A stretch of 64,000 nucleotides of DNA. It comes from Candidatus Multivorans sp. (GTDB taxonomy: Bacteria > Acidobacteriota > Thermoanaerobaculia > Multivoradales > Multivoraceae). Below the pieces are notes generated by a model, which saw only the letters and a program-made list of their open reading frames with translations, had not been told where the DNA came from and did no database searches. Positions 1 through 64,000 of this stretch are shown piece by piece. Within the stretch, counting starts at the first letter, position 1, and the number at the start of each line of letters is the position of its first letter. Location of the stretch: contig CBDBDB010000016.1 in the NCBI GenBank assembly GCA_965203495.1, positions 72,719 to 136,718 of the forward strand, read 5' to 3'. The translations under genes and the position numbers were made by a program.

Positions 1-242
1 CGCGACGCGATGGAAGCTGACGACGATCACGGACCGTGCCCCCAGTTCCTCGGTCGCCTGGACCTCGTTGCCGGCCAGGGTAACCGCTCGCGGGGACTCG
101 CCGGACGCGCCGGCGCCAGCGGGGCTCAACGCCAGGCACGGAGCCAGCGCGGCGAGAAGCCGCCAACGCATCCTCCTGGCAGCCCGTGGCGGGAGTGCGC
201 ATCGCGGCGAGACGCGCCCAGGGAACATATCGATCCGGTACT

Positions 243-1118
243 TTACCGAGGAGCAACGACGCCGGAGGGGATGCATGGCCGACGGCGTCCGGGTGACGCG
301 GCCCCACGGCTGCGAACGCTGCCAGGGCCCCTTCGGAGGCGCATGATCCGGTAACGCCTGGTCATCGCGAAGGCTTCGGGATCCAGCAACCGGTCCAGTC
401 GCTCCAGGCGGCGGGTCACCGGCCCCGCGAGACGCCAGGCGGCGGCCGACAGACGGGGGAAACGCGAAGTCGAGGCGTCGCGCAGCAGGTTCAGCGTGCC
501 GAAGCCGAAGCGATGCACGATCGACTGTCCGAGACGGAGCGTCGGCAGCACCGAAGGCGTGATGTCCTGGTCCACCTCGAGCACGAGTCCGGCCGCTTCG
601 GCCCGGGCCAGGAACTCGTGCAGCGGGTGACCGCTTCTCGACCTTCCCTGATCGGTACCCACGGTGAAGTAGTCGCAGAGCAGCACGCTGCCTTCCGGCG
701 CCAAGGCGCGGCCGACCGCCTCGAAGAACTCATCGAGCCAGACGTACTGCACCGACTCGCACAGGAACAGGAGGTCGTACCGACGATCCGGCTCGAACTC
801 CTGGAACCGGCCCAGGTGAAAGCGTCGCCCCGGCAAACGCTCGGCGAAGAGCTTGCCGTGATACGGGTCGGGCGACAGGCCCTCGACGTCGTAACCCAGG
901 GCGATCAGTCGCTCGGCGATCGCGCCGGCGCCGCAGCCGACGTCGAGGACGGACGACACGCCAAGCGGCAGTTGTCCAAGGAGTCGCGCCACCAGGCGTT
1001 CCTGGGCACGGCGCAGGCCGGCCACGTCAAAGGGATCGTCGTCGTTCCAGATCCCGAAGTTCAGATGTTCGAGGCCGACGATCCGGTGGAGGAACTGGAG
1101 CGCGAAGCTCGTCTTCAC
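243..1118 (-). CDS. class I SAM-dependent methyltransferase
   Basis: Translation contains the SAM-binding motif VLDVGCGAG with methyltransferase-like flanking sequence. Start chosen as GTG at 1118 (VKTSFALQ...), because the ATG-extended ORF (to 1367) would abut the divergent amine oxidase start. Start is uncertain. Confidence 0.65.
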   Translation of the reverse strand: MKTSFALQFLHRIVGLEHLNFGIWNDDDPFDVAGLRRAQERLVARLLGQLPLGVSSVLDVGCGAGAIAERLIALGYDVEGLSPDPYHGKLFAERLPGRRFHLGRFQEFEPDRRYDLLFLCESVQYVWLDEFFEAVGRALAPEGSVLLCDYFTVGTDQGRSRSGHPLHEFLARAEAAGLVLEVDQDITPSVLPTLRLGQSIVHRFGFGTLNLLRDASTSRFPRLSAAAWRLAGPVTRRLERLDRLLDPEAFAMTRRYRIMRLRRGPGSVRSRGAASPGRRRPCIPSGVVAPR

Positions 1119-1369
1119 CTGACGCGGACTGTTTCCGTCCGCGGCGGGCCGGAACAACTGACGGCCCTGCGGCCCCGGCCAGCGACGCGGCGCCGCGGGA
1201 ACCGGCGCCGGGGCGGAAGCCGCGTGAGACCGGGAAGGCGGTGGAAGGACGCGCAGGTTCACCTCGGCGAGAGTGTAACGCTCACGGCGCCCGCGGGTTA
1301 GACTGGAATCTCGATCCTCGCGGCAGCCACTGACAGGACACGTCGTCCGAGTCCTCAAGGGGGGCAACC

Positions 1370-3358
1370 ATGCGCAAGCCCACTCTCCGTCCGACTCTCT
1401 GTCTGCTTGCGGCGGCAGCCATCCCCGCCGCCGCGGCGGACCATCCGCTCGACCAGCTCAGCTACCAGGAAGTCTGGCGCACCCTCGAGATCCTCCGCGA
1501 CGCCGGACGACTCGACGGCGAGACGACTTTCTCTCAACTCGCGCTGAGCGAACCGGCCAAGGATGTCGTCCGCGCCTGGCGAGCGGGCGACGAGATGCCG
1601 AGAGCCGCCTACGCCCTCCTTCGCCAGGGCGAGGACTCGTTCGAGGCGACCGTCGACCTGAACGCAGGGAAGGTCTCTTCCTGGACGCCGCTAACCGGCG
1701 TCCAGCCGAACTGGAGCCTGGGAGAGTTCGGGGCGGTCGTGGAGAAGGCGCTCAAGCATCCAGAATTCGTCGCGGGTCTCGAGAAGCGGGGCATCGCCGA
1801 CACGAGCTTCCTGGACTGCTCGACGATCCCGCCCGGCTACTTCGGAACCGAGGAGGAGAAGGGGCGGCGGCTCGGACATGTCCGCTGCTCCGAGGCGCGC
1901 GGCGCGAGGAACGCCTGGGCGCGGCAGATCGAGGGCCTGACCGCGGTGGTCGACCTGACGGCCGGCGAGGTGCTCAAGGTCGTCGACGACGGCGTGGCGC
2001 CGATACCCGACGTGGACGCCGACTTCGACCGGACCACGCTCGCCCATCCGCGCGAGGTCGCCGGCCCCTTCAGGATCGATCAGCCCGAGGGCGTCGGCTT
2101 CGACCTGAACGGCTACCAGGTGAGCTGGCAGAACTGGAGCTTCCACCTGCGGCCGGACCAGCGCACCGGACTGGTGGTCTCCCTCGTCGACTACCGCGAG
2201 AGCCCCGACGCGAGTCCGCGCTCGGTCATGTACCAGGGCCACCTCTCCGAGATCTACGTGCCCTACATGGATCCGGCCTTCGCCTGGTACGCCCGCAACT
2301 TCATCGACGCCGGCGAGTTCCCGGCAGGCGGTCTGGCCAAGCCGCTGCTGCGCGGCCGCGACTGCCCGGACCGCGCCGTCTACATCGACTCGATTCACAC
2401 GAACGCCCAGGGCCGGCCGCGCACGGCGCCCCGGACCACGTGCCTCTACGAACGGGAGACCGGAGACCCGTCCTGGCGTCACTACGAAGAAGAGCAGCCG
2501 GACAGCCGCAGGAGCCGCGATCTCGTCGTGCGCACCGCGGCCGTGGTCGGCAACTACGACTACCTGCTGGACTGGATCTTCCGCCAGGACGGCTCGATCG
2601 AGGTTCGCGCAGGCGCCACGGGCCTGCTCGAGGTCAAGGCAACGAGCGCCGTCTCGGCCATCCAGCCGGCGGCCGGCGCGGCGAACGCCGCCGCGGACGC
2701 GGTCCAGGCCGGAACGTCCGCCGACGCCTACGGCCGCTTCCTCGACCGCAACGTCATCGGCGTGAACCACGACCACTACTTCAGCTATCGACTCGACCTC
2801 GACATAGACGGCGCGGACAACCGGTTCGTCGCCGACCGCTTGGTCACGCGGGAGCTGCCGGCCGACCATCCCCGCCGCAGCCTCTGGGTTCAGGAACCCC
2901 ACGTCCCGCGGACCGAGCGGGACGCCCGGCTCGACATCGATCTCGCGAAGCCCGCGCTGTGGCGGATTCTGAGCGCCAGCCGGCGAAACGCGGTCGGCTA
3001 CCCCACGAGCTACCAGTTGATGCCCGGCCGCAACGCCGCCCACCTGTTCACGGCCGACGACTACTCGCTCCGACGCGCCGGTTTCATCGACCACCATCTC
3101 TGGGTGACGCCGTACGATCCGGAGGAACGTTTCGCCGCCGGCGACCACCCCACCCTGAGCGAGCCGGGAATGGGCCTGCCGGCCTGGACCGAAGCGAACC
3201 GGTCGATCAGCGACCAGGACCTCGTGCTCTGGCACACGGTCGGCATGCACCACCTGCCCCGCGCCGAAGACTGGCCCGTCATGCCGGTCATGTGGCACGG
3301 CTTCGAGCTGCGGCCATTCGACTTCTTCGACCGCAACCCGGCGCTCGATCTCCCTTGA
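1370..3358 (+). CDS. copper-containing primary-amine oxidase (TPQ cofactor), secreted
   Basis: 662 aa with N-terminal signal peptide (LCLLAAAAIPAAAA). Contains the topaquinone consensus VVGNYDY and His-rich copper-ligand motifs (HDHYF, HTVGMHHLP). SD-like AAGGGGGG precedes the ATG. Confidence 0.9.
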   Translation: MRKPTLRPTLCLLAAAAIPAAAADHPLDQLSYQEVWRTLEILRDAGRLDGETTFSQLALSEPAKDVVRAWRAGDEMPRAAYALLRQGEDSFEATVDLNAGKVSSWTPLTGVQPNWSLGEFGAVVEKALKHPEFVAGLEKRGIADTSFLDCSTIPPGYFGTEEEKGRRLGHVRCSEARGARNAWARQIEGLTAVVDLTAGEVLKVVDDGVAPIPDVDADFDRTTLAHPREVAGPFRIDQPEGVGFDLNGYQVSWQNWSFHLRPDQRTGLVVSLVDYRESPDASPRSVMYQGHLSEIYVPYMDPAFAWYARNFIDAGEFPAGGLAKPLLRGRDCPDRAVYIDSIHTNAQGRPRTAPRTTCLYERETGDPSWRHYEEEQPDSRRSRDLVVRTAAVVGNYDYLLDWIFRQDGSIEVRAGATGLLEVKATSAVSAIQPAAGAANAAADAVQAGTSADAYGRFLDRNVIGVNHDHYFSYRLDLDIDGADNRFVADRLVTRELPADHPRRSLWVQEPHVPRTERDARLDIDLAKPALWRILSASRRNAVGYPTSYQLMPGRNAAHLFTADDYSLRRAGFIDHHLWVTPYDPEERFAAGDHPTLSEPGMGLPAWTEANRSISDQDLVLWHTVGMHHLPRAEDWPVMPVMWHGFELRPFDFFDRNPALDLP

Positions 3359-3516
3359 CAGCCCGTGGTGGAAGTGCGCGGGGCGCCGAGAGCGGTCAGG
3401 CGCTCGTCCGGCAACGCGCTACGAGGGAGCATGTCGGGCTGTATTCGACCGAGGAGCAGCGATGCCGCGCGGGATGGTTGGCCGCTCGAATGCAGCGCGA
3501 CGCTCGCCACGGGTTG
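3359..3516. repeat. MITE-like nonautonomous element, copy A (about 158 bp). Termini CAGCCCGTGG...CCACGGGTTG match the TIRs of the IS at 31373-32849
   Basis: Direct comparison with 36624-36781 gives about 78-80% identity over about 158 bp. 9/10 terminal inverted repeat. Lies immediately after the amine oxidase stop codon. Confidence 0.6.
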
Positions 3517-3842
3517 TCAGATTCGGACGCGACGAGACGAGACAAATCTGTCTCGCGAGGAAGTCGGCCACACATTCCTGTGCGAAAAGAATGAGACGGC
3601 CGCATCTCCGAGTCGGTCCCTGATCTCGTCCAGGGCCTCCTGCGAGGCGCTCTCGTTCGCCTCCAAGTCCCGCTGAATCGGGGGCTTGCGGGTCGCCGTC
3701 GCGGGCCGCTGTCCAGACCGGCGGCCGGACGGGCGTCAGCCCGCGCGGTTGGCACGGTTCTAGAAACCATACGGGAAAGCCCGCCGCGGGCCCCGCCCAG
3801 TCGGCGCTCGACCGGGCCAACCGACTACGAGGAGGCACTCGA

Positions 3843-5180
3843 ATGAACTTGAGAACGCGAGGACGGACGTTTCGTCCGGGTCCGGTCTTGGGACTGGCGC
3901 CGCTCCTGGCCCTGCTGGCCGCTTCGCCGGCGGCAGCCCAAGAAGGCGTGGACGCCGGCGACACGGCATGGATGCTGACGGCCAGCGCCCTGGTGTTGCT
4001 GATGACACCCGGACTGGCGTTCTTCTACGGCGGACTGGTCCGCCGCAAGAACGTCCTGTCGATCCTCATGCAGTGCTTCCTGTGCATGGGCGTCATGACC
4101 GTGCTGTGGGTCCTGGTCGGCTTCAGCCTGGCCTTCGCGCCATCCGCCCTGGGCGGCCTGATCGGAGGCGGCGACTACTTCCTGCTCGCCGGCCTGGGCC
4201 ACGACGCGTGGGACGGCACGACCATTCCGGCGCCGCTGTTCATGATCTTCCAGGGCATGTTCGCGATCATCACTCCGGCGCTCATGATCGGGGCCTTCGC
4301 CGAGCGGATGAAGTTCAGCGCCATCTGCCTGTTCATGAGCGCCTGGCTGCTCGCGGTCTACGCTCCGGTCTGCCACTGGGTCTGGGGAGCAGGAGGAGGC
4401 TTCTTCGGATTCGGCGAAGGGGCGCTCGACTTCGCGGGCGGAACCGTCGTCCACATCAACGCGGGCGTGTCCGCCCTGGTCGCGGCGATCGTCCTCGGCC
4501 GGCGGCGCGACTACCCCGTTCACGCCTCTCCGCCCCACAACCTGCCGTTCGCCGTCCTCGGCACCGGGCTGCTGTGGTTCGGATGGTTCGGCTTCAACGC
4601 CGGCAGCGCCCTGGCGGCCAACGGCTCGGCAGCGAACGCTCTTGTCGTGACTCAGGTGGCGACCGCCGCCGCCGCCGCCGCCTGGGGTCTGATCGACTGG
4701 ATCCGCGACTCGAAACCGACGCTTCTGGGCGTCATCACCGGCGCCGTCGCCGGCCTTGTCGCCATCACGCCGGCCTGCGGCTCGGTCAGCGCCATCGGCG
4801 CGATCGCCATCGGCGCCGGCGCTTCCCTGTTCGCCTACCTCGCCGTCACCTGGCTCAAGGCCAGGCTCGGCTACGACGACTCGCTGGACGTCTTCGGCGT
4901 CCACGGCGTCGCCGGCATGTGGGGCGCGGTCGCCGCCGGACTCTGGGCCACGGACACCGTGCCCGGGAACGACGCGAACGGCCTGTTCCACGGCAACGCC
5001 GGCCAGCTCTGGACCCAGATCGAGGCGGTCCTCTTCACCATCGTCTGGGCCGCCGTCGTGTCCTTCATCCTGCTCAGGATCGTCGACCTGATCGTCGGTC
5101 TGCGCGTCAGCGACGACGAGGAGCGGATCGGCCTCGATCTCACCGACCACCGCGAGAACGCCTACACCCTGGTTGACTAG
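3843..5180 (+). CDS. amtB: ammonium transporter AmtB
   Basis: 445 aa, signal peptide plus about 11 TM helices. Strong similarity to the Amt/MEP family (e.g. FFYGGLVRRKN, FGFNAGSAL, VVHINAG). Followed by a P-II gene. Confidence 0.92.
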   Translation: MNLRTRGRTFRPGPVLGLAPLLALLAASPAAAQEGVDAGDTAWMLTASALVLLMTPGLAFFYGGLVRRKNVLSILMQCFLCMGVMTVLWVLVGFSLAFAPSALGGLIGGGDYFLLAGLGHDAWDGTTIPAPLFMIFQGMFAIITPALMIGAFAERMKFSAICLFMSAWLLAVYAPVCHWVWGAGGGFFGFGEGALDFAGGTVVHINAGVSALVAAIVLGRRRDYPVHASPPHNLPFAVLGTGLLWFGWFGFNAGSALAANGSAANALVVTQVATAAAAAAWGLIDWIRDSKPTLLGVITGAVAGLVAITPACGSVSAIGAIAIGAGASLFAYLAVTWLKARLGYDDSLDVFGVHGVAGMWGAVAAGLWATDTVPGNDANGLFHGNAGQLWTQIEAVLFTIVWAAVVSFILLRIVDLIVGLRVSDDEERIGLDLTDHRENAYTLVD

Positions 5181-5204
5181 GACCAGGGCCGAAGGAGAAG
5201 TGAC

Positions 5205-5546
5205 ATGAAGTACATCGTGGCAATCGTTCAGCCCGACCGGATGCAGGAGGTCCTCGACCTCCTGGAACAGAAGGAGATTCACCTGCTGACCGTCTCCAAC
5301 GTGATGGGCCGCGGCCGGCAGCGCGGCGTCTCCGAGGTCTACCGCGGTCACAAGGAGGCGGGCGCCCTGCTGCGCAAGCTGAAGATCGAGATCGCGGTGA
5401 ACGACGACTACGTCGACATCGTGATCGACGCGATCACGAGGGGCGCCAAGACCGGCCGGGTCGGCGACGGCAAGATCTTCGTGATGCCGCTCGAGCAGAC
5501 GATCCGCATCCGCACCGGCCAGGTCGGGAACGAGGCGATCGGATAG
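5205..5546 (+). CDS. glnK: nitrogen regulatory protein P-II (GlnK/GlnB family)
   Basis: 113 aa beginning MKYIVAIVQP...LTVSNVMGRGRQRG...GDGKIFV, with the T-loop and typical P-II length. Lies 24 bp after amtB. SD GAAGGAGAAG precedes the ATG. Confidence 0.92.
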   Translation: MKYIVAIVQPDRMQEVLDLLEQKEIHLLTVSNVMGRGRQRGVSEVYRGHKEAGALLRKLKIEIAVNDDYVDIVIDAITRGAKTGRVGDGKIFVMPLEQTIRIRTGQVGNEAIG

Positions 5547-5589
5547 CGGTTCGCGGCGGAGGCCGGGGGACCTCGCCGGTTGCGGACGC

Positions 5590-8500
5590 TCAGGTCGGCA
5601 GTCCGTCGAACAGGTCTTCGAGCGACCGCATGCGGTCGGCGATCCGCCCCCAGGCGCCTTCTTCCTTCGGCAACTGTCCCAGACTGTGCAGCCGCCGCGC
5701 CAGGAACCGGAACTCGCTCGTGTCGCGCTCGGGGATCACGAGATCCCTGCTGTGGCCGCGGACGATCCGCAGGCAGTTGATCACGGCGCGGAGCAGCCGA
5801 TAGCCCTCGCCGATCCGCGCGTACTCGTCGGCCGGCAGATGGCCCCGCTCGTGGAGCGCGCGCGCCGCGTCGAGGGTGTTCGTCTGCCGCACGTCCGGAT
5901 CGCCGGCGCCCGCCTCGATCTGCCGAACCTGGACGAAGTACTCGGCGTCGAGCAGGCCGCCGGCGCTGAACTTCGCGTTCGTCGTTCCGAGCGCCACGAG
6001 TTCCGACCGCTGACGGTTCCTGAGATGACGGATCCGCGCGACGTCGTGTGGCCGCGGATCGAAGACGAACCGCTGGCGGTGCGCTTCCACGCGGGAAGCC
6101 AGGTCCGGATCGCCGGCGACGGTGCGAAGCCGCACCAGCGACTGACGTTCGTACGGGTCCGCCTCGCCGTCGAAGCTGTAGTACGAGACGAAGCGCTGAA
6201 ACGAGGCGGCGAGCGGCGATGAAGCGCCGCCGGGCCGCAACCGCCAGTCGAGTTCGAAGATCCCGTCGCGCTTGGCGCGGATCAGCCGCGCCAGCCGCTG
6301 CGCCGCCCGCTCGTAGAACTCGCCAGCCTGGGCCCGCCGCGACCGTTCGGCGTCCCAGACGAACATCAGCTCGATGTCCGACGCGTATCCCAGATCGCGG
6401 CCACCCCACTTTCCCAGCGCGCACAGGCACCAGACTCCGGGTTCCACCCCGTCGCCGACCGTCTCTCCGACGGCTTCGGCCGCCGCCCGCGTGAGCACGA
6501 CATCGGAGAGCGTCGAGAGCTCCTCGCCGAAGTCGCCGAAGCTCTCGATCCGTCGCGTCAGGTGCCGCATGTCGATACGCCCGATCTCGTCGTCCTTGAA
6601 CCGGTTGAGCGCGTCGTCCGGCGCCTCCTGCCCTTCGAGCGCAGCCTCGAGGCGGCTCTCCAGATTCTCCCGTCCGGCGCCCAGGTCGAGATCGGCCATG
6701 CCTTCGAGCAGCGGCATCAGGTTCTCGTGCTGCCGGCGCAGGAACTCTTCCCACAGCCAAGTGCCGGCCCCCAGCACGCGGGCCAGTTCGTCGAGCGACG
6801 AAGCCAGGGCCTGCGTTGGATCGGCCACCTGTTCGCAGGCCGCATCGATCAACGCTCCGAACTGCCGGAGGGCGAGCTGCGGGTTCGGCGCCACCGCCAG
6901 CCGTCGCGCGAACTGTTTCATCAACGTTACCGTCAGCCGCAGGTGGTCGACGCCGAGCCGGTCCTCGATCTTCCCGCCGCTCCGCGTGGTGACGAACAGA
7001 CGGTCCCGCACCTCGCCTCCGACCGTGTCGAACTCCACCTTGTCGATCCAGTAGTCGCGAGTCGAGAGAACGTTGGCGAACTCGAACAGGAACATGAAGC
7101 TGTCGGGACTTCGGATCTCGATGATCGTGCAGTGGACGTCGGACTCGTTGTCGATGGCAATCGAGATCGGAGGCATGGCCTGTTCCGCATCGACGCCGGG
7201 ATCCGCCTGGCGGGCCGCCTCCATCACGCGCAGGGTCAGTTCCTCGTTGGCGCGTCGCGCGTCGCCCTCGGCCAACAGGCCCAGAATCCTGTTCAGGTCC
7301 CGCTCGAAGTCCGACCACGAGACGACCCGGTCGGCCTGGGCCCTGGCCGCCTGGACGTCGGCGGAGTACACGATGCGGGCGGGCCCATGCGCCGATGACC
7401 GCGGCGTCCGGCGTCTGGGACGGCGCTGGCGGCCGCGCCGACCGCGCGGCCGCGCCGAGCCGCGGCGGACCGCCCTGCCGGGCCGCCGGTAGAACTCCAC
7501 GTCGCCGGCGTCCTGGTAGGTGTAGGAGCTGCCGCTCAGGATCGACTGACCGTAGGCGGCGAGCAGGCCGCAGATCTTGGCGAACTCTCCCTGGTAGTCG
7601 TTGGCGACCACCGTCACCCGGCAGGTCGAACCGACGTTCCGCGCGTCGACCCGGCACAGGCGCTCGCCGTCGAGTTCGTGGATCAGCTCGACGTGACGCG
7701 CCACGTCCTCGATCGGATGGGCGAGAAAGTAGGCGCTCTCGAGACGCCGGAAGTGCTCGTCGATGAGTTCCGCCGGCAGGTCCGGGCAGCGTTCCCGCAC
7801 CTTGTGCTTGCGCTCCAGGAAGTCGATCGTCTCGTCGAAGAACTCGCCGAAGATGCGCCGCACGTCGGCCGCCGTCTCGGCGTAGCGCTCGGCCAGGTAG
7901 AGCGTGCTGACGGGCTGGCCCAGGGCGAAGGCGACCCGCCACTCGAACGTCGCCCACTGCTTCGGGTCGCGCGGAAGCTGGCGCACCGGCAGGTCGCGCT
8001 CCAGCTGCAGCACGTGCTCGACCACGCGCAGGAAGATGTAGGCCTCGCGCAGCCGGTCGTGCTCTTCCTCCGTGATCACGCGGTGCGCCCTGAGCCGCGA
8101 CATCGCCCGCAGCGTGTTCGGCGAGCGCAGGCTCTCGTTGGAGACGCCGTGGTACAACTGCAGCAACTGGACGATGAACTCGATGTCGCGAATGCTGCCG
8201 GCGCCGAGCTTCACGTTGCCGACCTCCGTGCCCTTGGAGCGGAGCGACTTCTCGATCATCCGCTTCATCTCGAAGACCTCCCGCAGCAAGGTCTCGGGCG
8301 GTCGGTCCGGGTCGAAGACGAAACGCCGCGTACCGTCGATCAGCGCCTTGGCCGCGGCCGCGTCGCCGCCGGCGAAGCGCGCCTTGATCAGGGCCTGGAA
8401 CGACCAGTTCATGCCGTAGCGCTCGTAGAAGCGGAGGTACTGCCCCACCGTCCGCACCAGGGGACCCATCTTCCCCTCCGGTCGCAACCGCATGTCCACC

Positions 8501-9087
8501 CGGAAGACGAAACCGTCGCCCGTGTTGTCGGAGATCAGGCGGATGAACCGCGGCGCCTGCCGCTGCAACCGGTGCAGGGCCTCCTGGTCGACGTCGTCCG
8601 ACGCCACGAACAGGGCGTCGATGTCCGAACTGTAGTTGACCTCCAGCCCGCCCCACTTGCCCATCGCGATGACCGCGAACGGCTCCTTGTCCAGGCAGGT
8701 CGCGTCCAGCGCCCGCTGGACGCAGACATCCGCCACTTGGGAGATCTTCCGCGTCGTCGCCGCGAAGTCGTCGAGGCCGCTGAAGTCGGCGACCGCGACC
8801 CGGATCAGCTCGCGGTACCTGAGGATGCGCAGCCAGCGGCGAACGTCCTCGTCCGGCGTCGGCCGGAGCGCGGCCATGCGCTCGCGCTGCTCGTCCGCCG
8901 ATTCCCGCTCGACGGGAAACAGCCCGTCGTCCGCCTCCGGATGCGCGTCGAGCCACCGCGCGTAGGCCGGCGCGTACTCACGCAGGATGTCGCGCTGCGA
9001 GAGCGCAAGCGTCTCCCGGGGATCTTCGGCGTCCTCGATGTCCATGGCCGCAAAGGCCTCGATCGCTTGCTCAAGGCGCGAACTCAC
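5590..9087 (-). CDS. glnE: bifunctional glutamine synthetase adenylyltransferase / adenylyl-removing enzyme GlnE
   Basis: Two nucleotidyltransferase motifs in one protein: [22 protein letters not shown] and [21 protein letters not shown]. Start assigned to GTG at 9087 with an upstream GAGGAGG SD. The ATG-extended 1291-aa ORF is rejected. An Arg-rich low-complexity linker sits between the two domains. Confidence 0.82.
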
Positions 9088-9226
9088 TGTGTCGCCTCCT
9101 CGTCGCTGGCCCGCCGACAGCGACGGCGGCAGGATACCAGCGAACGGCGCCGCCGCACCTCGCCTGGCGCGGCGTGGTTCACGAACAGCGGCTCGCTCCC
9201 GCGGTCCGGCCCGATCCTCCGCTACG

Positions 9227-9817
9227 ATGCCGACGGTGCGCGAGGCTGCGGGCAAGAGGAGGGTCGCCGACATCGATTGGCGATCGTGGCGCGCCGTCGA
9301 CCGGGCAACCCTGACGTTCGTCCTCGACGAGGAACGCGTTCTCCTGATTCGGAAGAAGCGGGGCTTGGGAGCGGGCAAGGTCAACGGCCCGGGCGGTCGC
9401 CTGGAACCGGGCGAAGAACCCATCGACTGCGCCGTCCGGGAAGTCGAGGAGGAACTGGGCGTCACGCCTTCCGGGCTCGAGTATCGGGGCGAGAACCTGT
9501 TCCAGTTCGTCGACGGCTACTCCATTCACGTCTACGCCTTCGCCGCCTCCGGGTACGAAGGAAAGATCCGGGAGACCGAAGAGGCGGCGCCGCTCTGGAC
9601 CGACATCGCCGCCATTCCCTACGACGAGATGTGGGAAGACGACCGGCTATGGCTGCCCCACACCCTGGCCGGGCGCCAACCCCGGGGCCGCTACGTCTTC
9701 GACGGCGACCGGATGGTGGACTGGGAACTCGAGGTCGATGGACGACGCTACTTGCCGCCAGTGAACGCGGCGGCGGCGGACGCGCGGGGCGCCGCCGCGT
9801 CTTCCGGCTCGACGTAG
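9227..9817 (+). CDS. NUDIX hydrolase (MutT-like)
   Basis: Nudix box [30 protein letters not shown] (GX5EX7REUXEEXGU). ATG at 9227 is in frame with the track ORF 8987..9817. Confidence 0.75.
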
Positions 9818-9850
9818 GTCCAGGCCAGGAACGGCGCCATCGTCTCGTCG

Positions 9851-10740
9851 ATGCTCCGGGCGCCCCAACCGACCGCCCGGCCGGTGTCCAGGAAGAGGTG
9901 GATCTACGTCCAGTTGACGAACAGGCGCGAGCGTGACCTCGGGCAACTCGCGATCATGGATCGGGTCCGCGGGCAGTTGCTGGCGCGCGTCCCCGAAGCC
10001 GAGGAAATCGCCGTGTCGCCGATCCACTGGATCGCGGGCGGCGACGACCAGTTCGGCGCGCGCGCCGTCACCTACAGCCTGCGGGGGCCGCGGATGGAGG
10101 ACCTCGAGTTCCATTCGGAGCGCCTGGTCGGCCTGATGAGGGCCGATCCGGCCTTCGTCGACGTCGGGACGAACTGGGAGACCGGCAAACCCACGATCGA
10201 GATCGACGTCGACCGCGACCGGGCGGCCGACCTGGGCGTGCCGGCAACCGTCATCGGCCGGACGATCCGCACCCTGCTCGCCGGCGAGAGGCTGGGCGCC
10301 TTCGAGGAAGGCGGCGAGCGCTACGACGTCCGCGTCCAGGTGCTGCCCGAGTACCGCGACACGCCGGCCAAGCTGGACCTCATCCGGCTCCGCACCGCCT
10401 CGGGTCAACTGACTCCGATCACCAACGTCGCCGACATCCGCCTCGGCGAAGGCGCGGTCCGGATCAGCCGCCAGAACCGATCCCGCGAAATCACGATCGC
10501 CGCCAATGCAGCGGAGGGCGTCGCGCAGTCCGACCTGGCCGCCCGGGTCGAACGCTACGGTCGGAAGATCGGTCTCGTCCCTCCGACTCGGCTCGTCCCC
10601 AGCGGCATGACGGTCGTCATGCGGGAGACGGGCCTCTCGCTGCTCTTCGCCTTCGTGCTGGCGATCGCGGCGATCTACATGGTCCTGGCGTCGCTCTTCA
10701 ACTCCCTGGTCCACCCGATCACGATCATGATGTCGGCGGC
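9851..10740 (+). pseudogene. internal fragment of an RND (AcrB/CzcA-type) efflux transporter
   Basis: Translation aligns to the C-terminal-half porter domain and following TM helix of RND pumps (...SRQNRSREITIAANAAEG...LLFAFVLAIAAIYMVLASLFNSLVHPITIM). It lacks about 600 N-terminal and about 130 C-terminal residues. The reading frame degenerates into non-protein-like sequence after ITIM. Confidence 0.55.
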
Positions 10741-10803
10741 GTGGACGCCGCCAGCGGAAGCGCAAGCGCCGCTCGCGGCGGCTCTGAACGGCCCGGAGCA
10801 GCC

Positions 10804-11655
10804 TCAGGAAACGGCGCGCACGGACGCCGAGCGCAGCGCGACGGAACGGCACGCCTTGAACAAGACGGGCACGAACACGCGCGGACTCGCCACGCAGGCG
10901 TAGTGGTCGGCATCGATCCGATGAACCTCCGCACCCGGAATGGCGTCCGCCATCGCCGCCTGACGCCGGGCCGGGACGTGCTCGTCCCGCAGCGTGACCA
11001 CGACCGCGGCCGGCACGTCGACGTCGCCCAGCCAATTGCTCGAGTCGAAGCGCGCGAGCGCGGCGCCGGCCTCGATCACCGAGGCGGGCTCCGTCGATCC
11101 CATCTCTGCCTTCCATGCCAGACGCCGGCCAGGGTCCCGAACGTTCTCGAGCATCCGTTCGCCCAGACCGTCCCACACCGACTGGGGCGCCGCCCGCGCC
11201 GCGAGCGACAGCAGCGGACCGAGAGTCGACGCGGCCCGCCTGGCCCGAGGTCCGCCGAACCGGAAGCTCGTCGCGCAGAGCGCCAGCCCGGCGGTCCGGT
11301 CGCGGTGGCGCCGCCAGAACAGCTGCGCCACCGCGCCTCCCATCGAGTAGCCGACGGGGATCACCCGCTCGAGGCCCAGCCGATCGGCCAGGGCGGCGGC
11401 GTCGTCGGCGCAGTCTTCCAGCTTGAAGGCGCCGATCCGCCGGATCCCCCGACCGTGGCCTCGGTGATCGAGCGCGACGACCCGGAAGCCGCGTGCCAGC
11501 GCGGCGAAGCTGGTCGACCAGTTCAGGAGCGCGGTCGCCGCAAGGCCGTGCAGCAACAGCAGCGCGGGGGCGCCGGGCGGACCGGCCAGGTCATGGGCCC
11601 AGGTCGCGCCGCGGCCCGGCAGGTCGATCCGGCGGCCCGTCGACAAGGGGTCCAC
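10804..11655 (-). CDS. alpha/beta hydrolase
   Basis: Nucleophile elbow GYSMGG, with HGLAATAL...DHRGHG upstream. GTG start at 11655 lies 10 nt after the stop of the upstream SIS gene, preceded by GAGGA. Confidence 0.75.
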   Translation of the reverse strand: MDPLSTGRRIDLPGRGATWAHDLAGPPGAPALLLLHGLAATALLNWSTSFAALARGFRVVALDHRGHGRGIRRIGAFKLEDCADDAAALADRLGLERVIPVGYSMGGAVAQLFWRRHRDRTAGLALCATSFRFGGPRARRAASTLGPLLSLAARAAPQSVWDGLGERMLENVRDPGRRLAWKAEMGSTEPASVIEAGAALARFDSSNWLGDVDVPAAVVVTLRDEHVPARRQAAMADAIPGAEVHRIDADHYACVASPRVFVPVLFKACRSVALRSASVRAVS

Positions 11656-11665
11656 GGGGCAGTCC

Positions 11666-12271
11666 TCAGGCGTAGCGCCCGGTTCGCTGGGTGCGAGCGT
11701 GGACGTCGTCGACCACCCAGTGAAAGAGGCACATGTGCAGGCTTTCGACCATGCCCATGTCGTGCAGCTCGACATGGACGCCGTCCTGCTGGATCTCCTT
11801 CAGCCGTCCGCCGTCGAAGCCGGTCAGACCGAACGTGCGGAGTCCATGACGATTCGCCCAGTCCACGGCGGCCAGCACGTTCGGGCTGGCGCCGGAACCG
11901 CTGAAGGCGATCAACGCGTCGCCCGCAACGGCGGCGCTCATCAACTGCTGGACGAAGATCTGCTCGTAGTCCAGGTCGTTCGCGACCGCCGTGATCCAGG
12001 GTACGTTGTCCGTCAGGCTGACCACCCGCAGCCGCCGGCGCGACTCGTCCCGCAGACGGTCGGCCGCCACGCCGCCCTTGCCCAGGTCGACGCTCAGGTG
12101 ACTCGCGGCCGCGGCGGAGCCGCCGTTGCCGACCAGGAACAGCGTGCCGCCCCGGCGCCAGGCGTCGAAGACGAAGTCGGCCCAACGCGCCACCGACGCC
12201 GCGTCGATCCGCGCCAGCTCTCCCCGCAGGCGGTCAACGTAGGCCGAGACGTCGAGCGTCGTGCCGAGCAT
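11666..12271 (-). CDS. SIS-domain sugar phosphate isomerase (GmhA / phosphoheptose isomerase-like)
   Basis: 201 aa with FLVGNGGSAAAASH...IAFSGSGASPNVL, typical of GmhA/DiaA SIS proteins. Confidence 0.8.
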   Translation of the reverse strand: MLGTTLDVSAYVDRLRGELARIDAASVARWADFVFDAWRRGGTLFLVGNGGSAAAASHLSVDLGKGGVAADRLRDESRRRLRVVSLTDNVPWITAVANDLDYEQIFVQQLMSAAVAGDALIAFSGSGASPNVLAAVDWANRHGLRTFGLTGFDGGRLKEIQQDGVHVELHDMGMVESLHMCLFHWVVDDVHARTQRTGRYA

Positions 12272-12347
12272 GACGGCATCGTAGCGGAAGGCAGGGGGCG
12301 CCGACGGCGGAAGGCCCGGGGCGAGCGGGCGCGATGCTGGGCGACCC

Positions 12348-13007
12348 TCACCTGGGTTCGCGGGTCACGCGGTCCGCCGGCGCCTGGCAGATGCGGCGCA
12401 TCCGGTGGCTGCCGGCCTGGGGATGGGTCCAGCGCAGCTCGTCGCCCTCCATCCATCGTTCCACCCGGATCCAAGGGATGCCGTAAGCGTCCATTTCGAG
12501 GACGCCGTCCCGATAGCGCGTCCGGTTGCGGATCCGCAGGCAGCTCGGGTTCACGTCGTTGGCGCCATTCCGAAAAGTGCCGTCCGCGCGCATGTCGTGA
12601 ATCAGTCCGAACGTGGTGACGACAACCCGGTCGCCGCACTGCTCGACCCGCTCCAGGTGACCGCTGTCTTTGTCCAGCCACAGACCGCGCAGATCGGGCG
12701 CCCCGTCGACAAGCGGCTCCGTGCACTCGGCCAGCACGGGCAGCGGCCACGCCGTCCAGCCATCGCAGCCTGGCGTGTAGGCGACCGGAATCTCGTCCGC
12801 CGTCAGGCCGGAGCCGTCGAGGATCGGCAGGTTGCAGTGGTTGACGTCGTCGCCGCCGCCGGCGCGCAGCCTCGCCTCCGTGGTATCCGGCGGCCGCGGC
12901 GCCGCGCGGAGGTAGATGGCGGCCGCCGACACGGCGGCGGCGGCAAGCGCCGCGACGGCGACCGCCGCGAGCAACGCTCGCCGAAACAGCCTGCGCCGGT
13001 CGGCCAC
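12348..13007 (-). CDS. hypothetical Cys-containing secreted/membrane-anchored protein
   Basis: 219 aa. N-terminal Arg-rich region plus hydrophobic helix (LLAAVAVAALAAAAVSAAAIY), then a globular domain with 6 Cys. High GC3 codon usage. Sits 13 bp downstream of the dehalogenase in the same orientation. Confidence 0.55.
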   Translation of the reverse strand: MADRRRLFRRALLAAVAVAALAAAAVSAAAIYLRAAPRPPDTTEARLRAGGGDDVNHCNLPILDGSGLTADEIPVAYTPGCDGWTAWPLPVLAECTEPLVDGAPDLRGLWLDKDSGHLERVEQCGDRVVVTTFGLIHDMRADGTFRNGANDVNPSCLRIRNRTRYRDGVLEMDAYGIPWIRVERWMEGDELRWTHPQAGSHRMRRICQAPADRVTREPR

Positions 13008-13019
13008 GTCTCTTCCGAT

Positions 13020-14048
13020 CTACCCGCCGGCCGGCGTCTGCTCGACGAAATCGGCGACGATCGCGGCCAGTTCCACGCCCCGGCCTTCCTGGAGGAAGTG
13101 TCCGCCGCCCTCGATTGTCCGGTGCGGCTGCCCCTTCGCTCCCGGAACACGCTCCTCGAACGGTCCGCGCGCCGCGGCCGTCACCGGGTCGTTGTCCGAG
13201 AAGGCGCAGAGGAACGGCTTGGTCCACTCCGAAAAGACCCTCCACGCTTCGATCTGCGCCGGCGCCGAAGGGTCGTTCGGCAGCATCGGCACCCGGCTGG
13301 GCATGGCGCGAATCCCGGCCTTGAAGGACGGATCGGGGAAGGGCGCGTCGTAGGCCGCGATCTCCTCGGCCGTCAGCGTCACCCCGTCGACCATGCCCGC
13401 GAGCAGCATCCCGACCGGGATGTCCTCCGTCTCCCAGGTCCACTTCTGCCAGTACGCGAACTTCATGGCCGGATCGGTCCCCATCTGCGCGATCTGCCGC
13501 TGCATCTCCGCGATGGTCGGCGTCGGCGCCTCCGCCCGGAACGTCGCGATCTTCCGCATCGTCTCCTCCGGCACGCTGATCGGCAGCGGCAGACCGGTGT
13601 TCGCGGCGACGATGCGGTCGAAGCGGGCCGGGTCGAGGGCCGCCATCCGCAACCCGATCAATCCTCCCCAGTCCTGGCCGACCAGGGTCGCATGGACGAC
13701 GCCGTTGCCGCGCAGCCAGGCGCTCAGCCAGTCGACCTGTCGCTGGTACGTATAGTCGTCCCGCTCGGTCGGCTTGTCGGACCGGCCGTAGCCGACGAGG
13801 TCCGGCGCCATGACGCGCATCCCCCGCTCCGCCAGCACGGGGATCATCCGGCGGTAAAGAAAGCTCCAGGTCGGCTGGCCATGCATGAGAAGAACCACCG
13901 GGCCGTCCGCCGGGCCCGCCTCCACATGGTGGATCCGGATGCCTCCGCCCTCGCCGTCACCCCTGGGGACGACGGTGTAGCGAGGCTCGTAGTCGAAGTC
14001 GGGCAGGTTCTCGAAGCGTTCGTCCGGCGTGCGAAGGACTTCCATCAT
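13020..14048 (-). CDS. haloalkane dehalogenase (DhlA-like, alpha/beta hydrolase fold)
   Basis: 342 aa with near-collinear similarity to Xanthobacter DhlA: MMEVLRTPDERFENL..., HGQPTWSFLYRRMIP (compare HGEPTWSYLYRKMIP), VGQDWGG nucleophile motif, and C-terminal GGGHFLQE. ATGATG start at 14048. Confidence 0.88.
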   Translation of the reverse strand: MMEVLRTPDERFENLPDFDYEPRYTVVPRGDGEGGGIRIHHVEAGPADGPVVLLMHGQPTWSFLYRRMIPVLAERGMRVMAPDLVGYGRSDKPTERDDYTYQRQVDWLSAWLRGNGVVHATLVGQDWGGLIGLRMAALDPARFDRIVAANTGLPLPISVPEETMRKIATFRAEAPTPTIAEMQRQIAQMGTDPAMKFAYWQKWTWETEDIPVGMLLAGMVDGVTLTAEEIAAYDAPFPDPSFKAGIRAMPSRVPMLPNDPSAPAQIEAWRVFSEWTKPFLCAFSDNDPVTAAARGPFEERVPGAKGQPHRTIEGGGHFLQEGRGVELAAIVADFVEQTPAGG

Positions 14049-14248
14049 GCGTGTTCTCCGGCCCGGCAACGAGCGGCACGTTTCAAGGAGGGCAGAGGAT
14101 AGCAATCCCTTCCAGGCACTCCGACCGGCGTCACGCTCGCCGGCGACGACGCGGCCGACCCCGCGAAGTCGCGACGCCCGCTCGCCGACGCGCCCAGCCC
14201 GGCGCCGCGGGGCAAGCGGCGCCGCAACGTCCCCGGCTGGCGGCGCTC

Positions 14249-14788
14249 CTACTCGCCGGTCCCCGCCGGCTCGATCACGCCGTACATCAGGCCGCCGACC
14301 GACCCGTGGTTCCAGGTCCCGGCGTAGCGCTCGTCGTGGAACAGAACCCTCGCCCCGAACTGGTCGCCCAGGCCGGGAATCTCGAAGTCCGTGATGCTGA
14401 CCATAGGCGTGTCGCCAGCCCAGACGATCGGGACGACGACCGGCAACGTGACGTCGACCGTCATGTAGACGACGCGGACGTCGAAGCGCCAGCGGTCGCC
14501 TTCCCCCTCGAGCCTGGAGACGCTCGCGATCTCGTAGCGCTCCGGGTTCCGGTCGCGGCTGACGCCCTCCGCCTCTTCGATCCCGGGGACGTTCTCGATC
14601 GTGAAGTGCCCCACCAGGTCGACGTTCCGCATCCGCTCGGCGAACGCGCGCTCCCGCTCCGAAAGATCCTCCAGCGGAACGGTGCGCCCGAGGCCGGTCA
14701 CGCCGACAAGCCAGCCGACGCCGTAGCCGAGGCCGAGCAGCACGAGGCCGACCGTCGCCGCGACGATCCGGAGTGTCGCCTTCTTCAT
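14249..14788 (-). CDS. hypothetical membrane-anchored protein
   Basis: 179 aa starting MKKATLRIVAATVGLVLLGLGYG (signal/anchor). Coding-like GC3 bias. No recognisable family. Confidence 0.5.
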   Translation of the reverse strand: MKKATLRIVAATVGLVLLGLGYGVGWLVGVTGLGRTVPLEDLSERERAFAERMRNVDLVGHFTIENVPGIEEAEGVSRDRNPERYEIASVSRLEGEGDRWRFDVRVVYMTVDVTLPVVVPIVWAGDTPMVSITDFEIPGLGDQFGARVLFHDERYAGTWNHGSVGGLMYGVIEPAGTGE

Positions 14789-15040
14789 CGTTGCGCGTGA
14801 ACGTAGCCTCCGACCGCACCGACGTCAACCGGAAACCGGAACTGATGGAACCCAGGCTCGGCACGACCTGAAACACGCAGAAGCCGCGCGACGCGACGGG
14901 GCCTGCTTCGCAGCAGGGCGGCGGCGAACCTCCGCACCGGGCGTGAACCCGACGCGGAGGCCGTCTTGAACTCGTTCCCTGAACCCGAGGAGTCGCGTGA
15001 GGCCCATTCAGACGCGGAAGAGCGGCGACGTCTCCGGCTC

Positions 15041-16342
15041 CTACTCGACGGGGAACGGGTTGTCCGGCACAAGTTCCCGGCCCTCGTGGGACGAGGCTGA
15101 GCGAGAAGGACACACGATGGTGAACTGGTTCCTCGTGACGATCCACCTCGGACTGCCTCTCGTCGTCTTGTAGGTCGCGATCGCCTTGATCCTGGGGGTC
15201 ACCTGGTCCCTTATGTTCTCGTCTTGAAGGTTCTTTTCGGCAGCTACGAGCTCCACCAACAGCGGCAGGGAGACGTTGTTCGTCTTGCTGCAGAAGCTCT
15301 CGTCCTTCCTGATCTCGATTTTCGCGCCGCGGCCGAACCCGGTCACCCTGACGCCCCACTTGAATCTTGCGTTTGGGTCGTTTCCATCGCCTGCGCTTGA
15401 TTCCACAAGATCGGTCGCATACGGGCCGGTGGCGCCCAGGAACGCCCGGGTGGACAAAGTCGTGAGGCTGTAGAGAGGAGCCTCAGGCGCTGGACTAACG
15501 CTCGCGAACTGGCTATGCCCCAGCCTTGCATCCGCAATACGATCGTCTTGAATATCCGTGCCCGGGGGGACGGGGTTCGTGAAGTGACCGCCGGGTTTCA
15601 TCCATGCGTAGATCCAGAACACCAGCGTACCGTCACCGCCGGGACGAGTGACGGCGCCACCGTCCGGGATCCGGATCGTCGTGCCGGTCACGGCGTTCGT
15701 GGTCGATGCATAGCCGAACGCCGAGCCGTCGCCCAGCTGGCACGAGGTGTTCAGGACGCTGTAGGTCGGCGACGCAACCGTTCCACCGGTGGTGTAGCCG
15801 CACGGCCTGACCGCCGCCGACGGCTGCTTCGGCAGGATGTTCGGCAGGATGCCGACGCGGCCGGTCGCGGTCTCCTTGAGGTAGACGGCGCCGATGCCGG
15901 CGGTCATCTTCACGCCGTCGCCGGCGCTCGCGATCTTGACCGCATCGTCCTTGAGCGCCTTGTGGACCTCCTTGTCGACGAGAAGGCCGACCGCCGAGTT
16001 CTTCTCGTCCGTGATCCAGAACCAGCCGCCGTCCATGATCGGGCCGAGCTCGAAGGAAGCCTTCTCCGCCACGCAGGCGAGGCCGTTCTCCTCGCTGAAC
16101 AACGCGCTGACCATGCCGTCGTCGTCGGGCGTGAGTTCACCGGTCCGGACAACGCCGCCGCACTGGCCGAGCCAGGTCACCTTCTTCGTGCCCTCGGTGG
16201 CCGTGGCGATGAGTCCGCCGGAGCCCATGTAGTGCGAGAGCGCGTGGGTGCAGCCGGTGCAGGTGGTCGTTACCTGCCCGACCGCCACCGCGGGAACCGC
16301 GCAGAGCGCCAGCGCGATCGGGATGTGCTTCCTCGGCTTCAT
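15041..16342 (-). CDS. hypothetical secreted protein (Gly/Thr-rich, multiple Cys)
   Basis: 433 aa with signal peptide MKPRKHIPIALALCAVPAVAVGQ. SD AAGGAAAGGA precedes the ATG. The 3' third of the gene is noticeably lower in GC than its surroundings. Confidence 0.55.
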   Translation of the reverse strand: MKPRKHIPIALALCAVPAVAVGQVTTTCTGCTHALSHYMGSGGLIATATEGTKKVTWLGQCGGVVRTGELTPDDDGMVSALFSEENGLACVAEKASFELGPIMDGGWFWITDEKNSAVGLLVDKEVHKALKDDAVKIASAGDGVKMTAGIGAVYLKETATGRVGILPNILPKQPSAAVRPCGYTTGGTVASPTYSVLNTSCQLGDGSAFGYASTTNAVTGTTIRIPDGGAVTRPGGDGTLVFWIYAWMKPGGHFTNPVPPGTDIQDDRIADARLGHSQFASVSPAPEAPLYSLTTLSTRAFLGATGPYATDLVESSAGDGNDPNARFKWGVRVTGFGRGAKIEIRKDESFCSKTNNVSLPLLVELVAAEKNLQDENIRDQVTPRIKAIATYKTTRGSPRWIVTRNQFTIVCPSRSASSHEGRELVPDNPFPVE

Positions 16343-16380
16343 CGGTCGGTCCTTTCCTTGAGGCGCTTTCGCCGCCGTCG

Positions 16381-16414
16381 TTTCAGGGGCATTTCAGGTT
16401 CGAGCTGTTTCAGG
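16381..16414. promoter_or_regulatory. three direct TTTCAGG repeats (spacing 11 and 16 nt), 39-72 nt upstream of the start of the 15041..16342 gene
   Basis: cgTTTCAGGggcaTTTCAGGttcgagctgTTTCAGGttg, seen directly. Candidate operator or transcription-factor binding array. Confidence 0.3.
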
Positions 16415-16793
16415 TTGAGCGCGGCCGCTCGGACTCGGTTCGGACCGTCGCGCGGTCCTCGACGACACGGCGCCGGCGACGTGCCGGGAGGCGAGAAACG
16501 GCGCGGGCACCTGCACGGCGCCGTCCGGACGGCCGTCGCGGGCCTGCCGTGGGTCAGAAGACGCCTGACGCCCGACCCGCGGTCACACGCCCGCGGCGGA
16601 AACCGGCCAGAAGGCCGGCGCAGCCGTACCCCGCGCGACGGCGCAGCCTCGCGCCTGCGAACGCCGCCAGGCCCGAAGGAAGCGGCAAGACAGAACGAGG
16701 GGCAGGACCGAACGCAGACCGGCCGCCGGCTGGAGACTCGACGAACCGCTACCGGCCGAACTGCTGCTTCGTCGGGAGGTTCTTCAGAATTCC

Positions 16794-16805
16794 GGGGGGG
16801 GGGGG
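16794..16805. repeat. homopolymeric G12 (C12 on the other strand) tract in a roughly 630-bp intergenic region
   Basis: ccGGGGGGGGGGGGtgagg, seen directly. Long enough for slipped-strand variation. Confidence 0.9.
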
Positions 16806-16975
16806 TGAGGCAGTTCTTCTTGCCGACGGAGCACGATTCCGCTCGTCTCCATCCCGTCGTCCTGAACTACCTTTCCGCCCATGTCCTCCTCGAGTCGACA
16901 TGTTGCCACAGTCCGTGAGCGAATCACAAGCCGAATCCGTGTGCCGCGGCGGACCTCCGGCTATTCTCCGGCCCG

Positions 16976-17503
16976 ATGCAACGACCGATCGCCACCGGCC
17001 TGACGGTCGCGGCCGCCGTTCCGCTCGCCGGCATCGCGGCGCGCTGGCTCGGTCACTACCTCCACGGCAACCGGGTCGTGCTGCACTACCGGGTGGCCGA
17101 CGCGGAGGTCCTGGAACTCGGCGCATCGGAAGCCGGCGGGCTGTTCAGCCGGGCACTGAACGTCGGCCCCCGAAGCGCGGACCTCGTCATCCAGGTGGCG
17201 CACCAGCAAGGGGGGCGCGCCTGGACGGACGGCGAAGCTGCCGGCTTTCGCCATCCCCGCGCCAACGCGCCGGATCGAGGCGAGCGCGGCGGTCCCGTCG
17301 TCGCGGCCCTGGTCGGCGCGGATTCTCGGGAGACGATCAACTTCGACCTCGTCCGCCGCCGCCTGCGGCGAGCCTGGTTCGACCGGTTTCTCCTCGATCC
17401 CCAGCGCCTCCTGCCGGGCACGAAGATGCCCCGGTTCGTCGACGAGGACGGCTACACCGCCCTCCACGATGTCTTCGATGGCCAGGCGGCCCGACAGTTC
17501 TAG
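16976..17503 (+). CDS. hypothetical protein with a class-I cytochrome c-like C-terminal Met-ligand motif (LLPGTKMPRF) but no CXXCH
   Basis: 175 aa with strong GC3 bias. N-terminal hydrophobic segment. The motif PGTKM resembles the axial-Met region of class I cytochromes c. Possibly a degenerate cytochrome. Confidence 0.4.
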   Translation: MQRPIATGLTVAAAVPLAGIAARWLGHYLHGNRVVLHYRVADAEVLELGASEAGGLFSRALNVGPRSADLVIQVAHQQGGRAWTDGEAAGFRHPRANAPDRGERGGPVVAALVGADSRETINFDLVRRRLRRAWFDRFLLDPQRLLPGTKMPRFVDEDGYTALHDVFDGQAARQF

Positions 17504-17586
17504 GCGATCTGGCGCTACCTGGGGACGATCGACTGACATGGACTCCGCGTCGAAACGCCCCGGACCAAACCGCCGGCCCGGACGCC

Positions 17587-18294
17587 CTACCTGCGCGCCG
17601 CCTGGCAGCGGGCGAACCGCTCGCCGACGCCGGGCAGCTCGTGCTCCAGCAAGGGCAGCGATTCGACGGCGGGACCGGCGCCGTGCCGGCCGCTGGCGAG
17701 TCTGGCGCTCAGGTTCGAGAAGGTCTGGAGCAGAGTCTTCGCGGTGCGCGGCGTCACGATCCCGGCGCCCATGCCGAAGGGCGGTTGCGGGTCGCTGACG
17801 GTCTCCTGGACGACGGTGATCGTTCCTTCCCGGTCGCCCGGCGAAAGCAACCAGCGGCCATGCAGGCAGAGCACGCGTTTGCCCTTGAAGGCAGGCGTCC
17901 GATCGTCCGCGCCGACCACGTCGCCGATGACGCGGCCGTCCGCGGTCCGCCACCACGCCACGCCGTTGACCGAGATCCGCCGGGAGACGCCCTTGCCGGA
18001 GACCCGCTGGCGAAGGGTCCGGAAGGGGGCGTCGTCGAGCGGCTTCGCGGTCTCTTCCGTGCACATCGCCTGCCATTCGGGACACGCGGCCGCATCGTCC
18101 AGAAGAGCGACGACCGCCGACATGGAGCCGGGAACGGTCATCGAAGCGCGCACCAGCGGGTAGTCGGCGTTGGCGATCGGGCAGGATTCGACGGTGACGG
18201 GGCCCTCGGCCTCCCGGGCTTCGCATTCGGCGGCGGCCGAGGCCGGCTGCGCGGCGAACAGCGCGAACGCCGCCAAGGTGAACGCACCAGGCAT
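17587..18294 (-). CDS. hypothetical secreted protein (possible lipid-binding SRPBCC/START-like fold, weak)
   Basis: Signal peptide MPGAFTLAAFALFAAQPASA, starting at the in-frame ATG at 18294. Coding-like composition. No confident family call. Confidence 0.5.
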   Translation of the reverse strand: MPGAFTLAAFALFAAQPASAAAECEAREAEGPVTVESCPIANADYPLVRASMTVPGSMSAVVALLDDAAACPEWQAMCTEETAKPLDDAPFRTLRQRVSGKGVSRRISVNGVAWWRTADGRVIGDVVGADDRTPAFKGKRVLCLHGRWLLSPGDREGTITVVQETVSDPQPPFGMGAGIVTPRTAKTLLQTFSNLSARLASGRHGAGPAVESLPLLEHELPGVGERFARCQAARR

Positions 18295-18415
18295 TGCCGC
18301 GCGCGTTCCGCGCACGGCAGGCTTCGATGTCCTCGCGGCGTCTGACATCCTTGACGCTCCTCCGAGTGCGCTAACCTACCCCACATCAACCCCGCACGAG
18401 AAAGGCAACTCCCAC

Positions 18416-19750
18416 ATGCCCGAACAAGAACCGAGCCGCCGCAGCGTGCTCGGCGCCGCGGTTGCCGGCGCCGGCTGGATGATCGTCCCCCGCCACGTCC
18501 TCGGACGCGGTCAGGAAGCCCCGAGCGACAAGCTGAACATCGCGGCCGTCGGCGCCGGCGGCAAGGGCCGGAGCGACGTCGCCGGCGTGGCGAGCGAGAA
18601 CGTCGTGGCGCTTTGCGACATCGACTGGCAGCGCGCCGAGCAGACCTTCGCGGCCCACCCCAACGCCGCTCGCTACCACGACTACCGCGAGCTGCTGGAC
18701 GCCCACGGCGACCTGGACGCGCTGATGGTCTCGACCGCGGACCACACGCACGCCGTGATCACCGCGGCGGCGCTGGAACGCGGCCTCCACGTCTTCACGC
18801 AGAAGCCCCTGACGCGCACGATCTGGGAGGCGCGGATGATCGGCGAGGCGGCCCGCAAGGCCGGCACGGCGACCCAGATGGGCAATCAGGGCCACGCCGC
18901 CGAGGGCACCCGTCTCATCCGCGAGTGGATCGAAGGCGGCGTGATCGGCGAAGTGAACCGCGTCGAGTACTGGACCAACCGTCCGATCTGGCCGCAGGCG
19001 ATACCGCGCCCCAAGGAAGTCCACGACGTGCCCGACCATGTCAAGTGGGACCTGTGGCTGGGGCCGGCGCCGGAACGCCCCTACCACTCCGAGTACTACC
19101 ACCCATTCGCCTGGCGCGGCTGGTGGGACTTCGGCACCGGCGCCATTGGCGACATCGCCTGCCACGCGATGGACGCGGCGTTCTGGATCTTCGACCTGCG
19201 GGACCCGGCATCGGTCCATGCCGAATCGACGCCGCTGTTCAAGGAGTCGGCCCCGGCCTCCACGCGGATCACGTTCGAGTATCCGGCGCGCGGCGACCGG
19301 CCGAAGATGACGGTGGTCTGGCGCGACGGGAACCTCACGCCGGCGATGCCCCGGATGTGGGAGGGCAAGTGGCCGCCGGGCAACAGCGGTCAGCTCTTCA
19401 TCGGCAGCAAGGGCGTGATCGTCGCCGACATCTACGCCGGCAAGCCCACGATCCACCCGTCCAGGCTGCACGAGAAGATCGCGAAGAACCCGCTGCCTCA
19501 GGTCTACGAGCGGACCGAAGGGCACTACAGGCAGTGGATCGACGCAATCAAGGCCGGCACGACGAACCCCGACGGCTCCAACTTCGCCGACCACGCGGGG
19601 CCGATGACCGAGACCGCGCTGCTCGGCAACCTGGCGGTCCGCACGCAGCGGGAGATCGTCTGGAACCCGAAGAAGCTGAAGGTGACGAACGGCGTCGAGG
19701 CGCCGCCGGAGTACATCCGGCCGACCTACAGGGACGGCTGGACGCTGTAG
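18416..19750 (+). CDS. Gfo/Idh/MocA family oxidoreductase with Tat signal
   Basis: Twin-arginine signal (SRRSVLGAAVAGAGW). Rossmann motif NIAAVGAGGKG. Gfo/Idh/MocA-type core (FTQKPL, NRVEYW...). Confidence 0.85.
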   Translation: MPEQEPSRRSVLGAAVAGAGWMIVPRHVLGRGQEAPSDKLNIAAVGAGGKGRSDVAGVASENVVALCDIDWQRAEQTFAAHPNAARYHDYRELLDAHGDLDALMVSTADHTHAVITAAALERGLHVFTQKPLTRTIWEARMIGEAARKAGTATQMGNQGHAAEGTRLIREWIEGGVIGEVNRVEYWTNRPIWPQAIPRPKEVHDVPDHVKWDLWLGPAPERPYHSEYYHPFAWRGWWDFGTGAIGDIACHAMDAAFWIFDLRDPASVHAESTPLFKESAPASTRITFEYPARGDRPKMTVVWRDGNLTPAMPRMWEGKWPPGNSGQLFIGSKGVIVADIYAGKPTIHPSRLHEKIAKNPLPQVYERTEGHYRQWIDAIKAGTTNPDGSNFADHAGPMTETALLGNLAVRTQREIVWNPKKLKVTNGVEAPPEYIRPTYRDGWTL

Positions 19751-19897
19751 CCCGCACGTTTCACGGAGGTCCGTAGCGAGGGCGCGCAGCCGCCGCTGTC
19801 GCCGGGGGGCCCTCGGACCGAGGGGCGGCGCAGGCGCAGTAGGCACTGCGTCGGGCCGACGCGAGGGAGAAGGTCCCGCTACGGCAAGCGGAACTCA

Positions 19898-20269
19898 TCA
19901 GCCGGACGGCCGGACGGCCGCGATCGCGGCGGCGCGGTCCGGCTCGATGCCCACGATCAGGCTGAAGCCCGAGACCTCGAACAGCTCCTTCACCTCGTCG
20001 TTCAGGCCGCAGACGGCGAACTGCCCCTTGCGGGCCTGCAGCTCGCGAGCCACGACCAGCACGACGCGAAGGCCGGCGCTGCTCATGTAGCGGGTGAGGC
20101 CCAGGTCGAGGACGACGGCTTCCCCGCCTTCCGCGATCCCGGACATCATCGCGTTCTCCAGGTCCGGCGCGCCCGTCGCGTCGACCCGTCCCTCCGGCGT
20201 CCAGACGGTCACGTCGCCCACCGTCTCGCGGCCGATCGCGGACTTCCCGATTCCGGTGCTCTCGCTCAC
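19898..20269 (-). CDS. STAS-domain anti-sigma-factor antagonist (SpoIIAA-like)
   Basis: VVLDLGLTRYMSSAGLRVVLVVARELQARKGQFAVCGLNDEVKELFEVSGF matches the SpoIIAA/RsbV STAS pattern. GTG start at 20269 preceded by GGAAGAGGTGG. Confidence 0.8.
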   Translation of the reverse strand: MSESTGIGKSAIGRETVGDVTVWTPEGRVDATGAPDLENAMMSGIAEGGEAVVLDLGLTRYMSSAGLRVVLVVARELQARKGQFAVCGLNDEVKELFEVSGFSLIVGIEPDRAAAIAAVRPSG

Positions 20270-20297
20270 GTAACCACCTCTTCCCGTCTCCTTGAAC

Positions 20298-20975
20298 TCA
20301 GTAGAACGGATGATGCGCCGTCGCCGTTGCGGCGGCAATGTCCTGGACCGACTTCCGGATGGCCCGGCCCATCGCCTGACCGATCAGATCGAAACCGCGC
20401 ACCAGCTCGATCCGGGCCGCGGCGTGACGGAGTTCCTGCGCGCTCAGAATGACCTGGAAGGCGTTCGACGCATCGGCCAGGCAGATGAGAGCGACGTCCC
20501 TGGGCGCCGGAATCCGGTCGCTCAGGAGCACGTCGAGGATGCGCAGCTTGACCTCCCGCTCTTCCCGGTCGTCGATCATCGGATAGCGACGGCTGCCGAA
20601 CACCCAAAGGAAGCTCCGGTCCTCGACCCGGAGAATGCCCCGCTCTACGAGGCGCGCGAGAGCCGCCTCCTGGACCTGCTTGCTGCGAGCCGAGAGACGC
20701 ACCACCCACGTGCGGGCGTCGGCCTCGTCCGAGGCCGCCGCGATCTCGGCCAGGGGGCCGTCCAGGATCTCCTCGCCCACCGGCGTCGGATCGACGACGA
20801 CGAGGCGCTGGAGGTCGCAATCCAGACGGCCGCGAAACGCGAGATCCATCAGGATCGCGCCGGCGATCAGCAACTCCATCACGTTGGGCGCGACCCGCTT
20901 CATCGCGCCGGACTCGTCGTCCAGGAGAAGAAGCAGGATTTCCTCCACGAACGTCAGGTGGGGGTTCCGACTCAC
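20298..20975 (-). CDS. GPP34/GOLPH3 family protein
   Basis: N-terminal LTFVEEILLLLLDDESG motif characteristic of bacterial GPP34 family proteins. 225 aa. Confidence 0.75.
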   Translation of the reverse strand: MSRNPHLTFVEEILLLLLDDESGAMKRVAPNVMELLIAGAILMDLAFRGRLDCDLQRLVVVDPTPVGEEILDGPLAEIAAASDEADARTWVVRLSARSKQVQEAALARLVERGILRVEDRSFLWVFGSRRYPMIDDREEREVKLRILDVLLSDRIPAPRDVALICLADASNAFQVILSAQELRHAAARIELVRGFDLIGQAMGRAIRKSVQDIAAATATAHHPFY

Positions 20976-21051
20976 GTGACTATGGCGCTCACGGCTCGTT
21001 TCGCGGAGAGGTCATGTCCGCGGCGACATCCTACAGGAAGGACGCGGGCTG

Positions 21052-22827
21052 CTAGATTCCCGCGGAGTCCACCTGACCCTTCGGTTCATGGCTGTCGCTG
21101 CTGACGACGACCGTGAGGACGTCCGTGTCGTGGTACTGCTGGTGCTGGACCGACGTCGACACGTGCCGCAGCAGCCGCAGCGACAACTCGTTCTCGATGG
21201 GGGCGGGAGCATCGTGCGCCATGACCACCAGCCTGTCTTCGATGTTGCCCCCACCGGGCGCCGCGATGAACTCGAGTTCGGCCGCCTGACGGTCGACTCT
21301 CGCGACCACGAGAAGACTGCGTTTCCGGTCGCCTTCCTCGTCGTCGAGACCGACCAGGCTGAGCAGCGCCTCCTCGCCCGCCGACCAGAGGCGGTCGCGG
21401 GCCTCGGGCGTCCACCGCGCCCGTTCCGCCAGGGTCCCGAGAAAACCGCCGATCCGCGGCGCCGATCCAGGCGCAACCTCGACCTCGAGCCGCTGGCGTC
21501 GCGGACCGGTCGATTCGAGAAACGCGGTCAGGCCGATGGCGGTCAGACCGCCGGCGGTCATGCCGTTGCCCAGGATCGAGGCCGCCCAACCGCCGAGCTG
21601 GTCGCTGAACATCAAGTCGTTCTCGAAGCCGACGCCGACCCAGAACGACACCCCGACCACCAGCGCCTTCCGGTAGTCGATCCCGCCGTGCCCGGCGATG
21701 CGGGCGCCGAGCACGAACAGGACGGCGATCAGCACCAGCAGGTACGCGCCGACCACCGGACCGGGAATCGCGAGGATCAGGGAGAGCGCCTTGGGCAGGA
21801 AGGCCAGACCGATGAAGATGATCCCGATCCACACTCCTATCCTGCGCGAGGCCACTCCCGTGAGTTCCGTGACCGAGATGCTGCTCGAGTACGTCGTGTT
21901 CGGCACGGTGCCGGCGAGGCCCGAAAGCAGGTTGCCGAGTCCGTCGGCGGCCACGGCGCCTTGCACCGCCCGGTAGTCGGGCGCCCGCGGCGTCCGCCAG
22001 GAAACGCGCTGGATCCCGACCGCATCGCCGATCGTCTCGACCGCGCCGATCAACGTGACGATGACGAAGCCCGGCAGCAACGCCCAGAACGCCGGCCCGA
22101 AGGACAGGTCGAACCCCGGCCAGCCGCCGGCCGGGGCGCCGAACCACGACGCCGCGGCCACCTGCTCGAAGTCGTAAAGCCCGAGGGGCGCCGCAACGAT
22201 GGACCCCGCGATGACGCCCGCGACCGGCGCCCACAGCCGCCCGATCCCCCTGGCCCGAAGGCCGAACCCGGCCATGACCGCGATGGCCGCGACGAACGTG
22301 ATCGGGGCGGCGGCACGGGACGCGTCGGCGGGAACCAGGGTCAGCTGGTCGAACACGATCGGCATCACGCTGACCGAGATCAGCATGATGACCGTTCCCG
22401 TGACCGTCGTCGTGAACAACCTCCGCAGCAGAAGGAGCCGCGCGGACAGCAGGAACTGGAACAGCGACGAGACGATGACCAGCTTGGCGAGGAGCATGGG
22501 CCCGCCTTGGCTCAGGGCGGCGATGCTGACTGCGATGAACGCCCCGGAAGTCCCCATCAGCAGGATGAAGCCCGCGCCGAGACGCCACAGACGCACGGCC
22601 TGCAGGATCGTCGTGACGCCGCTGACGAAGATGGCCGCGAACACCGCCCAGGCCAGGTACTCGTCGCTGCCCCCGGCGGCACGAACGATGATCGCCGGCG
22701 TCAGCACGATGCCGGCGACACAGAGAGTCGCGTACTGCAGGCCCATCGTCGCGGCGAGAACAGTCGGCGGTCTGCCGTCCGCCTCGTAGCGAACGGCCGA
22801 GGCCGGGTTCCTGGCCGCGGCGGTCAT
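21052..22827 (-). CDS. NCS2 family nucleobase (xanthine/uracil-type) permease with a roughly 150-aa C-terminal soluble extension
   Basis: Multi-TM protein with NCS2-like motifs (LQYATLCVAGIVLTPAII..., GIQRVSW..., LGNLLSGLAGTVPNTTYSSSISVTELTGVASRRIGV). ATG at 22827 overlaps the upstream gene's stop as ATGA. Confidence 0.78.
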   Translation of the reverse strand: MTAAARNPASAVRYEADGRPPTVLAATMGLQYATLCVAGIVLTPAIIVRAAGGSDEYLAWAVFAAIFVSGVTTILQAVRLWRLGAGFILLMGTSGAFIAVSIAALSQGGPMLLAKLVIVSSLFQFLLSARLLLLRRLFTTTVTGTVIMLISVSVMPIVFDQLTLVPADASRAAAPITFVAAIAVMAGFGLRARGIGRLWAPVAGVIAGSIVAAPLGLYDFEQVAAASWFGAPAGGWPGFDLSFGPAFWALLPGFVIVTLIGAVETIGDAVGIQRVSWRTPRAPDYRAVQGAVAADGLGNLLSGLAGTVPNTTYSSSISVTELTGVASRRIGVWIGIIFIGLAFLPKALSLILAIPGPVVGAYLLVLIAVLFVLGARIAGHGGIDYRKALVVGVSFWVGVGFENDLMFSDQLGGWAASILGNGMTAGGLTAIGLTAFLESTGPRRQRLEVEVAPGSAPRIGGFLGTLAERARWTPEARDRLWSAGEEALLSLVGLDDEEGDRKRSLLVVARVDRQAAELEFIAAPGGGNIEDRLVVMAHDAPAPIENELSLRLLRHVSTSVQHQQYHDTDVLTVVVSSDSHEPKGQVDSAGI

Positions 22828-23981
22828 CGCGTCCGACCGCCAGAAGACGGAAGTTCGGACCGTGAAGCGGACGGCGAGGCGACGCGCGCGCCGGGCAACT
22901 CGTACAGCGCCGAGTCGGGCCGCCACGGGGACCGTTGGCCGGCGTAGACCCGCGGTCCCGCGCGGAAGTGCGAAGCCTCGTCGAGCGTCTCGACGAAGGG
23001 CATCCGCCGCGGGTAGAGATCGCCGTCCCCGCGCGGCCGCGGGCCCGCCTTGGACACGTGGCCCCAGAGCGGATGGCCGACCACTTCCTCGGCGATCCGT
23101 GCCGCTTCGATCAGCTTGTCGAGCCGGTAGCCGGTCTCGATTCCCAGTTCGTGGCAGTAATCGACGAAGTCCTCCGTCGGCACGTGGCCCGCGGCGCGGC
23201 CGTTGCCGCAGTAGGGGCAGCCGCCCATGCCGCCGACCGAGGTGTCGAACTCCCGCACACCCAGCTTGAGCGCCTCGTGGTAGCTGACCATCGCCGCGCC
23301 GCGAGTGTTGTGCAGGTGGCAGTGGAAGTCCGTGATCTCGGGCCAGCGCTCCCGGATCGCCAGGAGCGTCTCCCGCACCGTGTGCGGCATGTTCCAGCCC
23401 ATCGCCTCGATGATCGAGCAGCGGGCGACCCGGAAGCCCGCCTCATGCCAGCGGGCGATCATCAGCGCCAGGACATCCATCCGCTGTTCCAGCGAGAACG
23501 GCCCTTCGAAGTTCGATCCGAACGGATTGCCGATCGCCACCGCGCCCGTCTCGACCCCGCGCTCCCGGGCCATCTCGATCGCCGCCGGGATGCGCTCGAT
23601 CTGTTGCGCCTGGGTCGCGTTGTAGTTGCGGCGGGCGAAGGTGTCGCAGAGCTCGACGTGCGTGCCGATCCGGCGTTGCCGCACATCGAGCTTGGGGTAC
23701 CAGCGGTCGGCCCGCTCGAATCCGATCCTGTTGAAGACCGCGGCAGTGTAGCGGACGCCCGGTCTGGGCACGAAACGCTCGGCGATCTCGTCGATGCACG
23801 CCATCTGCGGCGTCCATTCGGGGTGCGCATAGGAACCGATCGAGATCACCTTGGCGCCAGTCTCGCCCAGCGCGTCAAGCAGCCGCAGCTTGTCCTCGAC
23901 CGGAATGTCGGCGCTCTCGATCTGCAGACCCTCTCGCATCGTGTCGTCCGTGATGGTCACGGATTTCGGTAGCTGACCCAT
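22824..23981 (-). CDS. HMGL-like DRE-TIM metallolyase (hydroxymethylglutaryl-CoA lyase / pyruvate carboxyltransferase family)
   Basis: VTITDDTMREGLQ near the N-terminus and HCHLHNTRGAAMVSYHEALKLG plus DTSVGGMGGCPY metal/active-site motifs of the HMGL-like family. Only the 3' 385 codons of the 1107-aa track ORF are protein-like. ATG at 23981 with a GAAGGGGA SD. Confidence 0.8.
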   Translation of the reverse strand: MGQLPKSVTITDDTMREGLQIESADIPVEDKLRLLDALGETGAKVISIGSYAHPEWTPQMACIDEIAERFVPRPGVRYTAAVFNRIGFERADRWYPKLDVRQRRIGTHVELCDTFARRNYNATQAQQIERIPAAIEMARERGVETGAVAIGNPFGSNFEGPFSLEQRMDVLALMIARWHEAGFRVARCSIIEAMGWNMPHTVRETLLAIRERWPEITDFHCHLHNTRGAAMVSYHEALKLGVREFDTSVGGMGGCPYCGNGRAAGHVPTEDFVDYCHELGIETGYRLDKLIEAARIAEEVVGHPLWGHVSKAGPRPRGDGDLYPRRMPFVETLDEASHFRAGPRVYAGQRSPWRPDSALYELPGARVASPSASRSELPSSGGRTR

Positions 23982-24143
23982 CGCCTGAATCCCCTTCCCT
24001 GCCCGTGCGCCGACCCTCCGGCCCGGTCCCTCCTTCCGCGGACTGCCAAGAAGCCATCGACGGGACGAATACCCTATCGTCCCCGCCGCGCGCGGCCACG
24101 AAGGACGGCGGTCGCGGATTCCGCCTGTGGCAGGATTCCGTCC

Positions 24144-25862
24144 GTGCGAGGACGCCTGCTTCCTTACGTCGTCCTTGCCCTTGCGGCGACCGCCGTGCTG
24201 GCGCCCGGAATCGGCAGCCGCGACCTCTGGAACCCGGACGAGCCGCGCTACGCCGAGGTAGCCCGGGAGATGCTGCTCGAGCCGATGGCGATCGAGCACT
24301 TCCTGGTGCCGCGCCTGAACGGCGAAAGGTACGATCACAAGCCGCCTCTCCACTTCTGGAACATCGCCCTGTTCGGCGCGCTTCGCGGCGGCGTCGACGA
24401 GGTGGCGGCCCGCCTGCCGTCCGTCCTTGCCGGCATCGGCTCGACGCTCGTCGTGTTCGCGCTCGCCGGTCGGCTGTTCGACCGGAAGACCGCCTGGCTG
24501 GCGTCGCCGATCTTTCTGACTTCGGCTCTGGTGATGTGGAACGGGCGGGTCGGCCAGATCGACATGACCCTGACCTTTCTGGAGCTGCTCGCCCTGCTGT
24601 TCTGGGCCCGAGGCCGGTCCTGGGACCCGAACGATCCGCTCCGGCGCCGCGGCGGCCAACTCGCCAATCTTCTGTTCTTCGCCTGCCTGGGCCTGGCCAC
24701 CCTGGCCAAGGGGCCGGTCGGGCTGATCGTGCCGCTGCTTGCGGTGGTCGCCTGGCTCGCGTTCGAACGCGACCTGGCCGGCATCGCCGAGCTCCGGATG
24801 GGACGTGGCCTGCTCCTCTGGGCGGCGATCGTCCTGGCCTGGTTCGGACCGGCCGTCTGGCTCGCCGGAAGGTCCTACTTCGACGCCCTGATCTTCGACC
24901 AGACCGTGTCGCGCTATGCCGAAGCGACCTACCACCCCAGGCCCTGGCACTACTACTTCAAGACCCTGCCCGGCACGTTCGCGCCCTGGACGCTGCTTGC
25001 CCCCGTAACGATCTACGCCGCCTTCCGCGTGTCTCACCGCGAAACCGCCGGCCGCGAGGCGCGGGCGGTTCGCTTCCTCCTGATCTGGATCGCCAGCGCC
25101 TTCGTCTTCTTCAGCGTGTCCGGCGGCAAGCGGACCGTCTACCTGCTGGCGCTCGCGGCGCCTCTCGCGATGCTGGCCGCCTACGGCGTCCTGGCGATCC
25201 GGGATCGTTGGCCTCGCTTCCGCGCGGCATTCCTGATCTCCGCAGCGACCGTGCCCCTGCTGTTCGGCGCCTTGGCGGCCGCGGCGCCGCTCGCGGCGCG
25301 GGACCTTCCCGACGGTTCGATTCCCGAAGGCGCCATCGCATCGTTGCAGGCCGTTGCCGCCATCCCCTTGGCCGCGGGTCTGGTCGGCCTGTACCTGGCC
25401 GCAGCCAGACGGCGGCCCGATCTGCTGGTAACCTGCCTCGCCATCAGCCTCGGATTCGCCATGTCGGTGACCGCCGCGCGGTTGCTGCCGCTGGGCAACG
25501 CCTTCAAGTCGGCGCGCGCCCTCTCGGGCGATCTGGTCCGATGGGCAAGACCCGACGAGCCGTACGCCATCTATCCCGTTCCCGATGCCGCCTTTCTCTT
25601 CTACACCCGCCGGTTCGCGGTCGACCTCCACGGCGGCACTCTGGCGCACGATCAGGGCGACGAGGACGCCCTGCGACGTTTCGTCGCCCGCAGGGATCGA
25701 CCCGTCTGGCTTCTCGTCGAACGGGACAACCTGGAGCGTCTCCGGCCTCCGCTCGACCTGGTCGAGGTCGGACGGGACGGCGATCCCCTGCAGGGCCACG
25801 TCCTGCTGACGACTCCGGAAGCGGCCGCCCGCGTTGCCGCATCCTCGACGCCGAAGCGATGA
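24144..25862 (+). CDS. ArnT/PMT-family (GT83/GT39-like) membrane glycosyltransferase
   Basis: 572 aa polytopic membrane protein with the DEPRYAEVAREM motif typical of ArnT-type dolichyl/undecaprenyl-phosphate sugar transferases. Confidence 0.85.
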   Translation: MRGRLLPYVVLALAATAVLAPGIGSRDLWNPDEPRYAEVAREMLLEPMAIEHFLVPRLNGERYDHKPPLHFWNIALFGALRGGVDEVAARLPSVLAGIGSTLVVFALAGRLFDRKTAWLASPIFLTSALVMWNGRVGQIDMTLTFLELLALLFWARGRSWDPNDPLRRRGGQLANLLFFACLGLATLAKGPVGLIVPLLAVVAWLAFERDLAGIAELRMGRGLLLWAAIVLAWFGPAVWLAGRSYFDALIFDQTVSRYAEATYHPRPWHYYFKTLPGTFAPWTLLAPVTIYAAFRVSHRETAGREARAVRFLLIWIASAFVFFSVSGGKRTVYLLALAAPLAMLAAYGVLAIRDRWPRFRAAFLISAATVPLLFGALAAAAPLAARDLPDGSIPEGAIASLQAVAAIPLAAGLVGLYLAAARRRPDLLVTCLAISLGFAMSVTAARLLPLGNAFKSARALSGDLVRWARPDEPYAIYPVPDAAFLFYTRRFAVDLHGGTLAHDQGDEDALRRFVARRDRPVWLLVERDNLERLRPPLDLVEVGRDGDPLQGHVLLTTPEAAARVAASSTPKR

Positions 25863-26734
25863 ACGACAGCGACAGCCTGAGTCTGACGCCGGATCTCCCA
25901 CGGCAACAGCCGGCGCCGAGACTCGTCCCGGACGCGGCCGCGGAGATGCCGTCGACCGCCTCGTCGACCGCCAGGGAGCAACGACGATTCGGTCCCCTGA
26001 GCCGCCGGCTCGCCGATCAGGGCCTGTTCCTCTTCCGTCACCGCAGCCTCTTCGTCGCGTTTCTTGCGCCCGCCGCTGCACTGGCCGTGCTTGAGCGCCG
26101 GTCGGCGGCCCTGCCGGTCGACTCGGGACTCGCCTGGCTCGCGCCATGCCTCGCCGTCTCCCTGCTCGGCCTCGGCGTGCGGTGGGCGGCCCTGGGTTCC
26201 GCGCCGCCCGGGGCCTCCACCCGGAGCCTCAGGGCGCCGAGCGCCAGCCGGCTGAACACGACCGGCATGTACTCGCTCTGCCGGCACCCGGTCTATCTCG
26301 GCAATCTCTTCGTGCTGATGGGCTTCGCGCTCGCCCTGAAGTCGTGGTGGTTCGTGGTCGTCGCCGCGCTCGTCTACTGGCTGCTCTACGAACGGGTCAT
26401 CGCGGCGGAAGAGCGGTTTCTCGGCGAGCGCTTCGGCGTGATCCACCGCCGCTGGTCGGAACGAACGCCGACCTTCTGGCCCCGGCCCCGTTTGTGGCTG
26501 TCCCCGGAGACGCGCTTCAGTTGGCGAACCGTTCTCCTCCGCGAGTACAACTCCCCGCTGCTCGTCGCGTCGACATTCCTGTTCCTGCGCGCGGTCGACC
26601 AGGTCGTTGTCGGCGGCCTCGGCCCGCAGGCGTGGTTGACGCAGGACTTCGGCCTGGTGGCGGGAGTCCTCGGGCTGACGGCGCCGGTTTCCGTTGCGCG
26701 GCAGGTGCGAAAACGCGGACGCTCGGGCCACTAG
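25859..26734 (+). CDS. isoprenylcysteine carboxyl methyltransferase (ICMT)/PEMT-family membrane methyltransferase
   Basis: TTGMYSLCRHPVYLGNLFVLMGFAL matches the ICMT/PEMT signature (G.Y...RHP.Y). ATG overlaps the ArnT stop (ATGA). Confidence 0.75.
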   Translation: MNDSDSLSLTPDLPRQQPAPRLVPDAAAEMPSTASSTAREQRRFGPLSRRLADQGLFLFRHRSLFVAFLAPAAALAVLERRSAALPVDSGLAWLAPCLAVSLLGLGVRWAALGSAPPGASTRSLRAPSASRLNTTGMYSLCRHPVYLGNLFVLMGFALALKSWWFVVVAALVYWLLYERVIAAEERFLGERFGVIHRRWSERTPTFWPRPRLWLSPETRFSWRTVLLREYNSPLLVASTFLFLRAVDQVVVGGLGPQAWLTQDFGLVAGVLGLTAPVSVARQVRKRGRSGH

Positions 26735-26804
26735 CGCGCCGGGAACCAGCCGCCAGGAATCCGTCGCGGGACGGATTCGTTGCAGAATCGGACGACGAAC
26801 CCCG

Positions 26805-29306
26805 ATGGCCGCCCGAACCAGGATCGCATCCGTCCTCGCCGCGTCGCTGCTGACCTCGGCGGCCGCCGCCCAGGAAGCCGAGAGTCCGCAGCCGCTCGAT
26901 GCCCGCTTTTCCCGCTGGCTCGAGCGGGTACGCCCGCTGATCAGCGACGAGGAGCGGGAGTTCTTCATCAGCCTGCCCGAGGACTACCGCCGCGAGGCGT
27001 TCATCCAGGCTTTCTGGAAGGCCCGGGACCCGGATCCGAGCACGCCGCTCAACGAACTCCAGGTCCTCTGGGAGGACCGGGTCGACACCGCGCTGACCCA
27101 GTGGGGCACGCTGGACGACGCGCGCGCCCTCTTCTACCTGCTGAACGGCCCGCCGGGACGCTTCATCCTTCCCGACGGTCGGACCGCTTCCTACTGCCTG
27201 TCGCGGAGCAGCGAACTGGAGATCTGGTTCTACGGCGGCAGCGACCGCACGCCGAGCCACTTCGTCGTCATCTTTCTGGCCACGAGCCGCGGCCGGCCCT
27301 ACCGGTTCTGGCATGAGACCGTCGCTCGAAGGGCGGCGTCGCGCCAAGGCCTGCCCACCACGAACATCGCCGTGCTCTGCGCCGACGAATGGCTGGGTTG
27401 GGCCACGCAGGCGCTTGCACGCGACCTGGCCGGCGCCGGTCTCATCGAAGACATCTCCTCCCCTCCCGAACCGCCCGAGGAGTGGCTCGCAACCTTCGCC
27501 GCCTTCAACACCGACGTCCCGGAGGGCGCCCCCCGTTTCGACATCGACATCGAGTGGGACTATCCGGGCCGCAATCAGAGCCGCACCGTCACCCACGGCC
27601 TGGTCATGGTGCCCGGTCCCGGCGCCGGCCGCAGGAGCTTCCAGGGCAGAGACTCCCAGGACAGGGAGTACCACAGCTTTCACATGACTGGCGAGGTGAT
27701 CCGCGACGACCGCCTGTTCGACACGTTCCGCTACCGCTTCGAGTTGCCGGCGAGCGACAGCGGCGAGGACTCGATCCCGCTCGTCTTCACTCGCTACCTG
27801 CGTCCCGGCGAGGTCCGGATCCGTCTCAAGATCGAGGATGTCTTCGGCCAGAAGTTCGCCGCGGCGAACGAGACGATCGACGTTCCGAACCTCCAGGAGG
27901 CGCAGTTGCTGCGCAAGACCATCCTCGAGACCTTTCCGGCTCTCGCCGAGGCCAACCGGGCAGCGGCGCGCGGCGAACGCCTGCTCCGCCTCGTGCCGCC
28001 GCGAGACGAACGTCTGCGGGTCGGCATGGTGCGCTTCTCCACCCACGCGATCGGCGACTTCGACGCCGTCGCCTTCTCTCTCGACGGACGCGAGATCCTG
28101 CGCAAGCGGAGGCCGCCGTTCGGCGTGGAACTGAACCTGGGCTCGCATCCGACCGAGCACCGGATCCGGGTGGAGGGCCTCAAGGACGGCAAGGTCGTGG
28201 CGTCGGACGAGATGTCGGTCAACCGCGGCGGCCAGCGCTTCCGCGCCCGTTTCATCGAACCGCGATCCGGCGAGCAGTACCTGCAGAGCACGCGCGCGGC
28301 CATCGAGATCGCGGCGCCGGACGGCGAGGAGATCGAGCGTCTCGAGCTGTTCCTGGGGGAAGAGCGGATCGCGACGCTCTACCAGCCGCCATGGGTGCAG
28401 CCGGTCGTCCTCGACGGTCCGAACCTCACGTACCTCCGCGCGGCCGCGTTTCTGGCCGACGGCAGCAGCACCGAGGACGTCGTCTTCATCAACAGCCCGA
28501 GCCCGATCGAGCGAATCGACGTGCAGTACGTCGAGCTCTTCGCCAGCGTCGTGGACGACCGGGGGCGGCCGATTCCGGCGCTGGAACGAAATCGCTTCCG
28601 TGTCACCGAAGACGGCGTCGAGCAGACGGTTCGCCGCTTCGAGTGGGTCGACGACACGCCCTTCCACGCCGGCCTCCTGCTCGACACGTCGGCTTCGATG
28701 CAGGACTCGATCGAGCAGGTGCGAGCCGCCGCCCAGCGCTTCGTCGACAACACGCTCGAGGCGAAGGACCGGATGGCGGTGCTCGCCTTCGCCAACCGCA
28801 CGCGCGTCGAGAGCCGCTTCACGAAGGACAGGGGCCAGCTCGCGCGGGCGCTGGCGGGCCTCAAGGCGACCGGCACGACGTCGCTCTACGACAGCCTCGT
28901 CTTCGCTCTCAGCTACTTCGACGGCATCAGCGGCCAGAAGGCCCTGCTCCTCCTGTCGGACGGCAAGGACGAGAACAGTTCGTTCACGTTCGAGAGCGCG
29001 CTCGAGACCGCGCAGCGTTCAGGCGTGACGATCTACGCCATCGGCCTCCGGGAGGCGGCAGCGGACCGAACGACGCGGCGGGTGCTCGAACGCATCGCCG
29101 AGGAGACGGGCGGCCAGGCCTTCTTCATCGACAGCGTCAACCAGCTGGACGCGATCTACGCGCGAATCGAGCGGGAACTGCGCAACCGCTACCTGCTCGC
29201 CTACCAGTCGACCAGCGACAAGCCCGAGAGCGAGTTCCGCGTCGTGCGGGTCGACGTGGACGCCCGCGACGCCGAGGTGCGGACGATGGCGGGGTACTAC
29301 CCGTAG
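26805..29306 (+). CDS. secreted GWxTD-domain protein with C-terminal von Willebrand factor A (VWA) domain
   Basis: Signal peptide MAARTRIASVLAASLLTSAAAAQ. N-terminal region FIQAFWKARDPDP...QWGTLDD resembles the acidobacterial GWxTD family. C-terminal LLLDTSASM...TSLYDSL...LLLSDGKD matches the VWA fold (MIDAS DxSxS, T, D). Confidence 0.8.
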   Translation: MAARTRIASVLAASLLTSAAAAQEAESPQPLDARFSRWLERVRPLISDEEREFFISLPEDYRREAFIQAFWKARDPDPSTPLNELQVLWEDRVDTALTQWGTLDDARALFYLLNGPPGRFILPDGRTASYCLSRSSELEIWFYGGSDRTPSHFVVIFLATSRGRPYRFWHETVARRAASRQGLPTTNIAVLCADEWLGWATQALARDLAGAGLIEDISSPPEPPEEWLATFAAFNTDVPEGAPRFDIDIEWDYPGRNQSRTVTHGLVMVPGPGAGRRSFQGRDSQDREYHSFHMTGEVIRDDRLFDTFRYRFELPASDSGEDSIPLVFTRYLRPGEVRIRLKIEDVFGQKFAAANETIDVPNLQEAQLLRKTILETFPALAEANRAAARGERLLRLVPPRDERLRVGMVRFSTHAIGDFDAVAFSLDGREILRKRRPPFGVELNLGSHPTEHRIRVEGLKDGKVVASDEMSVNRGGQRFRARFIEPRSGEQYLQSTRAAIEIAAPDGEEIERLELFLGEERIATLYQPPWVQPVVLDGPNLTYLRAAAFLADGSSTEDVVFINSPSPIERIDVQYVELFASVVDDRGRPIPALERNRFRVTEDGVEQTVRRFEWVDDTPFHAGLLLDTSASMQDSIEQVRAAAQRFVDNTLEAKDRMAVLAFANRTRVESRFTKDRGQLARALAGLKATGTTSLYDSLVFALSYFDGISGQKALLLLSDGKDENSSFTFESALETAQRSGVTIYAIGLREAAADRTTRRVLERIAEETGGQAFFIDSVNQLDAIYARIERELRNRYLLAYQSTSDKPESEFRVVRVDVDARDAEVRTMAGYYP

Positions 29307-29346
29307 CGGCCAGGCCGCTCCGGCGGCGAGTGCGATACTTGGAACG

Positions 29347-30927
29347 GTGCGGTTCTTCAACACGACCGGTCCGATCGTCCCGACGCAGCACTACCATGTG
29401 CCGCCGCTCGAACGGCTGCGGCCTGGCCATCTTCTGGCGCTCATTCGCGACCAACGGTACTTCGTGCTCCACGCGCCGCGACAGACCGGCAAGACGACGG
29501 CGCTGCTCGCGCTCCGCGATCTGCTGAACGGAGGAACGGCCGGCGAATACCGCTGCGTCTACCTGAACGTCGAGGCCGGCCAGGCGGCGCGCGAAGACAC
29601 CGCCGCGGCAATGCGGGCAATCCTCTCGAGGCTGGCGAACGCGGCGCGCATCACGCTGGGCGACGAGTCGCTCGCCGCCCTCTGGCCGGAGACGCTCGGC
29701 AGCGCCGGCGCCCACGGCGCCCTGGGCGCCGTTCTGACCCGCTGGTCGGAGACCGGCACGAGTCCGCTCGTGCTTCTCCTCGACGAGGTCGACTCCCTGG
29801 TCGGCGACACTCTCATCTCCCTGCTGCGCCAGTTGCGTGCCGGCTATACCGACCGGCCCGGGCACTTCCCGCAGAGCGTGGTCCTCTGCGGCGTGCGCGA
29901 CGTCCGCGATTACCGCATCCGCTCCGGCGCCGGGAAGGACATCGTCACCGGCGGCAGCGCGTTCAACGTCAAGGCCGAGTCGCTCGTACTGGGCGACTTC
30001 ACCGAGGGCGAAGTCAACGGACTGCTGGACCAGCACGCCAACGAGACTGGCCAGGAATTCACGGGAGACGCCAGGGCCGCGATCTTCCGCCAGACCCAGG
30101 GCCAGCCCTGGCTCGTGAACGCTCTCGCCGCCCGGACCTGTCCGCGCGACACATCGGGAAGCTATGGCACGAGCGCAGTCACCGTGGATGACGTGCTCGC
30201 CGCGCAGGAAGACATCATCATCAGCCGGGAGCCCCATCTCGACCAACTCGCCGACAAGCTCCAGGAAGAACGCGTGCAACGGGTGGTCGGCCCGTTGCTC
30301 TCGGGCGGCGACGAACGAGAGTTCTCGGCTCGCGACACCGAATACGTTCGCGACCTGGGGCTGACCGCGCGGAACGGACCCTTGCGGATCGCGAACCCGA
30401 TCTATGCCGAGGTCATCCCGCGCGAACTGACCCGCGCCGCTCAGGAAGGCCTCGTGCAGGAAGCGGCGTGGTACGTAGAGAACGACGGGGGCCTCGACCT
30501 GCCGCGGCTGCTCACCGCGTTCCAGGAGTTCTTCCGAGAGCACTCCGAGCACTGGATTCCGCGATTCGACTACCGGGAGTCCGGCCCGCAGCTCCTGCTG
30601 CAGGCGTTCCTGCAACGCATCGTCAACGGCGGCGGCCGGATCGAGCGCGAGTACGGCCTGGGGCGGGGCCGCACCGACCTCCTCGTCGTCTGGCCCCGAA
30701 CCGGCGGAACCGACAGATTCGTCATCGAGTGCAAGCTCCTGCGGGGCCGCCTGGAACGCGCAATCAGCCTCGGCCTCAACCAGACCGCGGCCTACATGGA
30801 CCGCTCCGCCGCCACGGCCGGCCACCTGGTCATCTTCGACCGCGCCGAAGAGAAGCCCTGGCGGGAGAAGATCTTCCGGCGCGAGGAACGGGCCGGGGAC
30901 TTGACGATCACCGTCTGGGGCATGTGA
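29347..30927 (+). CDS. AAA-ATPase-like protein with C-terminal PD-(D/E)XK nuclease-like domain (PF09820/PF08011 architecture)
   Basis: Starts MRFFNTTGPIVP... (typical of this family). Walker A APRQTGKTT, Walker B LLLDEVD. C-terminal ...DLLVVWP...FVIECKLL resembles the PD-(D/E)XK core. Confidence 0.78.
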   Translation: MRFFNTTGPIVPTQHYHVPPLERLRPGHLLALIRDQRYFVLHAPRQTGKTTALLALRDLLNGGTAGEYRCVYLNVEAGQAAREDTAAAMRAILSRLANAARITLGDESLAALWPETLGSAGAHGALGAVLTRWSETGTSPLVLLLDEVDSLVGDTLISLLRQLRAGYTDRPGHFPQSVVLCGVRDVRDYRIRSGAGKDIVTGGSAFNVKAESLVLGDFTEGEVNGLLDQHANETGQEFTGDARAAIFRQTQGQPWLVNALAARTCPRDTSGSYGTSAVTVDDVLAAQEDIIISREPHLDQLADKLQEERVQRVVGPLLSGGDEREFSARDTEYVRDLGLTARNGPLRIANPIYAEVIPRELTRAAQEGLVQEAAWYVENDGGLDLPRLLTAFQEFFREHSEHWIPRFDYRESGPQLLLQAFLQRIVNGGGRIEREYGLGRGRTDLLVVWPRTGGTDRFVIECKLLRGRLERAISLGLNQTAAYMDRSAATAGHLVIFDRAEEKPWREKIFRREERAGDLTITVWGM

Positions 30928-31372
30928 CGACGGTCGTGCCGTCGGGCCTGGAAGGCGTCTGGCCCGAACAGACGGCAGCCTGCATGGACCGCTTCGCGGC
31001 GCCGGCCGGCCTACGGTGCGGAGTCTCTTCGCGGCAGAAAATCTCCCGGCGTGAGAAACGGACCCGGGATGGCGACCGGTTGGAGTGTCAGGTTCTGAGA
31101 CCAGGCGCTGGTAGCTTCCGCGACTCGCCTCGACACTGTCGAGCGCACCAAGGCCACCTCAACCTGCGCCTTGGTGAGTCCACCTTGGGGCTGCCGTGCC
31201 TCACCCACTCAAACCGAGGACTTCCCCATGCATCTTGACCTTCAACGACTCTTGACCGGTGTCTCCACCGACTCGTTCGACGACGGAATCCGCATCGACA
31301 CCTGCGTGCCGCGTGTCGCCGGGGTTCACCCCCCGGCCTTCGTTGAGCGTGGCTAGCGACAATCCCCCTTAT

Positions 31373-32849
31373 CAGCCCGTGGCAAAAGTCGGGCTGTCCG
31401 CCGTTTCGGCTATGCGATAGGATGGGTTCATGGCTATGGGCAAAAGGCGTCGTGAGAATCAGGAGCTTCTCTGGGTGTCTGGATCGGCTCTGCCGCGGAG
31501 TTCCGGCCATCCGTTCTACGAGCGTTTGGACCGTGTGCTGGAGTCGAGCGGTTTCGACGAGTTCGTCGAGTCGGAGTGTGCGGGGTTCTACGCGGAGCGG
31601 ATGGGTCGTCCGAGTCTTCCTCCAGGTACGTACTTCCGGTTGTTGATGGTGGGCTTCTTCGAGGGTCTGGATTCGGAGCGGGAGATCGCCTGGCGTGCTC
31701 AGGACTCGTTGAGCATTCGTGGGTTCCTGGGCTTGAGTGTGACGGAGGGTTCGCCGGATCATTCGACGATTTCTCGCACTCGTCGTCTGATCGATCTGGA
31801 GACTCACGGCAAGGTGTTCAGCTGGGTTCTTGAGCGCTTGGCGGAGTCGGGTCTGGTATCGGGGAAGACAGTGGGCGTGGACGCGACGACGCTGGAGGCG
31901 AACGCTGCGCTGCGCAGCATCGTTCGTCGGGATACGGGTTCTGGCTACGAGGAGTTCGTGCGTGGCTTGGCAGAGGCTTCGGGCTTGGCGACGCTGACTC
32001 GTGCGGAGTTGGCTCGTTTCGACCGCAAGCGGAAGAAGAAGCTGTCGAACGAGGAGTGGGAGAATCCTCACGATCCGGATGCCGAGGTCACGAAGATGAA
32101 GGATGGCCGCACGCACCTCGCGTACAAGGCGGAGCAGGCGGTGGACCTGGAGAGCGGGGCCATTCTGGGTGTGACGCTGCATGGCGGCGCCAAGGGAGAC
32201 ACGGAGTCGGTCCACGAGACGTTGGAGGAGACGTTCGAGCAGGTGGAGTCGGCAGTCGGCGATTCGTCGGTGATCGAGGAAGTGATTGCGGACAAGGGCT
32301 ACCACAGCAACGACGTTCTCGCCTCCATCGACGAGTTGGAGCTTCGCAGCTACATCGCGGAGCCGGACCGTGGTCGTCGTCGTTGGACAGGCAAGAAGGA
32401 CTTGCAAGCCATCGTGTACGCGAACCGTCGGCGGGTCCGCGGCAATCGGGGCAAGCGGCTGCAGCGCCGGCGCGGCGAGCGCGTCGAACGTCCCTTCGCT
32501 CACCAGTTCGAGACCGGCGGCATGCGGCGCTTGCATCTGCGCGGCCGCGACAACGCGCTCAAGCGCCTTTACATTCATTCCTGCGGCTTCAATCTCGGTC
32601 TCCTGATGAGGAGCCTCGCGGGAGTCGGCACGCCACGATCGCTGCAGGGCCGTGTCACGGCAACTCTGGGCGCCCAGACTGGCTTGCTTGCAGCGTTCAC
32701 AGCCCGATTCGACGGGCTGATGCAGTCGATCTGCGCCTCTTGGCGCGCACATCGCCTCGGCTTCCAACTTTGCGTCGCGTAGCGCTGCCCAGACTCAGCC
32801 TCGAAGCAGCAGTGGCACTCCGGGCCGAATCCACTTTTGCCACGGGCTG
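31373..32849. mobile_element. intact insertion sequence, IS5/IS1182-type (IS4/IS5 superfamily), 1477 bp
   Basis: Perfect 17-bp TIRs CAGCCCGTGGCAAAAGT (31373-31389 and 32833-32849 reverse-complemented). Flanked by a 4-bp direct repeat TTAT (31369-31372 and 32850-32853). A single transposase ORF lies inside. Confidence 0.85.
31430..32782 (+). CDS. IS5/IS1182-family DDE transposase
   Basis: 450 aa. Similarity to IS4/IS5/IS1182 transposases (N-terminal DNA-binding region, ...VGVDATTLEANAA..., ...IADKGYHS... DDE region). Lies between the TIRs. Confidence 0.88.
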   Translation: MAMGKRRRENQELLWVSGSALPRSSGHPFYERLDRVLESSGFDEFVESECAGFYAERMGRPSLPPGTYFRLLMVGFFEGLDSEREIAWRAQDSLSIRGFLGLSVTEGSPDHSTISRTRRLIDLETHGKVFSWVLERLAESGLVSGKTVGVDATTLEANAALRSIVRRDTGSGYEEFVRGLAEASGLATLTRAELARFDRKRKKKLSNEEWENPHDPDAEVTKMKDGRTHLAYKAEQAVDLESGAILGVTLHGGAKGDTESVHETLEETFEQVESAVGDSSVIEEVIADKGYHSNDVLASIDELELRSYIAEPDRGRRRWTGKKDLQAIVYANRRRVRGNRGKRLQRRRGERVERPFAHQFETGGMRRLHLRGRDNALKRLYIHSCGFNLGLLMRSLAGVGTPRSLQGRVTATLGAQTGLLAAFTARFDGLMQSICASWRAHRLGFQLCVA

Positions 32850-32985
32850 TTATGACTAGTCAAACAACGCCCGTCAAGCACCGATAGGCAACCGTCCGCA
32901 AGCGCCCGCAAGCGGACACGTGATAGAGTGCTGTTGCGCTGTCAAGCACTGGAGCGCGGCGGCTGCCGGATAGGAGGCTGATCCG

Positions 32986-33171
32986 TTGCCCGCAAGCTAC
33001 TACCCCGACACGCTGACCGTGCGGCTGCCGCCCGGCAGCCGCGATCGCGTGGTTGCCCAAGCCGCTGCGAGCGGCCAGTCGCCCGCCGACTGGCTGCGCG
33101 CCGTGATCCGCCGCGCCGTGGAGTCCGCCGAGCGCCGACGCAAGGCCGCCAACCGCGAGGCCGCATCGTGA
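32986..33171 (+). CDS. ribbon-helix-helix (CopG/Arc/ParD-like) DNA-binding protein
   Basis: 61 aa. TTG start with strong SD TAGGAGG 8 nt upstream. LTVRLPPGSRDRVVAQAAASGQSPADWLRAVIRRAVE resembles the RHH fold (beta strand, helix, helix). Confidence 0.6.
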   Translation: MPASYYPDTLTVRLPPGSRDRVVAQAAASGQSPADWLRAVIRRAVESAERRRKAANREAAS

Positions 33172-33401
33172 GCGCAACCGACACGCTCCGCACGGCCCGG
33201 ACGCTGACCGAGGCCGGAGTTCCCGATCGGCAGGCCGACGCCCACGCTCGGGCAATCGAAGACGCCGCCGCCGACGTTCTGACCCGCGTTGCGACCCGCG
33301 AAGACCTGGCGCAGATGCGCGATCAACTGACATGGCGGCTACTCGGCGGCCTGGGCGCGCTCCTCGCCCTGTTCCGCCTGTCGGAATGGCTGGCTCCGTG
33401 A
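33168..33401 (+). CDS. DUF1640-family coiled-coil protein with C-terminal TM helix
   Basis: 77 aa. GTG overlaps the RHH stop (GTGA). Pattern TLRTARTLTEAGVP...REDLAQMRDQLTWRLLGGLGALLALFRL matches DUF1640 proteins. Confidence 0.55.
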   Translation: MSATDTLRTARTLTEAGVPDRQADAHARAIEDAAADVLTRVATREDLAQMRDQLTWRLLGGLGALLALFRLSEWLAP

Positions 33402-33486
33402 TCGTCGGCGCTGTGGTCGCCTTGCTCCGACCCTGACGGTGAGCGGCGACCGCTGCCCGGAACACTTTGGGTAAAAGAGGGTTCGG

Positions 33487-33624
33487 ATGACTACTATTGT
33501 GATCGCTTGGCTTTTGTTCTCTGCTGGAATACTGCTGATGATCGCCAAGAAGCGCCGTGAAAGCAGTGGCCGTCAGAATTCGGCGCTGGGTTGGGCGATA
33601 AAGAACGCATTGAAGCGCCAGTAA
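33487..33624 (+). CDS. small hydrophobic peptide (45 aa; MTTIVIAWLLFSAGILLMIAKKRRESSGRQNSALGWAIKNALKRQ) in an AT-rich patch
   Basis: Not in the ORF track (below 60 aa). SD AAGAGGG 6 nt upstream of the ATG. Single TM helix followed by a basic tail. Local GC is far below the window average. Confidence 0.35.
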   Translation: MTTIVIAWLLFSAGILLMIAKKRRESSGRQNSALGWAIKNALKRQ

Positions 33625-33719
33625 ACCGCCGATCAGCCGGAGGCTGGCCGACCGCGCCTGCGCGGCACCGTTCTCGCCCCGGACCGTAGGAAGCGCGCCG
33701 CGGACGTAGTGCGGCGTCG

Positions 33720-34451
33720 TCACGATGCGGTGCCGTAGCGCAGTCTGGCGACGGCGCCGCGGCCTGCCAGTTCGGCCCGTGCGTGGCCGGTCGCCGTCCG
33801 CGCATCGCGCCAGCGGCCTGCCTGCATGAGTTCGGCGGTCGAGCCGCCCGCCCGGACGATGGACTGCGCCGACCCGACCCGCAGGGAGTGTCCGCTGACG
33901 CGCCCGGTGACGCCCGCGGCTTCGGCCCGGCGCCGGACGATGGAGCGGACGGACTGGGCCGTGAGGCCATCGCCGGACGGCAGCGGCTGGCCGCCGCGGC
34001 CCAGGCGTCGGAACAGCGGCCCGTCGGCGATGCCTGCCGCGTCCTGCCAGCGCTGGATCGCCCGCATGGTCGGCGCCCCGACGAACAGCACGGCGCCCTC
34101 GGCATCCTGATCCGTCTTCGAGCGCCGGACGGTGAGGCGGCCGGTTCCGTCGCCCGCGTCTTCGAGGTCGGCGACCTGGACGGCTGACGCTTCGCTGACG
34201 CGCAGGAATCCGTCAGACATGAGCCTGAGGATGGCGGCGTCGCGCAGGCCCGCAGGGCTGCCGTCGGCTGCTGCCAGCACGGCGGCGGCTTCGCGCGTCC
34301 GGTGTCGGCGCCCCGCACTCACCCTTCCCCCCTCGACTACGAGCAACTGGGACCGCCCCGGCTGCCCCTGACCGCTACGACTGCTTACCACCGGAAGGAG
34401 AACGAGGAGGAGCACTCCCGTACACCAGAAACACGGCCGAAAGTGGCTCAC
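33720..34451 (-). CDS. tyrosine recombinase/phage integrase, catalytic domain only (probably 5'-truncated)
   Basis: Integrase-family catalytic region (box I Arg around LTVRRSKTDQ, HSLRVGSAQ box II, LMQAGRW, and C-terminal ...VARLRYG nucleophile region). The N-terminal SAM-like/core-binding domain is missing. The N-terminal 70 aa of the ORF are not integrase-like. Confidence 0.6.
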   Translation of the reverse strand: MSHFRPCFWCTGVLLLVLLPVVSSRSGQGQPGRSQLLVVEGGRVSAGRRHRTREAAAVLAAADGSPAGLRDAAILRLMSDGFLRVSEASAVQVADLEDAGDGTGRLTVRRSKTDQDAEGAVLFVGAPTMRAIQRWQDAAGIADGPLFRRLGRGGQPLPSGDGLTAQSVRSIVRRRAEAAGVTGRVSGHSLRVGSAQSIVRAGGSTAELMQAGRWRDARTATGHARAELAGRGAVARLRYGTAS

Positions 34452-34465
34452 TTCCTGAGCGGCGT

Positions 34466-34879
34466 TTGGCTCACTTTCTGACCGTTGCTGCCAACGACGC
34501 GGTGGAGGAAGCGCTGGCCGACCTGGTGACCCGTGCCGACCTGTACCGTGCCCTGCCGATTCAGACTGCGGCGAACGCCGCCGTGGTCGGCGGACTGCTG
34601 GCGTTGTTCCGGCTGATCCCGCAAGCGGTCGCCCGGAATCCCGAGCCGACCCCTACCTACCCCACCGGCGCCAGCCGCGATACCGGCTCGAATCCGGTTC
34701 TTCGAGGCGCGGATGACGGACTGGCCCGCCCCGATGCCCGCCGTGCTGGACGCACTGGAGCGGGCCGGACTGCCGCCCGGCGAGACCCGCCGCCCATCGG
34801 GGAGCCGAGGTGCGGTACGGCCGACACGGGAGCCTCGCGGGACCGGCAGCTCTGCTGCCGCCTGCCCATCCTCATGTGA
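34466..34879 (+). pseudogene. partial second DUF1640-like copy (C-terminal half only), fused to non-conserved sequence
   Basis: ALADLVTRADLYRALPIQTAANAAVVGGLLALFRLIP is homologous to the C-terminus of the 33168..33401 product but has diverged at the nucleotide level. Lacks the N-terminal half. Confidence 0.3.
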
Positions 34880-35006
34880 AGCAGGACGTTTTCGGTTGCC
34901 GCCATTTCGGTTGCCGTTGAAACGCGCACCGGCGGGGACGAACCGCACCGTCCGCAATGACCAAGGAGGACGATGCTCCCATTGGCCGGTGTGCCGAGCG
35001 CGATGG

Positions 35007-36608
35007 TCACCCTGCCGGCAGTTGACCCGCCACATGGGCGGCGAACCCCGACCCCGCCTCCTCGTAGACGTTGAACACGGTCGATACGCCGGCCTGTTCG
35101 AGCGGCTCGACCTCGTCCTCGAACCAGGCCGCGGCAGTGACCCGACCGCTGAACGCGGCAGCCCTCGCCTGTTCGAGAACAGCGAGATTGGCGGCCAGGT
35201 TCGGCAACGTCAGCATGACCAGTTCGAGAGAATGGGCGGATTCGACGCGATCCCAGAAGTCAGCATCGGCGGCATCGCCCAAGAGCACGTTGCGGCCCGC
35301 TGCCCGATGCCGCCGTACAGCGATCGGATCGGTGTCGACGCCAACGACGCCCGCGCCCTCCAGTCGATGCATCGTGTCATAGGCGCCGGCCCCGATACTG
35401 CCCATGCCGATGACGGCCACTCTCGCCTGCCCGATATCGAGGCGCCGGTCATCCGAGAGGCGCCCCTGCCGCTGCAGGCGTCTCCAGACGTTCCTGTACC
35501 GGGCGTAGAGCCGATGGCCCACTGCGTCAAGGCCAGCGGATATCGCGCAGGACAGGGACAGCGCGATTGCGATGACGATCAGCCAGTCGGCGTCGATCCA
35601 GCCATTCGCAACGCCGATGGCCGCGACGATGAGCCCGAACTCACTGAAATTGCCAAGATTGATCGAGGCGAGCAGGGCCGTGCGGGCCTGAAGCCGGAAC
35701 GCCGTCAGCAGGGCCAGAAACAGGCCGGACTTGAGGAACACGAACGGCGCGGCCGCCGTGCCGACCAGGACCGTCTCCAGAGTCAGCCGACCCGACAGAC
35801 CGACGGAAAGGAAGAATGCAAGCAGAAGAAGATCCTTGAAGCCGAGCATCGCCTTTGCCATTTCATCCGCCTTGGCGTGGCCGGCGATCAGAACGCCCAG
35901 CACCAGTGCGCCCAGGTCGCCCTTGAGTCCGACCAGCTCGAACAGCCGCGCGCCGCCCAGGGCAAGCAGAAAGCCGTAGAGGATCAGGAGTTCGCCGTGG
36001 CCGACGCGGCGAAGCAAAAGGACCAGAAGCGGACGGAGCGGAAGGACGAGCATGACCAGAGGCGCCCAGTAGGTCGGCCACTGCCCAACGGAGACGGCGA
36101 GAAAGGCGACGGCCGCCAGATCCTGAACGATGAGAATTCCGATCGCGATCCGGCCGTGAAGCGCAGTGGTCTGCCCCTTGTCTTCCAGGACCTTCACGAC
36201 AAACACGGTGCTGGAAAAGCTCAAGGTGAAGGCGATCAGGAGGGAACGGGCAAGATCGAGGCCGGAAAAGAGGGATGTTCCCAGGACGGCAAGCGCATAA
36301 GCGGCCGTGGCGAACAGGAAAACGACAATCGCCATGTGCAGACCGGCGACGGCCCAGACCTGAGGCCGCGCAAAGGTTCGGAGATTGAGCTTCAAGCCGA
36401 CCGCAAACAGCAACACGGTGATGCCCAGGTCCGACAGCTCCCGGAGCATGTCCCCGCCCGAAACTCCGTAAAGGTTGAGCAGGAATCCCGTGGCCAGGAA
36501 CCCGACCAGCGGCGGCAGTCCGACCGTTCTGGACAGGAGCCCCAGAGCAAACGCCATGGCGATCCACGCCACGTCGCCGAAGTCGGTCACGATCAGCTGG
36601 AAGTCCAC
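35007..36608 (-). CDS. monovalent cation:proton antiporter-2 (CPA2, KefB-like) with C-terminal RCK/TrkA-N domain
   Basis: N-terminal TM1 aligns with KefB (AMAFALGLLSRTVGLPPLVGFLATGFLLN). About 12 TM helices. C-terminal Rossmann VAVIGMGSIGAGAYDTM (TrkA-N). GTG start at 36608 chosen from alignment. MITE copy B abuts it upstream. Confidence 0.82.
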   Translation of the reverse strand: MDFQLIVTDFGDVAWIAMAFALGLLSRTVGLPPLVGFLATGFLLNLYGVSGGDMLRELSDLGITVLLFAVGLKLNLRTFARPQVWAVAGLHMAIVVFLFATAAYALAVLGTSLFSGLDLARSLLIAFTLSFSSTVFVVKVLEDKGQTTALHGRIAIGILIVQDLAAVAFLAVSVGQWPTYWAPLVMLVLPLRPLLVLLLRRVGHGELLILYGFLLALGGARLFELVGLKGDLGALVLGVLIAGHAKADEMAKAMLGFKDLLLLAFFLSVGLSGRLTLETVLVGTAAAPFVFLKSGLFLALLTAFRLQARTALLASINLGNFSEFGLIVAAIGVANGWIDADWLIVIAIALSLSCAISAGLDAVGHRLYARYRNVWRRLQRQGRLSDDRRLDIGQARVAVIGMGSIGAGAYDTMHRLEGAGVVGVDTDPIAVRRHRAAGRNVLLGDAADADFWDRVESAHSLELVMLTLPNLAANLAVLEQARAAAFSGRVTAAAWFEDEVEPLEQAGVSTVFNVYEEAGSGFAAHVAGQLPAG

Positions 36609-36623
36609 GACGCGGACCGTCAG

Positions 36624-36781
36624 CAGCCCGTGGTGGACGAGCGCGTCGCGCCGAGAGCGGTCAGACGCCCGTCCGGCAAGGAGCGACGAGGGAGCCTGCC
36701 GGTCCAACCTCGATCGAGGAGCAACGGTGCCGGGCAGGGTGGTTGACCGCTCGAATGCAGCACGACGTTCACCAGGGGCCT
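36624..36781. repeat. MITE-like nonautonomous element, copy B (about 158 bp), with a more degraded right terminus
   Basis: Aligns base-for-base with 3359-3516 at about 78-80% identity. Begins CAGCCCGTGGTGGA... and overlaps the 5' UTR/start region of the antiporter gene. Confidence 0.6.
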
Positions 36782-36787
36782 CTAGGT

Positions 36788-37582
36788 CTAGGCGAGCGCA
36801 ACAGCCACGTCAGCCAGCCGAACGCCCAGGCGGGCCGTCCGAAGGCGGATCTTCACCAGCGGAACAAGGGCCGAAGGACGCATCAGGGCTCCTCGAACGA
36901 CCGGACCCAGCGGCATGCCCCCGTCGGGCGCCGGCACGCGCTCGAGCCACGACGGAAGTCTATCCGCCGCCGTGTCGCTGATCGCCCGCACCGCGGCGAA
37001 GGGAACGTCGGCCCGCTGAAGCACCCGGGCCGCCGCCCAGCTCTCCATGTCGACGGCGGTCCGGGGGAGGGCGCCGGCGCGCCGCCAAAGCGCCTCGCGC
37101 GACGACGCGGTGACCGCAAGACCAGGCGCCGTGACCAGAACGCCGCGGCGACAACCCCGCGCCGCGGCCGCCTCGATCAGGGTCTCGTCGCCGCTCATGG
37201 ACGGCTGGTCCGGCGCCATCACCGTCCGGCCGACGACCAGATCGCCCACCTCGAGGTCCGGCGACAGGGCGCCGGCGACGCCAAGCCAGACCACCCTGCC
37301 GCAGGCGCCGCGGGCAGCCAGGCGAACGCAGCGTTCGGCGGCCCGCCGCGCCGACCGCTCGCCGACCCCGCAAACCGCCACCTGGACGGACCGGTCTCCG
37401 ATGCGGCCTCGAACAGCCGCGGTGGCCGCGCCATCCTCGACGCGCGAGGCGTCCGCCACGCGGCGCAACAGGGTCGAAGCCTCCGACTTCATCGCGGCGA
37501 GGTAGACGGTCGGCCCTCCAGAGGCCGGCGGGGACGCCGGCGAAGCCAGTGCGGGACCCCGCGTGCCGCCCGTCGTCGTCAC
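36788..37582 (-). CDS. hpnG: hopanoid-associated phosphorylase (PNP/MTA-nucleosidase family), HpnG-like
   Basis: PNP_UDP_1-type motifs (TVYLAAMKSEA..., AVCGVGE, TAVDMESWAAARV). GTG start at 37582 overlaps the hpnA stop (GTGA). Alternative ATG at 37492. Confidence 0.7.
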   Translation of the reverse strand: MTTTGGTRGPALASPASPPASGGPTVYLAAMKSEASTLLRRVADASRVEDGAATAAVRGRIGDRSVQVAVCGVGERSARRAAERCVRLAARGACGRVVWLGVAGALSPDLEVGDLVVGRTVMAPDQPSMSGDETLIEAAAARGCRRGVLVTAPGLAVTASSREALWRRAGALPRTAVDMESWAAARVLQRADVPFAAVRAISDTAADRLPSWLERVPAPDGGMPLGPVVRGALMRPSALVPLVKIRLRTARLGVRLADVAVALA

Positions 37583-38583
37583 CGACGCGGCCCCGCCTTC
37601 ACGTAACCGTTCCGCTCGAACCACCGCACGGCGCGCCGGAGCGCGTCTTCGATCGGACTCTGGACGAGGCCGAGCTCCCGAACCGCCTTGTCGGCGTCGA
37701 AGAACATCCTGTGGCGCGCCATGCGCGCACTGTCGAGAGCGATGCGCGGTTCACCCCCGGCCAGCCGCGCCCAGCCGGTCGCCAGGGCCGCGAAGCCGAT
37801 CGGCAGCCAGTGCGGCAGCCGCAGGCGCGGCGCTTCGATCCCCGTGATGTCCGCCAGCATCCGCAGCATCTCGATCAGGGTGACGTTGCGGTGGCCGAGA
37901 ATGTACTTCTCGCCGACGCGGCCGCGCTCCGCGGCCAGCAGGTGGCCCCGGGCCACATCGTGCACGTCGATCAGGTTGAGCCCGGTGTCGACGGTCGCCG
38001 GCATGCGCCGAGCCAGGAAGTCGACGATGATCCGCCCGGTCGGCGTCGGCTTGACGTCCAGTTCGCCAACCGGCGTCGACGGGTTCACGATGACGACCGG
38101 CACGCCGTCCGCGGCCGCCTCGACGGCGACGCGCTCGGCCTGGTGCTTGCTGCGCTTGTAGTGCCCGACCATCGCCCCGACGCGGACGGGAGTCGTCTCG
38201 GTCGCGGGGAGGCCGTCCGGTTCCAGACCGAGCGCACCCACCGAACTCGTGTAGACGATTCGTTCCGCTCCCGCCTCGGCCGCCGCCGCCAGCAGGTGGC
38301 GCGTGCCGTCGACGTTCGAGGCGTAGAGGTCACGCGGGCGGCGGGCGAACAGACGGTAGTCGGCGGCACAGTGGTAGACCTCGCCGCAACCCGCGCAGGC
38401 TGCCCGGAGACTTGCGGGATTCCGCAGATCCCCCTCGACGACCTCCACGTCGCAGCCCTCGAGGTTCGAGCGGTTTCCGCCCGGCCGCGCCAGGCAACGA
38501 ACGCGGTCCCCGCCGCGAGCGAGCAACGCCCGGACCACGTGCGCGCCGACGAACCCGGCGCCGCCCGTGACGAGGACCGTCAC
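37579..38583 (-). CDS. hpnA: hopanoid-associated NAD-dependent sugar epimerase/dehydratase HpnA
   Basis: MTVLVTGGAGFVGAHVVRAL Rossmann start and SDR-extended epimerase core (YxxxK: YKRSKHQAE). Sits between hpnH and hpnG. Confidence 0.85.
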   Translation of the reverse strand: MTVLVTGGAGFVGAHVVRALLARGGDRVRCLARPGGNRSNLEGCDVEVVEGDLRNPASLRAACAGCGEVYHCAADYRLFARRPRDLYASNVDGTRHLLAAAAEAGAERIVYTSSVGALGLEPDGLPATETTPVRVGAMVGHYKRSKHQAERVAVEAAADGVPVVIVNPSTPVGELDVKPTPTGRIIVDFLARRMPATVDTGLNLIDVHDVARGHLLAAERGRVGEKYILGHRNVTLIEMLRMLADITGIEAPRLRLPHWLPIGFAALATGWARLAGGEPRIALDSARMARHRMFFDADKAVRELGLVQSPIEDALRRAVRWFERNGYVKAGPRR

Positions 38584-38617
38584 CCGTCAGGGGCGCTCGG
38601 CCGGACCCGCACGGCGA

Positions 38618-39619
38618 TCATCCCGACAGGTGCCAGACGGCGAGGCGCAACGCGTCTCTCGGACTCTTGCGGAGTTCCCGCACGACCGACGCTTCGAATC
38701 CCGAGTGCATCGCGCAGTTCGCGCACAGTGGATCCTGGCGCGACTCCCAGTAGTCCCAATCCGTCTCCTCCCAGAACTCCTTCCAGGTCGCGTGGTAGCG
38801 CTTGCCGATCAGGTAGCAGGGGCCCTTCCAGCCAAGCGGCGTTCTCGTGACGGTGCTCCACGGAGAGCATGAGTAGTCCCTCAGGCCGGCCGCGAATTCG
38901 AGGAACATGGGGGTCGAGGTCAGCTTGTACTCGTCCGCGATCTCAAGAATGCGCCGGAACTTCCGTTCCGTGTCCCGACGCGTGAGAAAGATGTCTCGGT
39001 CCACCGACTCGTACTGATAGCCGGGGGAGATCAGCATGCCGTCGATGTCGAGGTCGCGCAGGAACCGGCACAGCTCCTCGACCTCGTCGACCCGCGTCTC
39101 CTTGAACACGGTCGTGTTCGTCGTGACGTGGTAGCCGCGCTCCTTCGCCGCGCGGATCATCTCGACCGCCTTGTCGAACACGCCCTCGCGGGCGCACACG
39201 AAGTCGTGGGTCTCGCGCATGCCGTCCAGGTGCACGTTCAGCGTCAGCCGCCGGTTGGGAGGCACCCGATCGAACACCTTGGCGTCGAGGAGCAGGGCGT
39301 TCGTGCAGAGGTAGATGTGCCGTCGTCGAGCAACGATGCCGGAGATCAGCTCCGGCAGTTCGGGGTAGATCGTCGGCTCGCCGCCGCAGATCGAAACGAC
39401 GGGAGCGCCGCTCACGCGCACCGCGTCCAGGCACTCCGAGACCGGCAGCCTGTCCCTGAGCTTGCCCGTGTGCCTCTCCACGGCGCACCCGAGGCATGCC
39501 AGGTTGCAGGTGTAAAGCGGCTCGAGCATCAGGACGAACGGATACCGGCGCCGGCCCAGAAGCGCGTTCCTGGCCTGGTGTTTCAGGTTGTCGGTCACCA
39601 TGTGGAGCGGCGTTCGCAT
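38618..39619 (-). CDS. hpnH: adenosylhopane synthase, hopanoid-associated radical SAM protein HpnH
   Basis: RYPFVLMLEPLYTCNLACLGC (CxxxCxxC radical-SAM cluster) and strong collinear similarity to HpnH throughout (...VVSICGGEPTIYPEL...YLCTNALLL...LISPGYQYE...CANCAMHSGFE). ATG at 39619 (MRTPLHM...). The track ORF's 106-aa N-terminal extension is rejected. Confidence 0.9.
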   Translation of the reverse strand: MRTPLHMVTDNLKHQARNALLGRRRYPFVLMLEPLYTCNLACLGCAVERHTGKLRDRLPVSECLDAVRVSGAPVVSICGGEPTIYPELPELISGIVARRRHIYLCTNALLLDAKVFDRVPPNRRLTLNVHLDGMRETHDFVCAREGVFDKAVEMIRAAKERGYHVTTNTTVFKETRVDEVEELCRFLRDLDIDGMLISPGYQYESVDRDIFLTRRDTERKFRRILEIADEYKLTSTPMFLEFAAGLRDYSCSPWSTVTRTPLGWKGPCYLIGKRYHATWKEFWEETDWDYWESRQDPLCANCAMHSGFEASVVRELRKSPRDALRLAVWHLSG

Positions 39620-39668
39620 GGTTCTCAGCGAGGTCCTTTCTCGGAAGCGTCCACTTCGGGCGTTCGCG

Positions 39669-41762
39669 TCAGTGGACATCCGACCGCCCGGAGACGGGCG
39701 CTCGGACAGTGACGCTGGCGGCGCGGGGCGCGCCGCCAGGAAGGACGGTCGGCTGGCCGCGGGGCGCCTCTGGCGCGGACATGGCCAGACGTCGGTAGGC
39801 AGCCAGCGCCTCGAGCGGAAAGTACTGCGCGTAGCCGTGGTATCGGAGGTAGAACACGCGGGGGAAGCCCACGCCGGTCCAATCGCGGTCGTACCACGAA
39901 CCGTCGGCGCGTTGACGATCCTGCAGAAAGGCGACACCCCGGTCCAGCGCCGCCGCGGTCCGGGCCCCGTCGTCGCTCCGAAGACTCGATTCGAACAACG
40001 CGATCAGACCCATCATCGCCCAGGCGGTCTGCGAGGCCGTGCTGCGGCCGCGGCCCCTGAAGGCGGGATCCTCGTAGGAGCGAAGGGACTCGCCCCAACC
40101 GCCGTCGTCGTTCTGCGCCGCGAGCAGCCAGTTCCGGCCTAACCGGCACGCCCGGGTCACACGCTCCCCGGCGGCGCCGGGCGTTCGCGCCGCCAGCGGC
40201 GCCAGCGCGGAGAGAGCGAGCCAGGCGCCGTAGATGCCATTGGCGCCCCAGCGCCCCGGCCAGCTCCCATCCTTCTCCTGCTCCCGCAGCAGATAGTCCG
40301 TGGCGCGTCTGACCGGTCCATCGCCCGGATCGTGTCCATGCGCCAACAGCGCGCCGATCACGCGGGCGGTGATGTCGGGGGTGCTCGGATCGATCATCGC
40401 GTTGTGATCGGCGAAGGGAATGAGGGTCAGGACCTCCTTGTCGCAACAGCGGTCGAACGAGGCCCAGCCTCCGTCCGGGTTCTGCAGGCCAAGAAGCCAG
40501 CGCCGGCCGCGCGCGGCCGCGGCCTGCCGCCGCGCTTCCAGTTCGTCGGTCCGCCCGCGGACGGCCGCCAGAACCCGCAGGACTTCCGCCGTGTCGTCGC
40601 AGTCAGGGTAGAGATCGTTCCGGTACTCGAAACACCAGCCCCCCGGGGCGTCCTGAAGACTCTTCTCCCGCCAGTCGCCGGCAACCGTGATCTCGCGCTC
40701 GAGCAGCCACGTCAACGCTTCCTGGATGGGCGCCTCGTTCCCGTCCCGGTCCGCCGCGAGCAGGGCGCCCACCGACAGCGCCGTATCCCAGACCGGCGAC
40801 AGGCAAGGCTGGAGCCGTATCTCTCCGGCCTCCTCGATCTCGAACCGTTCGAGTTCCCTCAGCTGGCTCTGGACCAGGGGATGGCTCTCCTCGTAACCCA
40901 GGCAGCGAAGCGCGATGACGGCGTTGACCATCGCCGGGAAGATGGCGCCCAGACCGTCGGCGCCTTCGACGTGGACAACCAGCCACTCCTCGGCCTTCTT
41001 CAGAGCCGAGCGGCGCCACCCGGGCACGGGGCCCGCGGCTTCCACCAGCTTGATCAGGCCGTTGACGCCGGCGAACACACGAGACCAGAAGGACTCGTAG
41101 AGAGTCATCCGCCTGCCTCCCGGCCCGGAATCCGCCCGCAGCTCGTCAAGCTTCACGTCCAGCGGCACGCTCGGTCTGAGGGCCCAGATCACCGACAGAG
41201 GCACCACGATCGTCCGAGTCCAGGAGGACATCTCGTGGAGGTTGAAGTAGAACCAGCGCGGCAGCAGGATGAGCTCCGGGGGCACCGCGGGCGACCGCCG
41301 CCAGGTCCAGAGCCCGAAGATCGACAGGTAGAGCTTCGTGTACGAGTTGCACGCGCCCAGTCCGCCGGCCCGCAGAATCGCCCGGCGCGCATCGACCATC
41401 CTCGGCGATCGCGGATCGTCGCCGGCGAGCTTCAGACAGGCGTAGGCCTTGACCGAGGCGCTCGGGTCCGTCGGCCCGTCCGGGTAGATCGCCCAACCGC
41501 CGCCCTTCTGCTGTTGACCGCGCAGCCGTTCGCAACACTTCGAGACGCGCGGGTCGTCGCCGCGGCCCAGGAAGTGAAGCAGCAGAACGTACTCCGACTC
41601 GAGAATCGTGTCGCCCTCGAGTTCCGCGCACCAGTGGCCGTCTTCCCGGCGCTGGCCCAGCAGATTCCGGGCCGCCGCGTCGATCATCAGATCGATGACC
41701 CGCGGCGGCGGAGTCGGAGACGTCGCCGGGCGCTCGTGGAGTCCGCTGGTCAGGCTGTCCAT
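39669..41762 (-). CDS. shc: squalene-hopene cyclase
   Basis: 697 aa with the catalytic DXDD motif (DCDDTAEV), QW repeats and full-length collinearity with bacterial SHC (e.g. ...EDGHWCAELEGDTILESEYVLLLHFLG...). SD GGAGG lies inside the 3' end of the upstream gene. Confidence 0.92.
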   Translation of the reverse strand: MDSLTSGLHERPATSPTPPPRVIDLMIDAAARNLLGQRREDGHWCAELEGDTILESEYVLLLHFLGRGDDPRVSKCCERLRGQQQKGGGWAIYPDGPTDPSASVKAYACLKLAGDDPRSPRMVDARRAILRAGGLGACNSYTKLYLSIFGLWTWRRSPAVPPELILLPRWFYFNLHEMSSWTRTIVVPLSVIWALRPSVPLDVKLDELRADSGPGGRRMTLYESFWSRVFAGVNGLIKLVEAAGPVPGWRRSALKKAEEWLVVHVEGADGLGAIFPAMVNAVIALRCLGYEESHPLVQSQLRELERFEIEEAGEIRLQPCLSPVWDTALSVGALLAADRDGNEAPIQEALTWLLEREITVAGDWREKSLQDAPGGWCFEYRNDLYPDCDDTAEVLRVLAAVRGRTDELEARRQAAAARGRRWLLGLQNPDGGWASFDRCCDKEVLTLIPFADHNAMIDPSTPDITARVIGALLAHGHDPGDGPVRRATDYLLREQEKDGSWPGRWGANGIYGAWLALSALAPLAARTPGAAGERVTRACRLGRNWLLAAQNDDGGWGESLRSYEDPAFRGRGRSTASQTAWAMMGLIALFESSLRSDDGARTAAALDRGVAFLQDRQRADGSWYDRDWTGVGFPRVFYLRYHGYAQYFPLEALAAYRRLAMSAPEAPRGQPTVLPGGAPRAASVTVRAPVSGRSDVH

Positions 41763-41766
41763 GTCG

Positions 41767-42969
41767 TCAGTCCGCCTCCGTCAACTGGATCCGCCGCCCT
41801 TCCGCCGCCGACACGTAGGCTGCGTACAGCAGCCGCACGACATCAAGGCCGAGCTCGCCGTCGGACTCGGCGGCCGCGCCGTCCAGCAGGTTGGCGGCGA
41901 ACGCCTGGCACATGCCGAGTTGGCCCGACGTCCAGTCCTCGTCCGGCATCGGCGTCGTCCAGCCGGCGCCGGAGTCGATCTTCTCCATGATGCAGGCGTC
42001 GTCGAAGACCTTCTCGTCCGGTGCATAGGCGCGGAGCATGTCGTTCGGACTCAGGCTGAGCCGCAGCCGACAGTTGGTGGCAAACAGATCGAGGGCGCTT
42101 TCCATTCCACCCAGGACGTGATCTCCTCCCCAGGCCACGGCGCGCGAGCCGTCGTCGAAGCCGATCACGGCGCAGCCCCAGTTTTCGACCTCGCCCCAGT
42201 CGCCCGCGACGCGGAGTTCGTCCGGCGACAGGCCGGCGACCGCGGTCAGATCGGCGGTCTCGGCGCCGACCCAGGCGGCTCGCACCGGCGTGCCCGACCG
42301 CCGCAGTCCTTCCACGCGCTTCAGGTACAGCATGGCGCCGACCGGATGCGCGGCGAGACGGATCAGAGCGCCGCCGCCAGTGTGTCGCCAGATCCGCGAA
42401 TAGGGAGAGTGAGAGCCGCTGTGGCACTCGCCGCCCCGCATCTCGAGGAGGACCGCGTCCGCCTTCTCCAGCAGTCCGAGCGCGCGGCGGAAGGCCGGAG
42501 CGTAGATCCAGTTCTCGCCGTAGAGGAGCTGCACGCCAGCGCGCCTGGCCGCCTCGACCATCGCCCGCGCGTCCGCCTCGGCCACCCGCAGCATCTCGCG
42601 CCGGTCGCGACCGGCAACGTCGGCGTCGCTCGCGTCCTCCCGGAGATCCTGGCCGGTGTAGGCGGTCAGGGGCTTGGTGCAGATCACGTGCTTGCCGGCC
42701 GCGGCCGCGGCTTCCGTCATCTCCCGGTGCAGCCGGTTGGGCACGCAGAGATCGACGACGTCTATCGCCCCGCTCGCCAGCATGGCGTCGAGTTCGTCGA
42801 ACACGGTCGGGATGCCGAACCGCCGCGCGTGATCCTCGGCAAGCCGACGGCGCCGCGAAACGACGCCCGCGATTCCGGCGGAAGGCGTCTGTCGCCAGCA
42901 TCTGGACCTCGTCTCGGCCAGGAAGCCGGCGCCAACGATGCCTACGCGCAACTGACCCGCTACGCTCAT
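41767..42969 (-). CDS. Gfo/Idh/MocA family NAD(P)-dependent oxidoreductase
   Basis: Starts MSVAGQLRVGIVGAGFLAETR (Rossmann). Contains ...CTKPL... and ...GENWIYAPAF... family motifs. Only the 3' 400 codons of the 704-aa track ORF are protein-like. The stop is 4 nt from the shc start. Confidence 0.8.
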   Translation of the reverse strand: MSVAGQLRVGIVGAGFLAETRSRCWRQTPSAGIAGVVSRRRRLAEDHARRFGIPTVFDELDAMLASGAIDVVDLCVPNRLHREMTEAAAAAGKHVICTKPLTAYTGQDLREDASDADVAGRDRREMLRVAEADARAMVEAARRAGVQLLYGENWIYAPAFRRALGLLEKADAVLLEMRGGECHSGSHSPYSRIWRHTGGGALIRLAAHPVGAMLYLKRVEGLRRSGTPVRAAWVGAETADLTAVAGLSPDELRVAGDWGEVENWGCAVIGFDDGSRAVAWGGDHVLGGMESALDLFATNCRLRLSLSPNDMLRAYAPDEKVFDDACIMEKIDSGAGWTTPMPDEDWTSGQLGMCQAFAANLLDGAAAESDGELGLDVVRLLYAAYVSAAEGRRIQLTEAD

Positions 42970-43166
42970 CAGTCCGCGGGAGCATAGCCGCCGGATACGA
43001 TTGGCCGCCGACAGGACGGGTGCGGCTTGCTCGCCTTCTTGCTGCTCGCCGTCTCGTGGCGGGACGGAGCGCGGCCGATCTGGTCGGCCGATCTCGAGAC
43101 GCGGAACACGCTGCTCTGTCTCCTGCCGGTGCGGCGCCCCTGACGGACGCGCGTCCGGAAGACCGA

Positions 43167-43862
<696 letters not shown>

Positions 43863-43946
43863 CGGGCGGGCACGTTAGCACCGGACGCCGCCCGGGACGC
43901 TCCTGATACGGTCGGCGCTCGCAGCAGCGACAGGGGACTCGGAACG

Positions 43947-44843
43947 ATGATGACGGAATCGGCGCACAACCTCGGCCGGCTCGGCGTCTGGGCCGGCCTC
44001 GACGACCTCTCCGCGGCCCGGGCGGCCGACTTCGCGGCCCGCATCGAGGCCCAGGGCTACGGCGCGCTGTGGACGCCGGAGGCCATCGGCCGCGATCCGT
44101 TCGCCCTGATCGCCTGGCTCGGCGCCCGCACCGATCGCATCACCCACGCCACCGGCATCGCGAACATCTACGCCCGCGACGCGATGACGACGAAGGCGGT
44201 GCACAAGACGCTGTCCGAGATGCTGCCGGGCCGCTTCGTCCTCGGCCTCGGCGTCTCTCACCCGCACCTGGTCGCCAACCTGCGCGGGCACGAGTACCAG
44301 CCGCCGGTGCGGAAGATGCGCGAGTACCTGGAGGCCGTCGGCAAGGCGTTCTATCGAGGCCCCGAACCCGAGCGGGAGGCGCCGATCGTGATCGCCGCGC
44401 TGCGGCCGCTGATGCTGAAGCTCGCCGCGACGGCTGCCTCCGGCGCCCATCCCTACCTGGTGACGCCGGAGCACACCCGGAAGGCGCGCGAGATCATGGG
44501 CGAAGGCCCCCTTCTCTGCCCCGAGCAGAAGGTGATCCTGACCACGGACGCCGAGGCGGCCCGCGGGATCGGCCGCGCCAACCTTCAGGTCTACCTGCGG
44601 GCGCCGAACTACCAGAACAGCCTGCTCGAGCTGGGCTACGCCGAGGACGACTGGCGGGAGTTCCAAGCCAGCGACCGCCTGGTCGACGCCCTGATCGCGT
44701 GGGGAACGGAAGACCGGATCCGCGAACGCATCCAGGCCCACTGGGACGCCGGCGCCGATCACGTGTGCATCCAGGCGTTTCGTCCCGACGGCAAGCCGGG
44801 CGCCGACCTCGACGCCCTGGAGACGCTCGCCCCCGGCCGCTGA
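43947..44843 (+). CDS. luciferase-like monooxygenase (LLM) family oxidoreductase, probably F420- or flavin-dependent
   Basis: 298 aa with LLM-family collinearity (LGVWAG...RIEAQGYGALWTPE...GLGVSHPHLV...). ATG pair at 43947/43950 (MMTESAH...). Confidence 0.78.
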   Translation: MMTESAHNLGRLGVWAGLDDLSAARAADFAARIEAQGYGALWTPEAIGRDPFALIAWLGARTDRITHATGIANIYARDAMTTKAVHKTLSEMLPGRFVLGLGVSHPHLVANLRGHEYQPPVRKMREYLEAVGKAFYRGPEPEREAPIVIAALRPLMLKLAATAASGAHPYLVTPEHTRKAREIMGEGPLLCPEQKVILTTDAEAARGIGRANLQVYLRAPNYQNSLLELGYAEDDWREFQASDRLVDALIAWGTEDRIRERIQAHWDAGADHVCIQAFRPDGKPGADLDALETLAPGR

Positions 44844-44873
44844 CGCTCTCGACCAAACGAGGAGAAGGACCCC

Positions 44874-46064
44874 ATGAAGAACCGTCACTCCACGACCGCC
44901 ATCGCAACCGCGGTGCTTCTCGCGCTGACCGCACTCGCCTGCGGGCCGGCCGAGGAAGCGCCCGAACCGATCGACCTCGAGGCGCCCCTCGCCGATCTCG
45001 TCGAAGGGTGGAACACGATCGCCCCGGGCGGGAGCACGACCTGCTCCGACGGTTCGCCGTTCCGGTTCTTCGTCCGCAAGGCCGATCCGACCCGACTCGT
45101 CTTTTATCTCCAGGGCGGCGGCGGCTGCTGGAACGCCGAGACCTGCGACCCGCGGGGCCGACCGACCTACACCACGACCGCCATCGAGGAGCTGCGTTCG
45201 CCGAGCGGCACGGAGCCCGAGGAAGGCGCCGTCCACGGCATCGCGGCATTCAACCACCCGGAGAACCCGTTCGCCGACCACAGCTTCGTCTTCGTGCCCT
45301 ACTGCACCGGCGACGTTCACATCGGCGACCGCGACATGGTCTACGACGTGCCGGCGACGGAGGAGGAGCCGGCGCGCCAGGTGACGATCCACCACCGCGG
45401 CTACACCAACGGTCGGGCGGCTCTCGACTGGACGCACGAGCGCTTCAAGGGTCCCGAGACGGTCTTCGTCACCGGTTCGAGCGCCGGCTCGATTCCCGCG
45501 CCGGTCTATGCCCGCCACTTCGCGGAGCGCTATCCGGCCGCCCGCGTCACCGCCCTGGGCGACGGCGCCGGCGGCTACCGCAACCTGACCGACAGCCGGC
45601 CTCACGAGTCCTGGGGGACGCTGACCGCCCTCTCCGGCTTCGAGGACATGAACGGGATCGACAGCGACGACTTCTCGTTCGAGACCCTGTACATCCAGGC
45701 TGCCAAGGCCCACCCCGAGGTCGTGTTCACGCGGTACGACACCGCCGAGGACGACGTACAGCTCCAGTTCCTGCGGCTCGCCGGCGCGAACGTCGACGAC
45801 GGTCTGCAGCCGCTGCTGGACGCGAACGAGGCCGACATCGATGCCGCGCTCGAGGGGCAGGACAACTACCGGAGCTACGTCGCCCCGGGCGAGTTGCACA
45901 CGATCATGCTGCGGCCCGAGTTCTACACGGTCGAATCGGACGGCGTCGCGATCCGCGACTGGGTCGCGGCGCTCGCCGCCGGCGAGCCGGTCGACGACGT
46001 CCACTGCGGCGATTGCGCGGTTTCGCCGGAACCGGAAACCGCCGGCGAAGCGACCGGACCGTAG
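44874..46064 (+). CDS. pectin acetylesterase (PAE/Notum-like) family hydrolase, lipoprotein
   Basis: Lipobox LTALAC-G. LVFYLQGGGGCWNAETC matches the PAE-family oxyanion/GGGxC motif. 396 aa. Confidence 0.7.
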   Translation: MKNRHSTTAIATAVLLALTALACGPAEEAPEPIDLEAPLADLVEGWNTIAPGGSTTCSDGSPFRFFVRKADPTRLVFYLQGGGGCWNAETCDPRGRPTYTTTAIEELRSPSGTEPEEGAVHGIAAFNHPENPFADHSFVFVPYCTGDVHIGDRDMVYDVPATEEEPARQVTIHHRGYTNGRAALDWTHERFKGPETVFVTGSSAGSIPAPVYARHFAERYPAARVTALGDGAGGYRNLTDSRPHESWGTLTALSGFEDMNGIDSDDFSFETLYIQAAKAHPEVVFTRYDTAEDDVQLQFLRLAGANVDDGLQPLLDANEADIDAALEGQDNYRSYVAPGELHTIMLRPEFYTVESDGVAIRDWVAALAAGEPVDDVHCGDCAVSPEPETAGEATGP

Positions 46065-46143
46065 CGCGTCGCGGACCGGATGCCGGCGGGGACGCCGGCG
46101 CACCCAGTCCGGATGCCGGCGGGGGCGCCGGAGCACCCCGGGT

Positions 46144-47277
46144 CTACTCGGGGAAGAGACTCCGGTCGAGACCCGGGATGATCTTCAGCGCGTTGCGGAA
46201 GTAGATCTTCTCGAGCGCCTCTTCCGACAGGCCGAGGCCGTACATCTTCCAGTGGGCGTGGCGCTTCCGGTAGTAGTCGAAGTACTCGTCCCGCGTCTCC
46301 AGGACGCGGAAGTAGACGTGGTAGCCGTCGATCGGATCCCAGGAGTCCTTGCCCATCAGGACGCGGTCCTGGTACGTCTCCAGAAAGGCGGCGGCGGTGA
46401 TCGGCTGCCGGCCGAGTTCGGCGAGCACCGCGCCGAGTTCCGTATAGACGTTCGGCAGTTCGTCGAGCAGCTTGCCGAGCCGCTCCAGGTCGTTGCCGAA
46501 CCAGCCCAGGTGGGCGTTGATGAAGGTCGTGTTCGGGTGATTGCGGAACAGGTTGTGCTGCTCGGACATCGTCTGCTCGAACGAGGCGAAGCGCGCGGGG
46601 TCGTCGCGGCGACGGTTCGGAAACTGCTTGAGTTCGAGCCAGCGCTCGTTCCGCTCGTCCCACGGGTCCCAGAACGGCGACGGTTCACCGACGTGGATCA
46701 GGACCGGGATGCCAAGCGCTCCCGCCTTCTCCCACACCGGAGCGATCCGCGGGTCGTCCGCCGCCACCCTCTCGCCGTCGCTGTCGGTCTGGAACATGCT
46801 GAGGTTCTTGTAGATCTTCAGGCCCTGCGCGCCGGCCTCGACGTCCGCTTCAAGCTGCGCCGCCGCCTTCTCGCCCCAGCCGGGCTGACCGATGCCCGCG
46901 AAGTCGACGTTCGCGTAGACGGCGAACCGGCCGGGGTAGCGGCCCCTGGTCGCCGCAATGTTCGCCTTGAGGCGGTCGCCCGAACCGCCGCTCAGGTTGA
47001 CGAAGACAGCCATGTTCATCCTGTCCATCTCCTGGACCATTTCGTCGATCCGGGCCGGGTCGCCGCCGCGCAGGTGACCGTGAGCGTCGACGAAGGGGAA
47101 CTTCGCACGCGTCACCGGTCCGCCCGGCACGTTGAGCGTCGAACGCGGCTCCCAGGCCTCCACGGTCATCTCCTGGGCGGCGGCCGGAAGAGGCGGCGCG
47201 AGCAGCAGGGCGGCCAGCAGAAACCGCCGCGGATCGCCGATGCAGGTCGAGGCGTTCGAGCGATGGCAAACCGGCAT
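46144..47277 (-). CDS. amidohydrolase-2 family (PF04909-like TIM-barrel metal-dependent hydrolase), secreted
   Basis: Signal peptide, then FPFVDAHGHL metal-binding start. ATG at 47277 with a GGGGGAAAGAGA SD. 377 aa. Confidence 0.75.
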   Translation of the reverse strand: MPVCHRSNASTCIGDPRRFLLAALLLAPPLPAAAQEMTVEAWEPRSTLNVPGGPVTRAKFPFVDAHGHLRGGDPARIDEMVQEMDRMNMAVFVNLSGGSGDRLKANIAATRGRYPGRFAVYANVDFAGIGQPGWGEKAAAQLEADVEAGAQGLKIYKNLSMFQTDSDGERVAADDPRIAPVWEKAGALGIPVLIHVGEPSPFWDPWDERNERWLELKQFPNRRRDDPARFASFEQTMSEQHNLFRNHPNTTFINAHLGWFGNDLERLGKLLDELPNVYTELGAVLAELGRQPITAAAFLETYQDRVLMGKDSWDPIDGYHVYFRVLETRDEYFDYYRKRHAHWKMYGLGLSEEALEKIYFRNALKIIPGLDRSLFPE

Positions 47278-47390
47278 GGTCTCTTTCCCCCGGGCTTCCT
47301 GGTTCTGGTCCAAGCGGTCGGAGTCTACGGCAGGCTCCTCCCGGAGTTCTCGCGGACGGCAGGCGCCGTGCCCGCGTATACTCGCGGGCG

Positions 47391-47669
47391 ATGTCCATCG
47401 TGCGCGCCGCCGAAGTCGTGGTGTTGCTGTTCAGCGTGTACATCGCCTGCGGGCTGGCCTTCGCCCCCTTCTTTGTCTGGCGCGGGATCGGCCGCATCGA
47501 TCCCGCCGCACGATCGGCCGGTCTCGGCTTCCGGCTCATCATCCTCCCCGGCGTGGCCGCACTCTGGCCCGTCCTCCTGCCGAGGTGGCTTGCCGGCCGA
47601 CACTCCCCCTCGGAGCGCAACGCTCATCGCGACGCGGCCGCCGGTCGACCGAGGCAGGCCTCCGAGTGA
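47391..47669 (+). CDS. small 2-TM membrane protein (first gene of a translationally coupled operon)
   Basis: 92 aa. MSIVRAAEVVVLLFSVYIACGLAFAPFFVW... hydrophobic. Stop overlaps the next start (GTGA). TATACT hexamer 8 nt upstream of the ATG. Confidence 0.5.
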   Translation: MSIVRAAEVVVLLFSVYIACGLAFAPFFVWRGIGRIDPAARSAGLGFRLIILPGVAALWPVLLPRWLAGRHSPSERNAHRDAAAGRPRQASE

Positions 47670-47869
47670 TCCGCGGCCTGCGGCGGCGCCACCGCCTGGT
47701 CTGGACGGCGCTGTTCCCCGTCCTCGCGGTCCTGCTCGCCGCCGCCGTCCTCCTTCGTCCCGAGCCGCCGATCGTGGACGCCCTTCCCGAGCCGCGCGAC
47801 GCGGCGGCGGACGCGGTCGAGACCCGCGGCCGGGACGACACCGAACCATCGCGGAACGAGGATCCGTGA
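47666..47869 (+). CDS. small single-TM protein
   Basis: 67 aa. GTG start overlapping the previous stop. LVWTALFPVLAVLLAAAVLL TM helix. Stop overlaps the next GTG start. Confidence 0.4.
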   Translation: MIRGLRRRHRLVWTALFPVLAVLLAAAVLLRPEPPIVDALPEPRDAAADAVETRGRDDTEPSRNEDP

Positions 47870-48936
47870 GCGCCGAGTACCAGGCGGTCCTCTGGAACCG
47901 CAACAAGAAGCTCTACGACCTGACGATCGCGGCCGGCATCGTCCTGTTCCTCGGTCTCTTCGTCGGCGTCGGCGTCGCGACGCGTCCGCGGGCGACGATC
48001 GAAACCCTCCTGATCCGCGGCTTCGGCGCCGGCGCCCTGCTGCTGCTGCACGTCGTGCTCGCCATCGGACCGCTCTGCCGCCTCGAACCGCGGTTCCTGC
48101 CCCTGCTCTACAACCGCCGTCACCTCGGCGTCTGCGTGTTCCTGCTGGCTCTCGCCCACGGCGGGTTCTCGATCGTCCAGTTCCACGGCTTCGGCGTCCT
48201 GAAACCGCTCGTCAGCGTGCTGGCCAGCAACGGGAACTACGACAGCCTGACCCAGTTCCCGTTCCAGGCGCTCGGGCTTTCGGCGCTCGCGATCCTGTTC
48301 CTGCTGGCGGCGACCTCGCACGACTTCTGGCTCGCCAACCTCACCGCGCCGGTCTGGAAGTCGCTCCACATGCTGGTCTACGTCGCCTACGGACTGATCC
48401 TCGCGCACGTCGCGCTGGGCAGCCTGCAGACCCAGGAGCGACCGCCGGCGCTCGCCGCTCTGCTGGGGATCGGACTCGTCGGCGTCGCTTCGCTGCACCT
48501 CGCGGCCGGTTGGCGCGAACGCGGCCGGGCGCCGTTCGCCGCGGCGAACGGCGCCGCGGTCGACGTCTGCGCCGTCTCCGCCATTCCTCTCGACCGGGCG
48601 CGAATCGTCCTCCTCGGCGGCGAGCGGGTGGCGGTGTTTCGCTATCGCGCGGACGACGGCGAACGGATCGCGGCTGTCTCCAACGTCTGCCAGCATCAGA
48701 ACGGCCCGCTGGGAGAGGGCCGGGTCATCGACGGCTGCATCACCTGCCCGTGGCATGGCTACCAGTACCGTCCCGAGGACGGCTGCTCGCCGGCGCCGTT
48801 CACCGAGAAGGTCCCGACCTTCAACGTGCGGGTAAAGGATGGCCGGGTGCTGGTCGATCCGAGGCCGAACGCGCCTGGAACGCGTGCCGAGCCGGCGCGG
48901 CTCGACGCCGCGGCCCGCGACGAGGACGCTTCGTGA
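47866..48936 (+). CDS. fusion of a ferric-reductase-like (MsrQ/YedZ-type heme b) transmembrane domain and a C-terminal Rieske [2Fe-2S] domain
   Basis: N-terminal 6-TM region with conserved intramembrane His (LLLLHVVLAIG..., LALAHGGFS..., SLHMLVYVAYGLILAHVAL). C-terminal CQHQNGPLGEG...CITCPWHGYQY Rieske CXH...CXXH boxes. GTG at 47866 overlaps the upstream stop. Confidence 0.75.
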   Translation: MSAEYQAVLWNRNKKLYDLTIAAGIVLFLGLFVGVGVATRPRATIETLLIRGFGAGALLLLHVVLAIGPLCRLEPRFLPLLYNRRHLGVCVFLLALAHGGFSIVQFHGFGVLKPLVSVLASNGNYDSLTQFPFQALGLSALAILFLLAATSHDFWLANLTAPVWKSLHMLVYVAYGLILAHVALGSLQTQERPPALAALLGIGLVGVASLHLAAGWRERGRAPFAAANGAAVDVCAVSAIPLDRARIVLLGGERVAVFRYRADDGERIAAVSNVCQHQNGPLGEGRVIDGCITCPWHGYQYRPEDGCSPAPFTEKVPTFNVRVKDGRVLVDPRPNAPGTRAEPARLDAAARDEDAS

Positions 48937-49775
48937 TCGGCGCCCGCCGCGACGAGTTCCACGTCGGCCACGTCGACGAGACGCCGCCGGACGTTGCTCG
49001 GTTCGCTCGTCGCATCGCCATCGGCTTCCTGCTGCTGGCCGCCGTTCTCGGGGCCGTCGCGGCGCTGCTGCTGGAGCGCTTCGACGAAGGCGTGTTCGAG
49101 TACGGCGTCGTGGGGGACCACGCAGGCGAACTGCTCCTCGACCCCCATCCCCGCCTGATCGCGGCGGACGGACCGGCCGCGGGCTATCTGCTGGTCGGGA
49201 CGGGAAAACACGGGCTGGACGTGAGCGGCGAATCCAGCCCGCCCTGGACGCCCTCGTCGTCCAGGAAGGCCGAGATCTCGGCCACGCTGATCCGGAACCC
49301 GGAGGCGGCCATGCTCGAAGTGCATTCCCTCGAGTTTCCCGAGGGGCCCGAAGGCAAGGCCGACGCCGAACCCGCCGCCGAGCCGGGCGTCCCCGCCGAC
49401 CGCGGACAGACCCTGCTGGGGGAGATCGTCGACACGAAGTGCTACCTGAGCGCCATGAAGCCGGGCCGCGGCAAACCCCACCGGGACTGCGCCTCGCTCT
49501 GCATCCGCGGAGGCGTTCCGGCCGCGTTGCTGGTGCGGACGGAGAACGGCGAACGACGCCTGGTCCATCTGCTGGACCCGCGGGGCCAGGCGTTGGGGCA
49601 CGAGGTTCTCGACTGGGTGGGCGAACCGGTCGAGGCGCGGGGAACCCTGAGGCGGCGTGACGGCCGCTTCTTCCTGCGGACGTTCGGCATCCGGCCGACA
49701 CGCGCCCCCGCGGCGGCCCCCTTCGTCCTGCCGTCCAGCCGGACGCACCCGTCCCCGACCGCAAGCAGCCGATGA
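48933..49775 (+). CDS. hypothetical single-TM membrane-anchored protein
   Basis: 280 aa. GTG overlapping the Rieske stop (GTGA). TM helix IAIGFLLLAAVLGAVAALLL then soluble domain (…KCYLSAMKPGRGKPHRDCASLCIRGG…). Stop overlaps the olsB ATG (ATGA). Confidence 0.5.
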   Translation: MIGARRDEFHVGHVDETPPDVARFARRIAIGFLLLAAVLGAVAALLLERFDEGVFEYGVVGDHAGELLLDPHPRLIAADGPAAGYLLVGTGKHGLDVSGESSPPWTPSSSRKAEISATLIRNPEAAMLEVHSLEFPEGPEGKADAEPAAEPGVPADRGQTLLGEIVDTKCYLSAMKPGRGKPHRDCASLCIRGGVPAALLVRTENGERRLVHLLDPRGQALGHEVLDWVGEPVEARGTLRRRDGRFFLRTFGIRPTRAPAAAPFVLPSSRTHPSPTASSR

Positions 49776-50635
49776 CCGAGCCAGTCCGCGACAACGCCCC
49801 GGCGACCGGCCTCGGCGGCGGACCCATGCCCGGCCCCGAACACCTGCCCGACGGACAGATCGAAGCCGGCGCCTACCGACTGCGCTTCGCGCGCACGGCC
49901 GAGGACATCGACCGGCTGCTGGCCCTGCGCTTCGAGGTCTTCAACCTGGAACTGGGAGAAGGTCTCGACGAGTCCTGGGACACCGGCCGTGACACGGACG
50001 GTTTCGACGCAAGTTGCCACCACATGCTGGTCGAGCGGACGGACGGCACGATGATCGGCACCTACCGGATGCAGACGGCCGCCATGGCGGCCCGCGGCAA
50101 GGGCTTCTACTCGGCCACCGAGTACGACCTGGACGCCCTGCCCCGCGGCGTGCTCGACCGTTCGGTCGAGATCGGCCGCGCCTGCATCGAACGCCGCCAC
50201 CGGAAGCGGACGGTCCTGTTCCTGCTCTGGCGGGGCCTGGCCCGCTACATGGTCCACAATCGGCTCCGCTACCTGTTCGGTTGCTGCTCCCTGACCAGCC
50301 AGGACCAGGCCGCGGGCATCCGGCTCTACCGGCAGCTCGTCGCGGGCGGCAAGGTCAGGCCGGACCTCGACGTGCCGGTACTCGAGCACGCCCGCTGCGA
50401 GGCGCCGACCGAGATCGTCGAGAGCGGGCCGCGGACCGAGATGCCGCCCCTGTTCGCAACCTACCTGCGCTACGGCGCCCTCGTCTGCAGCCGGCCGGCG
50501 ATCGACCGCGACTTCAGAACGATCGACTACCTGGTGCTGATGGACACGGACACGCTCAGCCGGCGCATGCGGCTGATCTTCGGACTCGACCCGACGCCGG
50601 CAACCGAATCGGCGACGCGCGACGCCAGCGCCTGA
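49772..50635 (+). CDS. olsB: OlsB-like GNAT-fold N-acyltransferase (ornithine/amino-acid lipid N-acyltransferase family)
   Basis: 287 aa. YRLRFARTAEDIDRLLALRFEVFNLELGEG and downstream ...GTYRMQT...EIGRACIERRHRKR... follow the OlsB/GlsB (hemolysin-like acyltransferase) pattern. Followed by a PlsC-type acyltransferase. Confidence 0.78.
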   Translation: MTEPVRDNAPATGLGGGPMPGPEHLPDGQIEAGAYRLRFARTAEDIDRLLALRFEVFNLELGEGLDESWDTGRDTDGFDASCHHMLVERTDGTMIGTYRMQTAAMAARGKGFYSATEYDLDALPRGVLDRSVEIGRACIERRHRKRTVLFLLWRGLARYMVHNRLRYLFGCCSLTSQDQAAGIRLYRQLVAGGKVRPDLDVPVLEHARCEAPTEIVESGPRTEMPPLFATYLRYGALVCSRPAIDRDFRTIDYLVLMDTDTLSRRMRLIFGLDPTPATESATRDASA

Positions 50636-50639
50636 GGGA

Positions 50640-51455
50640 ATGCGCTTCCCTCGCGTCTGTCGGCTGGCCTGGCGGGGCCCGGCGCTCCTCCTGGCCACCC
50701 TGGCCGCATGGCTGCCGCTGCTGGTCCTGAAGCCGCTCCTCGCGCGCCGCCGCTACCCTACCTGGCGCAGGGTCCGCTCCGGCATCATGCGCCGCTGGGG
50801 CCAGGCGTGCCTGGCCGCGCTCGGCTGCCGGGTCACGGTCCGGGGAGCGCCGCCCCGGCCGCCCAGCCTGCTGGTCTCGAACCACGTCTCCTACGTCGAC
50901 ATCCTGGTGCTTGCCGCGCACTCGCCCGCCCGTTTCGTCTCCAAGTCCGAGGTCGGGGGGTGGCCCCTGGCCGGCTGGGTGTGCCGCACGGTCGACATCC
51001 TCTTCGTCGACCGCGGCCGGCGGCGCGACGTGACCCGGGTCGGCGATCAGATCGCCGAGGCCCTAGAGGCGGGCGATCCGGTCATCCTCTTCGCTGAAGG
51101 CACGTCGACGCCCGGCGATGCGGTGGCCACGCTCAAGCCCTCGTTGCTGGCGCCGGCCGCCGTCCAGGAACTCCCGGTGCACTGGGCGGTCCTGCGCTAC
51201 GAGACGCCGGACGACGAGGATCCCGCCTTCCTGAGCGTCGCCTGGTGGGGCGACATGCCGCTGACGCCGCACGCGCCCGAACTGCTCACGCTGCGCCGGA
51301 TCGACGCCGAGCTCGAGTTCGGGGCGGAGCCGCTTCATGACGCCGACCGCAAGGAACTCGCGCGTCGACTGCGACGACGCATGACGGCGGCGTTCCGGCC
51401 CATGGTTTCGAGCGAGGAAGCGGCCGCTTCGACCGGCGACCGGCGGTTTCCATGA
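50640..51455 (+). CDS. olsA: lyso-aminolipid O-acyltransferase, PlsC (1-acyl-sn-glycerol-3-phosphate acyltransferase) family, OlsA-like
   Basis: HX4D acyltransferase motif (SNHVSYVDILVL) and the FAEGTS block. N-terminal TM anchor. Immediately downstream of olsB. Confidence 0.75.
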   Translation: MRFPRVCRLAWRGPALLLATLAAWLPLLVLKPLLARRRYPTWRRVRSGIMRRWGQACLAALGCRVTVRGAPPRPPSLLVSNHVSYVDILVLAAHSPARFVSKSEVGGWPLAGWVCRTVDILFVDRGRRRDVTRVGDQIAEALEAGDPVILFAEGTSTPGDAVATLKPSLLAPAAVQELPVHWAVLRYETPDDEDPAFLSVAWWGDMPLTPHAPELLTLRRIDAELEFGAEPLHDADRKELARRLRRRMTAAFRPMVSSEEAAASTGDRRFP

Positions 51456-54076
51456 CGGTTTCCGGGAGGCGCCGGCACTGGCCTCGGGTCGCCCTCGGCG
51501 TCTACTGCGCGCTGCTGCTTGCTTCGACGGTCGTCCGGCTGGCCAGGGACGAACGCCAGCCGCCGCCGGAAGATCGCAGGACGATGGAGATCCCCACGCC
51601 GGACGGCGAAGGGACGTTGCTCATCGCCTGGAAGGAAACGTCTTCCCCGAACGAGGAGGCGCTGCCGCTCGTGCTGCTGCACGGATCGCCCGGCAGCGCC
51701 GGGAACTTCGACGGCCTGACGTCGCGGTCGACCCGGCGGCGGACCATCGCGCCGGACCTTCCCGGCTTCGGCGCCTCCGATCGCCGAGTGGCCGACTACT
51801 CCGCCCGCGGCCACGCGAGTTCCACGCTGAGGCTGCTCGATCGCCTGAACGTCGAGCGGTTTCACGTTCTCGGTTTCAGCATGGGCGGCGCGGTTGCGCT
51901 GCATCTCGCCGAACAGGCGCCCCGCCGGGTCGCCTCGGTCGTCCTGACGTCGGCGATCGGCGTTCAGGAGCTCGAGCTCCTGGGCGACTACCGGATGAAC
52001 CACGGGCTTCACCGTCTCCAGCTCGGCCTGTTGCGGGCGATCCGCCTTCTGGTCCCCCACTTCGGCGTGTTCGACAGCGCCGCCGCCTGGTCCTACGCCC
52101 GCAACTTCCACGACACGGACCAGCGGCCGCTGCGCGGCATCCTCGAGTCCCTCGACGCGCCGGTCTTCATTGTCCACGGCACGCGGGATCCCCTCGCGCC
52201 GGCCGCCGCGGCGCTGGAGCACCACCGCATCGTGCCGCAAAGCGAGTTGTGGATGCGTCCTGACAGCCACTTCTTCCTGTTCCGAGGCGGCGAAGAGCTT
52301 GCCGCCCGGATCGAGGACTTCCTGAGCCGCGTCGAGGCAGGCGAGGCAGCGACTCGCGCCGATGCCGAACCGGACCGGCTGCGCCGCGCCGCCCTGCCGT
52401 TCGACGACCGGAACCTCCCGCCGTTCGCCGGGCCCGCCCTGCTGATCGTCTTCCTGCTCCTCGTCTTCGCCGCGTACGTCAGCGAGGATCTGGCCGGCGT
52501 TGCCGCCGGCCTGCTCGCGGCCCAGGGCCGGCTCGACTTCACCGTTGCCGTCGCCGCCTGCTACGTCGGCAACCTGAGCAGCGACCTCGTCATTGCCTGG
52601 CTGGCGCGCGTTCTCGGCCGGCCGGCTCTCGGACTGCCGCCCTTCAAGTGGTGGGTCAGCGACGCTTCGATCGAAGAGGCTTCCGCCTGGCTGCGCCGGC
52701 GCGCCCTGGCGGTCGTGCTGGCCAGTCGGTTCCTGCCCGGAACGCGCCTGCCGATCTGTCTGGCCGCCGGCATCCTGCGCACGAGTCTGCCCCGGCTCTG
52801 CTTCTGTTTCGCGGTCGCCGGGGCAATCTGGACCCCGGCTTTCGTCGGCGTGAACGCCCTCCTGGGACGCGAAGCCGTCGCGCGCCTTGGCGGCCGGCTG
52901 CCGGGAGGGATCTTCGGCGCCGCGCTGGTCCTGGCGCTCGTCATCTTCACCGTGCGGAGCGTGGTCCTGCCTCTGCTCACGTGGCGGGGCCGCCGCCTCT
53001 GGCGCGGCCGCCTGCTGCGCATCCGGCGATGGGAGTTCTGGCCGACGTGGGCGTTCTATCCGCCGCTCGCGCTCCACATTCTCTGGCAGGGCCTGTTGCG
53101 GGGCAACCTGACCGCGTTCACCGCCATCAACCCCTCCATGCCGCTAGGCGGTCTGGTCGGTGAGTCGAAGAGCCACATCCTCGACGGACTGGCCGGCATC
53201 GGCGAGGCGCTGCCGGCCTGGAGGCGGCTCGGGACCGGACGCCCGGAGGAACGCGTCGCGGCTCTGCGCCGCTTCCTGAAGGACGAGAACCTCGACTACC
53301 CCGTCGTGCTCAAGCCGGACACCGGCGAACGCGGCCGCGGCGTCGCCGTAGCGCGCACCGAAGCCGACGCGGTAGCGTTCTTCGAGAAGACCCCGGGACC
53401 GGCGCTGGCGCAGGAGTTCGTCGACGGCGAGGAGTACGGCGTGTTCTGGGCCCGGCGCCCGGGCCGACGCAGCGGGCACGTCTTCTCGATCACGCACAAG
53501 GTGCGGCCCACCGTGACCGGCGACGGAACCAGCACGTTGGAGCGGTTGATCCTGAACGACCCGCGCGCGGTCGCCATCGCCCACGTGTACCGGCGGGAGC
53601 ATCCCGAGGCGGCGACGCACATCCCCGAGGTCGGCGAGAAAGTCGAGCTGACCCAGGTCGGCGCCCACTCGCGGGGGACGATCTTCCTGGACGCCAACGA
53701 CCTGCACACGTCGGACCTGGAGCGGGCGATAAACGCGATCTGCACCGCCTGCGTCGGCTTCGACTTCGGCCGCTTCGACCTGCGCGTCCCGAGCGCCGAG
53801 GCGCTGCGGCGCGGCGAGGGCATCCGCGTGCTGGAAGTGAACGGAGTGACGTCGGAAGCCACCCACATGTACGACCCGCGCTACGGTTTCCTCGCCGCCC
53901 ACGCGATCCTGCGACGGCAGTGGCAGCTGGCGTTCGACCTGGCGGAGGAACGCATCCGCGAAGGTGTTCGACCCGCCACGTTGAGCCGGATTCTCCACGC
54001 CGCGCGGGTTGAACGACGAGCCCGCCGCGGCGCGGCGCAAGCGCCCGCCCGCCGGGCGCGGCGCCGAACACGGTGA
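51452..54076 (+). CDS. three-domain fusion: N-terminal alpha/beta hydrolase, central DedA/VTT-family membrane domain, C-terminal ATP-grasp ligase-like domain
   Basis: aa 60-300: LLHGSPGSAGNF...GFSMGGAVALHLA...HGTRDPLAP (alpha/beta hydrolase). aa 330-480: SEDLAGVAAG...RFLPGTRLPICLAAGI (DedA/VTT signature). aa 560-840: YPVVLKPDTGERGRGVAVARTEADAVAFFE...LAQEFVDGEEYGVFW...VLEVNGV (ATP-grasp-like). ATG overlaps the olsA stop (ATGA). Confidence 0.75.
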   Translation: MTVSGRRRHWPRVALGVYCALLLASTVVRLARDERQPPPEDRRTMEIPTPDGEGTLLIAWKETSSPNEEALPLVLLHGSPGSAGNFDGLTSRSTRRRTIAPDLPGFGASDRRVADYSARGHASSTLRLLDRLNVERFHVLGFSMGGAVALHLAEQAPRRVASVVLTSAIGVQELELLGDYRMNHGLHRLQLGLLRAIRLLVPHFGVFDSAAAWSYARNFHDTDQRPLRGILESLDAPVFIVHGTRDPLAPAAAALEHHRIVPQSELWMRPDSHFFLFRGGEELAARIEDFLSRVEAGEAATRADAEPDRLRRAALPFDDRNLPPFAGPALLIVFLLLVFAAYVSEDLAGVAAGLLAAQGRLDFTVAVAACYVGNLSSDLVIAWLARVLGRPALGLPPFKWWVSDASIEEASAWLRRRALAVVLASRFLPGTRLPICLAAGILRTSLPRLCFCFAVAGAIWTPAFVGVNALLGREAVARLGGRLPGGIFGAALVLALVIFTVRSVVLPLLTWRGRRLWRGRLLRIRRWEFWPTWAFYPPLALHILWQGLLRGNLTAFTAINPSMPLGGLVGESKSHILDGLAGIGEALPAWRRLGTGRPEERVAALRRFLKDENLDYPVVLKPDTGERGRGVAVARTEADAVAFFEKTPGPALAQEFVDGEEYGVFWARRPGRRSGHVFSITHKVRPTVTGDGTSTLERLILNDPRAVAIAHVYRREHPEAATHIPEVGEKVELTQVGAHSRGTIFLDANDLHTSDLERAINAICTACVGFDFGRFDLRVPSAEALRRGEGIRVLEVNGVTSEATHMYDPRYGFLAAHAILRRQWQLAFDLAEERIREGVRPATLSRILHAARVERRARRGAAQAPARRARRRTR

Positions 54077-54086
54077 GACGCGCGGA

Positions 54087-54557
54087 CTACCCGGCCTTCG
54101 CGGGCGCCTTCTTCTTCGCCGTCCGACGACGCGGCTTCGGCTTCTCCAGCGCATCGAGCCGCGCCTCGATCGCCCCCAGCCGTTCGATCACGGCCTCCAG
54201 GTCCGCCTTGCCAGGGACGCCGAGCTTCTCGAGCCGCCGCTCCAGGTGCTCGTCGATTCCCGTCCGCGCCTTGGCCCGCGTCTGTTCGACCCCCTTTTCG
54301 GCGGCGGCGCGCACCTGCTGAACCTTCTCCTCGGCCTTGTCCCGCCAGCCGCTCAGGGACTCCCGACTCTGGCTCTCGACCTTCTCGCCGCGCGCGACCA
54401 GCCGGTCGAAGACCCTGGCGCCCACATCCGCCGCCTCGCCCGCCGCCCCGACGCCGGCGAGCGCCGCCTTGTGAACCTTCTCGACGACGGACTCGACCGC
54501 CGTCCGCGGCTTCGAGCCGCTGTCCCTCCCGTCCGCCGCGGATGCTGCTGCCGTCAT
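54087..54557 (-). CDS. phasin / PHA-granule-associated protein with Lys/Ala-rich histone-like tail
   Basis: 156 aa, helical and low complexity, rich in A/E/K/R. C-terminal PKPRRRTAKKKAPAKAG. ATG at 54557 with AGGGGAGA SD. Resembles PhaF/phasin-family proteins. Confidence 0.65.
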   Translation of the reverse strand: MTAAASAADGRDSGSKPRTAVESVVEKVHKAALAGVGAAGEAADVGARVFDRLVARGEKVESQSRESLSGWRDKAEEKVQQVRAAAEKGVEQTRAKARTGIDEHLERRLEKLGVPGKADLEAVIERLGAIEARLDALEKPKPRRRTAKKKAPAKAG

Positions 54558-54750
54558 CTGTTCTCCCCTGTACGTTGCGTCTTCCAGTGGTCTGACCGCG
54601 ACCCGGTCAGCGCCCCGAAACTCGTCTCCCGCTCTGTGTTCCGGCCCATCCTGTCCGTCCCCGGTAGCTCGGGACAGGAACGCGGCGCCTTGACCGGAGT
54701 GCCAAGCCGGACCTTCCGATTGGCATTGAGCGCAGAGTAACATCGGCGCC

Positions 54751-55659
54751 ATGAGAATCCATACGAAAAAACCGAGATCGATGTTGGCCTTCGTCCTGCC
54801 GACGACACTGATCGCGCTCACCGCCTTCGGCGGCGTCCACGCGCAAGACGAAGCCGCGACGAAGTCCTTCACGGCCAGCGACGGCGTCGAGATCCACTAC
54901 CTGGTCGAAGGCCGCGGCGACCCGGTCGTGCTGCTTCACGGCATCACCGGCACGGCCGTCTCGAACTGGGGCGCGACGGGCATCATCGGCCAACTGGCCG
55001 AGGAGTTCCAGGTCATCGCCGTCGACCAACGCGGCCACGGCAAGAGCGGCAAGCCGCACGACCCGGCGAGCTACGGCGAGCGCATGGCGCTGGACGTCGT
55101 CGACCTGCTCGATCACCTGAAGCTGCGGCAGGCCCACGTCGTCGGGTACTCGATGGGCGGCTTCATCACGATGAAGCTCGTCGCGCTGGCCCCGGACCGG
55201 CTGATGTCGGCCGTGGTCGGCGGCGCCGGCTGGCCCAGCCGCGAACTCCGGGATGACGCGATGTTCGACGCGCTGGCCGCTTCCCTGGAGGAAGGCAATG
55301 GCGCCGGCCCCTTGATCGAAGCCCTCTGGTCCGGCGACGACCCGCCGGCGCCAGAGCAGGTTCAGGCGATCGGCCAGATGATGGTCGCCTCGAACGATCA
55401 AGCGGCCCTCGCCGCCGTCGTCCGCGGCATGCCCTCCCTCGATCTGGGCGCGGACGCTCTCCGGTCGAACAAGGTGCCGACCCTCAACATCATCGGCGGC
55501 GCCGACCCCCTGAAGCCGAGCGCCGAGGCCCTCGTCGGCCTGATGGAGGGGCACCGCCTCCACGTCATCGAAGGCGCGGACCACATGACCGCTCTCCGGT
55601 CCCCCGAGTTCACCGCCGCGATCCGCGACTTCCTCATCGAACTCTGCAACTGCGCCTGA
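54751..55659 (+). CDS. secreted alpha/beta hydrolase
   Basis: Signal peptide (MLAFVLPTTLIALTAFGGVHAQ), HGITGT...DQRGHGKS, GYSMGG nucleophile elbow, C-terminal GADH catalytic His region. Confidence 0.8.
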   Translation: MRIHTKKPRSMLAFVLPTTLIALTAFGGVHAQDEAATKSFTASDGVEIHYLVEGRGDPVVLLHGITGTAVSNWGATGIIGQLAEEFQVIAVDQRGHGKSGKPHDPASYGERMALDVVDLLDHLKLRQAHVVGYSMGGFITMKLVALAPDRLMSAVVGGAGWPSRELRDDAMFDALAASLEEGNGAGPLIEALWSGDDPPAPEQVQAIGQMMVASNDQAALAAVVRGMPSLDLGADALRSNKVPTLNIIGGADPLKPSAEALVGLMEGHRLHVIEGADHMTALRSPEFTAAIRDFLIELCNCA

Positions 55660-55957
55660 CAGCCGTCGGGCCGCGCCGTCGCACGGGAGGCGGGACACAC
55701 TGGCTGCGCAGGCGTCCCCGCCGGCATCCGGCGCGAAACGCCGGGCTCCGGAATCCGTGTCGCGCCGGCAGCGTCGGCACACCTGTACCTTTCCGGGATG
55801 GGATTCGGTCATCGATCTCGTACCGTTCGCCGTAGTCGCCGGGGCTGCGGTAGCTGTGGGAAACCGGTCCGCCGGTATTCCAAGGACCGGCGGGAAACGG
55901 CTTGCCGTTTTCCCGGTGCGGCGGTGTCTGTTCGATGCAACCGAGGGCGTGGAGCCG

Positions 55958-57094
55958 CTACGCCGACAACAGCGTCTCGACCAGCGTGGTCCAGTAGCGC
56001 ATGCCCAAGGGCAGGATGTCGTCGTTGAAGTCGTAGCGGGGGGTGTGGAGGCCGGCGCTGTCGCCGTTGCCCAGGAACATGAAGGCGCCGGGACGCTCCT
56101 GGAGCATGTAGGCGAAGTCCTCGGAACCCATGACGGGCGAGAGGTCCGTGGCGACGTCCTCGCCGACCTCCCGGGCGGCGTTCGCCGCCTTCTTCGTCTG
56201 CTCGGCGTGGTTCACGGTGGCCGGGTAATAGCGGCGATACTGGAACTCGAAGCCGGCGCCGTGGGCCGCGCAGATGCCGCCGCCGATCTGGCGCATCCGC
56301 CGTTCAACGAGCTGCTGCACTTCGGGCAGAAACGCCCGGACGCAGCCGCCGTGAACGACGCGGCTCGGGATGACGTTGTCCGCGCGACCGCCGTGAACGC
56401 GTGTCACGGTGATCACCGCGCTGTTCAGCGGGTCCACGTTGCGTGCAACGATCGTCTGCAGGGCGAGAACGATCTCGGCCGCGACCGGAATCGGGTCCAC
56501 CGTACCGTGGGGGAACGCCGCGTGGCCGCCGGCGCTGGTGACGGCAAACTCGAACACGTCGATCGCGGCCATCAGCGGCCCGGCGCGCAGGCCGAAGGCG
56601 CCGACTTCCATTCCCGGGTAGTTGTGGACGCCGTAGACCTCCTCGGCGGGGAACCGCTCGAACAGGCCCTCCTCGATCATCACGCGGGCGCCGCCATCCT
56701 TCTCTTCGGCGGGCTGGAAGACGAAGTAGACCGTGCCGTCGAAGGACCGGTTCCGGCTCAGATGGCTCGCCGCGCCGAGCAGCATCGCCGTGTGGCCGTC
56801 GTGACCGCAGGCGTGCATCCTGCCGGGGTTCCGGGAGCGGTGCTCGAAGTCGTTCTCCTCCTCGATCGGCAGCGCGTCCATGTCCGCGCGGAGCGCGATG
56901 CCGCGATCCGACGAGCCGGACTTCAACACGCCGACAACGCCGGTGCCAGCAAGACCGCGGTGGACCTCGATGTCGCCGAACGACTCGAGCAGCGCCGCCA
57001 CCTTCCGGCTGGTTTCCACTTCCTCGAACGCGAGCTCGGGGTGTCGGTGGAAGTCCCGCCTCCAGGACCTCATCTGTTCGTGCAGTGGATCCAT
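55958..57094 (-). CDS. M20D family amidohydrolase (hippurate hydrolase/aminoacylase-like)
   Basis: 378 aa starting MDPLHEQMRSWRRDFHRHPELAFEE (typical M20D start). Metal ligands in ...ADMDALP...HACGHDGH... and the C-terminal GSEDFAYM block. Confidence 0.85.
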   Translation of the reverse strand: MDPLHEQMRSWRRDFHRHPELAFEEVETSRKVAALLESFGDIEVHRGLAGTGVVGVLKSGSSDRGIALRADMDALPIEEENDFEHRSRNPGRMHACGHDGHTAMLLGAASHLSRNRSFDGTVYFVFQPAEEKDGGARVMIEEGLFERFPAEEVYGVHNYPGMEVGAFGLRAGPLMAAIDVFEFAVTSAGGHAAFPHGTVDPIPVAAEIVLALQTIVARNVDPLNSAVITVTRVHGGRADNVIPSRVVHGGCVRAFLPEVQQLVERRMRQIGGGICAAHGAGFEFQYRRYYPATVNHAEQTKKAANAAREVGEDVATDLSPVMGSEDFAYMLQERPGAFMFLGNGDSAGLHTPRYDFNDDILPLGMRYWTTLVETLLSA

Positions 57095-57316
57095 CAGCCT
57101 GAATGGTAGCGGAGAGACCCCGAAGAGGTCCGGAGCGTCAGGGACTGTTCGTCATTCGGGCCTCCGGCAGCAGCGCCAGGCATCGTGAACGCGCGGGACT
57201 TCAAGCCGCGAACGTTCTCGTGACGGCGCCCAGGGCGCCCTGACTGCGGATTCTCGCCCCGCGCTCCAGACGGGAAACGGATGGCAAGCGGGTCCGCGGG
57301 CGGCGGAAGGGCGTCC

Positions 57317-58912
57317 TCAGGCCCGCCGCTTCTTCTTGCTCACGCCGAGCGTCTCCCTCACCCTGACGTCGACTTTCTGGTCGATCCGCGACGCGGCGAG
57401 CCGAACGAGGAGATCGGAGGGTTCCACCCAGGTCGTGACCGGCGGCTCGCCATCGAACTCGATCCGCATCTTCCCCCGCTCGATCGTCATCTCGTACCGC
57501 CCCCTCTCCAGGCTGATCCGGGAGCGAATGCAGGGCCACTTCAACTGGCGGGCCAGTTCGAGCGCCGCGTCCTGCTCGCGCTTTCCCCAAGGCTCGGCCT
57601 GGAACAGTTCGTACAAGGGGAGGACGCGCTCCGGCGGCTTGCCGATGTCGAAGCCCGAGGCATCCAGCCGATGCGCCAGAGCGGACATTCGGTGGGTCAC
57701 GGCTTTCCGCAGCTCCGGCCCTCCGCGCAGGTCGAGCGGCAGCTTCAGCCAACCGTCGCGCGCCCCGAACAGGATGGCGGCCGCCAGCCGGTCGTCCTCC
57801 TTGAGTACAGAATGATCCTCGATCAGGTCGAGCAGGTCCGAACTCCGCTCGCGCAGACCCTTGCAGGCCTGTGCGTTGATAACGAGGATACCGCCCCGGT
57901 CGAAGCGGACTTCCGGCCGGTGCTGGCGATGGAACGTCTCGATCTCCGGTCGGCCGTTGTCCAGCGAGACAGTCGCGCGAACGCGCTTCAGCTCCTGAAG
58001 GTACTCCTCCCTCACCTTGTTGTTCGGCGCGATCACGCCGACCAGGCGGCGGGGATCCTGATCCCAGTGCCGCAGGACGTTCCCGGCGATTCGGGGCATC
58101 GCCGCTTCGTTCACCAGGTAGAGCCTGGGCACGTAGGCCGTGCCCGCCTCGGGCGGCAGGTCGGGTGGCGGAGACGCCGGATCGCCCGTGTAGAACGCTC
58201 GCGCCAGCCGAGCGATCCCATGCCGGTTGCGGTGGTTCCGCTTCAGTTCGACGACTTTGCCGCATAGACGATCCTCCAACTCTCGACGGCTCGAATTCTC
58301 GTCCTTGATCTGCTGGTTCTGATCGGCGGCCACGAAGATGTTGGCGAACCCGACGTTGTTCAGGAAGTCGTAGAAGCCGGGCGGCATGTCCTGGCCTTCG
58401 TCGATCACGAGGATCGGGAAGTCGCGCGTTCCATTCTCCGGGAGCGGCAACTCCTCGATCGTCCGCCTCACGGCTTGCCAGTCGAAGGGTCGCCAGTTCG
58501 ACCCGCTCTTCGGATCGCGTTTCGGCGTGTCTCTTCCGACCGCCTTCTTGAACTCGCTCCCGAACCAGGACATCCACGTCCTGGCCTCGAGTTCGCCATC
58601 AAACATTGCCTCGGACGCACGGAGCAGGAGGTGGTTCCAGACGAGGAAGACGTAGTCCTCGCCGTTTCGAGCGTGGCGTCGCGCTCGCAGCAGACAGACC
58701 ACCGTCTTGCCCGTGCCGGGTCCGCCAACGATCAGATACCGCCCCTTGCTCGGCAACGCCGGACCTCCGCCCGCTCCTGCACCGCCACATCCGCCACCCG
58801 ATGATGCACCTCCGCCAGCCGACGCTGCGCACGGCAGCGCCAACACCCGCTCCTGCTCCTTCGTCAGGTCTTCGATTCCCGGCAGCTCGTACCGACGCTC
58901 TCTACCCGCCAC
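57317..58912 (-). CDS. UvrD/Rep-like SF1 helicase-family P-loop NTPase (divergent, short)
   Basis: LTKEQERVLALP...GRYLIVGGPGTGKT (motif Ia/I), ILVIDEGQDM (motif II), KRNHRN (compare motif IV NYRS), ACKGLRE (compare motif V). GTG start at 58912 with perfect SD GGAGGAG 7 nt upstream. The N-terminal 94 aa of the track ORF are rejected. Confidence 0.65.
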   Translation of the reverse strand: MAGRERRYELPGIEDLTKEQERVLALPCAASAGGGASSGGGCGGAGAGGGPALPSKGRYLIVGGPGTGKTVVCLLRARRHARNGEDYVFLVWNHLLLRASEAMFDGELEARTWMSWFGSEFKKAVGRDTPKRDPKSGSNWRPFDWQAVRRTIEELPLPENGTRDFPILVIDEGQDMPPGFYDFLNNVGFANIFVAADQNQQIKDENSSRRELEDRLCGKVVELKRNHRNRHGIARLARAFYTGDPASPPPDLPPEAGTAYVPRLYLVNEAAMPRIAGNVLRHWDQDPRRLVGVIAPNNKVREEYLQELKRVRATVSLDNGRPEIETFHRQHRPEVRFDRGGILVINAQACKGLRERSSDLLDLIEDHSVLKEDDRLAAAILFGARDGWLKLPLDLRGGPELRKAVTHRMSALAHRLDASGFDIGKPPERVLPLYELFQAEPWGKREQDAALELARQLKWPCIRSRISLERGRYEMTIERGKMRIEFDGEPPVTTWVEPSDLLVRLAASRIDQKVDVRVRETLGVSKKKRRA

Positions 58913-58980
58913 GGCGGCTCCTCCGGATATCCCGAACTGCGCCAGGCCCGACAGTCGACGGCACGAACGTCCTCCGCCTC

Positions 58981-60918
58981 TCAGAGCGCATGGGGGCGAC
59001 TCCCTTCGCGGCTCGCCAACTCCCACAAGGACCGAAGATCCGCCCCGTCGCCCGTCACGAACGCTCGATCCAGAAGGCGGTTGCCGCAGATGCAACTCGG
59101 TTCGGGCACGAGCGCGCAGGCATGGCAGGCGGCCCGGTTCAGCAGGTCCGGTCCGTGCCCCTCCTGCTCGGCGCAGACCGGGTCGAACGAGCACCAGGAG
59201 GCGTCGTCGACGGCGCCGGAGAGCAGCCGCAGGAACCGGTCCGGCTGTGCCAGGTCCATCAAGCCGCCGAGGGAACCCTGCTCGTCCGGGACCGCCACGT
59301 AGATCAGGATGCCGGCCATCGGTTCGCCGTCGTCCCGGCCATCGGCGCAGTAGATGCGCTCCTTGAGCGAAGCCGCGGGATACCCCGCCTGCGTCTCCAG
59401 ACGGCGGATGACGAGATGAGCAAGCGTGTGGCAGAGAAGGAAGCGGGGAGACAGGGACGCCCCGACTGAGCGTTCAATGAAGGGTGCGGTCCGCCTCCGC
59501 GCGGCGTCCTGAAGCTCCCAGCGTCTCACGACCTCCTCGCCAAGCGAAAAGAACAGGCCCTCGCCCCAGAGTTCCAGAGCCGGCAGCCAGTCGCTCTTGC
59601 CGACGACTTTGGGCGGAGTCACGGGACGCTGCTCTTCGCCGCTGCCCCAAACGCGGCGAAAACCGTCGAAGACCATGATCTCCTTGACCCGATGGACGGC
59701 CACCAGGCGATCCACCGCGGTGACGATCCCCGCCGACGGACTTCCCGGATCGACCGCGAGCCGTCGCCAAGCCGCCGAGAGGTGCTCGGTAACGAGGTCC
59801 TCGTCCGGCAGAAGATCGGGGATCGGCTCGGTCAGCGCGCGAAACTCCAGGGACTCGAGATTGCCCGGCGGCAGTTCCAGGTGCGGATACCCGCCGTCGA
59901 TCTCCGCCAGTGCCGCCTTGATTTCAGCCGGCGAGCGCCGGTACTTGTTGGCCAGACTCCGCAACCTGGCCTTGCGATCAAACTCGTTTCGCACGGCACG
60001 AACGGACCGTTGATCGGCGGAACTGCTGTAGAGGCGATCGACGACGCTGCCCCGCCTGATCCGGGATTCGGGCGGAATGACGAGCGCCGTCCGGCACTCC
60101 GCGTAGTGGACGCGAACGTCGTTGACGCCGACCAGCCAGCCCGGTTCGCTCGGCGTCTCCGGCGGCGGCTCACGAACCCAAGGCTGCCGCCGCGTGCTGG
60201 CGCCGAACGGAAAGCGATCGGGTAGGCGCCGCTCGGCGCCACAGCCGCGCTGCGAGCACTTCACCCACCACCGACCTTCCCTGTTCTCGACCCTCAGGTA
60301 CGGTTCGATCCAGTCGGGCCCGCAGGCCCGCCGATCCGGGTTCCTGGCCGCGTCATGAGCGATCGCGTGCCACGGCACGTCCGCGAGGTGGCCGTCTTCA
60401 TGGATCAGCACCCAGGGAACCTGCTCCAGGATGCCGTCGCACGGCCTTGCCTCGCCCCGCCGCGCCGGCCTTCCTCTTCCGCCGCCAGACGCCGACGGCA
60501 CTACCTTGCAACGGAGCGGCGCCGCCTGGCGATCCGTCATGCCAACGTCCCGTTCGCGGCCGGTCAGCGCGCCGGCGGCGCCGCGGCATCGCCACGGCCT
60601 GTTGTGGAGCAGTCCGCACCGGCTGCAGCGGGTCCACTCGGGAAAGCGACGGGCCGCGACCCACCCTTGAACGTGTTCTCCCTTCCGCTTCTTCACCGGC
60701 GGGAGACAGAGCTTCGTGTCGCCCAGGCCGAGCGAACGCTTGACCAGCGACACGTACTTGATCTCGCGCTCGTCCGGGCTCGTGTTCGGGCCGTCCCAGT
60801 GCCGCGTGTCCTGAACCACCATCAGCGTCCTGTCGTGGCGGACGATCGCCCCCACCGAGCAGTCCCGCAGCAGGTGGGACAGCCGGATGTCGACGAACGT
60901 CCTGTCGGGCTGTCTCAA
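58981..60918 (-). CDS. DUF1998-domain protein (DrmB/MrfA-C-terminal-like), Cys-cluster C-terminus
   Basis: 645 aa. C-terminal region ...FLLCHTLAHLVIRRL...GILIYVAVPDEQGSLGGL...RAACHACALVPEPSCICGNRLLDRAF shows the conserved DUF1998 core with the terminal Cys cluster. TTG start at 60918 with a GAGGT SD 10 nt after the helicase stop. Confidence 0.7.
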   Translation of the reverse strand: MRQPDRTFVDIRLSHLLRDCSVGAIVRHDRTLMVVQDTRHWDGPNTSPDEREIKYVSLVKRSLGLGDTKLCLPPVKKRKGEHVQGWVAARRFPEWTRCSRCGLLHNRPWRCRGAAGALTGRERDVGMTDRQAAPLRCKVVPSASGGGRGRPARRGEARPCDGILEQVPWVLIHEDGHLADVPWHAIAHDAARNPDRRACGPDWIEPYLRVENREGRWWVKCSQRGCGAERRLPDRFPFGASTRRQPWVREPPPETPSEPGWLVGVNDVRVHYAECRTALVIPPESRIRRGSVVDRLYSSSADQRSVRAVRNEFDRKARLRSLANKYRRSPAEIKAALAEIDGGYPHLELPPGNLESLEFRALTEPIPDLLPDEDLVTEHLSAAWRRLAVDPGSPSAGIVTAVDRLVAVHRVKEIMVFDGFRRVWGSGEEQRPVTPPKVVGKSDWLPALELWGEGLFFSLGEEVVRRWELQDAARRRTAPFIERSVGASLSPRFLLCHTLAHLVIRRLETQAGYPAASLKERIYCADGRDDGEPMAGILIYVAVPDEQGSLGGLMDLAQPDRFLRLLSGAVDDASWCSFDPVCAEQEGHGPDLLNRAACHACALVPEPSCICGNRLLDRAFVTGDGADLRSLWELASREGSRPHAL

Positions 60919-60925
60919 GACAGGT

Positions 60926-63900
60926 CTACCTCACGCCCAGCACGGCGGGACTCTCGACGTTGCGCATCGAGTGCAGGGTGGGCCAGAGTCCCGGCGCGCC
61001 CCAGCCGTCCTCGAAACCGCGGAGGAGGCGGTCGAAGGCCTTGTCTTTCGCCTGGTAGTGCAGTCCTCGCGCACTCGCCCGGCAACGCGCGGCTTCCTGA
61101 TGCCACTGTTCCAGAAGCCGGTCGACGTCCTCGCTCGCCTCGACCGCCTTCTCCGGACAGGCTCTCTCCGCGCGTCGCTTGAACTCGTCGACGACTCGAC
61201 GCACGTCCGGGAGGCCGGAATCGAAGTTCCCCGCCGCCCGGTTCGCCGCGAGGCCGTCGCAGCCATGACGAAGCGCGATGACCAGGGCGGCGTGAAGCGC
61301 CCGCTTCCGCACCTGAAACGTGTACGGCGTCACGCTGCTCGGCTCGACGAAGCGGTAGAACGACTCGTGGTACGGCCGGAACGACTCGTAGTGGGAGAGG
61401 CTCCTGGCCTGGCGCCGGTAGTAGTTGGCGACGACGACGCCCGGCGCCTCGGCGCGGCCGACCCGGCTCGTCGCCTGCACGTACTCGCCCGTGGTCAGGG
61501 GCTGGCGATTGACGACCATCAGCGCCAGCCGGGAGACGTCGAGACCCACCGACACCATGTTCGTGGACAGCACGGCGTCCAGACAGCGGTCGGCGCCCCG
61601 CGGTTCGCCGAGGCGCTCGAAGATGTCCGCGAGATATTCGGCGGTGTGACGGCTCCAGAGTTGTTCCACTTGCGGTTCACGGAAGCGGCGGCGCAGTTCC
61701 TTCTCGATCGGATCCTGGTCGCTGTCCTCTTGCGTCTCTCCGCCGGCCGGCTCGCCGCGACGATTCCGCTCGGCGACGTATTCCGCGATCAGTCGTTCGC
61801 CGAACTCGCGAACGTCCGCCTGGAAGGCGTTGCTGCTCGTGCCGACGCCGCGCAGGCTGCCGTGGTAGACGACGTTCGTCCACCACGCCTCGAACAGGTC
61901 CTCCTCGTCCACGTCGCCGCGGAAGACGACAAGCGGCGCCGCGACCAGGCACGCGGCCAGCGGCGCGAAACAGTGCTGATGGTCCTTGAGCGGCGCGAGG
62001 TAGCCAACGTAGAGCCGACCGGGACGACTTCGATCGACCCGCGCAAACCAGGAGTCATCGCAGGAGAGACCGGGAGGCGGGAACACGGCGACCTCGCGCC
62101 CGTACAGCGCTCGCACCTGCTCGCCGGCCATGCGGATGGTGGCGGTGGAAGCGATGTACTTCGGCTGCACTCCCCGACAGCGAACGGCGGTCTCGATCCC
62201 CGCCTCGTAGAGGCCCGCCACCGAGCCGAGCGGCCCGGAGATCAGGTGCAGCTCGTCCTGAAGCACCAGGTCCGGCGCGCGGCGGTCGCGGCCGGCGCCG
62301 AAGAAGGCGGCCGCGCGTTCCTCCCAGGCCAGCCGCGCGAACTTGTCGATCGTGCCGATCAGAAGAGACGGCGGGTGCGCGTAGAGCGACTCGTCGACAA
62401 CGCGGCAAGGCAGGGGATCCTCGCGCCGACCGAAGACGCAGTCGCGGTTCGTGCAGTGGAAACGGAAATCCGGGTACACGGCCTCGTAGCCGCGCTCGCC
62501 GTCGAAGGGCTCGCCGCACCACGGGCAGCGGGAGAGCAACAGACTCTTCGGAGCCGTGTCGCCCACATCGCCGGACCGCATCTCCTCCACGATCGCCGCC
62601 GCGTCCCGGATCGTGTTCGGACAGACGCCGCTCCCGACCCAGATGCCGACGCTGAACGGCTCTTCGCCCAGCCGCCCCTCCCCCTCCGCATCCTCGCGGC
62701 GCAACAGCTCCAGAGCGCAGATCAGTCCCGCGGCCCGCTCGAACTGCTGCCGCGTCAGCAGCCGCAGCGTGTAGCGCATGAAGGCCGCCGTTCCGCCGCC
62801 ACGCTCGCCGTGGCGGAGGCGCCGCCACACGAGCAGAAACGCGATCAGCCCCAGATACGCTTCCGTCTTGCCGCCGCCCGTCTGAAACCAGATCAGGTCG
62901 AGCACGTCCCGGTGCTCGTCCCGCTCCGACACGGTCGACTCGATCGTGCCGAGCAGGAAGCCGAGCTGGAACGGTCGCCACGCCCGGGTCTCGTCGCGAC
63001 CGACGCCGAACTGGATCATCTGCCGGAGCATCGCCCGGTTGGCAAGTCGGAACGCCAGCGCCGCGTCCGCGTCGCCGGCGAGCATCTCGACGCCGCGAAG
63101 CATGCGTTCGCGGGCCAGTTCCATCCGTTCGCAGATGCGGTGCGCGGCCTCCCGGTCTCGCTCGTCCTCGATCCGTTCGGCCTCGGCGCGACGCTCCCTC
63201 GCCCAATCCGCATACTCGCCAATGAAGCCCCTGAGCGATTCCAACGGCAGTTCATCCGCGGCCAGTCGCTCCATCTCCAGTGCCTTGGCGTCGCCGCGGG
63301 CCGCCACGCTCACGATCGGCGACTCCGCTCGAGGCAGAAAGCTCGACCGAATGCGGACGACCTTTCCGGTGTCCTCGTCGTCGTTGTCCTCGTCCTCGCT
63401 CCAGTCGGCGGCCGCTCCGTGCCCGACCGCAAAGATGCGCCGCCCGCGGTATTGAAGCTCCAGTTCCCGCTCCTCGTCCGTCAGCAGATTCGGATCGACA
63501 CGCGGATAGTCGACGACGTCTCCCGCCTCGACGAAGCACTCGATCCGGGCTTCGAAGAGGGATCGCTCCACCCGCGCGACTGCTCTTTCGCGGCCGACTT
63601 CGTCCGTCGCCAGCGACTGCCGGTTGAACAGCGTCAAGGTCAGAATCGTCCCTGGCCCATGCGGCCGGGCGCGAACGTCGATTCCCGCGCGATCGTCCCA
63701 GATGGGAACACGGGAATCTTCGCCGTGGCAAACACGGTCCGCCGGCGCCAGCTTCCGCCTCGCATACCGCCGCTGGAACCGTCCGCTTTCGTCACGAAAC
63801 TCTTCTTGCTCGTACACGGCGGCCGACGCCTCGATCCGCAACCGGACGTTCCCTCGCACACAGAACGAACAGCCGACCGAGGACGGCGGCACGTACCGTC

Positions 63901-63931
63901 GGCGGCGGACCGGCTCGGCCTTGCGCCCCAT
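60926..63931 (-). CDS. SF2 DEAD/DEAH-box-type helicase (DrmA-like / split MrfA-like helicase component)
   Basis: 1001 aa. Motif I FQTGGGKTEAY, motif II DELH (LVLQDELHLISGPLGS), motif III ASTAT, motif VI QATSRVGRAE. Large N-terminal non-helicase region. The gene directly precedes the DUF1998 gene. The upstream context is cut off by the window end. Confidence 0.75.
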   Translation of the reverse strand: MGRKAEPVRRRRYVPPSSVGCSFCVRGNVRLRIEASAAVYEQEEFRDESGRFQRRYARRKLAPADRVCHGEDSRVPIWDDRAGIDVRARPHGPGTILTLTLFNRQSLATDEVGRERAVARVERSLFEARIECFVEAGDVVDYPRVDPNLLTDEERELELQYRGRRIFAVGHGAAADWSEDEDNDDEDTGKVVRIRSSFLPRAESPIVSVAARGDAKALEMERLAADELPLESLRGFIGEYADWARERRAEAERIEDERDREAAHRICERMELARERMLRGVEMLAGDADAALAFRLANRAMLRQMIQFGVGRDETRAWRPFQLGFLLGTIESTVSERDEHRDVLDLIWFQTGGGKTEAYLGLIAFLLVWRRLRHGERGGGTAAFMRYTLRLLTRQQFERAAGLICALELLRREDAEGEGRLGEEPFSVGIWVGSGVCPNTIRDAAAIVEEMRSGDVGDTAPKSLLLSRCPWCGEPFDGERGYEAVYPDFRFHCTNRDCVFGRREDPLPCRVVDESLYAHPPSLLIGTIDKFARLAWEERAAAFFGAGRDRRAPDLVLQDELHLISGPLGSVAGLYEAGIETAVRCRGVQPKYIASTATIRMAGEQVRALYGREVAVFPPPGLSCDDSWFARVDRSRPGRLYVGYLAPLKDHQHCFAPLAACLVAAPLVVFRGDVDEEDLFEAWWTNVVYHGSLRGVGTSSNAFQADVREFGERLIAEYVAERNRRGEPAGGETQEDSDQDPIEKELRRRFREPQVEQLWSRHTAEYLADIFERLGEPRGADRCLDAVLSTNMVSVGLDVSRLALMVVNRQPLTTGEYVQATSRVGRAEAPGVVVANYYRRQARSLSHYESFRPYHESFYRFVEPSSVTPYTFQVRKRALHAALVIALRHGCDGLAANRAAGNFDSGLPDVRRVVDEFKRRAERACPEKAVEASEDVDRLLEQWHQEAARCRASARGLHYQAKDKAFDRLLRGFEDGWGAPGLWPTLHSMRNVESPAVLGVR

Positions 63932-64000
63932 CCCCCCGGGCTCGCCGTCCCGCGGCGCCTCCTCCGGGTCCTCCTCCGGCGGAGAGCCGCCCGGGCCGCT

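Follow-up and report, generated by a model that had tools for sequence, protein, structure and literature searches.

What does a ferric-reductase-type membrane domain do when it is joined to a Rieske domain in one protein, and why is such a gene placed among aminolipid genes? We addressed this question at a locus in a window of 64,000 nucleotides, the whole stretch of DNA that was analysed. The fusion gene, called gene C here, lies in a tightly packed seven-gene operon with 4-bp overlaps, which also encodes OlsB-like and OlsA-like acyltransferases. The features of the operon are as follows.

47391..47669, + strand: gene A, a small membrane protein of 92 aa, first gene of the operon
47666..47869, + strand: gene B in its short form, 67 aa, with N-terminal MIR.LR.RHR and one TM helix
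47866..48936, + strand: gene C, ferric-reductase-type membrane domain plus Rieske domain, 356 aa (ORF, Pfam)
47866..48525, + strand: six-helix ferric-reductase (MsrQ/STEAP-type) membrane domain of gene C, aa 1-220
48157-48159 and 48406-48408, + strand: H98 and H181 of gene C, predicted outer heme ligands
R84, R85, L147, S151, W164 and H168 of gene C: predicted inner cofactor pocket
48559..48855, + strand: ferredoxin-type Rieske [2Fe-2S] domain of gene C, aa 232-330, predicted cytoplasmic
48688-48696, + strand: Rieske box 1, C275-Q-H277
48745-48756, + strand: Rieske box 2, C294-P-W-H297
48933..49775, + strand: gene D, 280 aa, with a cytoplasmic N-terminal F-Y-V-G-Y, a TM helix at ~aa 19-46 and two periplasmic OB-like β-barrels
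49440-49502, + strand: invariant motif of D, GE.VD.KC170....M175.PG.....H183..C186A..C190..GG
49772..50635, + strand: OlsB-like N-acyltransferase (GNAT; Pfam Acetyltransf_5, E 3.9e-28), its start overlapping the stop of D by 4 bp
50640..51455, + strand: OlsA-like (PlsC-family) O-acyltransferase (Pfam Acyltransferase, E 1.9e-18)
51452..54076, + strand: last gene of the operon, 874 aa, with an α/β-hydrolase, a VTT/DedA membrane domain and an ATP-grasp ligase

The start of gene C was set at 47866 because the N-termini of its homologues align with it from residue 1, with M1, S2, Y5, W10 and N11 invariant. The start codon is GTG and overlaps the stop of the preceding gene by 4 bp. A 1031-aa open frame from 45841 in the mechanical ORF list was rejected as a high-GC artefact, since the homologues begin at residue 1 of gene C. 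The earlier note had described the protein as a ferric-reductase-like heme-b TM domain fused to a Rieske domain, and Pfam bore this out. Ferric_reduct (PF01794) matched aa 52-178 (E 3.3e-12, 47 bits, cut-off 28) and Rieske (PF00355) matched aa 232-319 (E 2.2e-15, 56.7 bits, cut-off 20.3). As is typical of PF01794, gene C has the six-helix STEAP/NOX-core fold with an outer heme His pair on TM3 and TM5. The Rieske ligands follow the spacing of PF00355, in which ~16-17 residues part the two boxes: in gene C these are CxH, 16 residues and CxxH. The NCBIfam matches were all sub-threshold and comprised MsrQ, the ferric-reductase part of MamZ and Rieske ferredoxins.

The fusion is carried by more than 549 species genomes, mostly of Acidobacteriota. 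In the contig index, which had no exact copy of the window protein, a Blastocatellia homologue took its place. The family is common in soil and sponge-associated Acidobacteriota, and one culturable carrier is 'Acidobacteria bacterium Mor1' (CP011806, locus L035). Identity was ~60-70% between Acidobacteriota classes and also against contigs labelled as other phyla, although these labels are taken from MAG records, some of them probably mis-binned. Across 83 representatives, each standing for one cluster at 50% identity, conservation of the four Rieske ligands and of five membrane-domain histidines was 88-96%. The Rieske ligands alone reached 88-93%, with exceptions that were mostly alignment gaps, so the Rieske boxes are kept in homologs as the proposed fusion required. 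H98 was conserved in 94% and H181 in 96% of the representatives, and two additional histidines, H86 and H152, are kept within the family. The family is under strong constraint.

Which cofactors might the membrane domain hold? H98 and H181 align with H91 and H164, the heme ligands of MsrQ, and are identical to them. The six FMN-pocket residues of MsrQ (R77, R78, L131, S135, W147 and H151) correspond to R84, R85, L147, S151, W164 and H168, and all six are identical. These heme ligands and pocket residues are at least 93% conserved in the gene C family. In MsrQ, R77 and R78 are described as essential to FMN binding and H151 as stabilising FMN (PMC12525009). The bis-heme proteins of the NOX/FRE type have four histidines, 14 apart in TM3 and 13 apart in TM5, and gene C does not have this pattern. 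Its TM5 pair, H168/H181, shows the canonical NOX spacing of 13. In TM3, however, the residue 14 before H98 is R84 and not a histidine, and the conserved H86 falls two positions out of register. Arginine at the first canonical NOX histidine is given as the YedZ/STEAP signature (PMC3591440). As R84 occupies this position and the whole FMN pocket is retained, one heme plus a flavin seems more likely than two hemes. The assignment to the MsrQ/YedZ branch held. Of the bis-heme spacing assumed with it, the TM5 half stood and the TM3 half did not, which corrects the cofactor assumption and does not refute a role in electron transfer. Two further conserved histidines, H86 and H152, lie at this pocket and could point to a second heme or to another arrangement.

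The loops of gene C differ strongly in charge. Mean K+R was 3.3 at the N-terminus, 4.0 in loop 2-3, 1.8 in loop 4-5 and 4.1 after TM6, compared with 0.5, 0.9 and 0.7 in the loops on the opposite side. This asymmetry places the Rieske domain in the cytoplasm. D has a basic N-terminus ahead of its single helix, which puts the body of D in the periplasm.

The closest relatives of aa 232-330, in both sequence and structure, were BphF/BphA3, CarAc, TodB and the NDO ferredoxin. Like these oxygenase ferredoxins, gene C has CxH...CxxH and, judging from the cluster motif, no counterpart of the cysteines that form a disulfide in bc1-type Rieske proteins. The potentials of ferredoxin-type Rieske clusters are low. 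The oxygenase ferredoxins are free, soluble proteins of ~105 aa whose genes accompany those of a reductase and a terminal oxygenase, whereas the Rieske domain of gene C is tethered to the membrane, and neither a reductase nor an oxygenase was among its recurrent neighbours in ORF clustering. A self-contained lipid-modifying enzyme, as had been suggested, does not agree with this domain: it is of the ferredoxin type, only ~35 residues follow it, and Pfam revealed no oxygenase catalytic domain in gene C, such as the C-terminal one with a 2-His-1-carboxylate mononuclear iron site in the alpha subunits of Rieske non-heme iron oxygenases, the oxygenase matches being restricted to the Rieske part. 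When the whole gene C model was compared with PDB by Foldseek, the top 50 were Rieske matches exclusively. For the membrane domain by itself, sequence comparison with PDB yielded no match even at E 10, and by fold comparison its closest solved folds were the STEAP metalloreductases.

Gene C shares with MsrQ (YedZ, E. coli b1972) a six-helix domain of the ferric-reductase type, and the two membrane domains are 28% identical. Both are N-in and C-in, and in both electrons would be expected to leave the cytoplasm for a periplasmic partner whose gene is adjacent. The score of gene C on the MsrQ model NF003831, however, is 41.1 bits against an equivalog cut-off of 130. MsrQ is served by the free flavin reductase Fre, whereas gene C has a fused Rieske domain. 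The partner of MsrQ is the molybdoenzyme MsrP, whereas that of gene C is the unannotated D. Gene C also differs in its extra membrane partners A and B and in the conserved H86 and H152. Among the eukaryotic STEAP1-4 metalloreductases, STEAP2-4 bear an N-terminal F420-type NADPH-binding domain, whereas the cytoplasmic module of gene C is its [2Fe-2S] Rieske domain at the C-terminus. At the position of H168, a His in gene C and in MsrQ, STEAP has Gln, and STEAP is not known to have a periplasmic partner protein comparable to D. NOX5, SpNOX and NOX2 have four histidines, two hemes and an FAD/NADPH dehydrogenase, in contrast to the TM3 arginine and Rieske ferredoxin of gene C. Pfam found no FAD_binding or NAD_binding domain in gene C, in which the C-terminal domain is the Rieske domain. 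The bare combination of Rieske and ferric-reductase domains is already known. Zhang et al. (2013) listed Rieske among the electron-transfer domains fused to bacterial ferric-reductase domains (model M4 of Figure 3), and the legend pairs it with an FMN module (PMC3591440). In its treatment of these fusions, that paper is a domain catalogue and gives no function, partners, neighbourhood or cofactor prediction (PMC3591440). It was the only report that our literature search on the domain pair or the gene cluster returned. Gene C is best read as a variant, so far uncharacterised, of STEAP/MsrQ-type transmembrane electron transfer.

What stayed constant around gene C was not the lipid genes but a four-gene module, A-B-C-D. 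Neighbourhoods were counted in 80 loci among the matches listed, with a subset of 44 distant loci that had full flanks. Gene A precedes the fusion in 79 of the 80 loci listed, and 65 distant loci gave its consensus D-P..A...GFRLLILPG.AALWPLLL.RW ... E.NAHR. In the window, A, B, C and D are all linked by 4-bp overlaps. Those on the two sides of B, the first of which joins the stop of A to the start of B, read GTGA. In many lineages gene B takes a long form of 150-190 aa with an added periplasmic domain (PD.L.YW ... LLG ... LYSLAH). The two forms were distinguished in 16 loci, and the long consensus was derived from 44 sequences. In one locus, L089, A and B are fused into one protein.

D was present in 77 of the 80 loci listed. 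Among the 83 representatives, 38 had D fused to the C-terminus of gene C, with a TM helix in between, and D homologues were never found joined to any other partner domain. The C/M/H/C/C of its motif was absolutely conserved across 117 members. No Pfam or NCBIfam family matched A, D or either form of B. A comparison of the D profile with PDB gave a superoxide-reductase segment at E 0.15, which is non-significant and was taken as chance. D has no recognisable catalytic fold, and its site could be structural instead of functional. The gene order and the fusions suggest that A, B, C and D may form a physical complex.

The domains, topology signal, ligand conservation, conserved gene neighbourhood and gene fusions are shown by the analysis, whereas the cofactors held by gene C, the complex of the four proteins, the way in which electrons flow and the terminal substrate are inferred. 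On balance we lean, a little above even, towards a STEAP/MsrQ-type membrane flavocytochrome b with a Rieske domain at its cytoplasmic C-terminus, forming the core of a four-protein inner-membrane module. Three unannotated proteins of the membrane or the periplasm constantly accompany gene C, and transport of electrons across the inner membrane is therefore its most likely role. In this reading, the cytoplasmic [2Fe-2S] cluster would exchange electrons with the inner cofactor site. By homology to MsrQ and STEAP this site would carry a flavin, and a second heme seems less likely. Electrons would next reach the single outer heme b (H98/H181) and leave it for the invariant periplasmic Cys3-His-Met site, where D itself or a substrate that it holds would receive them. 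The Rieske domain would do what Fre does for MsrQ, or what an NAD(P)H dehydrogenase domain does in NOX/STEAP, and D would stand in for MsrP. The direction is not fixed by these data, because no reductase able to load the Rieske cluster was found in the conserved neighbourhood.

The aminolipid genes are a frequent but not a constant companion. Against NCBIfam OlsB, the OlsB-like gene scored E 1e-36 and 126 bits (equivalog cut-offs 320-350), and the OlsA-like gene scored E 3e-39 and 130-135 bits against NCBIfam OlsA (cut-off 300). This is clear homology below the equivalog level, and the amino-acid head group is not assignable from the scores. The 874-aa protein matched Abhydrolase_1 (E 7e-27), VTT_dom (E 2e-10) and, weakly, ATP-grasp_3 in Pfam, and a cyanophycin-synthetase-like ATP-grasp segment in NCBIfam. 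An OlsB-like gene was found within 8 kb in 43 of the 80 loci listed and in 22 of the 44 distant full-flank loci. The OlsA-like gene occurred in 26 of the 80 loci listed. The 874-aa protein or its ATP-grasp part was near the module in 42 of them, and an ATP-grasp gene was nearby in 25 of the 44 distant loci. The association with OlsB-like and ATP-grasp genes persists when the gene order is changed or when these genes are on the opposite strand or upstream, and the neighbourhood recurs under MAG labels of several phyla. In divergent lineages the flanking genes are a PlsC acyltransferase with an AMP-binding ligase and a KASIII-like enzyme, or Acyl_transf_3 with an esterase. ORF clustering showed DinB-like, TANGO2-like, DoxX, YHS, SDR and ATP-grasp proteins as recurrent neighbours. 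The placement of the fusion in an aminolipid operon was confirmed for the window, and an aminolipid neighbourhood recurs in half of the distant loci but is no general rule. Since such genes are missing from the surroundings of about half of the loci, the module is an autonomous unit.

Since about half of the lineages place the module with the aminolipid cluster, its periplasmic redox step probably serves envelope-lipid or envelope homeostasis. This cluster comprises the OlsB/OlsA-like enzymes and the ATP-grasp ligase, with DinB-like, TANGO2-like, DoxX and YHS proteins in some lineages. The lipid association may also be a lineage-specific placement rather than a function. As a tentative proposal, A-B-C-D may be a kind of transmembrane redox conduit not recognised in bacteria before, running from the cytoplasmic Rieske cluster through flavin and heme b to a periplasmic OB-fold protein with a new Cys3-His-Met centre. 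Its redox step at the outer face would act on or protect phosphorus-free aminolipids, or a lipid-linked small molecule from the adjacent OlsB-like/ATP-grasp/DinB-like/TANGO2-like cluster. If so, D would be the first of a new family of redox or metal-binding proteins in the periplasm.

Other readings share parts of this evidence. The STEAP folds closest to the membrane domain are metalloreductases, and the invariant Cys, His and Met of D are typical soft-metal ligands. The module might therefore reduce periplasmic Fe(III) or Cu(II), with D binding or handing over the metal through Cys3-His-Met. A YHS-domain gene near the module in 15 loci and a ChaN-like Cofac_haem_bdg gene near it in L089 fit this reading. 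However, no metal transporter (FeoB, VIT1 or P-type ATPase) was a conserved neighbour, and the commonest neighbours are lipid genes, not metal genes. We regard a metal reductase as unlikely.

Somewhat more doubtful is the proposal that gene C is the electron donor arm of a membrane lipid oxygenase or desaturase, which would work at the cytoplasmic face on an OlsBA-type aminolipid, like the Rieske ferredoxins of ring-hydroxylating oxygenases. The kinship of the Rieske domain to ferredoxins that feed oxygenases, the operon shared with OlsB/OlsA-like genes and the aminolipid neighbourhood of about half of the distant loci are all consistent with it. Hydroxylases for some ornithine-lipid hydroxylations are also described as still unidentified (PMC12971839). 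Nevertheless, ORF clustering revealed no desaturase, fatty-acid hydroxylase or LpxO/OlsC-like gene among the recurrent neighbours, half of the loci are without aminolipid genes, and a soluble ferredoxin needs no transmembrane heme domain. Moreover, the universal, often-fused partner D is periplasmic, so the wiring points across the membrane and not to an oxygenase at the cytoplasmic face. The feeding of a lipid oxygenase or desaturase was one of two readings that the earlier note had suggested.

MsrQ/YedZ-type domains normally pair with molybdoenzymes, as the earlier note pointed out, and gene C has no molybdoenzyme partner. By tblastn with E. coli MsrP, a true homologue was found in one of the 80 loci listed and none in the window. 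A partnership of gene C with MsrP was rejected, as 79 of the 80 loci listed are without it. An MsrPQ-like envelope repair or thiol-redox system could still be imagined without MsrP itself, in which electrons delivered to D, with its cysteines as a redox-active centre, would hold thiols or methionines of the periplasm, or a lipid-linked thiol, in the reduced state. DoxX-like and DinB-like families are often tied to thiol chemistry. Both recur near the module, D has three invariant cysteines, and the membrane domain is homologous to MsrQ with the heme and FMN residues kept. The absence of MsrP from nearly all loci listed speaks against it, however, as do the confinement of DoxX and DinB-like neighbours to some lineages and D itself, which shows no CxxC motif, thioredoxin fold or resemblance to MsrP. 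We consider this reading improbable.

Least probable is a reverse flow from a periplasmic donor or quinol through heme to the cytoplasmic Rieske cluster and a cytoplasmic acceptor: it would suit a neighbourhood that encodes no Rieske reductase, and ferric-reductase-type domains are simple wires that are reversible in principle, but all members described as characterised (NOX, FRE, STEAP and MsrQ) send electrons outward (PMC3591440, PMC12525009). In addition, uphill inward transfer is made unlikely by the low potential of ferredoxin-type Rieske clusters noted above.

The ferric-reductase-type proteins NOX, STEAP, FRE and MsrQ are the main known single-protein wires that take cytoplasmic electrons outside a membrane. 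In the characterised ferric-reductase-type proteins, electrons enter almost always through a flavin/NAD(P)H module, whereas the gene C family has an iron-sulfur domain and is tied to three protein families without any annotation. The envelope biology of the Acidobacteriota that carry it, in soil and with sponges, is poorly known. Finding the acceptor of the module would define a new periplasmic redox activity and could explain the frequent placement beside genes for phosphorus-free aminolipids. Three targets are open to testing: which cofactors gene C holds, whether D works through metal or thiol chemistry, and what lipids a knockout makes.

No Rfam family was found in the 46-55 kb region, and a promoter/terminator scan gave nothing exceeding the shuffled background. 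PhoU or PstS genes were absent from the 80 loci listed and from the window. The single case of a Pho link was a distant locus, L088, in which B-C-D lies between pst-like genes and phoU, a hint of the Pho regulon.

The operon in the window comprises seven genes from 47391 to 54076. Start and stop codons overlap by 4 bp at five of its six junctions, and a 4-bp gap separates the genes at the sixth; of the genes on either side, the upstream one is oriented divergently and the downstream one convergently.

Genes of the operon (window positions)
47391-47669, gene A, 92 aa, small membrane protein
47666-47869, gene B, 67 aa, single-pass membrane protein
47866-48936 (+), gene C, 356 aa, GTG start, Rieske/ferric-reductase fusion
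48933-49775, gene D, 280 aa, membrane-anchored periplasmic protein
OlsB-like gene, 287 aa, N-acyltransferase
OlsA-like gene, 271 aa, O-acyltransferase
51452-54076 (+), last gene, 874 aa, α/β-hydrolase, VTT/DedA membrane domain and ATP-grasp ligase

In a mechanical ORF listing, C was spanned by a single open frame of 1031 aa from 45841. We regarded this frame as spurious because long false frames are expected at the G+C content of the window (~70%). A start at 45841 was ruled out: the GTG of C overlaps the stop of the upstream gene (GTGA), and the alignment of homologues begins at residue 1 of C, with M1, S2, Y5, W10 and N11 invariant. These two observations fix the start at 47866. Spurious frames overlap real genes on both strands (e.g. 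1031 aa (+) and 762 aa (-) across C), and ORF length by itself misleads in this window. Within the 356-aa frame, Pfam Ferric_reduct (aa 52-178, E 3.3e-12) and Rieske (aa 232-319, E 2.2e-15) both exceeded their gathering scores, and the fusion proposed in the earlier note was thus borne out. Matches to NCBIfam were below threshold and comprised MsrQ, the ferric-reductase part of MamZ, Rieske ferredoxins and NirD.

C belongs to a large, strongly conserved family and is no one-off. A search of 5.8 billion proteins matched at least 8000 clusters, and all 120 matches listed had the two-domain architecture; the source names, where given, included "Rieske 2Fe-2S domain-containing protein" or a YedZ/NirD-type label. 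An exhaustive HMMER search returned 257 representatives of 50%-identity clusters (E < 1e-30), and a scan of one genome per species returned more than 549 relatives at 59-89% identity. The window falls in the Thermoanaerobaculia / Candidatus Multivorans clade. The matches listed came from all Acidobacteriota classes and from MAGs labelled Gemmatimonadota, Planctomycetota, Calditrichia, KSB1 and Lentisphaerae, a spread to be taken with care since such labels can be wrong. Two MAG contigs titled 'uncultured Heliomicrobium sp.' (L017, L019) carried the module at 67-68% identity to the acidobacterial protein with gene order unchanged, and these bins look mis-binned.

The partners of C were nearly constant. 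Among 80 related loci, A was upstream of C in 79 and D directly downstream in 77. B was always present but varied in size: some lineages have a form of 50-70 aa, others one of 150-190 aa with an extra periplasmic domain. A, B and D matched no family in Pfam or NCBIfam, and every homologue was labelled "hypothetical protein". In 38 of 83 family representatives, C and D were fused into a protein of ~600 aa, with a further transmembrane helix between C and the D domain. At one locus (L089, 6283-6999), A and B were also fused, into a 238-aa protein beside a fused C-D gene, so that the four-gene module occupied two genes. D homologues were found solely as stand-alone proteins or as part of a C-D fusion. 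Fusions of these two kinds, C-D and A-B, tie the four proteins together.

The Rieske ligands C275, H277, C294 and H297 were 88-93% conserved in 83 full-length representatives, which answers the question of whether the Rieske boxes are kept in homologues. In the same set, H86, H98, H152, H168 and H181 were 93-96% conserved. In an alignment of the membrane domain with E. coli MsrQ (sequence from the annotated MG1655 record), H98 and H181 take the places of the MsrQ heme ligands H91 and H164, and the FMN-pocket residues R77, R78, L131, S135, W147 and H151 are identical in C (R84, R85, L147, S151, W164, H168). FMN was reported to be lost from MsrQ in R77A and R78A, and to be destabilised in H151A (PMC12525009). 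The bis-heme ligation envisaged in the earlier note is made less likely by the histidine spacing: R84 lies exactly 14 residues before H98, in the place of the first canonical NOX histidine, and Arg at this position is described as a signature of the YedZ/STEAP branch (Zhang et al., PMC3591440). Given R84 and the retained MsrQ residues, the membrane domain is predicted to be of the one-heme plus inner-flavin type rather than the bis-heme type of NOX. H86, which is specific to the family, stands two residues out of register with the NOX histidine position, and H152 adjoins the Ser that in MsrQ may contact flavin N5; both are predicted to line the inner pocket.

Mean K+R counts across the family were 3.3 at the N-terminus of C, 4.0 in loop 2-3, 1.8 in loop 4-5 and 4.1 after TM6, against 0.5, 0.9 and 0.7 in loops 1-2, 3-4 and 5-6. 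This distribution indicates an N-in, C-in protein with a predicted cytoplasmic Rieske domain, in agreement with other ferric-reductase-type proteins and with cytoplasmic Fe-S assembly. The N-terminus of D is basic, with a conserved F-Y-V-G-Y motif facing the cytoplasm, and its body is predicted to be periplasmic, consistent with the extra helix in C-D fusions. On these grounds, D is the strongest candidate for the component that ends the wire in the periplasm. Among 117 diverse members of the D family, G163, C170, M175, P177, H183, C186, A187 and G193 were invariant, C190 was 99% conserved, and E164, D167, K169 and K92 were 98-99% conserved. The motif sits on a helix-loop-helix insertion within the second barrel. 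Judged from the sequences, this Cys3-His-Met site may be a metal site, a redox-active thiol centre or purely structural.

The best-supported reading is that A-B-C-D form a four-part inner-membrane electron conduit. Electrons would start at the cytoplasmic Rieske [2Fe-2S] cluster of C, pass to the inner site (a flavin by homology), then to the outer heme b (H98/H181), and finally to periplasmic D as the presumed acceptor. Ferredoxin-type Rieske clusters typically have low potentials. We infer outward flow from these potentials and because all characterised relatives move electrons outward. No electron source for the Rieske cluster is encoded near C. The conduit shares its logic with NOX, STEAP and MsrPQ, and differs in its entry module and new exit partner. 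Gene order, gene fusions, domains, fold, ligand conservation and the topology signal are observed, while the acceptor, the flow direction, cofactor occupancy and a physical complex are inferred.

There are two viable alternatives, a metal reductase of the STEAP kind and a thiol or repair system resembling MsrPQ; both leave the conduit wiring unchanged and differ in the end point. An MsrP homologue occurred in only one of the 80 loci (L049, 12076-12993, ~3 kb downstream of the module); it is a true homologue, 52% identical to E. coli MsrP, and probably has its own MsrQ. The proposal in the earlier note that C feeds a lipid oxygenase or desaturase seems improbable. The Rieske domain of C is closest to soluble ferredoxins of ring-hydroxylating oxygenase systems (E ~2e-8; Foldseek target TM-score ~0.8). 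However, the key component is missing: no desaturase, fatty-acid hydroxylase or LpxO/OlsC-type protein was found among recurrent neighbours by ORF clustering and Pfam annotation of the larger clusters. The note's other suggestion, a self-contained lipid-modifying enzyme, was ruled out because only ~35 residues follow the Rieske domain, leaving C without a catalytic domain.

The module's placement in an aminolipid operon held in the window, where OlsB- and OlsA-like genes follow D, but extended to just half of the more distant loci. At 44 loci below 75% identity with flanks of at least 5 kb on each side, A and D were each near the module in 43, an ATP-grasp gene in 25, an OlsB-like gene within 8 kb in 22, and an OlsA-like gene in 7. 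The OlsB-like gene was directly downstream on the same strand at 13 loci, on the opposite strand at eight (seven downstream) and upstream at one (L027); the MAG labels were Acidobacteriota, Gemmatimonadota, Planctomycetota, Calditrichia and KSB1. By our own estimate, chance alone would place a single-copy gene within 16 kb in well under 1% of genomes. The link is thus a real one, yet not obligatory; aminolipid genes are missing from most Blastocatellia loci. At 42 of 80 loci, a frequency matching that of the OlsB-like gene, the 874-aa protein was encoded near the module, either whole or as its ATP-grasp part. Its parts are separate genes in some lineages, and the triple fusion may act on the aminolipid head group by modifying or flipping it.

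The bare domain pair of C is already present in databases and was catalogued in 2013 among ferric-reductase-domain architectures (PMC3591440). We found no description of its function, partners or gene neighbourhood in the searchable literature. This analysis adds the conserved four-gene unit A-B-C-D with its C-D and A-B fusions, a Cys3-His-Met motif that is invariant in the unannotated D family, the prediction of MsrQ-type cofactors (heme plus flavin), and an aminolipid link that is quantified and not obligatory.

Other recurrent neighbours, identified by ORF clustering and Pfam, were a DinB-like protein (28 loci), a TANGO2-like protein beginning Met-Cys (PF05742; 21), a DoxX-like membrane protein (21), an SDR directly upstream (17) and a YHS-like protein (15). 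The DinB-like, TANGO2-like, DoxX-like and YHS-domain genes occurred in the aminolipid-side cluster at L041 (9896-14929) and at L025, L032, L036 and L071 (~10.7-12.2 kb); in Terriglobia, the SDR is immediately 5' of gene A. Together these genes look like a larger conserved cluster. Near more divergent members, the acyl-metabolism genes are different ones. Acyl_transf_3 and esterase genes flank a divergent module on a contig whose D protein is labelled Aliidongia sp. by NCBI. One fused form is flanked by KASIII-like, AMP-binding, reductase and PlsC-type acyltransferase genes, and another by an SDR. On a distant low-GC contig (L088, 4612-9436), B-C-D lies between PstS-like/PstB-like phosphate-transport genes and phoU, a single case that hints at a phosphate-starvation link, fitting phosphorus-free aminolipids; neither the window nor the other 80 loci yielded any Pho genes.

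Just upstream of the operon lie a pectin-acetylesterase-family protein (44874-46064, +) and an Amidohydro_2 protein (46144-47313, -), an arrangement whose conservation does not extend beyond the close Multivorans/Thermoanaerobaculia clade (14 loci). A CcmC-like cytochrome c assembly protein (43167-43862, -; Cytochrom_C_asm, E 2e-27) is neighboured by a GFO_IDH_MocA oxidoreductase and, on the other side, a luciferase-like monooxygenase. A squalene-hopene cyclase (39669-41762, -; both Pfam domains, E ~1e-110) lies 6 kb upstream, and the genome therefore probably makes hopanoids. An M20-family peptidase (55958-57094, -) is encoded 2 kb downstream of the operon, beyond a phasin-like gene and an α/β-hydrolase; as the M20 family includes aminoacylases, it could act on N-acyl amino acids.

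Follow-up and report, generated by a model that had tools for sequence, protein, structure and literature searches.

In E. coli Gss an ATP-grasp-type carboxylate-amine ligase and a hydrolase that undoes the ligation are joined in one chain, which gives homeostatic control; Gss is soluble and has no transporter, its hydrolase is a Cys amidase of the CHAP type, and both domains lie in one compartment. Translocation is part of the design in MprF together with AcvB, VirJ or PA0919: the head group of a lipid is modified at the inner leaflet and the product is translocated by the same polypeptide, as we propose below, and a periplasmic hydrolase from the same operon as MprF controls its level (PMC8131360, PMC11980842, PMC13197417). 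For ornithine lipids, synthesis of cerilipin in Gluconobacter cerinus involves an ATP-dependent transfer of taurine, which is the type of reaction to be expected of an ATP-grasp enzyme linked to olsB and olsA; this transfer, onto the carboxyl group of ornithine lipid, has been described biochemically and has no gene assigned to it (PMC12971839). OlsH and OlsI of Singulisphaera acidiphila, an ATP-dependent amide-forming enzyme and an alpha/beta-hydrolase-fold enzyme, likewise act on ornithine lipid (PMC12493201). Among DedA proteins, UptA has an N-out topology (PMC11474028), the conserved Arg pair is usually interpreted as binding phosphate, and the fusion partners in a published survey are only PAP2, rhodanese and pyridine-nucleotide oxidoreductase (PMC10127716).

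The gene described here combines an alpha/beta hydrolase, a DedA/VTT domain and an ATP-grasp domain; it lies in a window of 64,000 nucleotides, which is the whole stretch of DNA analysed. We found no paper or curated family covering this three-domain protein and no literature pairing “ornithine lipid” with DedA, a 2026 review of aminolipids nowhere mentions ATP-grasp, flippase or transport, and none of the NCBIfam models reaches its own cut-off on the protein. An earlier note on this DNA had held that the architecture was not a described one; no description was found, and the partner list of the DedA-fusion survey differs (PMC10127716).

Table 1. Features of the three-domain gene and its upstream neighbours (positions in the window).
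Feature	Position	Strand	Remarks
Ferric-reductase-type membrane domain fused to Rieske [2Fe-2S] domain	47850..48936, approximate	+	
Conserved gene, no family match	48510..49775	+	start probably ~48660, ~370 aa
OlsB-like amino-acid N-acyltransferase (Acetyltransf_5)	49772..50635	+	Pfam E 4e-28
OlsA-like lyso-aminolipid O-acyltransferase (PlsC family), directly upstream	50640..51455	+	Pfam Acyltransferase E 2e-18
Hydrolase-DedA-ATP-grasp gene	51452..54076	+	ATG start, 874 codons/aa, no internal stop
N-terminal hydrophobic helix, residues 13-28, after Arg-rich tail	51488..51535	+	AlphaFold2 helix 5-31
Alpha/beta-hydrolase domain, residues 43-295	51578..52336	+	fold, triad and oxyanion motif present
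Hydrolase nucleophile S143	51878-51880	+	elbow G141-F-S143-M-G145
Hydrolase triad Asp D246	52187-52189	+	
Hydrolase triad His H273	52268-52270	+	
DedA/VTT domain, residues ~327-508	52430..52975	+	PF09335 and UptA model
DedA re-entrant loop 1 tip E345/D346	52484-52489	+	
DedA re-entrant loop 2 R426	52727-52729	+	
DedA re-entrant loop 2 R432	52745-52747	+	
Arg-rich helix 509-526 and aromatic WEFWP...LW helix 527-549	52976..53098	+	AlphaFold2 helices
ATP-grasp carboxylate-amine ligase domain, residues ~550-840	53099..53971	+	profiles, AlphaFold2, Foldseek
ATP-grasp K621	53312-53314	+	ATP-binding Lys
ATP-grasp E795 and N797	53834-53842	+	Mg2+-binding E-x-N

A Widespread Protein With Three Domains

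The three-domain protein is a single intact polypeptide and not a frame-fusion artefact. Neither stops nor frameshifts were found at ~52.4 and ~53.0 kb, where the earlier note had seen a risk of fused frames. Among the matches listed, more than 100 database proteins of ~820-1,000 aa are collinear with it over at least 86% of the query (44-81% identity); relatives are encoded in at least 587 species-representative genomes. Given the open frame, the hundreds of independent collinear homologues, among them some from complete chromosomes and from one cultured strain, and a confident full-length AlphaFold2 model (mean pLDDT 90.2, pTM 0.75), the probability that an assembly or annotation error has joined three separate genes is negligible. 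Profiles, model and homologues together confirm the architecture proposed from the sequence, and a search for the same fusion elsewhere found it in hundreds of genomes; it is not rare, and to call it unusual was mistaken. It is a real, widespread and unstudied membrane protein, whose homologues are annotated in the databases only as “alpha/beta fold hydrolase.”

The invariant core of the family is the ATP-grasp module (1,655 clusters at 50% identity), which occurs in the three-domain form, in a DedA+ATP-grasp form and alone; in two gene clusters the DedA and ATP-grasp domains are encoded separately. Some 40% of the best family representatives do without the hydrolase, a dispensable part of the family. 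As the DedA domain is also missing or degenerate in some members, the three activities are not obligatorily coupled.

Hydrolase and DedA Domains

The hydrophobic helix at the N-terminus, preceded by a tail with a mean of 3.9 Lys and Arg residues over 75 homologues, is read as a signal anchor with a presumed N-in orientation. Judged by its residues, the hydrolase that follows is catalytically complete: Ser143, Asp246 and His273 are invariant in 75 sequences, and H77-G78 forms the oxyanion motif. The cap motif Y215-R228 (YARNFxDTDQRPLR) is specific to the family of this hydrolase. PlaF-type membrane-anchored phospholipase A (PDB 6i8w) shows only 24% identity, and has neither the fused domains nor the cap motif.

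Residues ~327-508 belong by sequence to the DedA/VTT family, and lipid flipping or scrambling is the activity predicted for them. PF09335 matches residues 353-467 with 41.5 bits (E 2e-10) against a gathering score of 33.9, and the NCBIfam UptA model NF052604 matches with E 4e-12. The candidate assignment as UptA itself was rejected, the 46.5 bits standing against a cut-off of 250: the domain is a relative and not an orthologue. The AlphaFold2 model has short helix pairs at 327-357 and 418-441 and three membrane-spanning helices. E345/D346, the acidic tip embedded in the membrane, and R426 and R432 are invariant among homologues, and the two arginines have the same R-x5-R spacing as R130/R136 of YqjA. 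D346 aligns with UptA E32 by the offset of the profile match, and we take it to be the equivalent of YqjA D51 (manual alignment); E39 of YqjA has no equivalent here. The closest DedA relatives are of the UndP-flippase type (COG0586/UptA), the Arg pair being retained, a point against the aminolipid function proposed below. Compared with UptA, YqjA and YghB, the COG0586 type, the present domain lacks the N-terminal membrane span, is fused to enzymes on both sides, a combination outside the surveyed fusions (PMC10127716), and has aminolipid genes rather than cell-wall genes as its genomic partners.

An ATP-Grasp Ligase, Probably at the Membrane Surface

Between the DedA domain and the ligase lie two helices, one Arg-rich and one aromatic. 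The best 19-residue insertion energy here is ~+7 kcal/mol, so that the segment is not a membrane span; we infer that the two helices anchor the ligase to the cytoplasmic surface of the membrane, and the same Arg-rich/WEFWP segment also starts stand-alone ATP-grasp homologues. No Pfam ATP-grasp model exceeds its gathering score on the protein (best ATP-grasp_3, 18.4 versus 23.2 bits), yet the fold is established by three comparisons: the NCBIfam cyanophycin synthetase model (residues 612-798, E 7e-9, 34 bits), the family profile against the PDB (E 3.8e-9 to CphA1), and Foldseek with the AlphaFold2 model (E 2e-11 to CphA1 and GshAB, and to 1e-7 across CphA1, GshAB, Ddl, VanA and LysX). The model of residues 510-874 has a pLDDT of 90.0 and a pTM of 0.86. 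A different fold for the C-terminal region, which had been considered as an objection, found no support, the profile and Foldseek matches being of the CphA1 type.

K621, Q654, E661, R774, D776, E795 and N797 are conserved in 99-100% of 376 family members (191 with three domains, 97 with two and 88 with one) and align to CphA1; the domain is catalytically complete by these residues, and N560, E571 and K573 form a loop on the substrate side. In sequence and structure, it comes closest to the G domain of cyanophycin synthetase, to GshAB, to CphA2/RimK-domain proteins and to Ddl/VanA. Features in common with the CphA1/CphA2 G-domain group are the Lys that binds ATP, the E-x-N that ligates Mg2+ and the insert P-x-V-x-GDG-x-x-T-L-x-x-L-I. 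Enzymes of these groups phosphorylate a carboxylate and then add an amine, and the closest relatives with solved structures all act on an amino-acid or peptide carboxylate (VanA adds a hydroxyl). The protein is not CphA1, a candidate rejected at 34 bits against a cut-off of 850 with only the G-domain region matched; the N and M (Mur-ligase) domains of CphA are absent, Pfam finding no Mur-ligase domain. Unlike its CphA counterparts, the ATP-grasp domain shares its chain with a membrane transporter, and its usual N-terminal subdomain is swapped for the membrane-surface helices and the family-specific loop.

Ddl, GshAB and the L-amino-acid ligase 3vot, all close relatives, use soluble substrates, and the ligase might accordingly make a soluble dipeptide or modified amino acid which OlsB then N-acylates, with DedA and hydrolase serving general lipid export and turnover. 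Ser-Gly and Orn-Ser-Gly are known as aminolipid head groups (PMC12971839), and the linkage to olsB and olsA described below would be explained equally well. We nevertheless consider this unlikely, since every ligase form, the stand-alone one included, carries the Arg-rich/aromatic membrane-surface helix, the canonical N-terminal substrate domain has given way to a conserved membrane-proximal loop, and the recurrent fusions with a lipid transporter point to a substrate in the membrane.

Membrane Topology

The N-termini of the two-domain forms bear on the orientation of the protein. Some have only ~10 residues ahead of an invariant S-E-D, too few to cross the membrane, and in others the S-E-D is preceded by a Sec or lipoprotein signal peptide (assigned by eye). 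These N-termini, the helix of the stand-alone ligases and the K+R counts, which agree with the orientation proposed, indicate that the hydrolase is probably periplasmic and the ATP-grasp domain probably cytoplasmic. The chain would run from an N-in anchor helix through a periplasmic hydrolase, a DedA domain (N-out, C-in) and an interfacial helix to a cytoplasmic ligase, and the orientation of the DedA domain would match that of UptA. We think it unlikely that DedA positions a single lipid for the two enzymes, as the comparison places these in opposite compartments; they would act in sequence on opposite leaflets.

A Conserved olsB-olsA Neighbourhood

The three-domain gene closes an olsB-olsA operon and is translationally coupled, its ATG overlapping the stop codon of the olsA-like gene (ATGA). 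Both neighbours are members of their families, Acetyltransf_5 and PlsC acyltransferase; equivalog status was rejected for each. NCBIfam OlsA models give 130-135 bits with a cut-off of 300, and OlsB models ~126 bits with cut-offs of 320-350, scores so far below the cut-offs that the matches do not fix the head-group amino acid. The gene whose stop overlaps the olsB-like ATG has no match in Pfam or NCBIfam; it is conserved in close loci and in eight distant ones, and possibly belongs to the operon.

In 69 of 80 genome loci, a homologue of olsB, of olsA or of both is found next to the gene; these loci come from at least four phyla (several classes of Acidobacteriota, Planctomycetota, Gemmatimonadota and others). 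In eight of the remaining 11, the upstream sequence available is shorter than 1.2 kb; L050, L065 and L079 have ample flanks, yet neither gene is nearby, and a Nevskia locus also has no olsB or olsA in the vicinity. Most of the DedA+ATP-grasp and stand-alone forms examined still adjoin olsB/olsA: the former sits in olsB-olsA-DinB-TANGO2 operons, one stand-alone ATP-grasp gene is immediately upstream of olsB-olsA, and both split-gene clusters adjoin olsB, one of them with olsA as well. The link to aminolipid genes drawn in the earlier note is hence stronger than was claimed, the synteny being kept across phyla and in fused and split forms.

This synteny also bears on a role in cell-wall synthesis, in which DedA would flip UndP, ligase and hydrolase would act on an UndP-linked or peptidoglycan intermediate, and olsB/olsA would be incidental. 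UptA is the best DedA match and the Arg pair is kept (PMC10127716), Ddl and VanA are among the ligase relatives, and murF adjoins the gene at one locus. The synteny with olsB/olsA, which is kept in at least four phyla and also where the genes are split, the absence of any recurrent cell-wall gene in neighbour clustering, and an UptA score far under the cut-off make such a role very improbable. At locus L083, the Mur ligase next door is an ordinary MurF.

OlsH is ATP-dependent and OlsI an alpha/beta hydrolase (PMC12493201), and the same pair of enzyme types here could make acyloxyacyl aminolipids de novo by a fourth route, with the ATP-grasp domain N-acylating an amino acid by means of free fatty acid and the hydrolase acting as O-acyltransferase. 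We think this distinctly improbable: OlsB and OlsA, which nearly always co-occur with the gene, already perform both steps, the hydrolase is absent in many members and probably periplasmic, apart from acyl-ACP and acyl-CoA, and the ATP-grasp relatives activate amino-acid or peptide carboxylates and not fatty acids. OlsH is moreover a GH3 adenylating enzyme, OlsI is likened to the present hydrolase only at the level of shared fold, and the pair replaces OlsB/OlsA, whereas the present protein accompanies them.

Proposed Function

With roughly even confidence, we propose that the protein is a conserved enzyme of the inner membrane and belongs to an aminolipid pathway of the ornithine-lipid type, in which the ligase would modify the lipid, DedA translocate it and the hydrolase trim it or reverse the modification. 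On the cytoplasmic leaflet, the ATP-grasp domain would phosphorylate a carboxylate and couple an amine to it. The likeliest carboxylate would be the one left free at the alpha position when OlsB/OlsA have made their N-acyl amino-acid lipid, which is chemically like a peptide C-terminus, and an amino acid or a compound like taurine would supply the amine; by analogy, the cerilipin taurine transfer is a functional lead only. The DedA domain would then shift the lipid between leaflets, and on the outer leaflet the periplasmic hydrolase would take off either the newly coupled group or an acyl chain, setting the steady-state level.

This would amount to an MprF/AcvB-like design for another class of lipid, put together from unrelated domains. 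Homology to MprF was rejected, neither its flippase nor its aminoacyl-PG synthase matching in Pfam or NCBIfam. MprF uses aminoacyl-tRNA and modifies phosphatidylglycerol, whereas the present ligase would use ATP via an acyl-phosphate on a target that is presumably a phosphorus-free aminolipid; the functions split between MprF and AcvB can be held in one chain in the present family.

The three activities could instead form a carrier cycle, the ATP-grasp domain loading an amino acid or peptide on the aminolipid or another lipid, DedA flipping it, and a periplasmic alpha/beta-fold transferase passing the cargo to an envelope acceptor before the empty lipid flips back. Neighbour clustering found no conserved acceptor or cargo gene nearby and the hydrolase is often absent, and we rate such a cycle as rather improbable.

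ATP-dependent ligation of taurine to ornithine lipid has been known since the 1970s and was never given a gene. It is possible, if still doubtful, that the family comprises the missing ATP-dependent head-group ligases for aminolipids and its DedA domain the first dedicated aminolipid translocase, amounting, where the hydrolase is present, to tRNA-independent MprF-like remodelling or a carrier cycle. If this is true, a remodelling system serving phosphorus-free lipids would be widespread, in Acidobacteriota, Gemmatimonadota and Planctomycetota as well as outside these phyla, and dipeptide-type or amidated aminolipids await discovery in abundant soil phyla.

The DinB-like, TANGO2/NRDE-like, DoxX-like, YHS and SDR genes that recur in these clusters fall outside the proposed model. 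In distant loci the ferric-reductase/Rieske gene is again found upstream of olsB, and it recurs in a split-gene cluster of Terriglobia.

Integrity and Domain Composition of the Fusion Protein

The fusion combines domains of three superfamilies (alpha/beta-hydrolase, DedA and ATP-grasp), as the earlier note had read from the sequence, and all three catalytic or transport domains are intact. The possibility raised there of a frame-fused artefact was not borne out: the reading frame is uninterrupted, and nearly all of the best 120 among 1,707 database matches to the fusion are 820–1,000 aa long and collinear with it (44–81% identity). Pfam recognizes the hydrolase (Abhydrolase_1, E 7e-27; Abhydrolase_6 over residues 73–285), in which the GFSMGG motif occupies residues 141–146, and the VTT/DedA domain over residues 353–467 (41.5 bits vs. 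a gathering score of 33.9). The C-terminal domain has a sub-threshold Pfam match to ATP-grasp only; nevertheless NCBIfam, PDB searches and Foldseek agree on its identity, so the fold assignment stands. Residues 612–798 match the NCBIfam cyanophycin-synthetase model (E 7e-9), a single-sequence search matched CphA1 in the PDB, and a 20-sequence profile of residues 510–874 found CphA1 (E 3.8e-9), CphA2 (1e-8), GshAB (5e-7), a RimK-domain protein (3e-6) and Ddl (4e-6). For an AlphaFold2 model of this ligase region (510–874; pLDDT 90.0, pTM 0.86), the best Foldseek matches were CphA1, GshAB, CphA2, Ddl, VanA and LysX (E 2e-11 to 1e-7). Alignments of 26 and 75 homologues showed invariant residues in the hydrolase (H77-G78, S143, D246, H273), in DedA (E345, D346, R386, R426, P429, G430, R432) and in the ATP-grasp domain (K621, Q654, E661, R774, D776, E795, N797).

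Distribution of the Family

The architecture is not rare, contrary to its earlier description as unusual: when each species was represented by a single genome, a scan found a relative in at least 587. The same scan placed the fusion in a Thermoanaerobaculia/‘Ca. Multivorans’ clade (70–82% identity) and found distant members (41–50% identity) in Blastocatellia, Vicinamibacteraceae, Holophagales, Gemmatimonadota and Planctomycetota. One of these distant carriers is a cultured strain, Saltatorellus ferox Poly30 (NZ_CP036434.1, locus L057). A look-up by exact protein sequence gave no recorded contig for the fusion. Current labels are limited to “alpha/beta fold hydrolase,” “DedA family protein” or “hypothetical,” and NCBIfam holds no curated model for the family. 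That the architecture had not been described was upheld: a survey of DedA fusions does not include the hydrolase-DedA-ATP-grasp combination (PMC10127716), literature searches for the architecture gave unrelated matches or none, and it is absent from the aminolipid literature that was searched.

The Ligase Is the Core of the Family

A profile of residues 510–874, searched against 1.84 billion representatives, defined a ligase family of 1,655 clusters at 50% identity (E ≤ 1e-30). Among the best 149 of these clusters, 73 combine hydrolase, DedA and ATP-grasp, 55 have DedA and ATP-grasp, 15 consist of ATP-grasp alone, always with the Arg-rich helix and the aromatic WEFWP helix at the N-terminus, and in six DedA is degenerate or undetected. 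Key ligase residues are conserved at 99–100% in all three architectures, which therefore represent a single family with a single chemistry. Its core is the ligase module; fusions and fissions link the different domains to one another, and the hydrolase is dispensable within the family. Some family members, such as P0124 (577 aa), combine an intact ligase with a degenerate DedA in which the S-E-D motif is replaced and re-entrant loop 2 lost; transport is therefore not a function that every member has kept. Separate hydrolase genes near split clusters (L087, L088) and the second hydrolase of the window were considered as orthologues of the fused hydrolase and rejected: their matches are those of alpha/beta hydrolases in general, and they lack the cap motif (Y215–R228).

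Conserved Coupling to olsB and olsA

The fusion closes a same-strand series of five genes (see the table), with ATGA overlaps at the junctions of the ~370-aa protein with olsB and of olsA with the fusion. The putative aminolipid acyltransferases OlsB and OlsA, which in the window score under the NCBIfam equivalog cut-offs, are encoded at 65 and 64 of 80 loci respectively, nearly always upstream and on the same strand; neither is found at 11 loci, eight of which have <1.2 kb of upstream sequence. The adjacency to aminolipid genes pointed out in the earlier note also extends to shorter and split forms. Two-domain proteins occur in olsB-olsA-DinB-(TANGO2)-[DedA-ATP-grasp] operons, one stand-alone ligase lies directly upstream of olsB-olsA, and in two clusters adjoining but unfused genes beside olsB encode DedA (203–206 aa), TANGO2 and the ligase; at one Nevskia locus of a shorter form, olsB/olsA were not found within 6 kb. 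The ligase is genetically coupled to the OlsB/OlsA acyltransferases, and the coupling is conserved.

Coordinates of features in the window and, where an L number is given, at fetched genome loci
Feature	Position	Strand	Description
Luciferase-like monooxygenase + pectin-acetylesterase-like (PAE) protein	43020–46064	+	
Composite ORF	45841–48936	+	1,031 aa
Ferric-reductase/Rieske protein	~47850–48936	+	ferric-reductase-type membrane domain fused to Rieske [2Fe-2S]
Conserved ~370-aa protein	frame of 48510–49775	+	conserved frame
OlsB-like N-acyltransferase	49772–50635	+	
OlsA-like O-acyltransferase	50640–51455	+	
Fusion	51452–54076	+	uninterrupted 874-codon ORF, ATG start
Phasin / PhaR entry	54087–54872; L026 13398–13970	− (both)	
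Second alpha/beta hydrolase	54751–55659	+	302 aa, apparent Sec signal peptide (…LTAFGGVHA|QDE)
DinB-like four-helix-bundle / TANGO2/NRDE region	L025 8707–9953; L057 8600–9951; L084 5380–6602; L089 4104–6011		

The ferric-reductase/Rieske gene and the ~370-aa gene, whose product has no family match in Pfam or NCBIfam, also precede olsB at seven distant loci (L048, L049, L052, L058, L060, L067, L080), and one of the split-gene clusters (Terriglobia) has both as well; possibly the two genes supply this system with a redox module. At ~70% G+C, long spurious ORFs arise around 45841–49660. The composite ORF is matched by homologues over residues ~102–598 and ~667–1014 as separate genes, and a candidate gene at 48839–49660 (273 aa, +) was discarded as lying in the wrong frame.

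Membrane Topology

Many two-domain proteins start only ~10 residues ahead of the invariant S-E-D motif at the tip of re-entrant loop 1 of DedA (e.g., MWLLALLTLLSEDL), and helix 327–343 is therefore the first arm of this loop and no span; others have a Sec signal peptide or lipobox, judged by eye, followed by 20–40 residues before the motif. A model with both enzymes in the cytoplasm, built on positive-inside counts with helix 327–343 as a full span, needs an exported Arg-rich N-tail, and was dropped because the N-termini of two-domain proteins make the helix before S-E-D either a half-helix or one preceded by a signal peptide. By the offset of the NCBIfam alignment D346 corresponds to UptA E32, and presumably also to YqjA D51, going by a manual alignment to YqjA. 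UptA itself has its N-terminus outside (PMC11474028). The aromatic helix 527–549 was rejected as a fifth span: its insertion energy is unfavorable (~+7 kcal/mol) and it opens the sequence of cytoplasmic ligases that stand alone, which places the Arg-rich (509–526) and aromatic helices on the cytoplasmic surface. Judged from sequence features, the fusion would consist of an N-in anchor (13–28), a periplasmic hydrolase (43–295), a loop 1 that dips in from the periplasmic side, spans at 363–388, 446–470 and 488–508, and a cytoplasmic ligase, an arrangement that satisfies the positive-inside counts.

A Candidate Aminolipid Head-Group Ligase and Flippase

All solved relatives of the ligase phosphorylate a carboxylate and add an amine, and the fusion would be expected to do the same, the obvious candidate substrate being an N-acyl amino-acid lipid, which would offer its free alpha-carboxylate at the membrane surface. 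The presumably periplasmic Ser hydrolase might trim or reverse the modification; Gss, a ligase/amidase fusion, is a precedent for a ligase with a reversing hydrolase. The DedA domain, which keeps its acidic residues and Arg pair, may shift the lipid between leaflets; in DedA proteins the acidic residues have been tied to proton coupling and the Arg pair to the binding of anionic groups (PMC10127716). Rival readings, each held less likely, are a soluble ligase that forms dipeptides, a carrier cycle, a de novo route like that of OlsH/OlsI, and a UndP-related function. The fusion falls outside the UptA, CphA and MprF families, because it stays under curated thresholds or lacks defining domains. 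Ornithine lipid offers a precedent for modification by the ligase: taurine is transferred to its carboxyl in an ATP-dependent reaction whose enzyme gene is unidentified (PMC12971839). MprF with the periplasmic hydrolase AcvB provides a precedent for a design of modification, translocation and hydrolysis (PMC8131360, PMC13197417); by analogy, the fusion would couple head-group modification to translocation using unrelated modules and for a different lipid class.

A tentative proposal, with a less than even but substantial chance of being right, is that this family represents the ligase and flippase system so far missing for aminolipid head groups. If the mechanism outlined above is right, it would assign a gene family to an ATP-dependent aminolipid head-group modification with an unidentified enzyme, and would supply the first candidate for inner-membrane translocation of ornithine-type lipids; the words flippase and transport are absent from a 2026 aminolipid review. 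The DedA superfamily would gain a substrate context beyond undecaprenyl phosphate, supported by natural gene fusions and fissions, which are strong functional links. Unknown lipid species would be predicted in three phyla that are dominant in many soils and sediments: Acidobacteriota, Gemmatimonadota and Planctomycetota. The three-gene cassette (49772–54076) is small enough for direct heterologous testing.

Accessory and Other Neighbors

At loci beyond the window’s clade, olsA and the fusion are separated by a DinB-like gene (37 loci) and a TANGO2/NRDE-like gene (22 loci), neither of which occurs in the window or in its close relatives. The Met-Cys start and NRDE motif of the TANGO2/NRDE-family protein suggest that it is possibly an N-terminal-nucleophile amidase. 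Unbiased clustering of neighboring ORFs revealed no further widely conserved partner, only scattered SDR, DoxX-like and PhaR genes. Other neighbors that recur beside the ligase, in L088, L089, L090, L091, L074 and the Terriglobia cluster, are small proteins with a YHS domain, a ~156-aa protein that has no family, a membrane protein resembling DoxX_2 and a short-chain dehydrogenase. A supposed CphA-like Mur-ligase partner downstream in L083 proved to be a bona fide MurF (325.8 bits vs. a cut-off of 288.6). In the window and some close relatives (6/80 loci), the gene downstream of the fusion is a convergent phasin gene, and a PhaR-type PHB regulator lies downstream at nine distant loci, which may reflect a loose tie to storage-lipid genes or coincidence. 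The second alpha/beta hydrolase is kept downstream only in the window’s clade, and the luciferase-like monooxygenase and PAE protein upstream only in close relatives.

Follow-up and report, generated by a model that had tools for sequence, protein, structure and literature searches.

The window, that is, the whole stretch of 64,000 nucleotides that was analysed, ends in three consecutive minus-strand ORFs (60926..63931, 58981..60918, and 57317..58912), all found where the preliminary description had placed them. The features of this locus are as follows:

60926..64000, minus strand: drmA (SF2 helicase), cut by the window edge, its frame open to base 64000
58981..60918, minus strand: drmB (DUF1998/MZB protein, 645 aa), apparently intact
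57317..58912, minus strand: chimeric ORF (531 aa), an SF1 ATPase (family U402) fused in frame to the 3′ third of an X534 gene
57854..58912, minus strand: U402-derived part, compact UvrD/Rep-core SF1 ATPase
58745..58831, minus strand: Gly/Ala-rich insertion, ~27 aa long (CAASAGGGASSGGGCGGAGAGGGPALPSK), located after the conserved N-terminal ELPGIEDLTKEQ motif and before Walker A
57854..57856, minus strand: deletion junction, 3-nt CTG microhomology
57317..57856, minus strand: X534-derived part, predicted C-terminal portion of an ADP-ribosylhydrolase (ARH)-like helical domain and small C-terminal beta domain (AF2 model and fold searches)
57133..57249, plus strand: remnant of the PD-(D/E)XK nuclease gene Y220, last ~30 codons and an intergenic stretch
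55958..57094, minus strand: M20 amidohydrolase, the first housekeeping gene and downstream boundary of the island

Judged by their sequence matches, the helicase is a genuine DrmA and the DUF1998 protein a genuine DrmB, arranged in the order of DISARM, and both genes are intact. The helicase is recognized by the PADLOC DrmA model (2.8e-181) and matches the solved Serratia DrmA (7s9v_A, 2.6e-128, phmmer against PDB sequences); the corresponding values for DrmB are 3.2e-52 and 2.2e-51 (7s9v_B). With the NCBIfam model DISARM_DrmAS, the window DrmA scores 751.7 bits, under the equivalog cut-off of 950. DrmB passes both the NCBIfam DrmB_fam cut-off (302.6 vs. 240 bits, covering profile positions 4–602 of 604) and that of Pfam MZB/DUF1998 (31.8 vs. 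24.2 bits), and its Cys cluster occupies aa 596–618, with AACHACALVPEPSCICGNRLLDR at aa 596. The profile searches thus uphold the 645-aa DUF1998 protein with a C-terminal Cys cluster and the DrmA–DrmB core order that the preliminary description had proposed. Other details had to be amended. The helicase length of 1,001 aa came from truncation at the window edge; the full-length protein counts 1,090 aa (database copy P0387, 100% identical). As the ATG at 63931 is residue 90 and the initial 66 codons fall past base 64000, the true start of drmA is located ~198 nt past the window. Among the helicase motifs, GGGKT (aa 352) and DELH (aa 559) are present as described, and the literal SAT and QxxGRxGR are replaced by TAT (aa 596) and QATSRVGR (aa 819). 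The spacing of 10 nt between the two genes is correct with the drmA stop codon counted; the gap itself is 7 nt.

DUF1998/MZB is also common to MrfA, and the preliminary description had left room for a split version of this housekeeping MrfA/YprA-like DNA-repair helicase, here with an SF1 helicase as partner. The downstream flanking genes are indeed housekeeping: the M20 gene (Pfam Peptidase_M20, 2e-49; NCBIfam amidohydrolase, 358.8 bits) shares 91% aa identity with its counterpart in the syntenic relative L001. However, the only PDB sequences matched by the pair in phmmer are DrmA and DrmB, with no affinity to MrfA, and the best non-Drm NCBIfam models, TIGR03817 and other helicase models, reach ~19 bits or less. 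Scanning the window for Rfam families and tRNAs gave no hits, hence no tRNA-linked integration site was found in it.

The third gene had been described as a divergent UvrD-like NTPase in place of DrmC. Its strong Shine–Dalgarno sequence (GGAGGAG at 58918–58924, 5 nt from the GTG start at 58912) and its UvrD-like SF1 part, with Walker A GPGTGKT and Walker B DEGQD, were recovered, but it is not a simple NTPase: in the light of its alignments to relatives, it consists of two ancestral genes fused by deletion and is not a natural single gene. Homologs of the third gene are ~400 aa long and span only ~70% of the ORF. In tblastn, aa 1–344 of U402 map to 58912–57794 and aa 338–533 of X534 to 57955–57344; on P0001, the X534 profile covers residues 301–471, the tail, only. 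The first ~353 residues come from the SF1 ATPase and the last ~178 from the 530-aa X534 protein. Both Walker motifs are kept in the U402-derived part, as are QNQQ, NHRN, and KGL (the first half of motif V); the remainder of motif V and motif VI with the SF1 arginine finger are lacking. The predicted DarT-like transferase domain is missing from the X534-derived part. The Gly/Ala-rich insertion is absent from U402 relatives (comparison of the translation with homologs), and a tandem-repeat scan offered no explanation for it.

The two parts meet at the CTG microhomology. The window reads GGTCTG followed by CGCGAGCGGAGTTCGG, the U402 gene of L001 GGTCTG followed by GAGTTCGAC, and the X534 gene of L001 TTCCTG followed by CGCCAGCGGAGTTCGG. 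Downstream of the junction, window positions 57856 to 57632 align in blastn to L001 positions 12289 to 12513, and ~1,316 nt are missing relative to L001. Through the deletion, codon ~325 of U402 is joined in frame to codon ~362 of X534; the parent genes lie in different frames, and the microhomology junction restores the reading frame. GC3 follows a single continuous coding frame across the chimeric ORF. Being in frame and of normal codon bias, this ORF is compatible with recent decay or with some function possibly kept.

By the same kind of comparison, a second deletion took out the neighboring PD-(D/E)XK nuclease gene. Both syntenic relatives, L001 and L005, carry Y220 as a complete gene, with matches to the CARF_PDDEXK model of PADLOC and to Hjc of Pfam. 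On the window, tblastn finds only its aa 192–220, and blastn aligns positions 57249 to 57133 to L001 positions 12881 to 12996 with 84.6% identity. Both deletions could be artefacts of metagenome assembly hiding an intact cassette in the real genome, as the relatives are nearly all metagenome-assembled and the source contig is probably so too. This we consider very improbable: the junction is a clean 3-nt one that restores the frame, no repeat is long enough to mislead an assembler, and there are two separate deletions within 2 kb.

The fused gene might otherwise be a functional new architecture, an SF1 N-terminal ATPase with an ARH-like/C-terminal module, that works with the intact drmA and drmB as a reduced three-gene system. 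The exact in-frame fusion, with no stops, high GC3 throughout, and a strong Shine–Dalgarno sequence, would be in keeping with this. Nevertheless, we regard it as unlikely, since the second half of motif V, the arginine finger of motif VI, and the whole conserved N-terminal domain of X534 are lost, no other such architecture is present among the listed homologs of either parent family, the adjacent nuclease gene has been deleted too, and a sister genome decays independently, its drmB carrying an IS and its NERD gene being split. Most likely, as far as sequence comparison can tell, the fused U402/X534 copy of the window is non-functional and the effector half of the locus is dead.

In 73 related loci, drawn from many phyla, the core order DrmA–DrmB–U402–X534 is colinear, and in 55 of these all four genes are intact as single ORFs. 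Start/stop overlaps within the cassette suggest that it forms one operon. A NERD-SF1 nuclease-helicase gene adjoins the cassette in ~45 of the 73 loci (~60%): it lies directly 3′ of X534 in 39 loci and in another four whose ORFs are extended; in L005 it immediately precedes drmA, and in L001 it is split and located upstream of drmA. Around the 73 cassettes, it was the only conserved neighbor cluster detected.

The strong matches of DrmA and DrmB to DISARM models could be taken to indicate a canonical (class 1 or 2) system whose methyltransferase, SNF2/DrmE, and PLD genes would lie slightly beyond the window, with the third gene as an accessory. Methyltransferase or SNF2 partners had been expected past position 64000, a flank whose gene content we inferred from the two syntenic relatives. 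Contrary to this expectation, L001 and L005 both have a NERD-UvrD gene directly upstream of drmA, and in L001 a leucyl-tRNA synthetase gene lies beyond it. Neighbor clustering over ~8–10 kb found no methyltransferase, SNF2, or PLD gene conserved around any of the 73 cassettes; none occurs in six Pfam-annotated relative contexts, and the gene 3′ of drmB is never a PLD in the related loci. Furthermore, full-length DrmA proteins of related cassettes score 781–828 bits with the NCBIfam model, under its cut-off of 950. The cassette is therefore not canonical DISARM, and we give very little credit to a canonical system at the window locus.

The cassette is sporadic. Carriers belong to the Acidobacteriota, Gemmatimonadota, several proteobacterial classes, Chloroflexota, and others, and include some culturable strains, among them Rhodanobacter thiooxydans LCS2 (L058), Halomonas tibetensis KCTC 52660 (L075), Halorhodospira abdelmalekii DSM 2110 (L027), and Thiorhodococcus mannitoliphagus (L062), in which the cassette is intact. 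It occupies different chromosomal sites in different phyla, often adjoins toxin–antitoxin modules, reverse transcriptase genes, or IS elements, and is disrupted in several genomes. These features are typical of defence islands and not of core repair genes and, added to the sequence matches described above, make a split MrfA/YprA repair helicase hardly credible. A tblastn search of plasmids with X534 gave no match. In the Firmicutes loci with distant U402-like genes (L074, L078, L080, and L081), the downstream genes match neither Pfam nor the X534 profile. No description of a cassette joining DrmAB to a DarHTG-like module was found in the searchable literature. The cassette is thus apparently an undescribed, widespread methyltransferase-less relative of DISARM, in agreement with the suggestion of a non-canonical DUF1998-based system made in the preliminary description.

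The two families downstream of drmB provide clues to the activity of the cassette. U402 is a UvrD/Rep-core SF1 ATPase of ~400 aa, a length that leaves no room for accessory domains. The X534 family comprises 624 clusters at 50% identity and is without annotation in Pfam, NCBIfam, or PADLOC. An AF2 model of X534 (pLDDT 86.9, pTM 0.87) predicts three domains over ~530 aa: a DarT-like ADP-ribosyltransferase at the N terminus, a helical one resembling ADP-ribosylhydrolases in the centre, and a small beta domain at the C terminus. In Foldseek, the top seven matches of this model are all DarT, with a probability of 1.00. At the sequence level, X534 has no significant match to DarT or ARH in PADLOC and Pfam, its profile retrieves only noise from PDB sequences, and a sub-threshold match to Pfam 2CompART (ADP-ribosyltransferase) is observed in 20 of 42 members. 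Aligned by hhalign to three DarT sequences, the N-terminal domain matches only at the strand after the catalytic Glu, with an E value of 0.7 that is not significant, so we claim neither sequence homology nor a catalytic residue for X534. At the position of the canonical DarT beta-1 His, X534 has an invariant Leu, and the conserved E139 of X534 lies two positions off the DarT catalytic Glu as placed by hhalign. Both the transferase and the hydrolase assignments of X534 are predictions drawn from its modelled fold.

Taken together, these data make it probable that the window holds a copy, now in decay, of a conserved DISARM relative devoid of a methyltransferase, DrmA–DrmB–U402–X534, with X534 as a predicted DarT-like/ARH-like protein. 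The deletion of ~1.3 kb at the CTG microhomology has removed motif VI, part of motif V, and the transferase-like domain in its entirety. In the intact system, by analogy with Serratia DrmAB, DrmAB would load onto free single-stranded DNA or 5′-overhang structures of invading DNA. Next, U402 as the motor and X534 as the transferase might ADP-ribosylate the exposed single-stranded DNA and block phage replication, as in DarTG and DarHTG. The ARH-like domain of X534 would serve as an in-cis antidote or regulator, and the NERD-helicase, where present, could degrade marked or unwound DNA. Self DNA would be spared through the sensing of DNA structure and not through methylation. We put forward more tentatively, as a possibility somewhat short of an even chance, that DrmAB is the sensing and unwinding front end of a methylation-independent immunity whose effector is a DarT-like, single-stranded-DNA ADP-ribosylating enzyme held in check by ARH, together with an SF1 motor and often a NERD protein. 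If true, the cassette would define a new DISARM-related class, mechanistically bridging DISARM and DarTG/DarHTG.

The roles of the nuclease and methylase partners of DISARM are debated, as is the way in which phages are arrested after DrmAB binds DNA. A cassette that retains DrmAB and swaps all other DISARM parts for a DarHTG-like helicase/ADP-ribosyltransferase module is a natural experiment in this respect, suggesting a portable sensor/motor role for DrmAB, to which various effectors can be coupled. Such a cassette predicts methylation-independent self-sparing and, as effector chemistry, DNA ADP-ribosylation, which is testable, and the fold prediction would assign a likely function to the unannotated ~530-aa X534 family. 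The window locus itself offers a snapshot of the decay of a defence system, with a separate inactivation seen in a sister genome.

DISARM was reportedly described by Ofir et al. in 2018. The cassette resembles it in having a separate DrmA helicase followed, in the same order, by DrmB (DUF1998), both clearly homologous to the solved Serratia proteins. In the Serratia complex, DrmAB is activated by 5′-overhang DNA (Bravo et al. 2022, PMC9142583). Unlike DISARM, the 73 related loci lack DrmC (PLD), the methyltransferases DrmMI/DrmMII, and DrmD/DrmE, and have instead the SF1 ATPase, the DarT-like/ARH-like protein, and often the NERD-helicase. No PLD gene follows drmB either in the window, where the SF1/X534 chimera is found, or in the six Pfam-annotated relatives; no DrmMI/DrmMII methyltransferase lies downstream in the window or within ~8–10 kb in relatives; and neither DrmD (SNF2) nor DrmE was detected in the relatives surveyed, X534 being without any PADLOC match. 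The MrfAB system of mitomycin repair in Bacillus subtilis shares with the cassette an SF2 helicase and a DUF1998/MZB zinc domain. MrfA, however, is one polypeptide with the exonuclease MrfB as partner, whereas the cassette genes are split, and no MrfB-type 3′–5′ exonuclease gene was present in the window tail or in relatives.

Like ARMADA, Druantia III, and other systems of the YprA family, the cassette is a multi-helicase defence operon built around a helicase of that family. ARMADA combines a fused YprA helicase with a BrxHII-like helicase and a PglX-like methyltransferase, and ARMADA II carries a GajB/UvrD-like helicase (Bell et al. 2025, bioRxiv 10.1101/2025.09.15.676423). [quoted passage not shown] The same study refers to "many uncharacterized DISARM-like classes" and does not mention ADP-ribosylation.

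The predicted DarT-like fold of X534 suggests single-stranded DNA ADP-ribosylation, as in the toxin–antitoxin defence system DarTG (LeRoux et al. 2022, as cited in PMC13069673), as a candidate effector chemistry. In contrast to DarTG, there is no macrodomain DarG, the beta-1 His is not conserved, and the module is embedded in a helicase operon of four or five genes. As the Pfam and PADLOC DarT models do not match X534, the likeness to DarT is structural only. DarHTG (Liu-DS3) consists of a UvrD-like helicase lacking the 2B domain, DarT, and the ARH-like DarG3; it defends Escherichia coli, and this defence depends on the active site of DarT as well as on the ATP site of the helicase (NAR 2026, PMC13069673). 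Compared with the published description of DarHTG, the cassette similarly has side by side a UvrD-family motor without accessory domains (U402, like the DarHTG helicase, lacks 2B), a predicted DarT-type fold, and a predicted ADP-ribosylglycohydrolase-like module. Unlike in DarHTG, the transferase-like and hydrolase-like parts form one polypeptide, and the motor/X534 pair is always located downstream of DrmAB.

The right end of the window (G+C ~69% over the window) carries three head-to-tail ORFs, all on the minus strand.

ORFs at the right end of the window
60926..63931, minus strand: DrmA ORF, with helicase motifs GGGKT, DELH, TAT and QATSRVGR
58981..60918, minus strand: DrmB ORF, containing the Cys cluster quoted in the preliminary description
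57317..59194, minus strand: third ORF; the gene starts at GTG 58912, downstream of a GGAGGAG Shine-Dalgarno sequence

The first two helicase motifs had been correctly reported, the last two only approximately, as SAT and QxxGRxGR. The protein is longer than the 1001 aa proposed for it: its frame is open up to base 64000, and translation upstream of the proposed ATG still aligns with relatives. As this ATG corresponds to residue 90 of a 1090-aa database copy, drmA starts ~198 nt outside the window. GC3 indicates a single coding frame in the third gene down to 57317. The island ends at ~57.2 kb; an M20 amidohydrolase gene follows, then lipid and PHA-type housekeeping genes.

The first two genes had been read either as DrmA-DrmB or as a split MrfA. 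PADLOC identified DrmA (2.8e-181) and DrmB (3.2e-52). In NCBIfam, the window DrmA matched DISARM_DrmAS (751.7 bits) and DrmB matched DrmB_fam (302.6 bits, over its cut-off of 240); the Pfam MZB/DUF1998 match to DrmB also exceeds its cut-off. Among all PDB sequences, the sole matches were DrmA (7s9v_A, 2.6e-128) and DrmB (7s9v_B, 2.2e-51) of Serratia DISARM, MrfA being absent. These matches establish the DrmA-DrmB reading and led us to reject that of a split MrfA. DrmA proteins of this type, taken at full length, score 781–828 bits, below the 950-bit equivalog cut-off, and form a group that is sister to those named DrmA by NCBI.

The third gene, previously described as UvrD-like with an excellent Shine-Dalgarno sequence, does possess this signal but is a chimera. 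Its >1200 homologues, of ~400 aa and with UvrD_C_2, span only ~70% of it, and nothing but its own database copy matches it over the full length. By tblastn, residues 1-344 of U402, a family of SF1 ATPases, align to 58912-57794, and residues 338-533 of X534, a family of ~530-aa proteins, to 57955-57344. The syntenic Acidobacteriota locus L001 encodes, in order, leuS, NERD-UvrD, DrmA, DrmB (split by an IS), a 402-aa U402 and a 534-aa X534 devoid of annotation. Beyond X534 lie a 220-aa PD-(D/E)XK gene on the opposite strand and M20, hydrolase, and phasin genes matching those of the window. The switch between the two parents is sharp at the DNA level: window 58783->57854 corresponds to L001 10054->10975 and window 57856->57632 to L001 12289->12513, with CTG common to both sides of the deletion joint. 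The ~1316 nt missing restore, by their loss, the frame between two genes lying in different frames. The chimeric product retains Walker A/B, QNQQ, NHRN, and motif V 'KGL', is without 'EFD' and the arginine finger 'SRAR' of motif VI, and keeps only the last third of X534. Of the PD-(D/E)XK gene, a second deletion has left only the final ~30 codons. With its effector half gone and the neighboring nuclease gene deleted, the window locus is most likely a defective copy. The preliminary description was largely right as an observation and partly right as an interpretation. A ~27-aa Gly/Ala/Ser-rich insertion (58745-58831, minus strand) separates Walker A of the chimeric gene from the conserved ELPGIEDLTKEQ motif at the N terminus. 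All relatives examined lack this insertion, and TRF did not report it as a tandem repeat.

The L001 locus, from the closest relative, is itself damaged. An IS (DDE_Tnp_1 / DUF4096 ORFs) interrupts its drmB at 7107-9932, and its NERD-UvrD gene (2214-3832) is broken into ORFs of 384 and 110 aa. These breaks inactivate the cassette separately from the deletions in the window. Together with the effector loss in the window, they suggest that the cassette is decaying independently in this lineage.

A U402 profile run against one genome of each species yielded 79 loci, mostly from MAGs. In 73 of them X534 is present and the genes run colinearly as DrmA (~1080 aa)-DrmB (~615)-U402 (~390–400)-X534 (~530), and all four genes are intact as single ORFs in 55. 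As U402 and X534 are separate and full-length in about 70 loci of other phyla, the fused state is derived. A gene of ~530–550 aa encoding NERD and an SF1 helicase directly follows X534 in 39 loci (plus four with extended ORFs), directly precedes DrmA in L005, lies upstream but split in L001, and is absent from 26. All-against-all clustering of flanking ORFs revealed no further conserved neighbor. The six Pfam-annotated contexts contain housekeeping, toxin-antitoxin, reverse-transcriptase, or IS genes, and no methyltransferase, SNF2, or PLD gene. Gene boundaries overlap or abut (in L083, 8115/8122, 10001/10001, and 11185/11186), which fits a single operon. Genomes with the cassette include those of Vicinamibacterales, Gemmatimonadota, Gamma-, Alpha-, and Deltaproteobacteria, Caldilineaceae, Latescibacterota, and Rhodothermales, and among cultured bacteria Rhodanobacter thiooxydans, Halomonas tibetensis, Halorhodospira abdelmalekii, Thiorhodococcus mannitoliphagus, Desulfobacter latus, and Moraxella nonliquefaciens.

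DrmA and DrmB read as a single ~1650-aa ORF, a fused YprA-like architecture, in a Rhodothermales MAG (L079 5050-9993), and DrmB and U402 lie within one ORF in L070 (515-3475); either case may reflect a genuine fusion or a sequencing error. In L084 (12766-19643), X534 is followed by two ORFs of 341 and 162 aa that make up a split NERD/AAA_30 gene, and then by a 1671-aa giant dual helicase (DEAD/Helicase_C and two UvrD-helicase regions). An RVT_1 reverse-transcriptase gene directly precedes drmA in a deltaproteobacterial locus (L086 3670-4890, L087 326-1450), and PIN/PhdYeFM toxin-antitoxin pairs adjoin or lie close to the cassette in other loci (L083 12899-13519; L086 19318-19995); such company resembles that of defence islands. 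In Firmicutes MAGs, distant U402-like SF1 genes (L074 1243-4382; L080 11219-14042; L081 11206-14018) precede two genes of conserved size (~550–610 and ~380–446 aa) that match neither Pfam nor X534, and may form another uncharacterized helicase-associated module.

X534 (624 clusters at 50% identity) matches nothing in Pfam, NCBIfam, PADLOC, or, by sequence, the PDB. With 42 sequences as input, AlphaFold gave a confident model (pLDDT 86.9, pTM 0.87), whose top seven Foldseek matches are all DarT (probability 1.00). The Pfam ADP-ribosyltransferase domain 2CompART matches 20 of the 42 members below threshold, and hhalign against DarT was not significant. Many polar residues of the N-domain are invariant (T38, N39, N42, K61, Y63, D65, E98, and R208), and H40 and E139 are found in most members. 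The model predicts a DarT-like fold. An N-terminal helix-turn-helix (PF01527/PF13518) marks one subgroup (P0142-P0167, ~595–640 aa), found mostly on Gemmatimonadota-type contigs; the label 'transposase' carried by at least one of its proteins is apparently a misannotation.

Elsewhere in the window, the stretch 31430-37606 has a lower GC (0.65–0.68) and is probably a small mobile element.

ORFs of the lower-GC stretch
31430-32782, plus strand: IS5/DUF772-type DDE transposase
33720-34451, minus strand: phage-integrase-family recombinase
34713-36746 and 36743-37606, both plus strand: two sizeable ORFs with no Pfam match

Directly adjoining it, an 870-aa vWA-domain protein followed by a 526-aa AAA_22/AAA_35 ATPase (26694-30927) might together make up a conflict or defence module.

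In an intact cassette, DrmAB might recognize and translocate on invader single-stranded DNA, 5' overhangs, or replication intermediates, and the exposed single strand would be the target of U402 and X534. X534 might ADP-ribosylate bases, stalling replication, and its fused, predicted ARH-like (ADP-ribosylhydrolase) domain would prevent or reverse self-modification. Where present, the NERD-helicase could contribute nucleolytic clearance.

Three defining features of canonical DISARM (a PLD nuclease, a cognate methyltransferase, and DrmD or DrmE) were lacking in the loci surveyed, so the cassette is not canonical DISARM. Serratia DrmAB is autoinhibited by a trigger loop and activated by 5'-overhang DNA (PMC9142583). 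The fullest YprA-family census names ARMADA, BRIGADE, and TALON, notes "many uncharacterized DISARM-like classes", and nowhere mentions ADP-ribosylation (Bell et al. 2025, bioRxiv 10.1101/2025.09.15.676423). In full-text literature searches, no paper connected DrmAB/DUF1998 with a DarT-like protein; this interesting family is apparently undescribed. DarHTG (Liu-DS3) consists of a UvrD-like helicase without 2B, DarT, and an ARH-like antitoxin; it guards Escherichia coli against T4, T5, T7, and SSL_2009a, and depends on the active site of DarT as well as on the ATP site of the helicase (PMC13069673). According to this description and the predicted X534 fold, the cassette would share with DarHTG an SF1 motor and, putatively, DarT-like and ARH-like parts. 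On these comparisons, we file it as a variant, a DISARM-type helicase core putatively joined to a DarHTG-like module.
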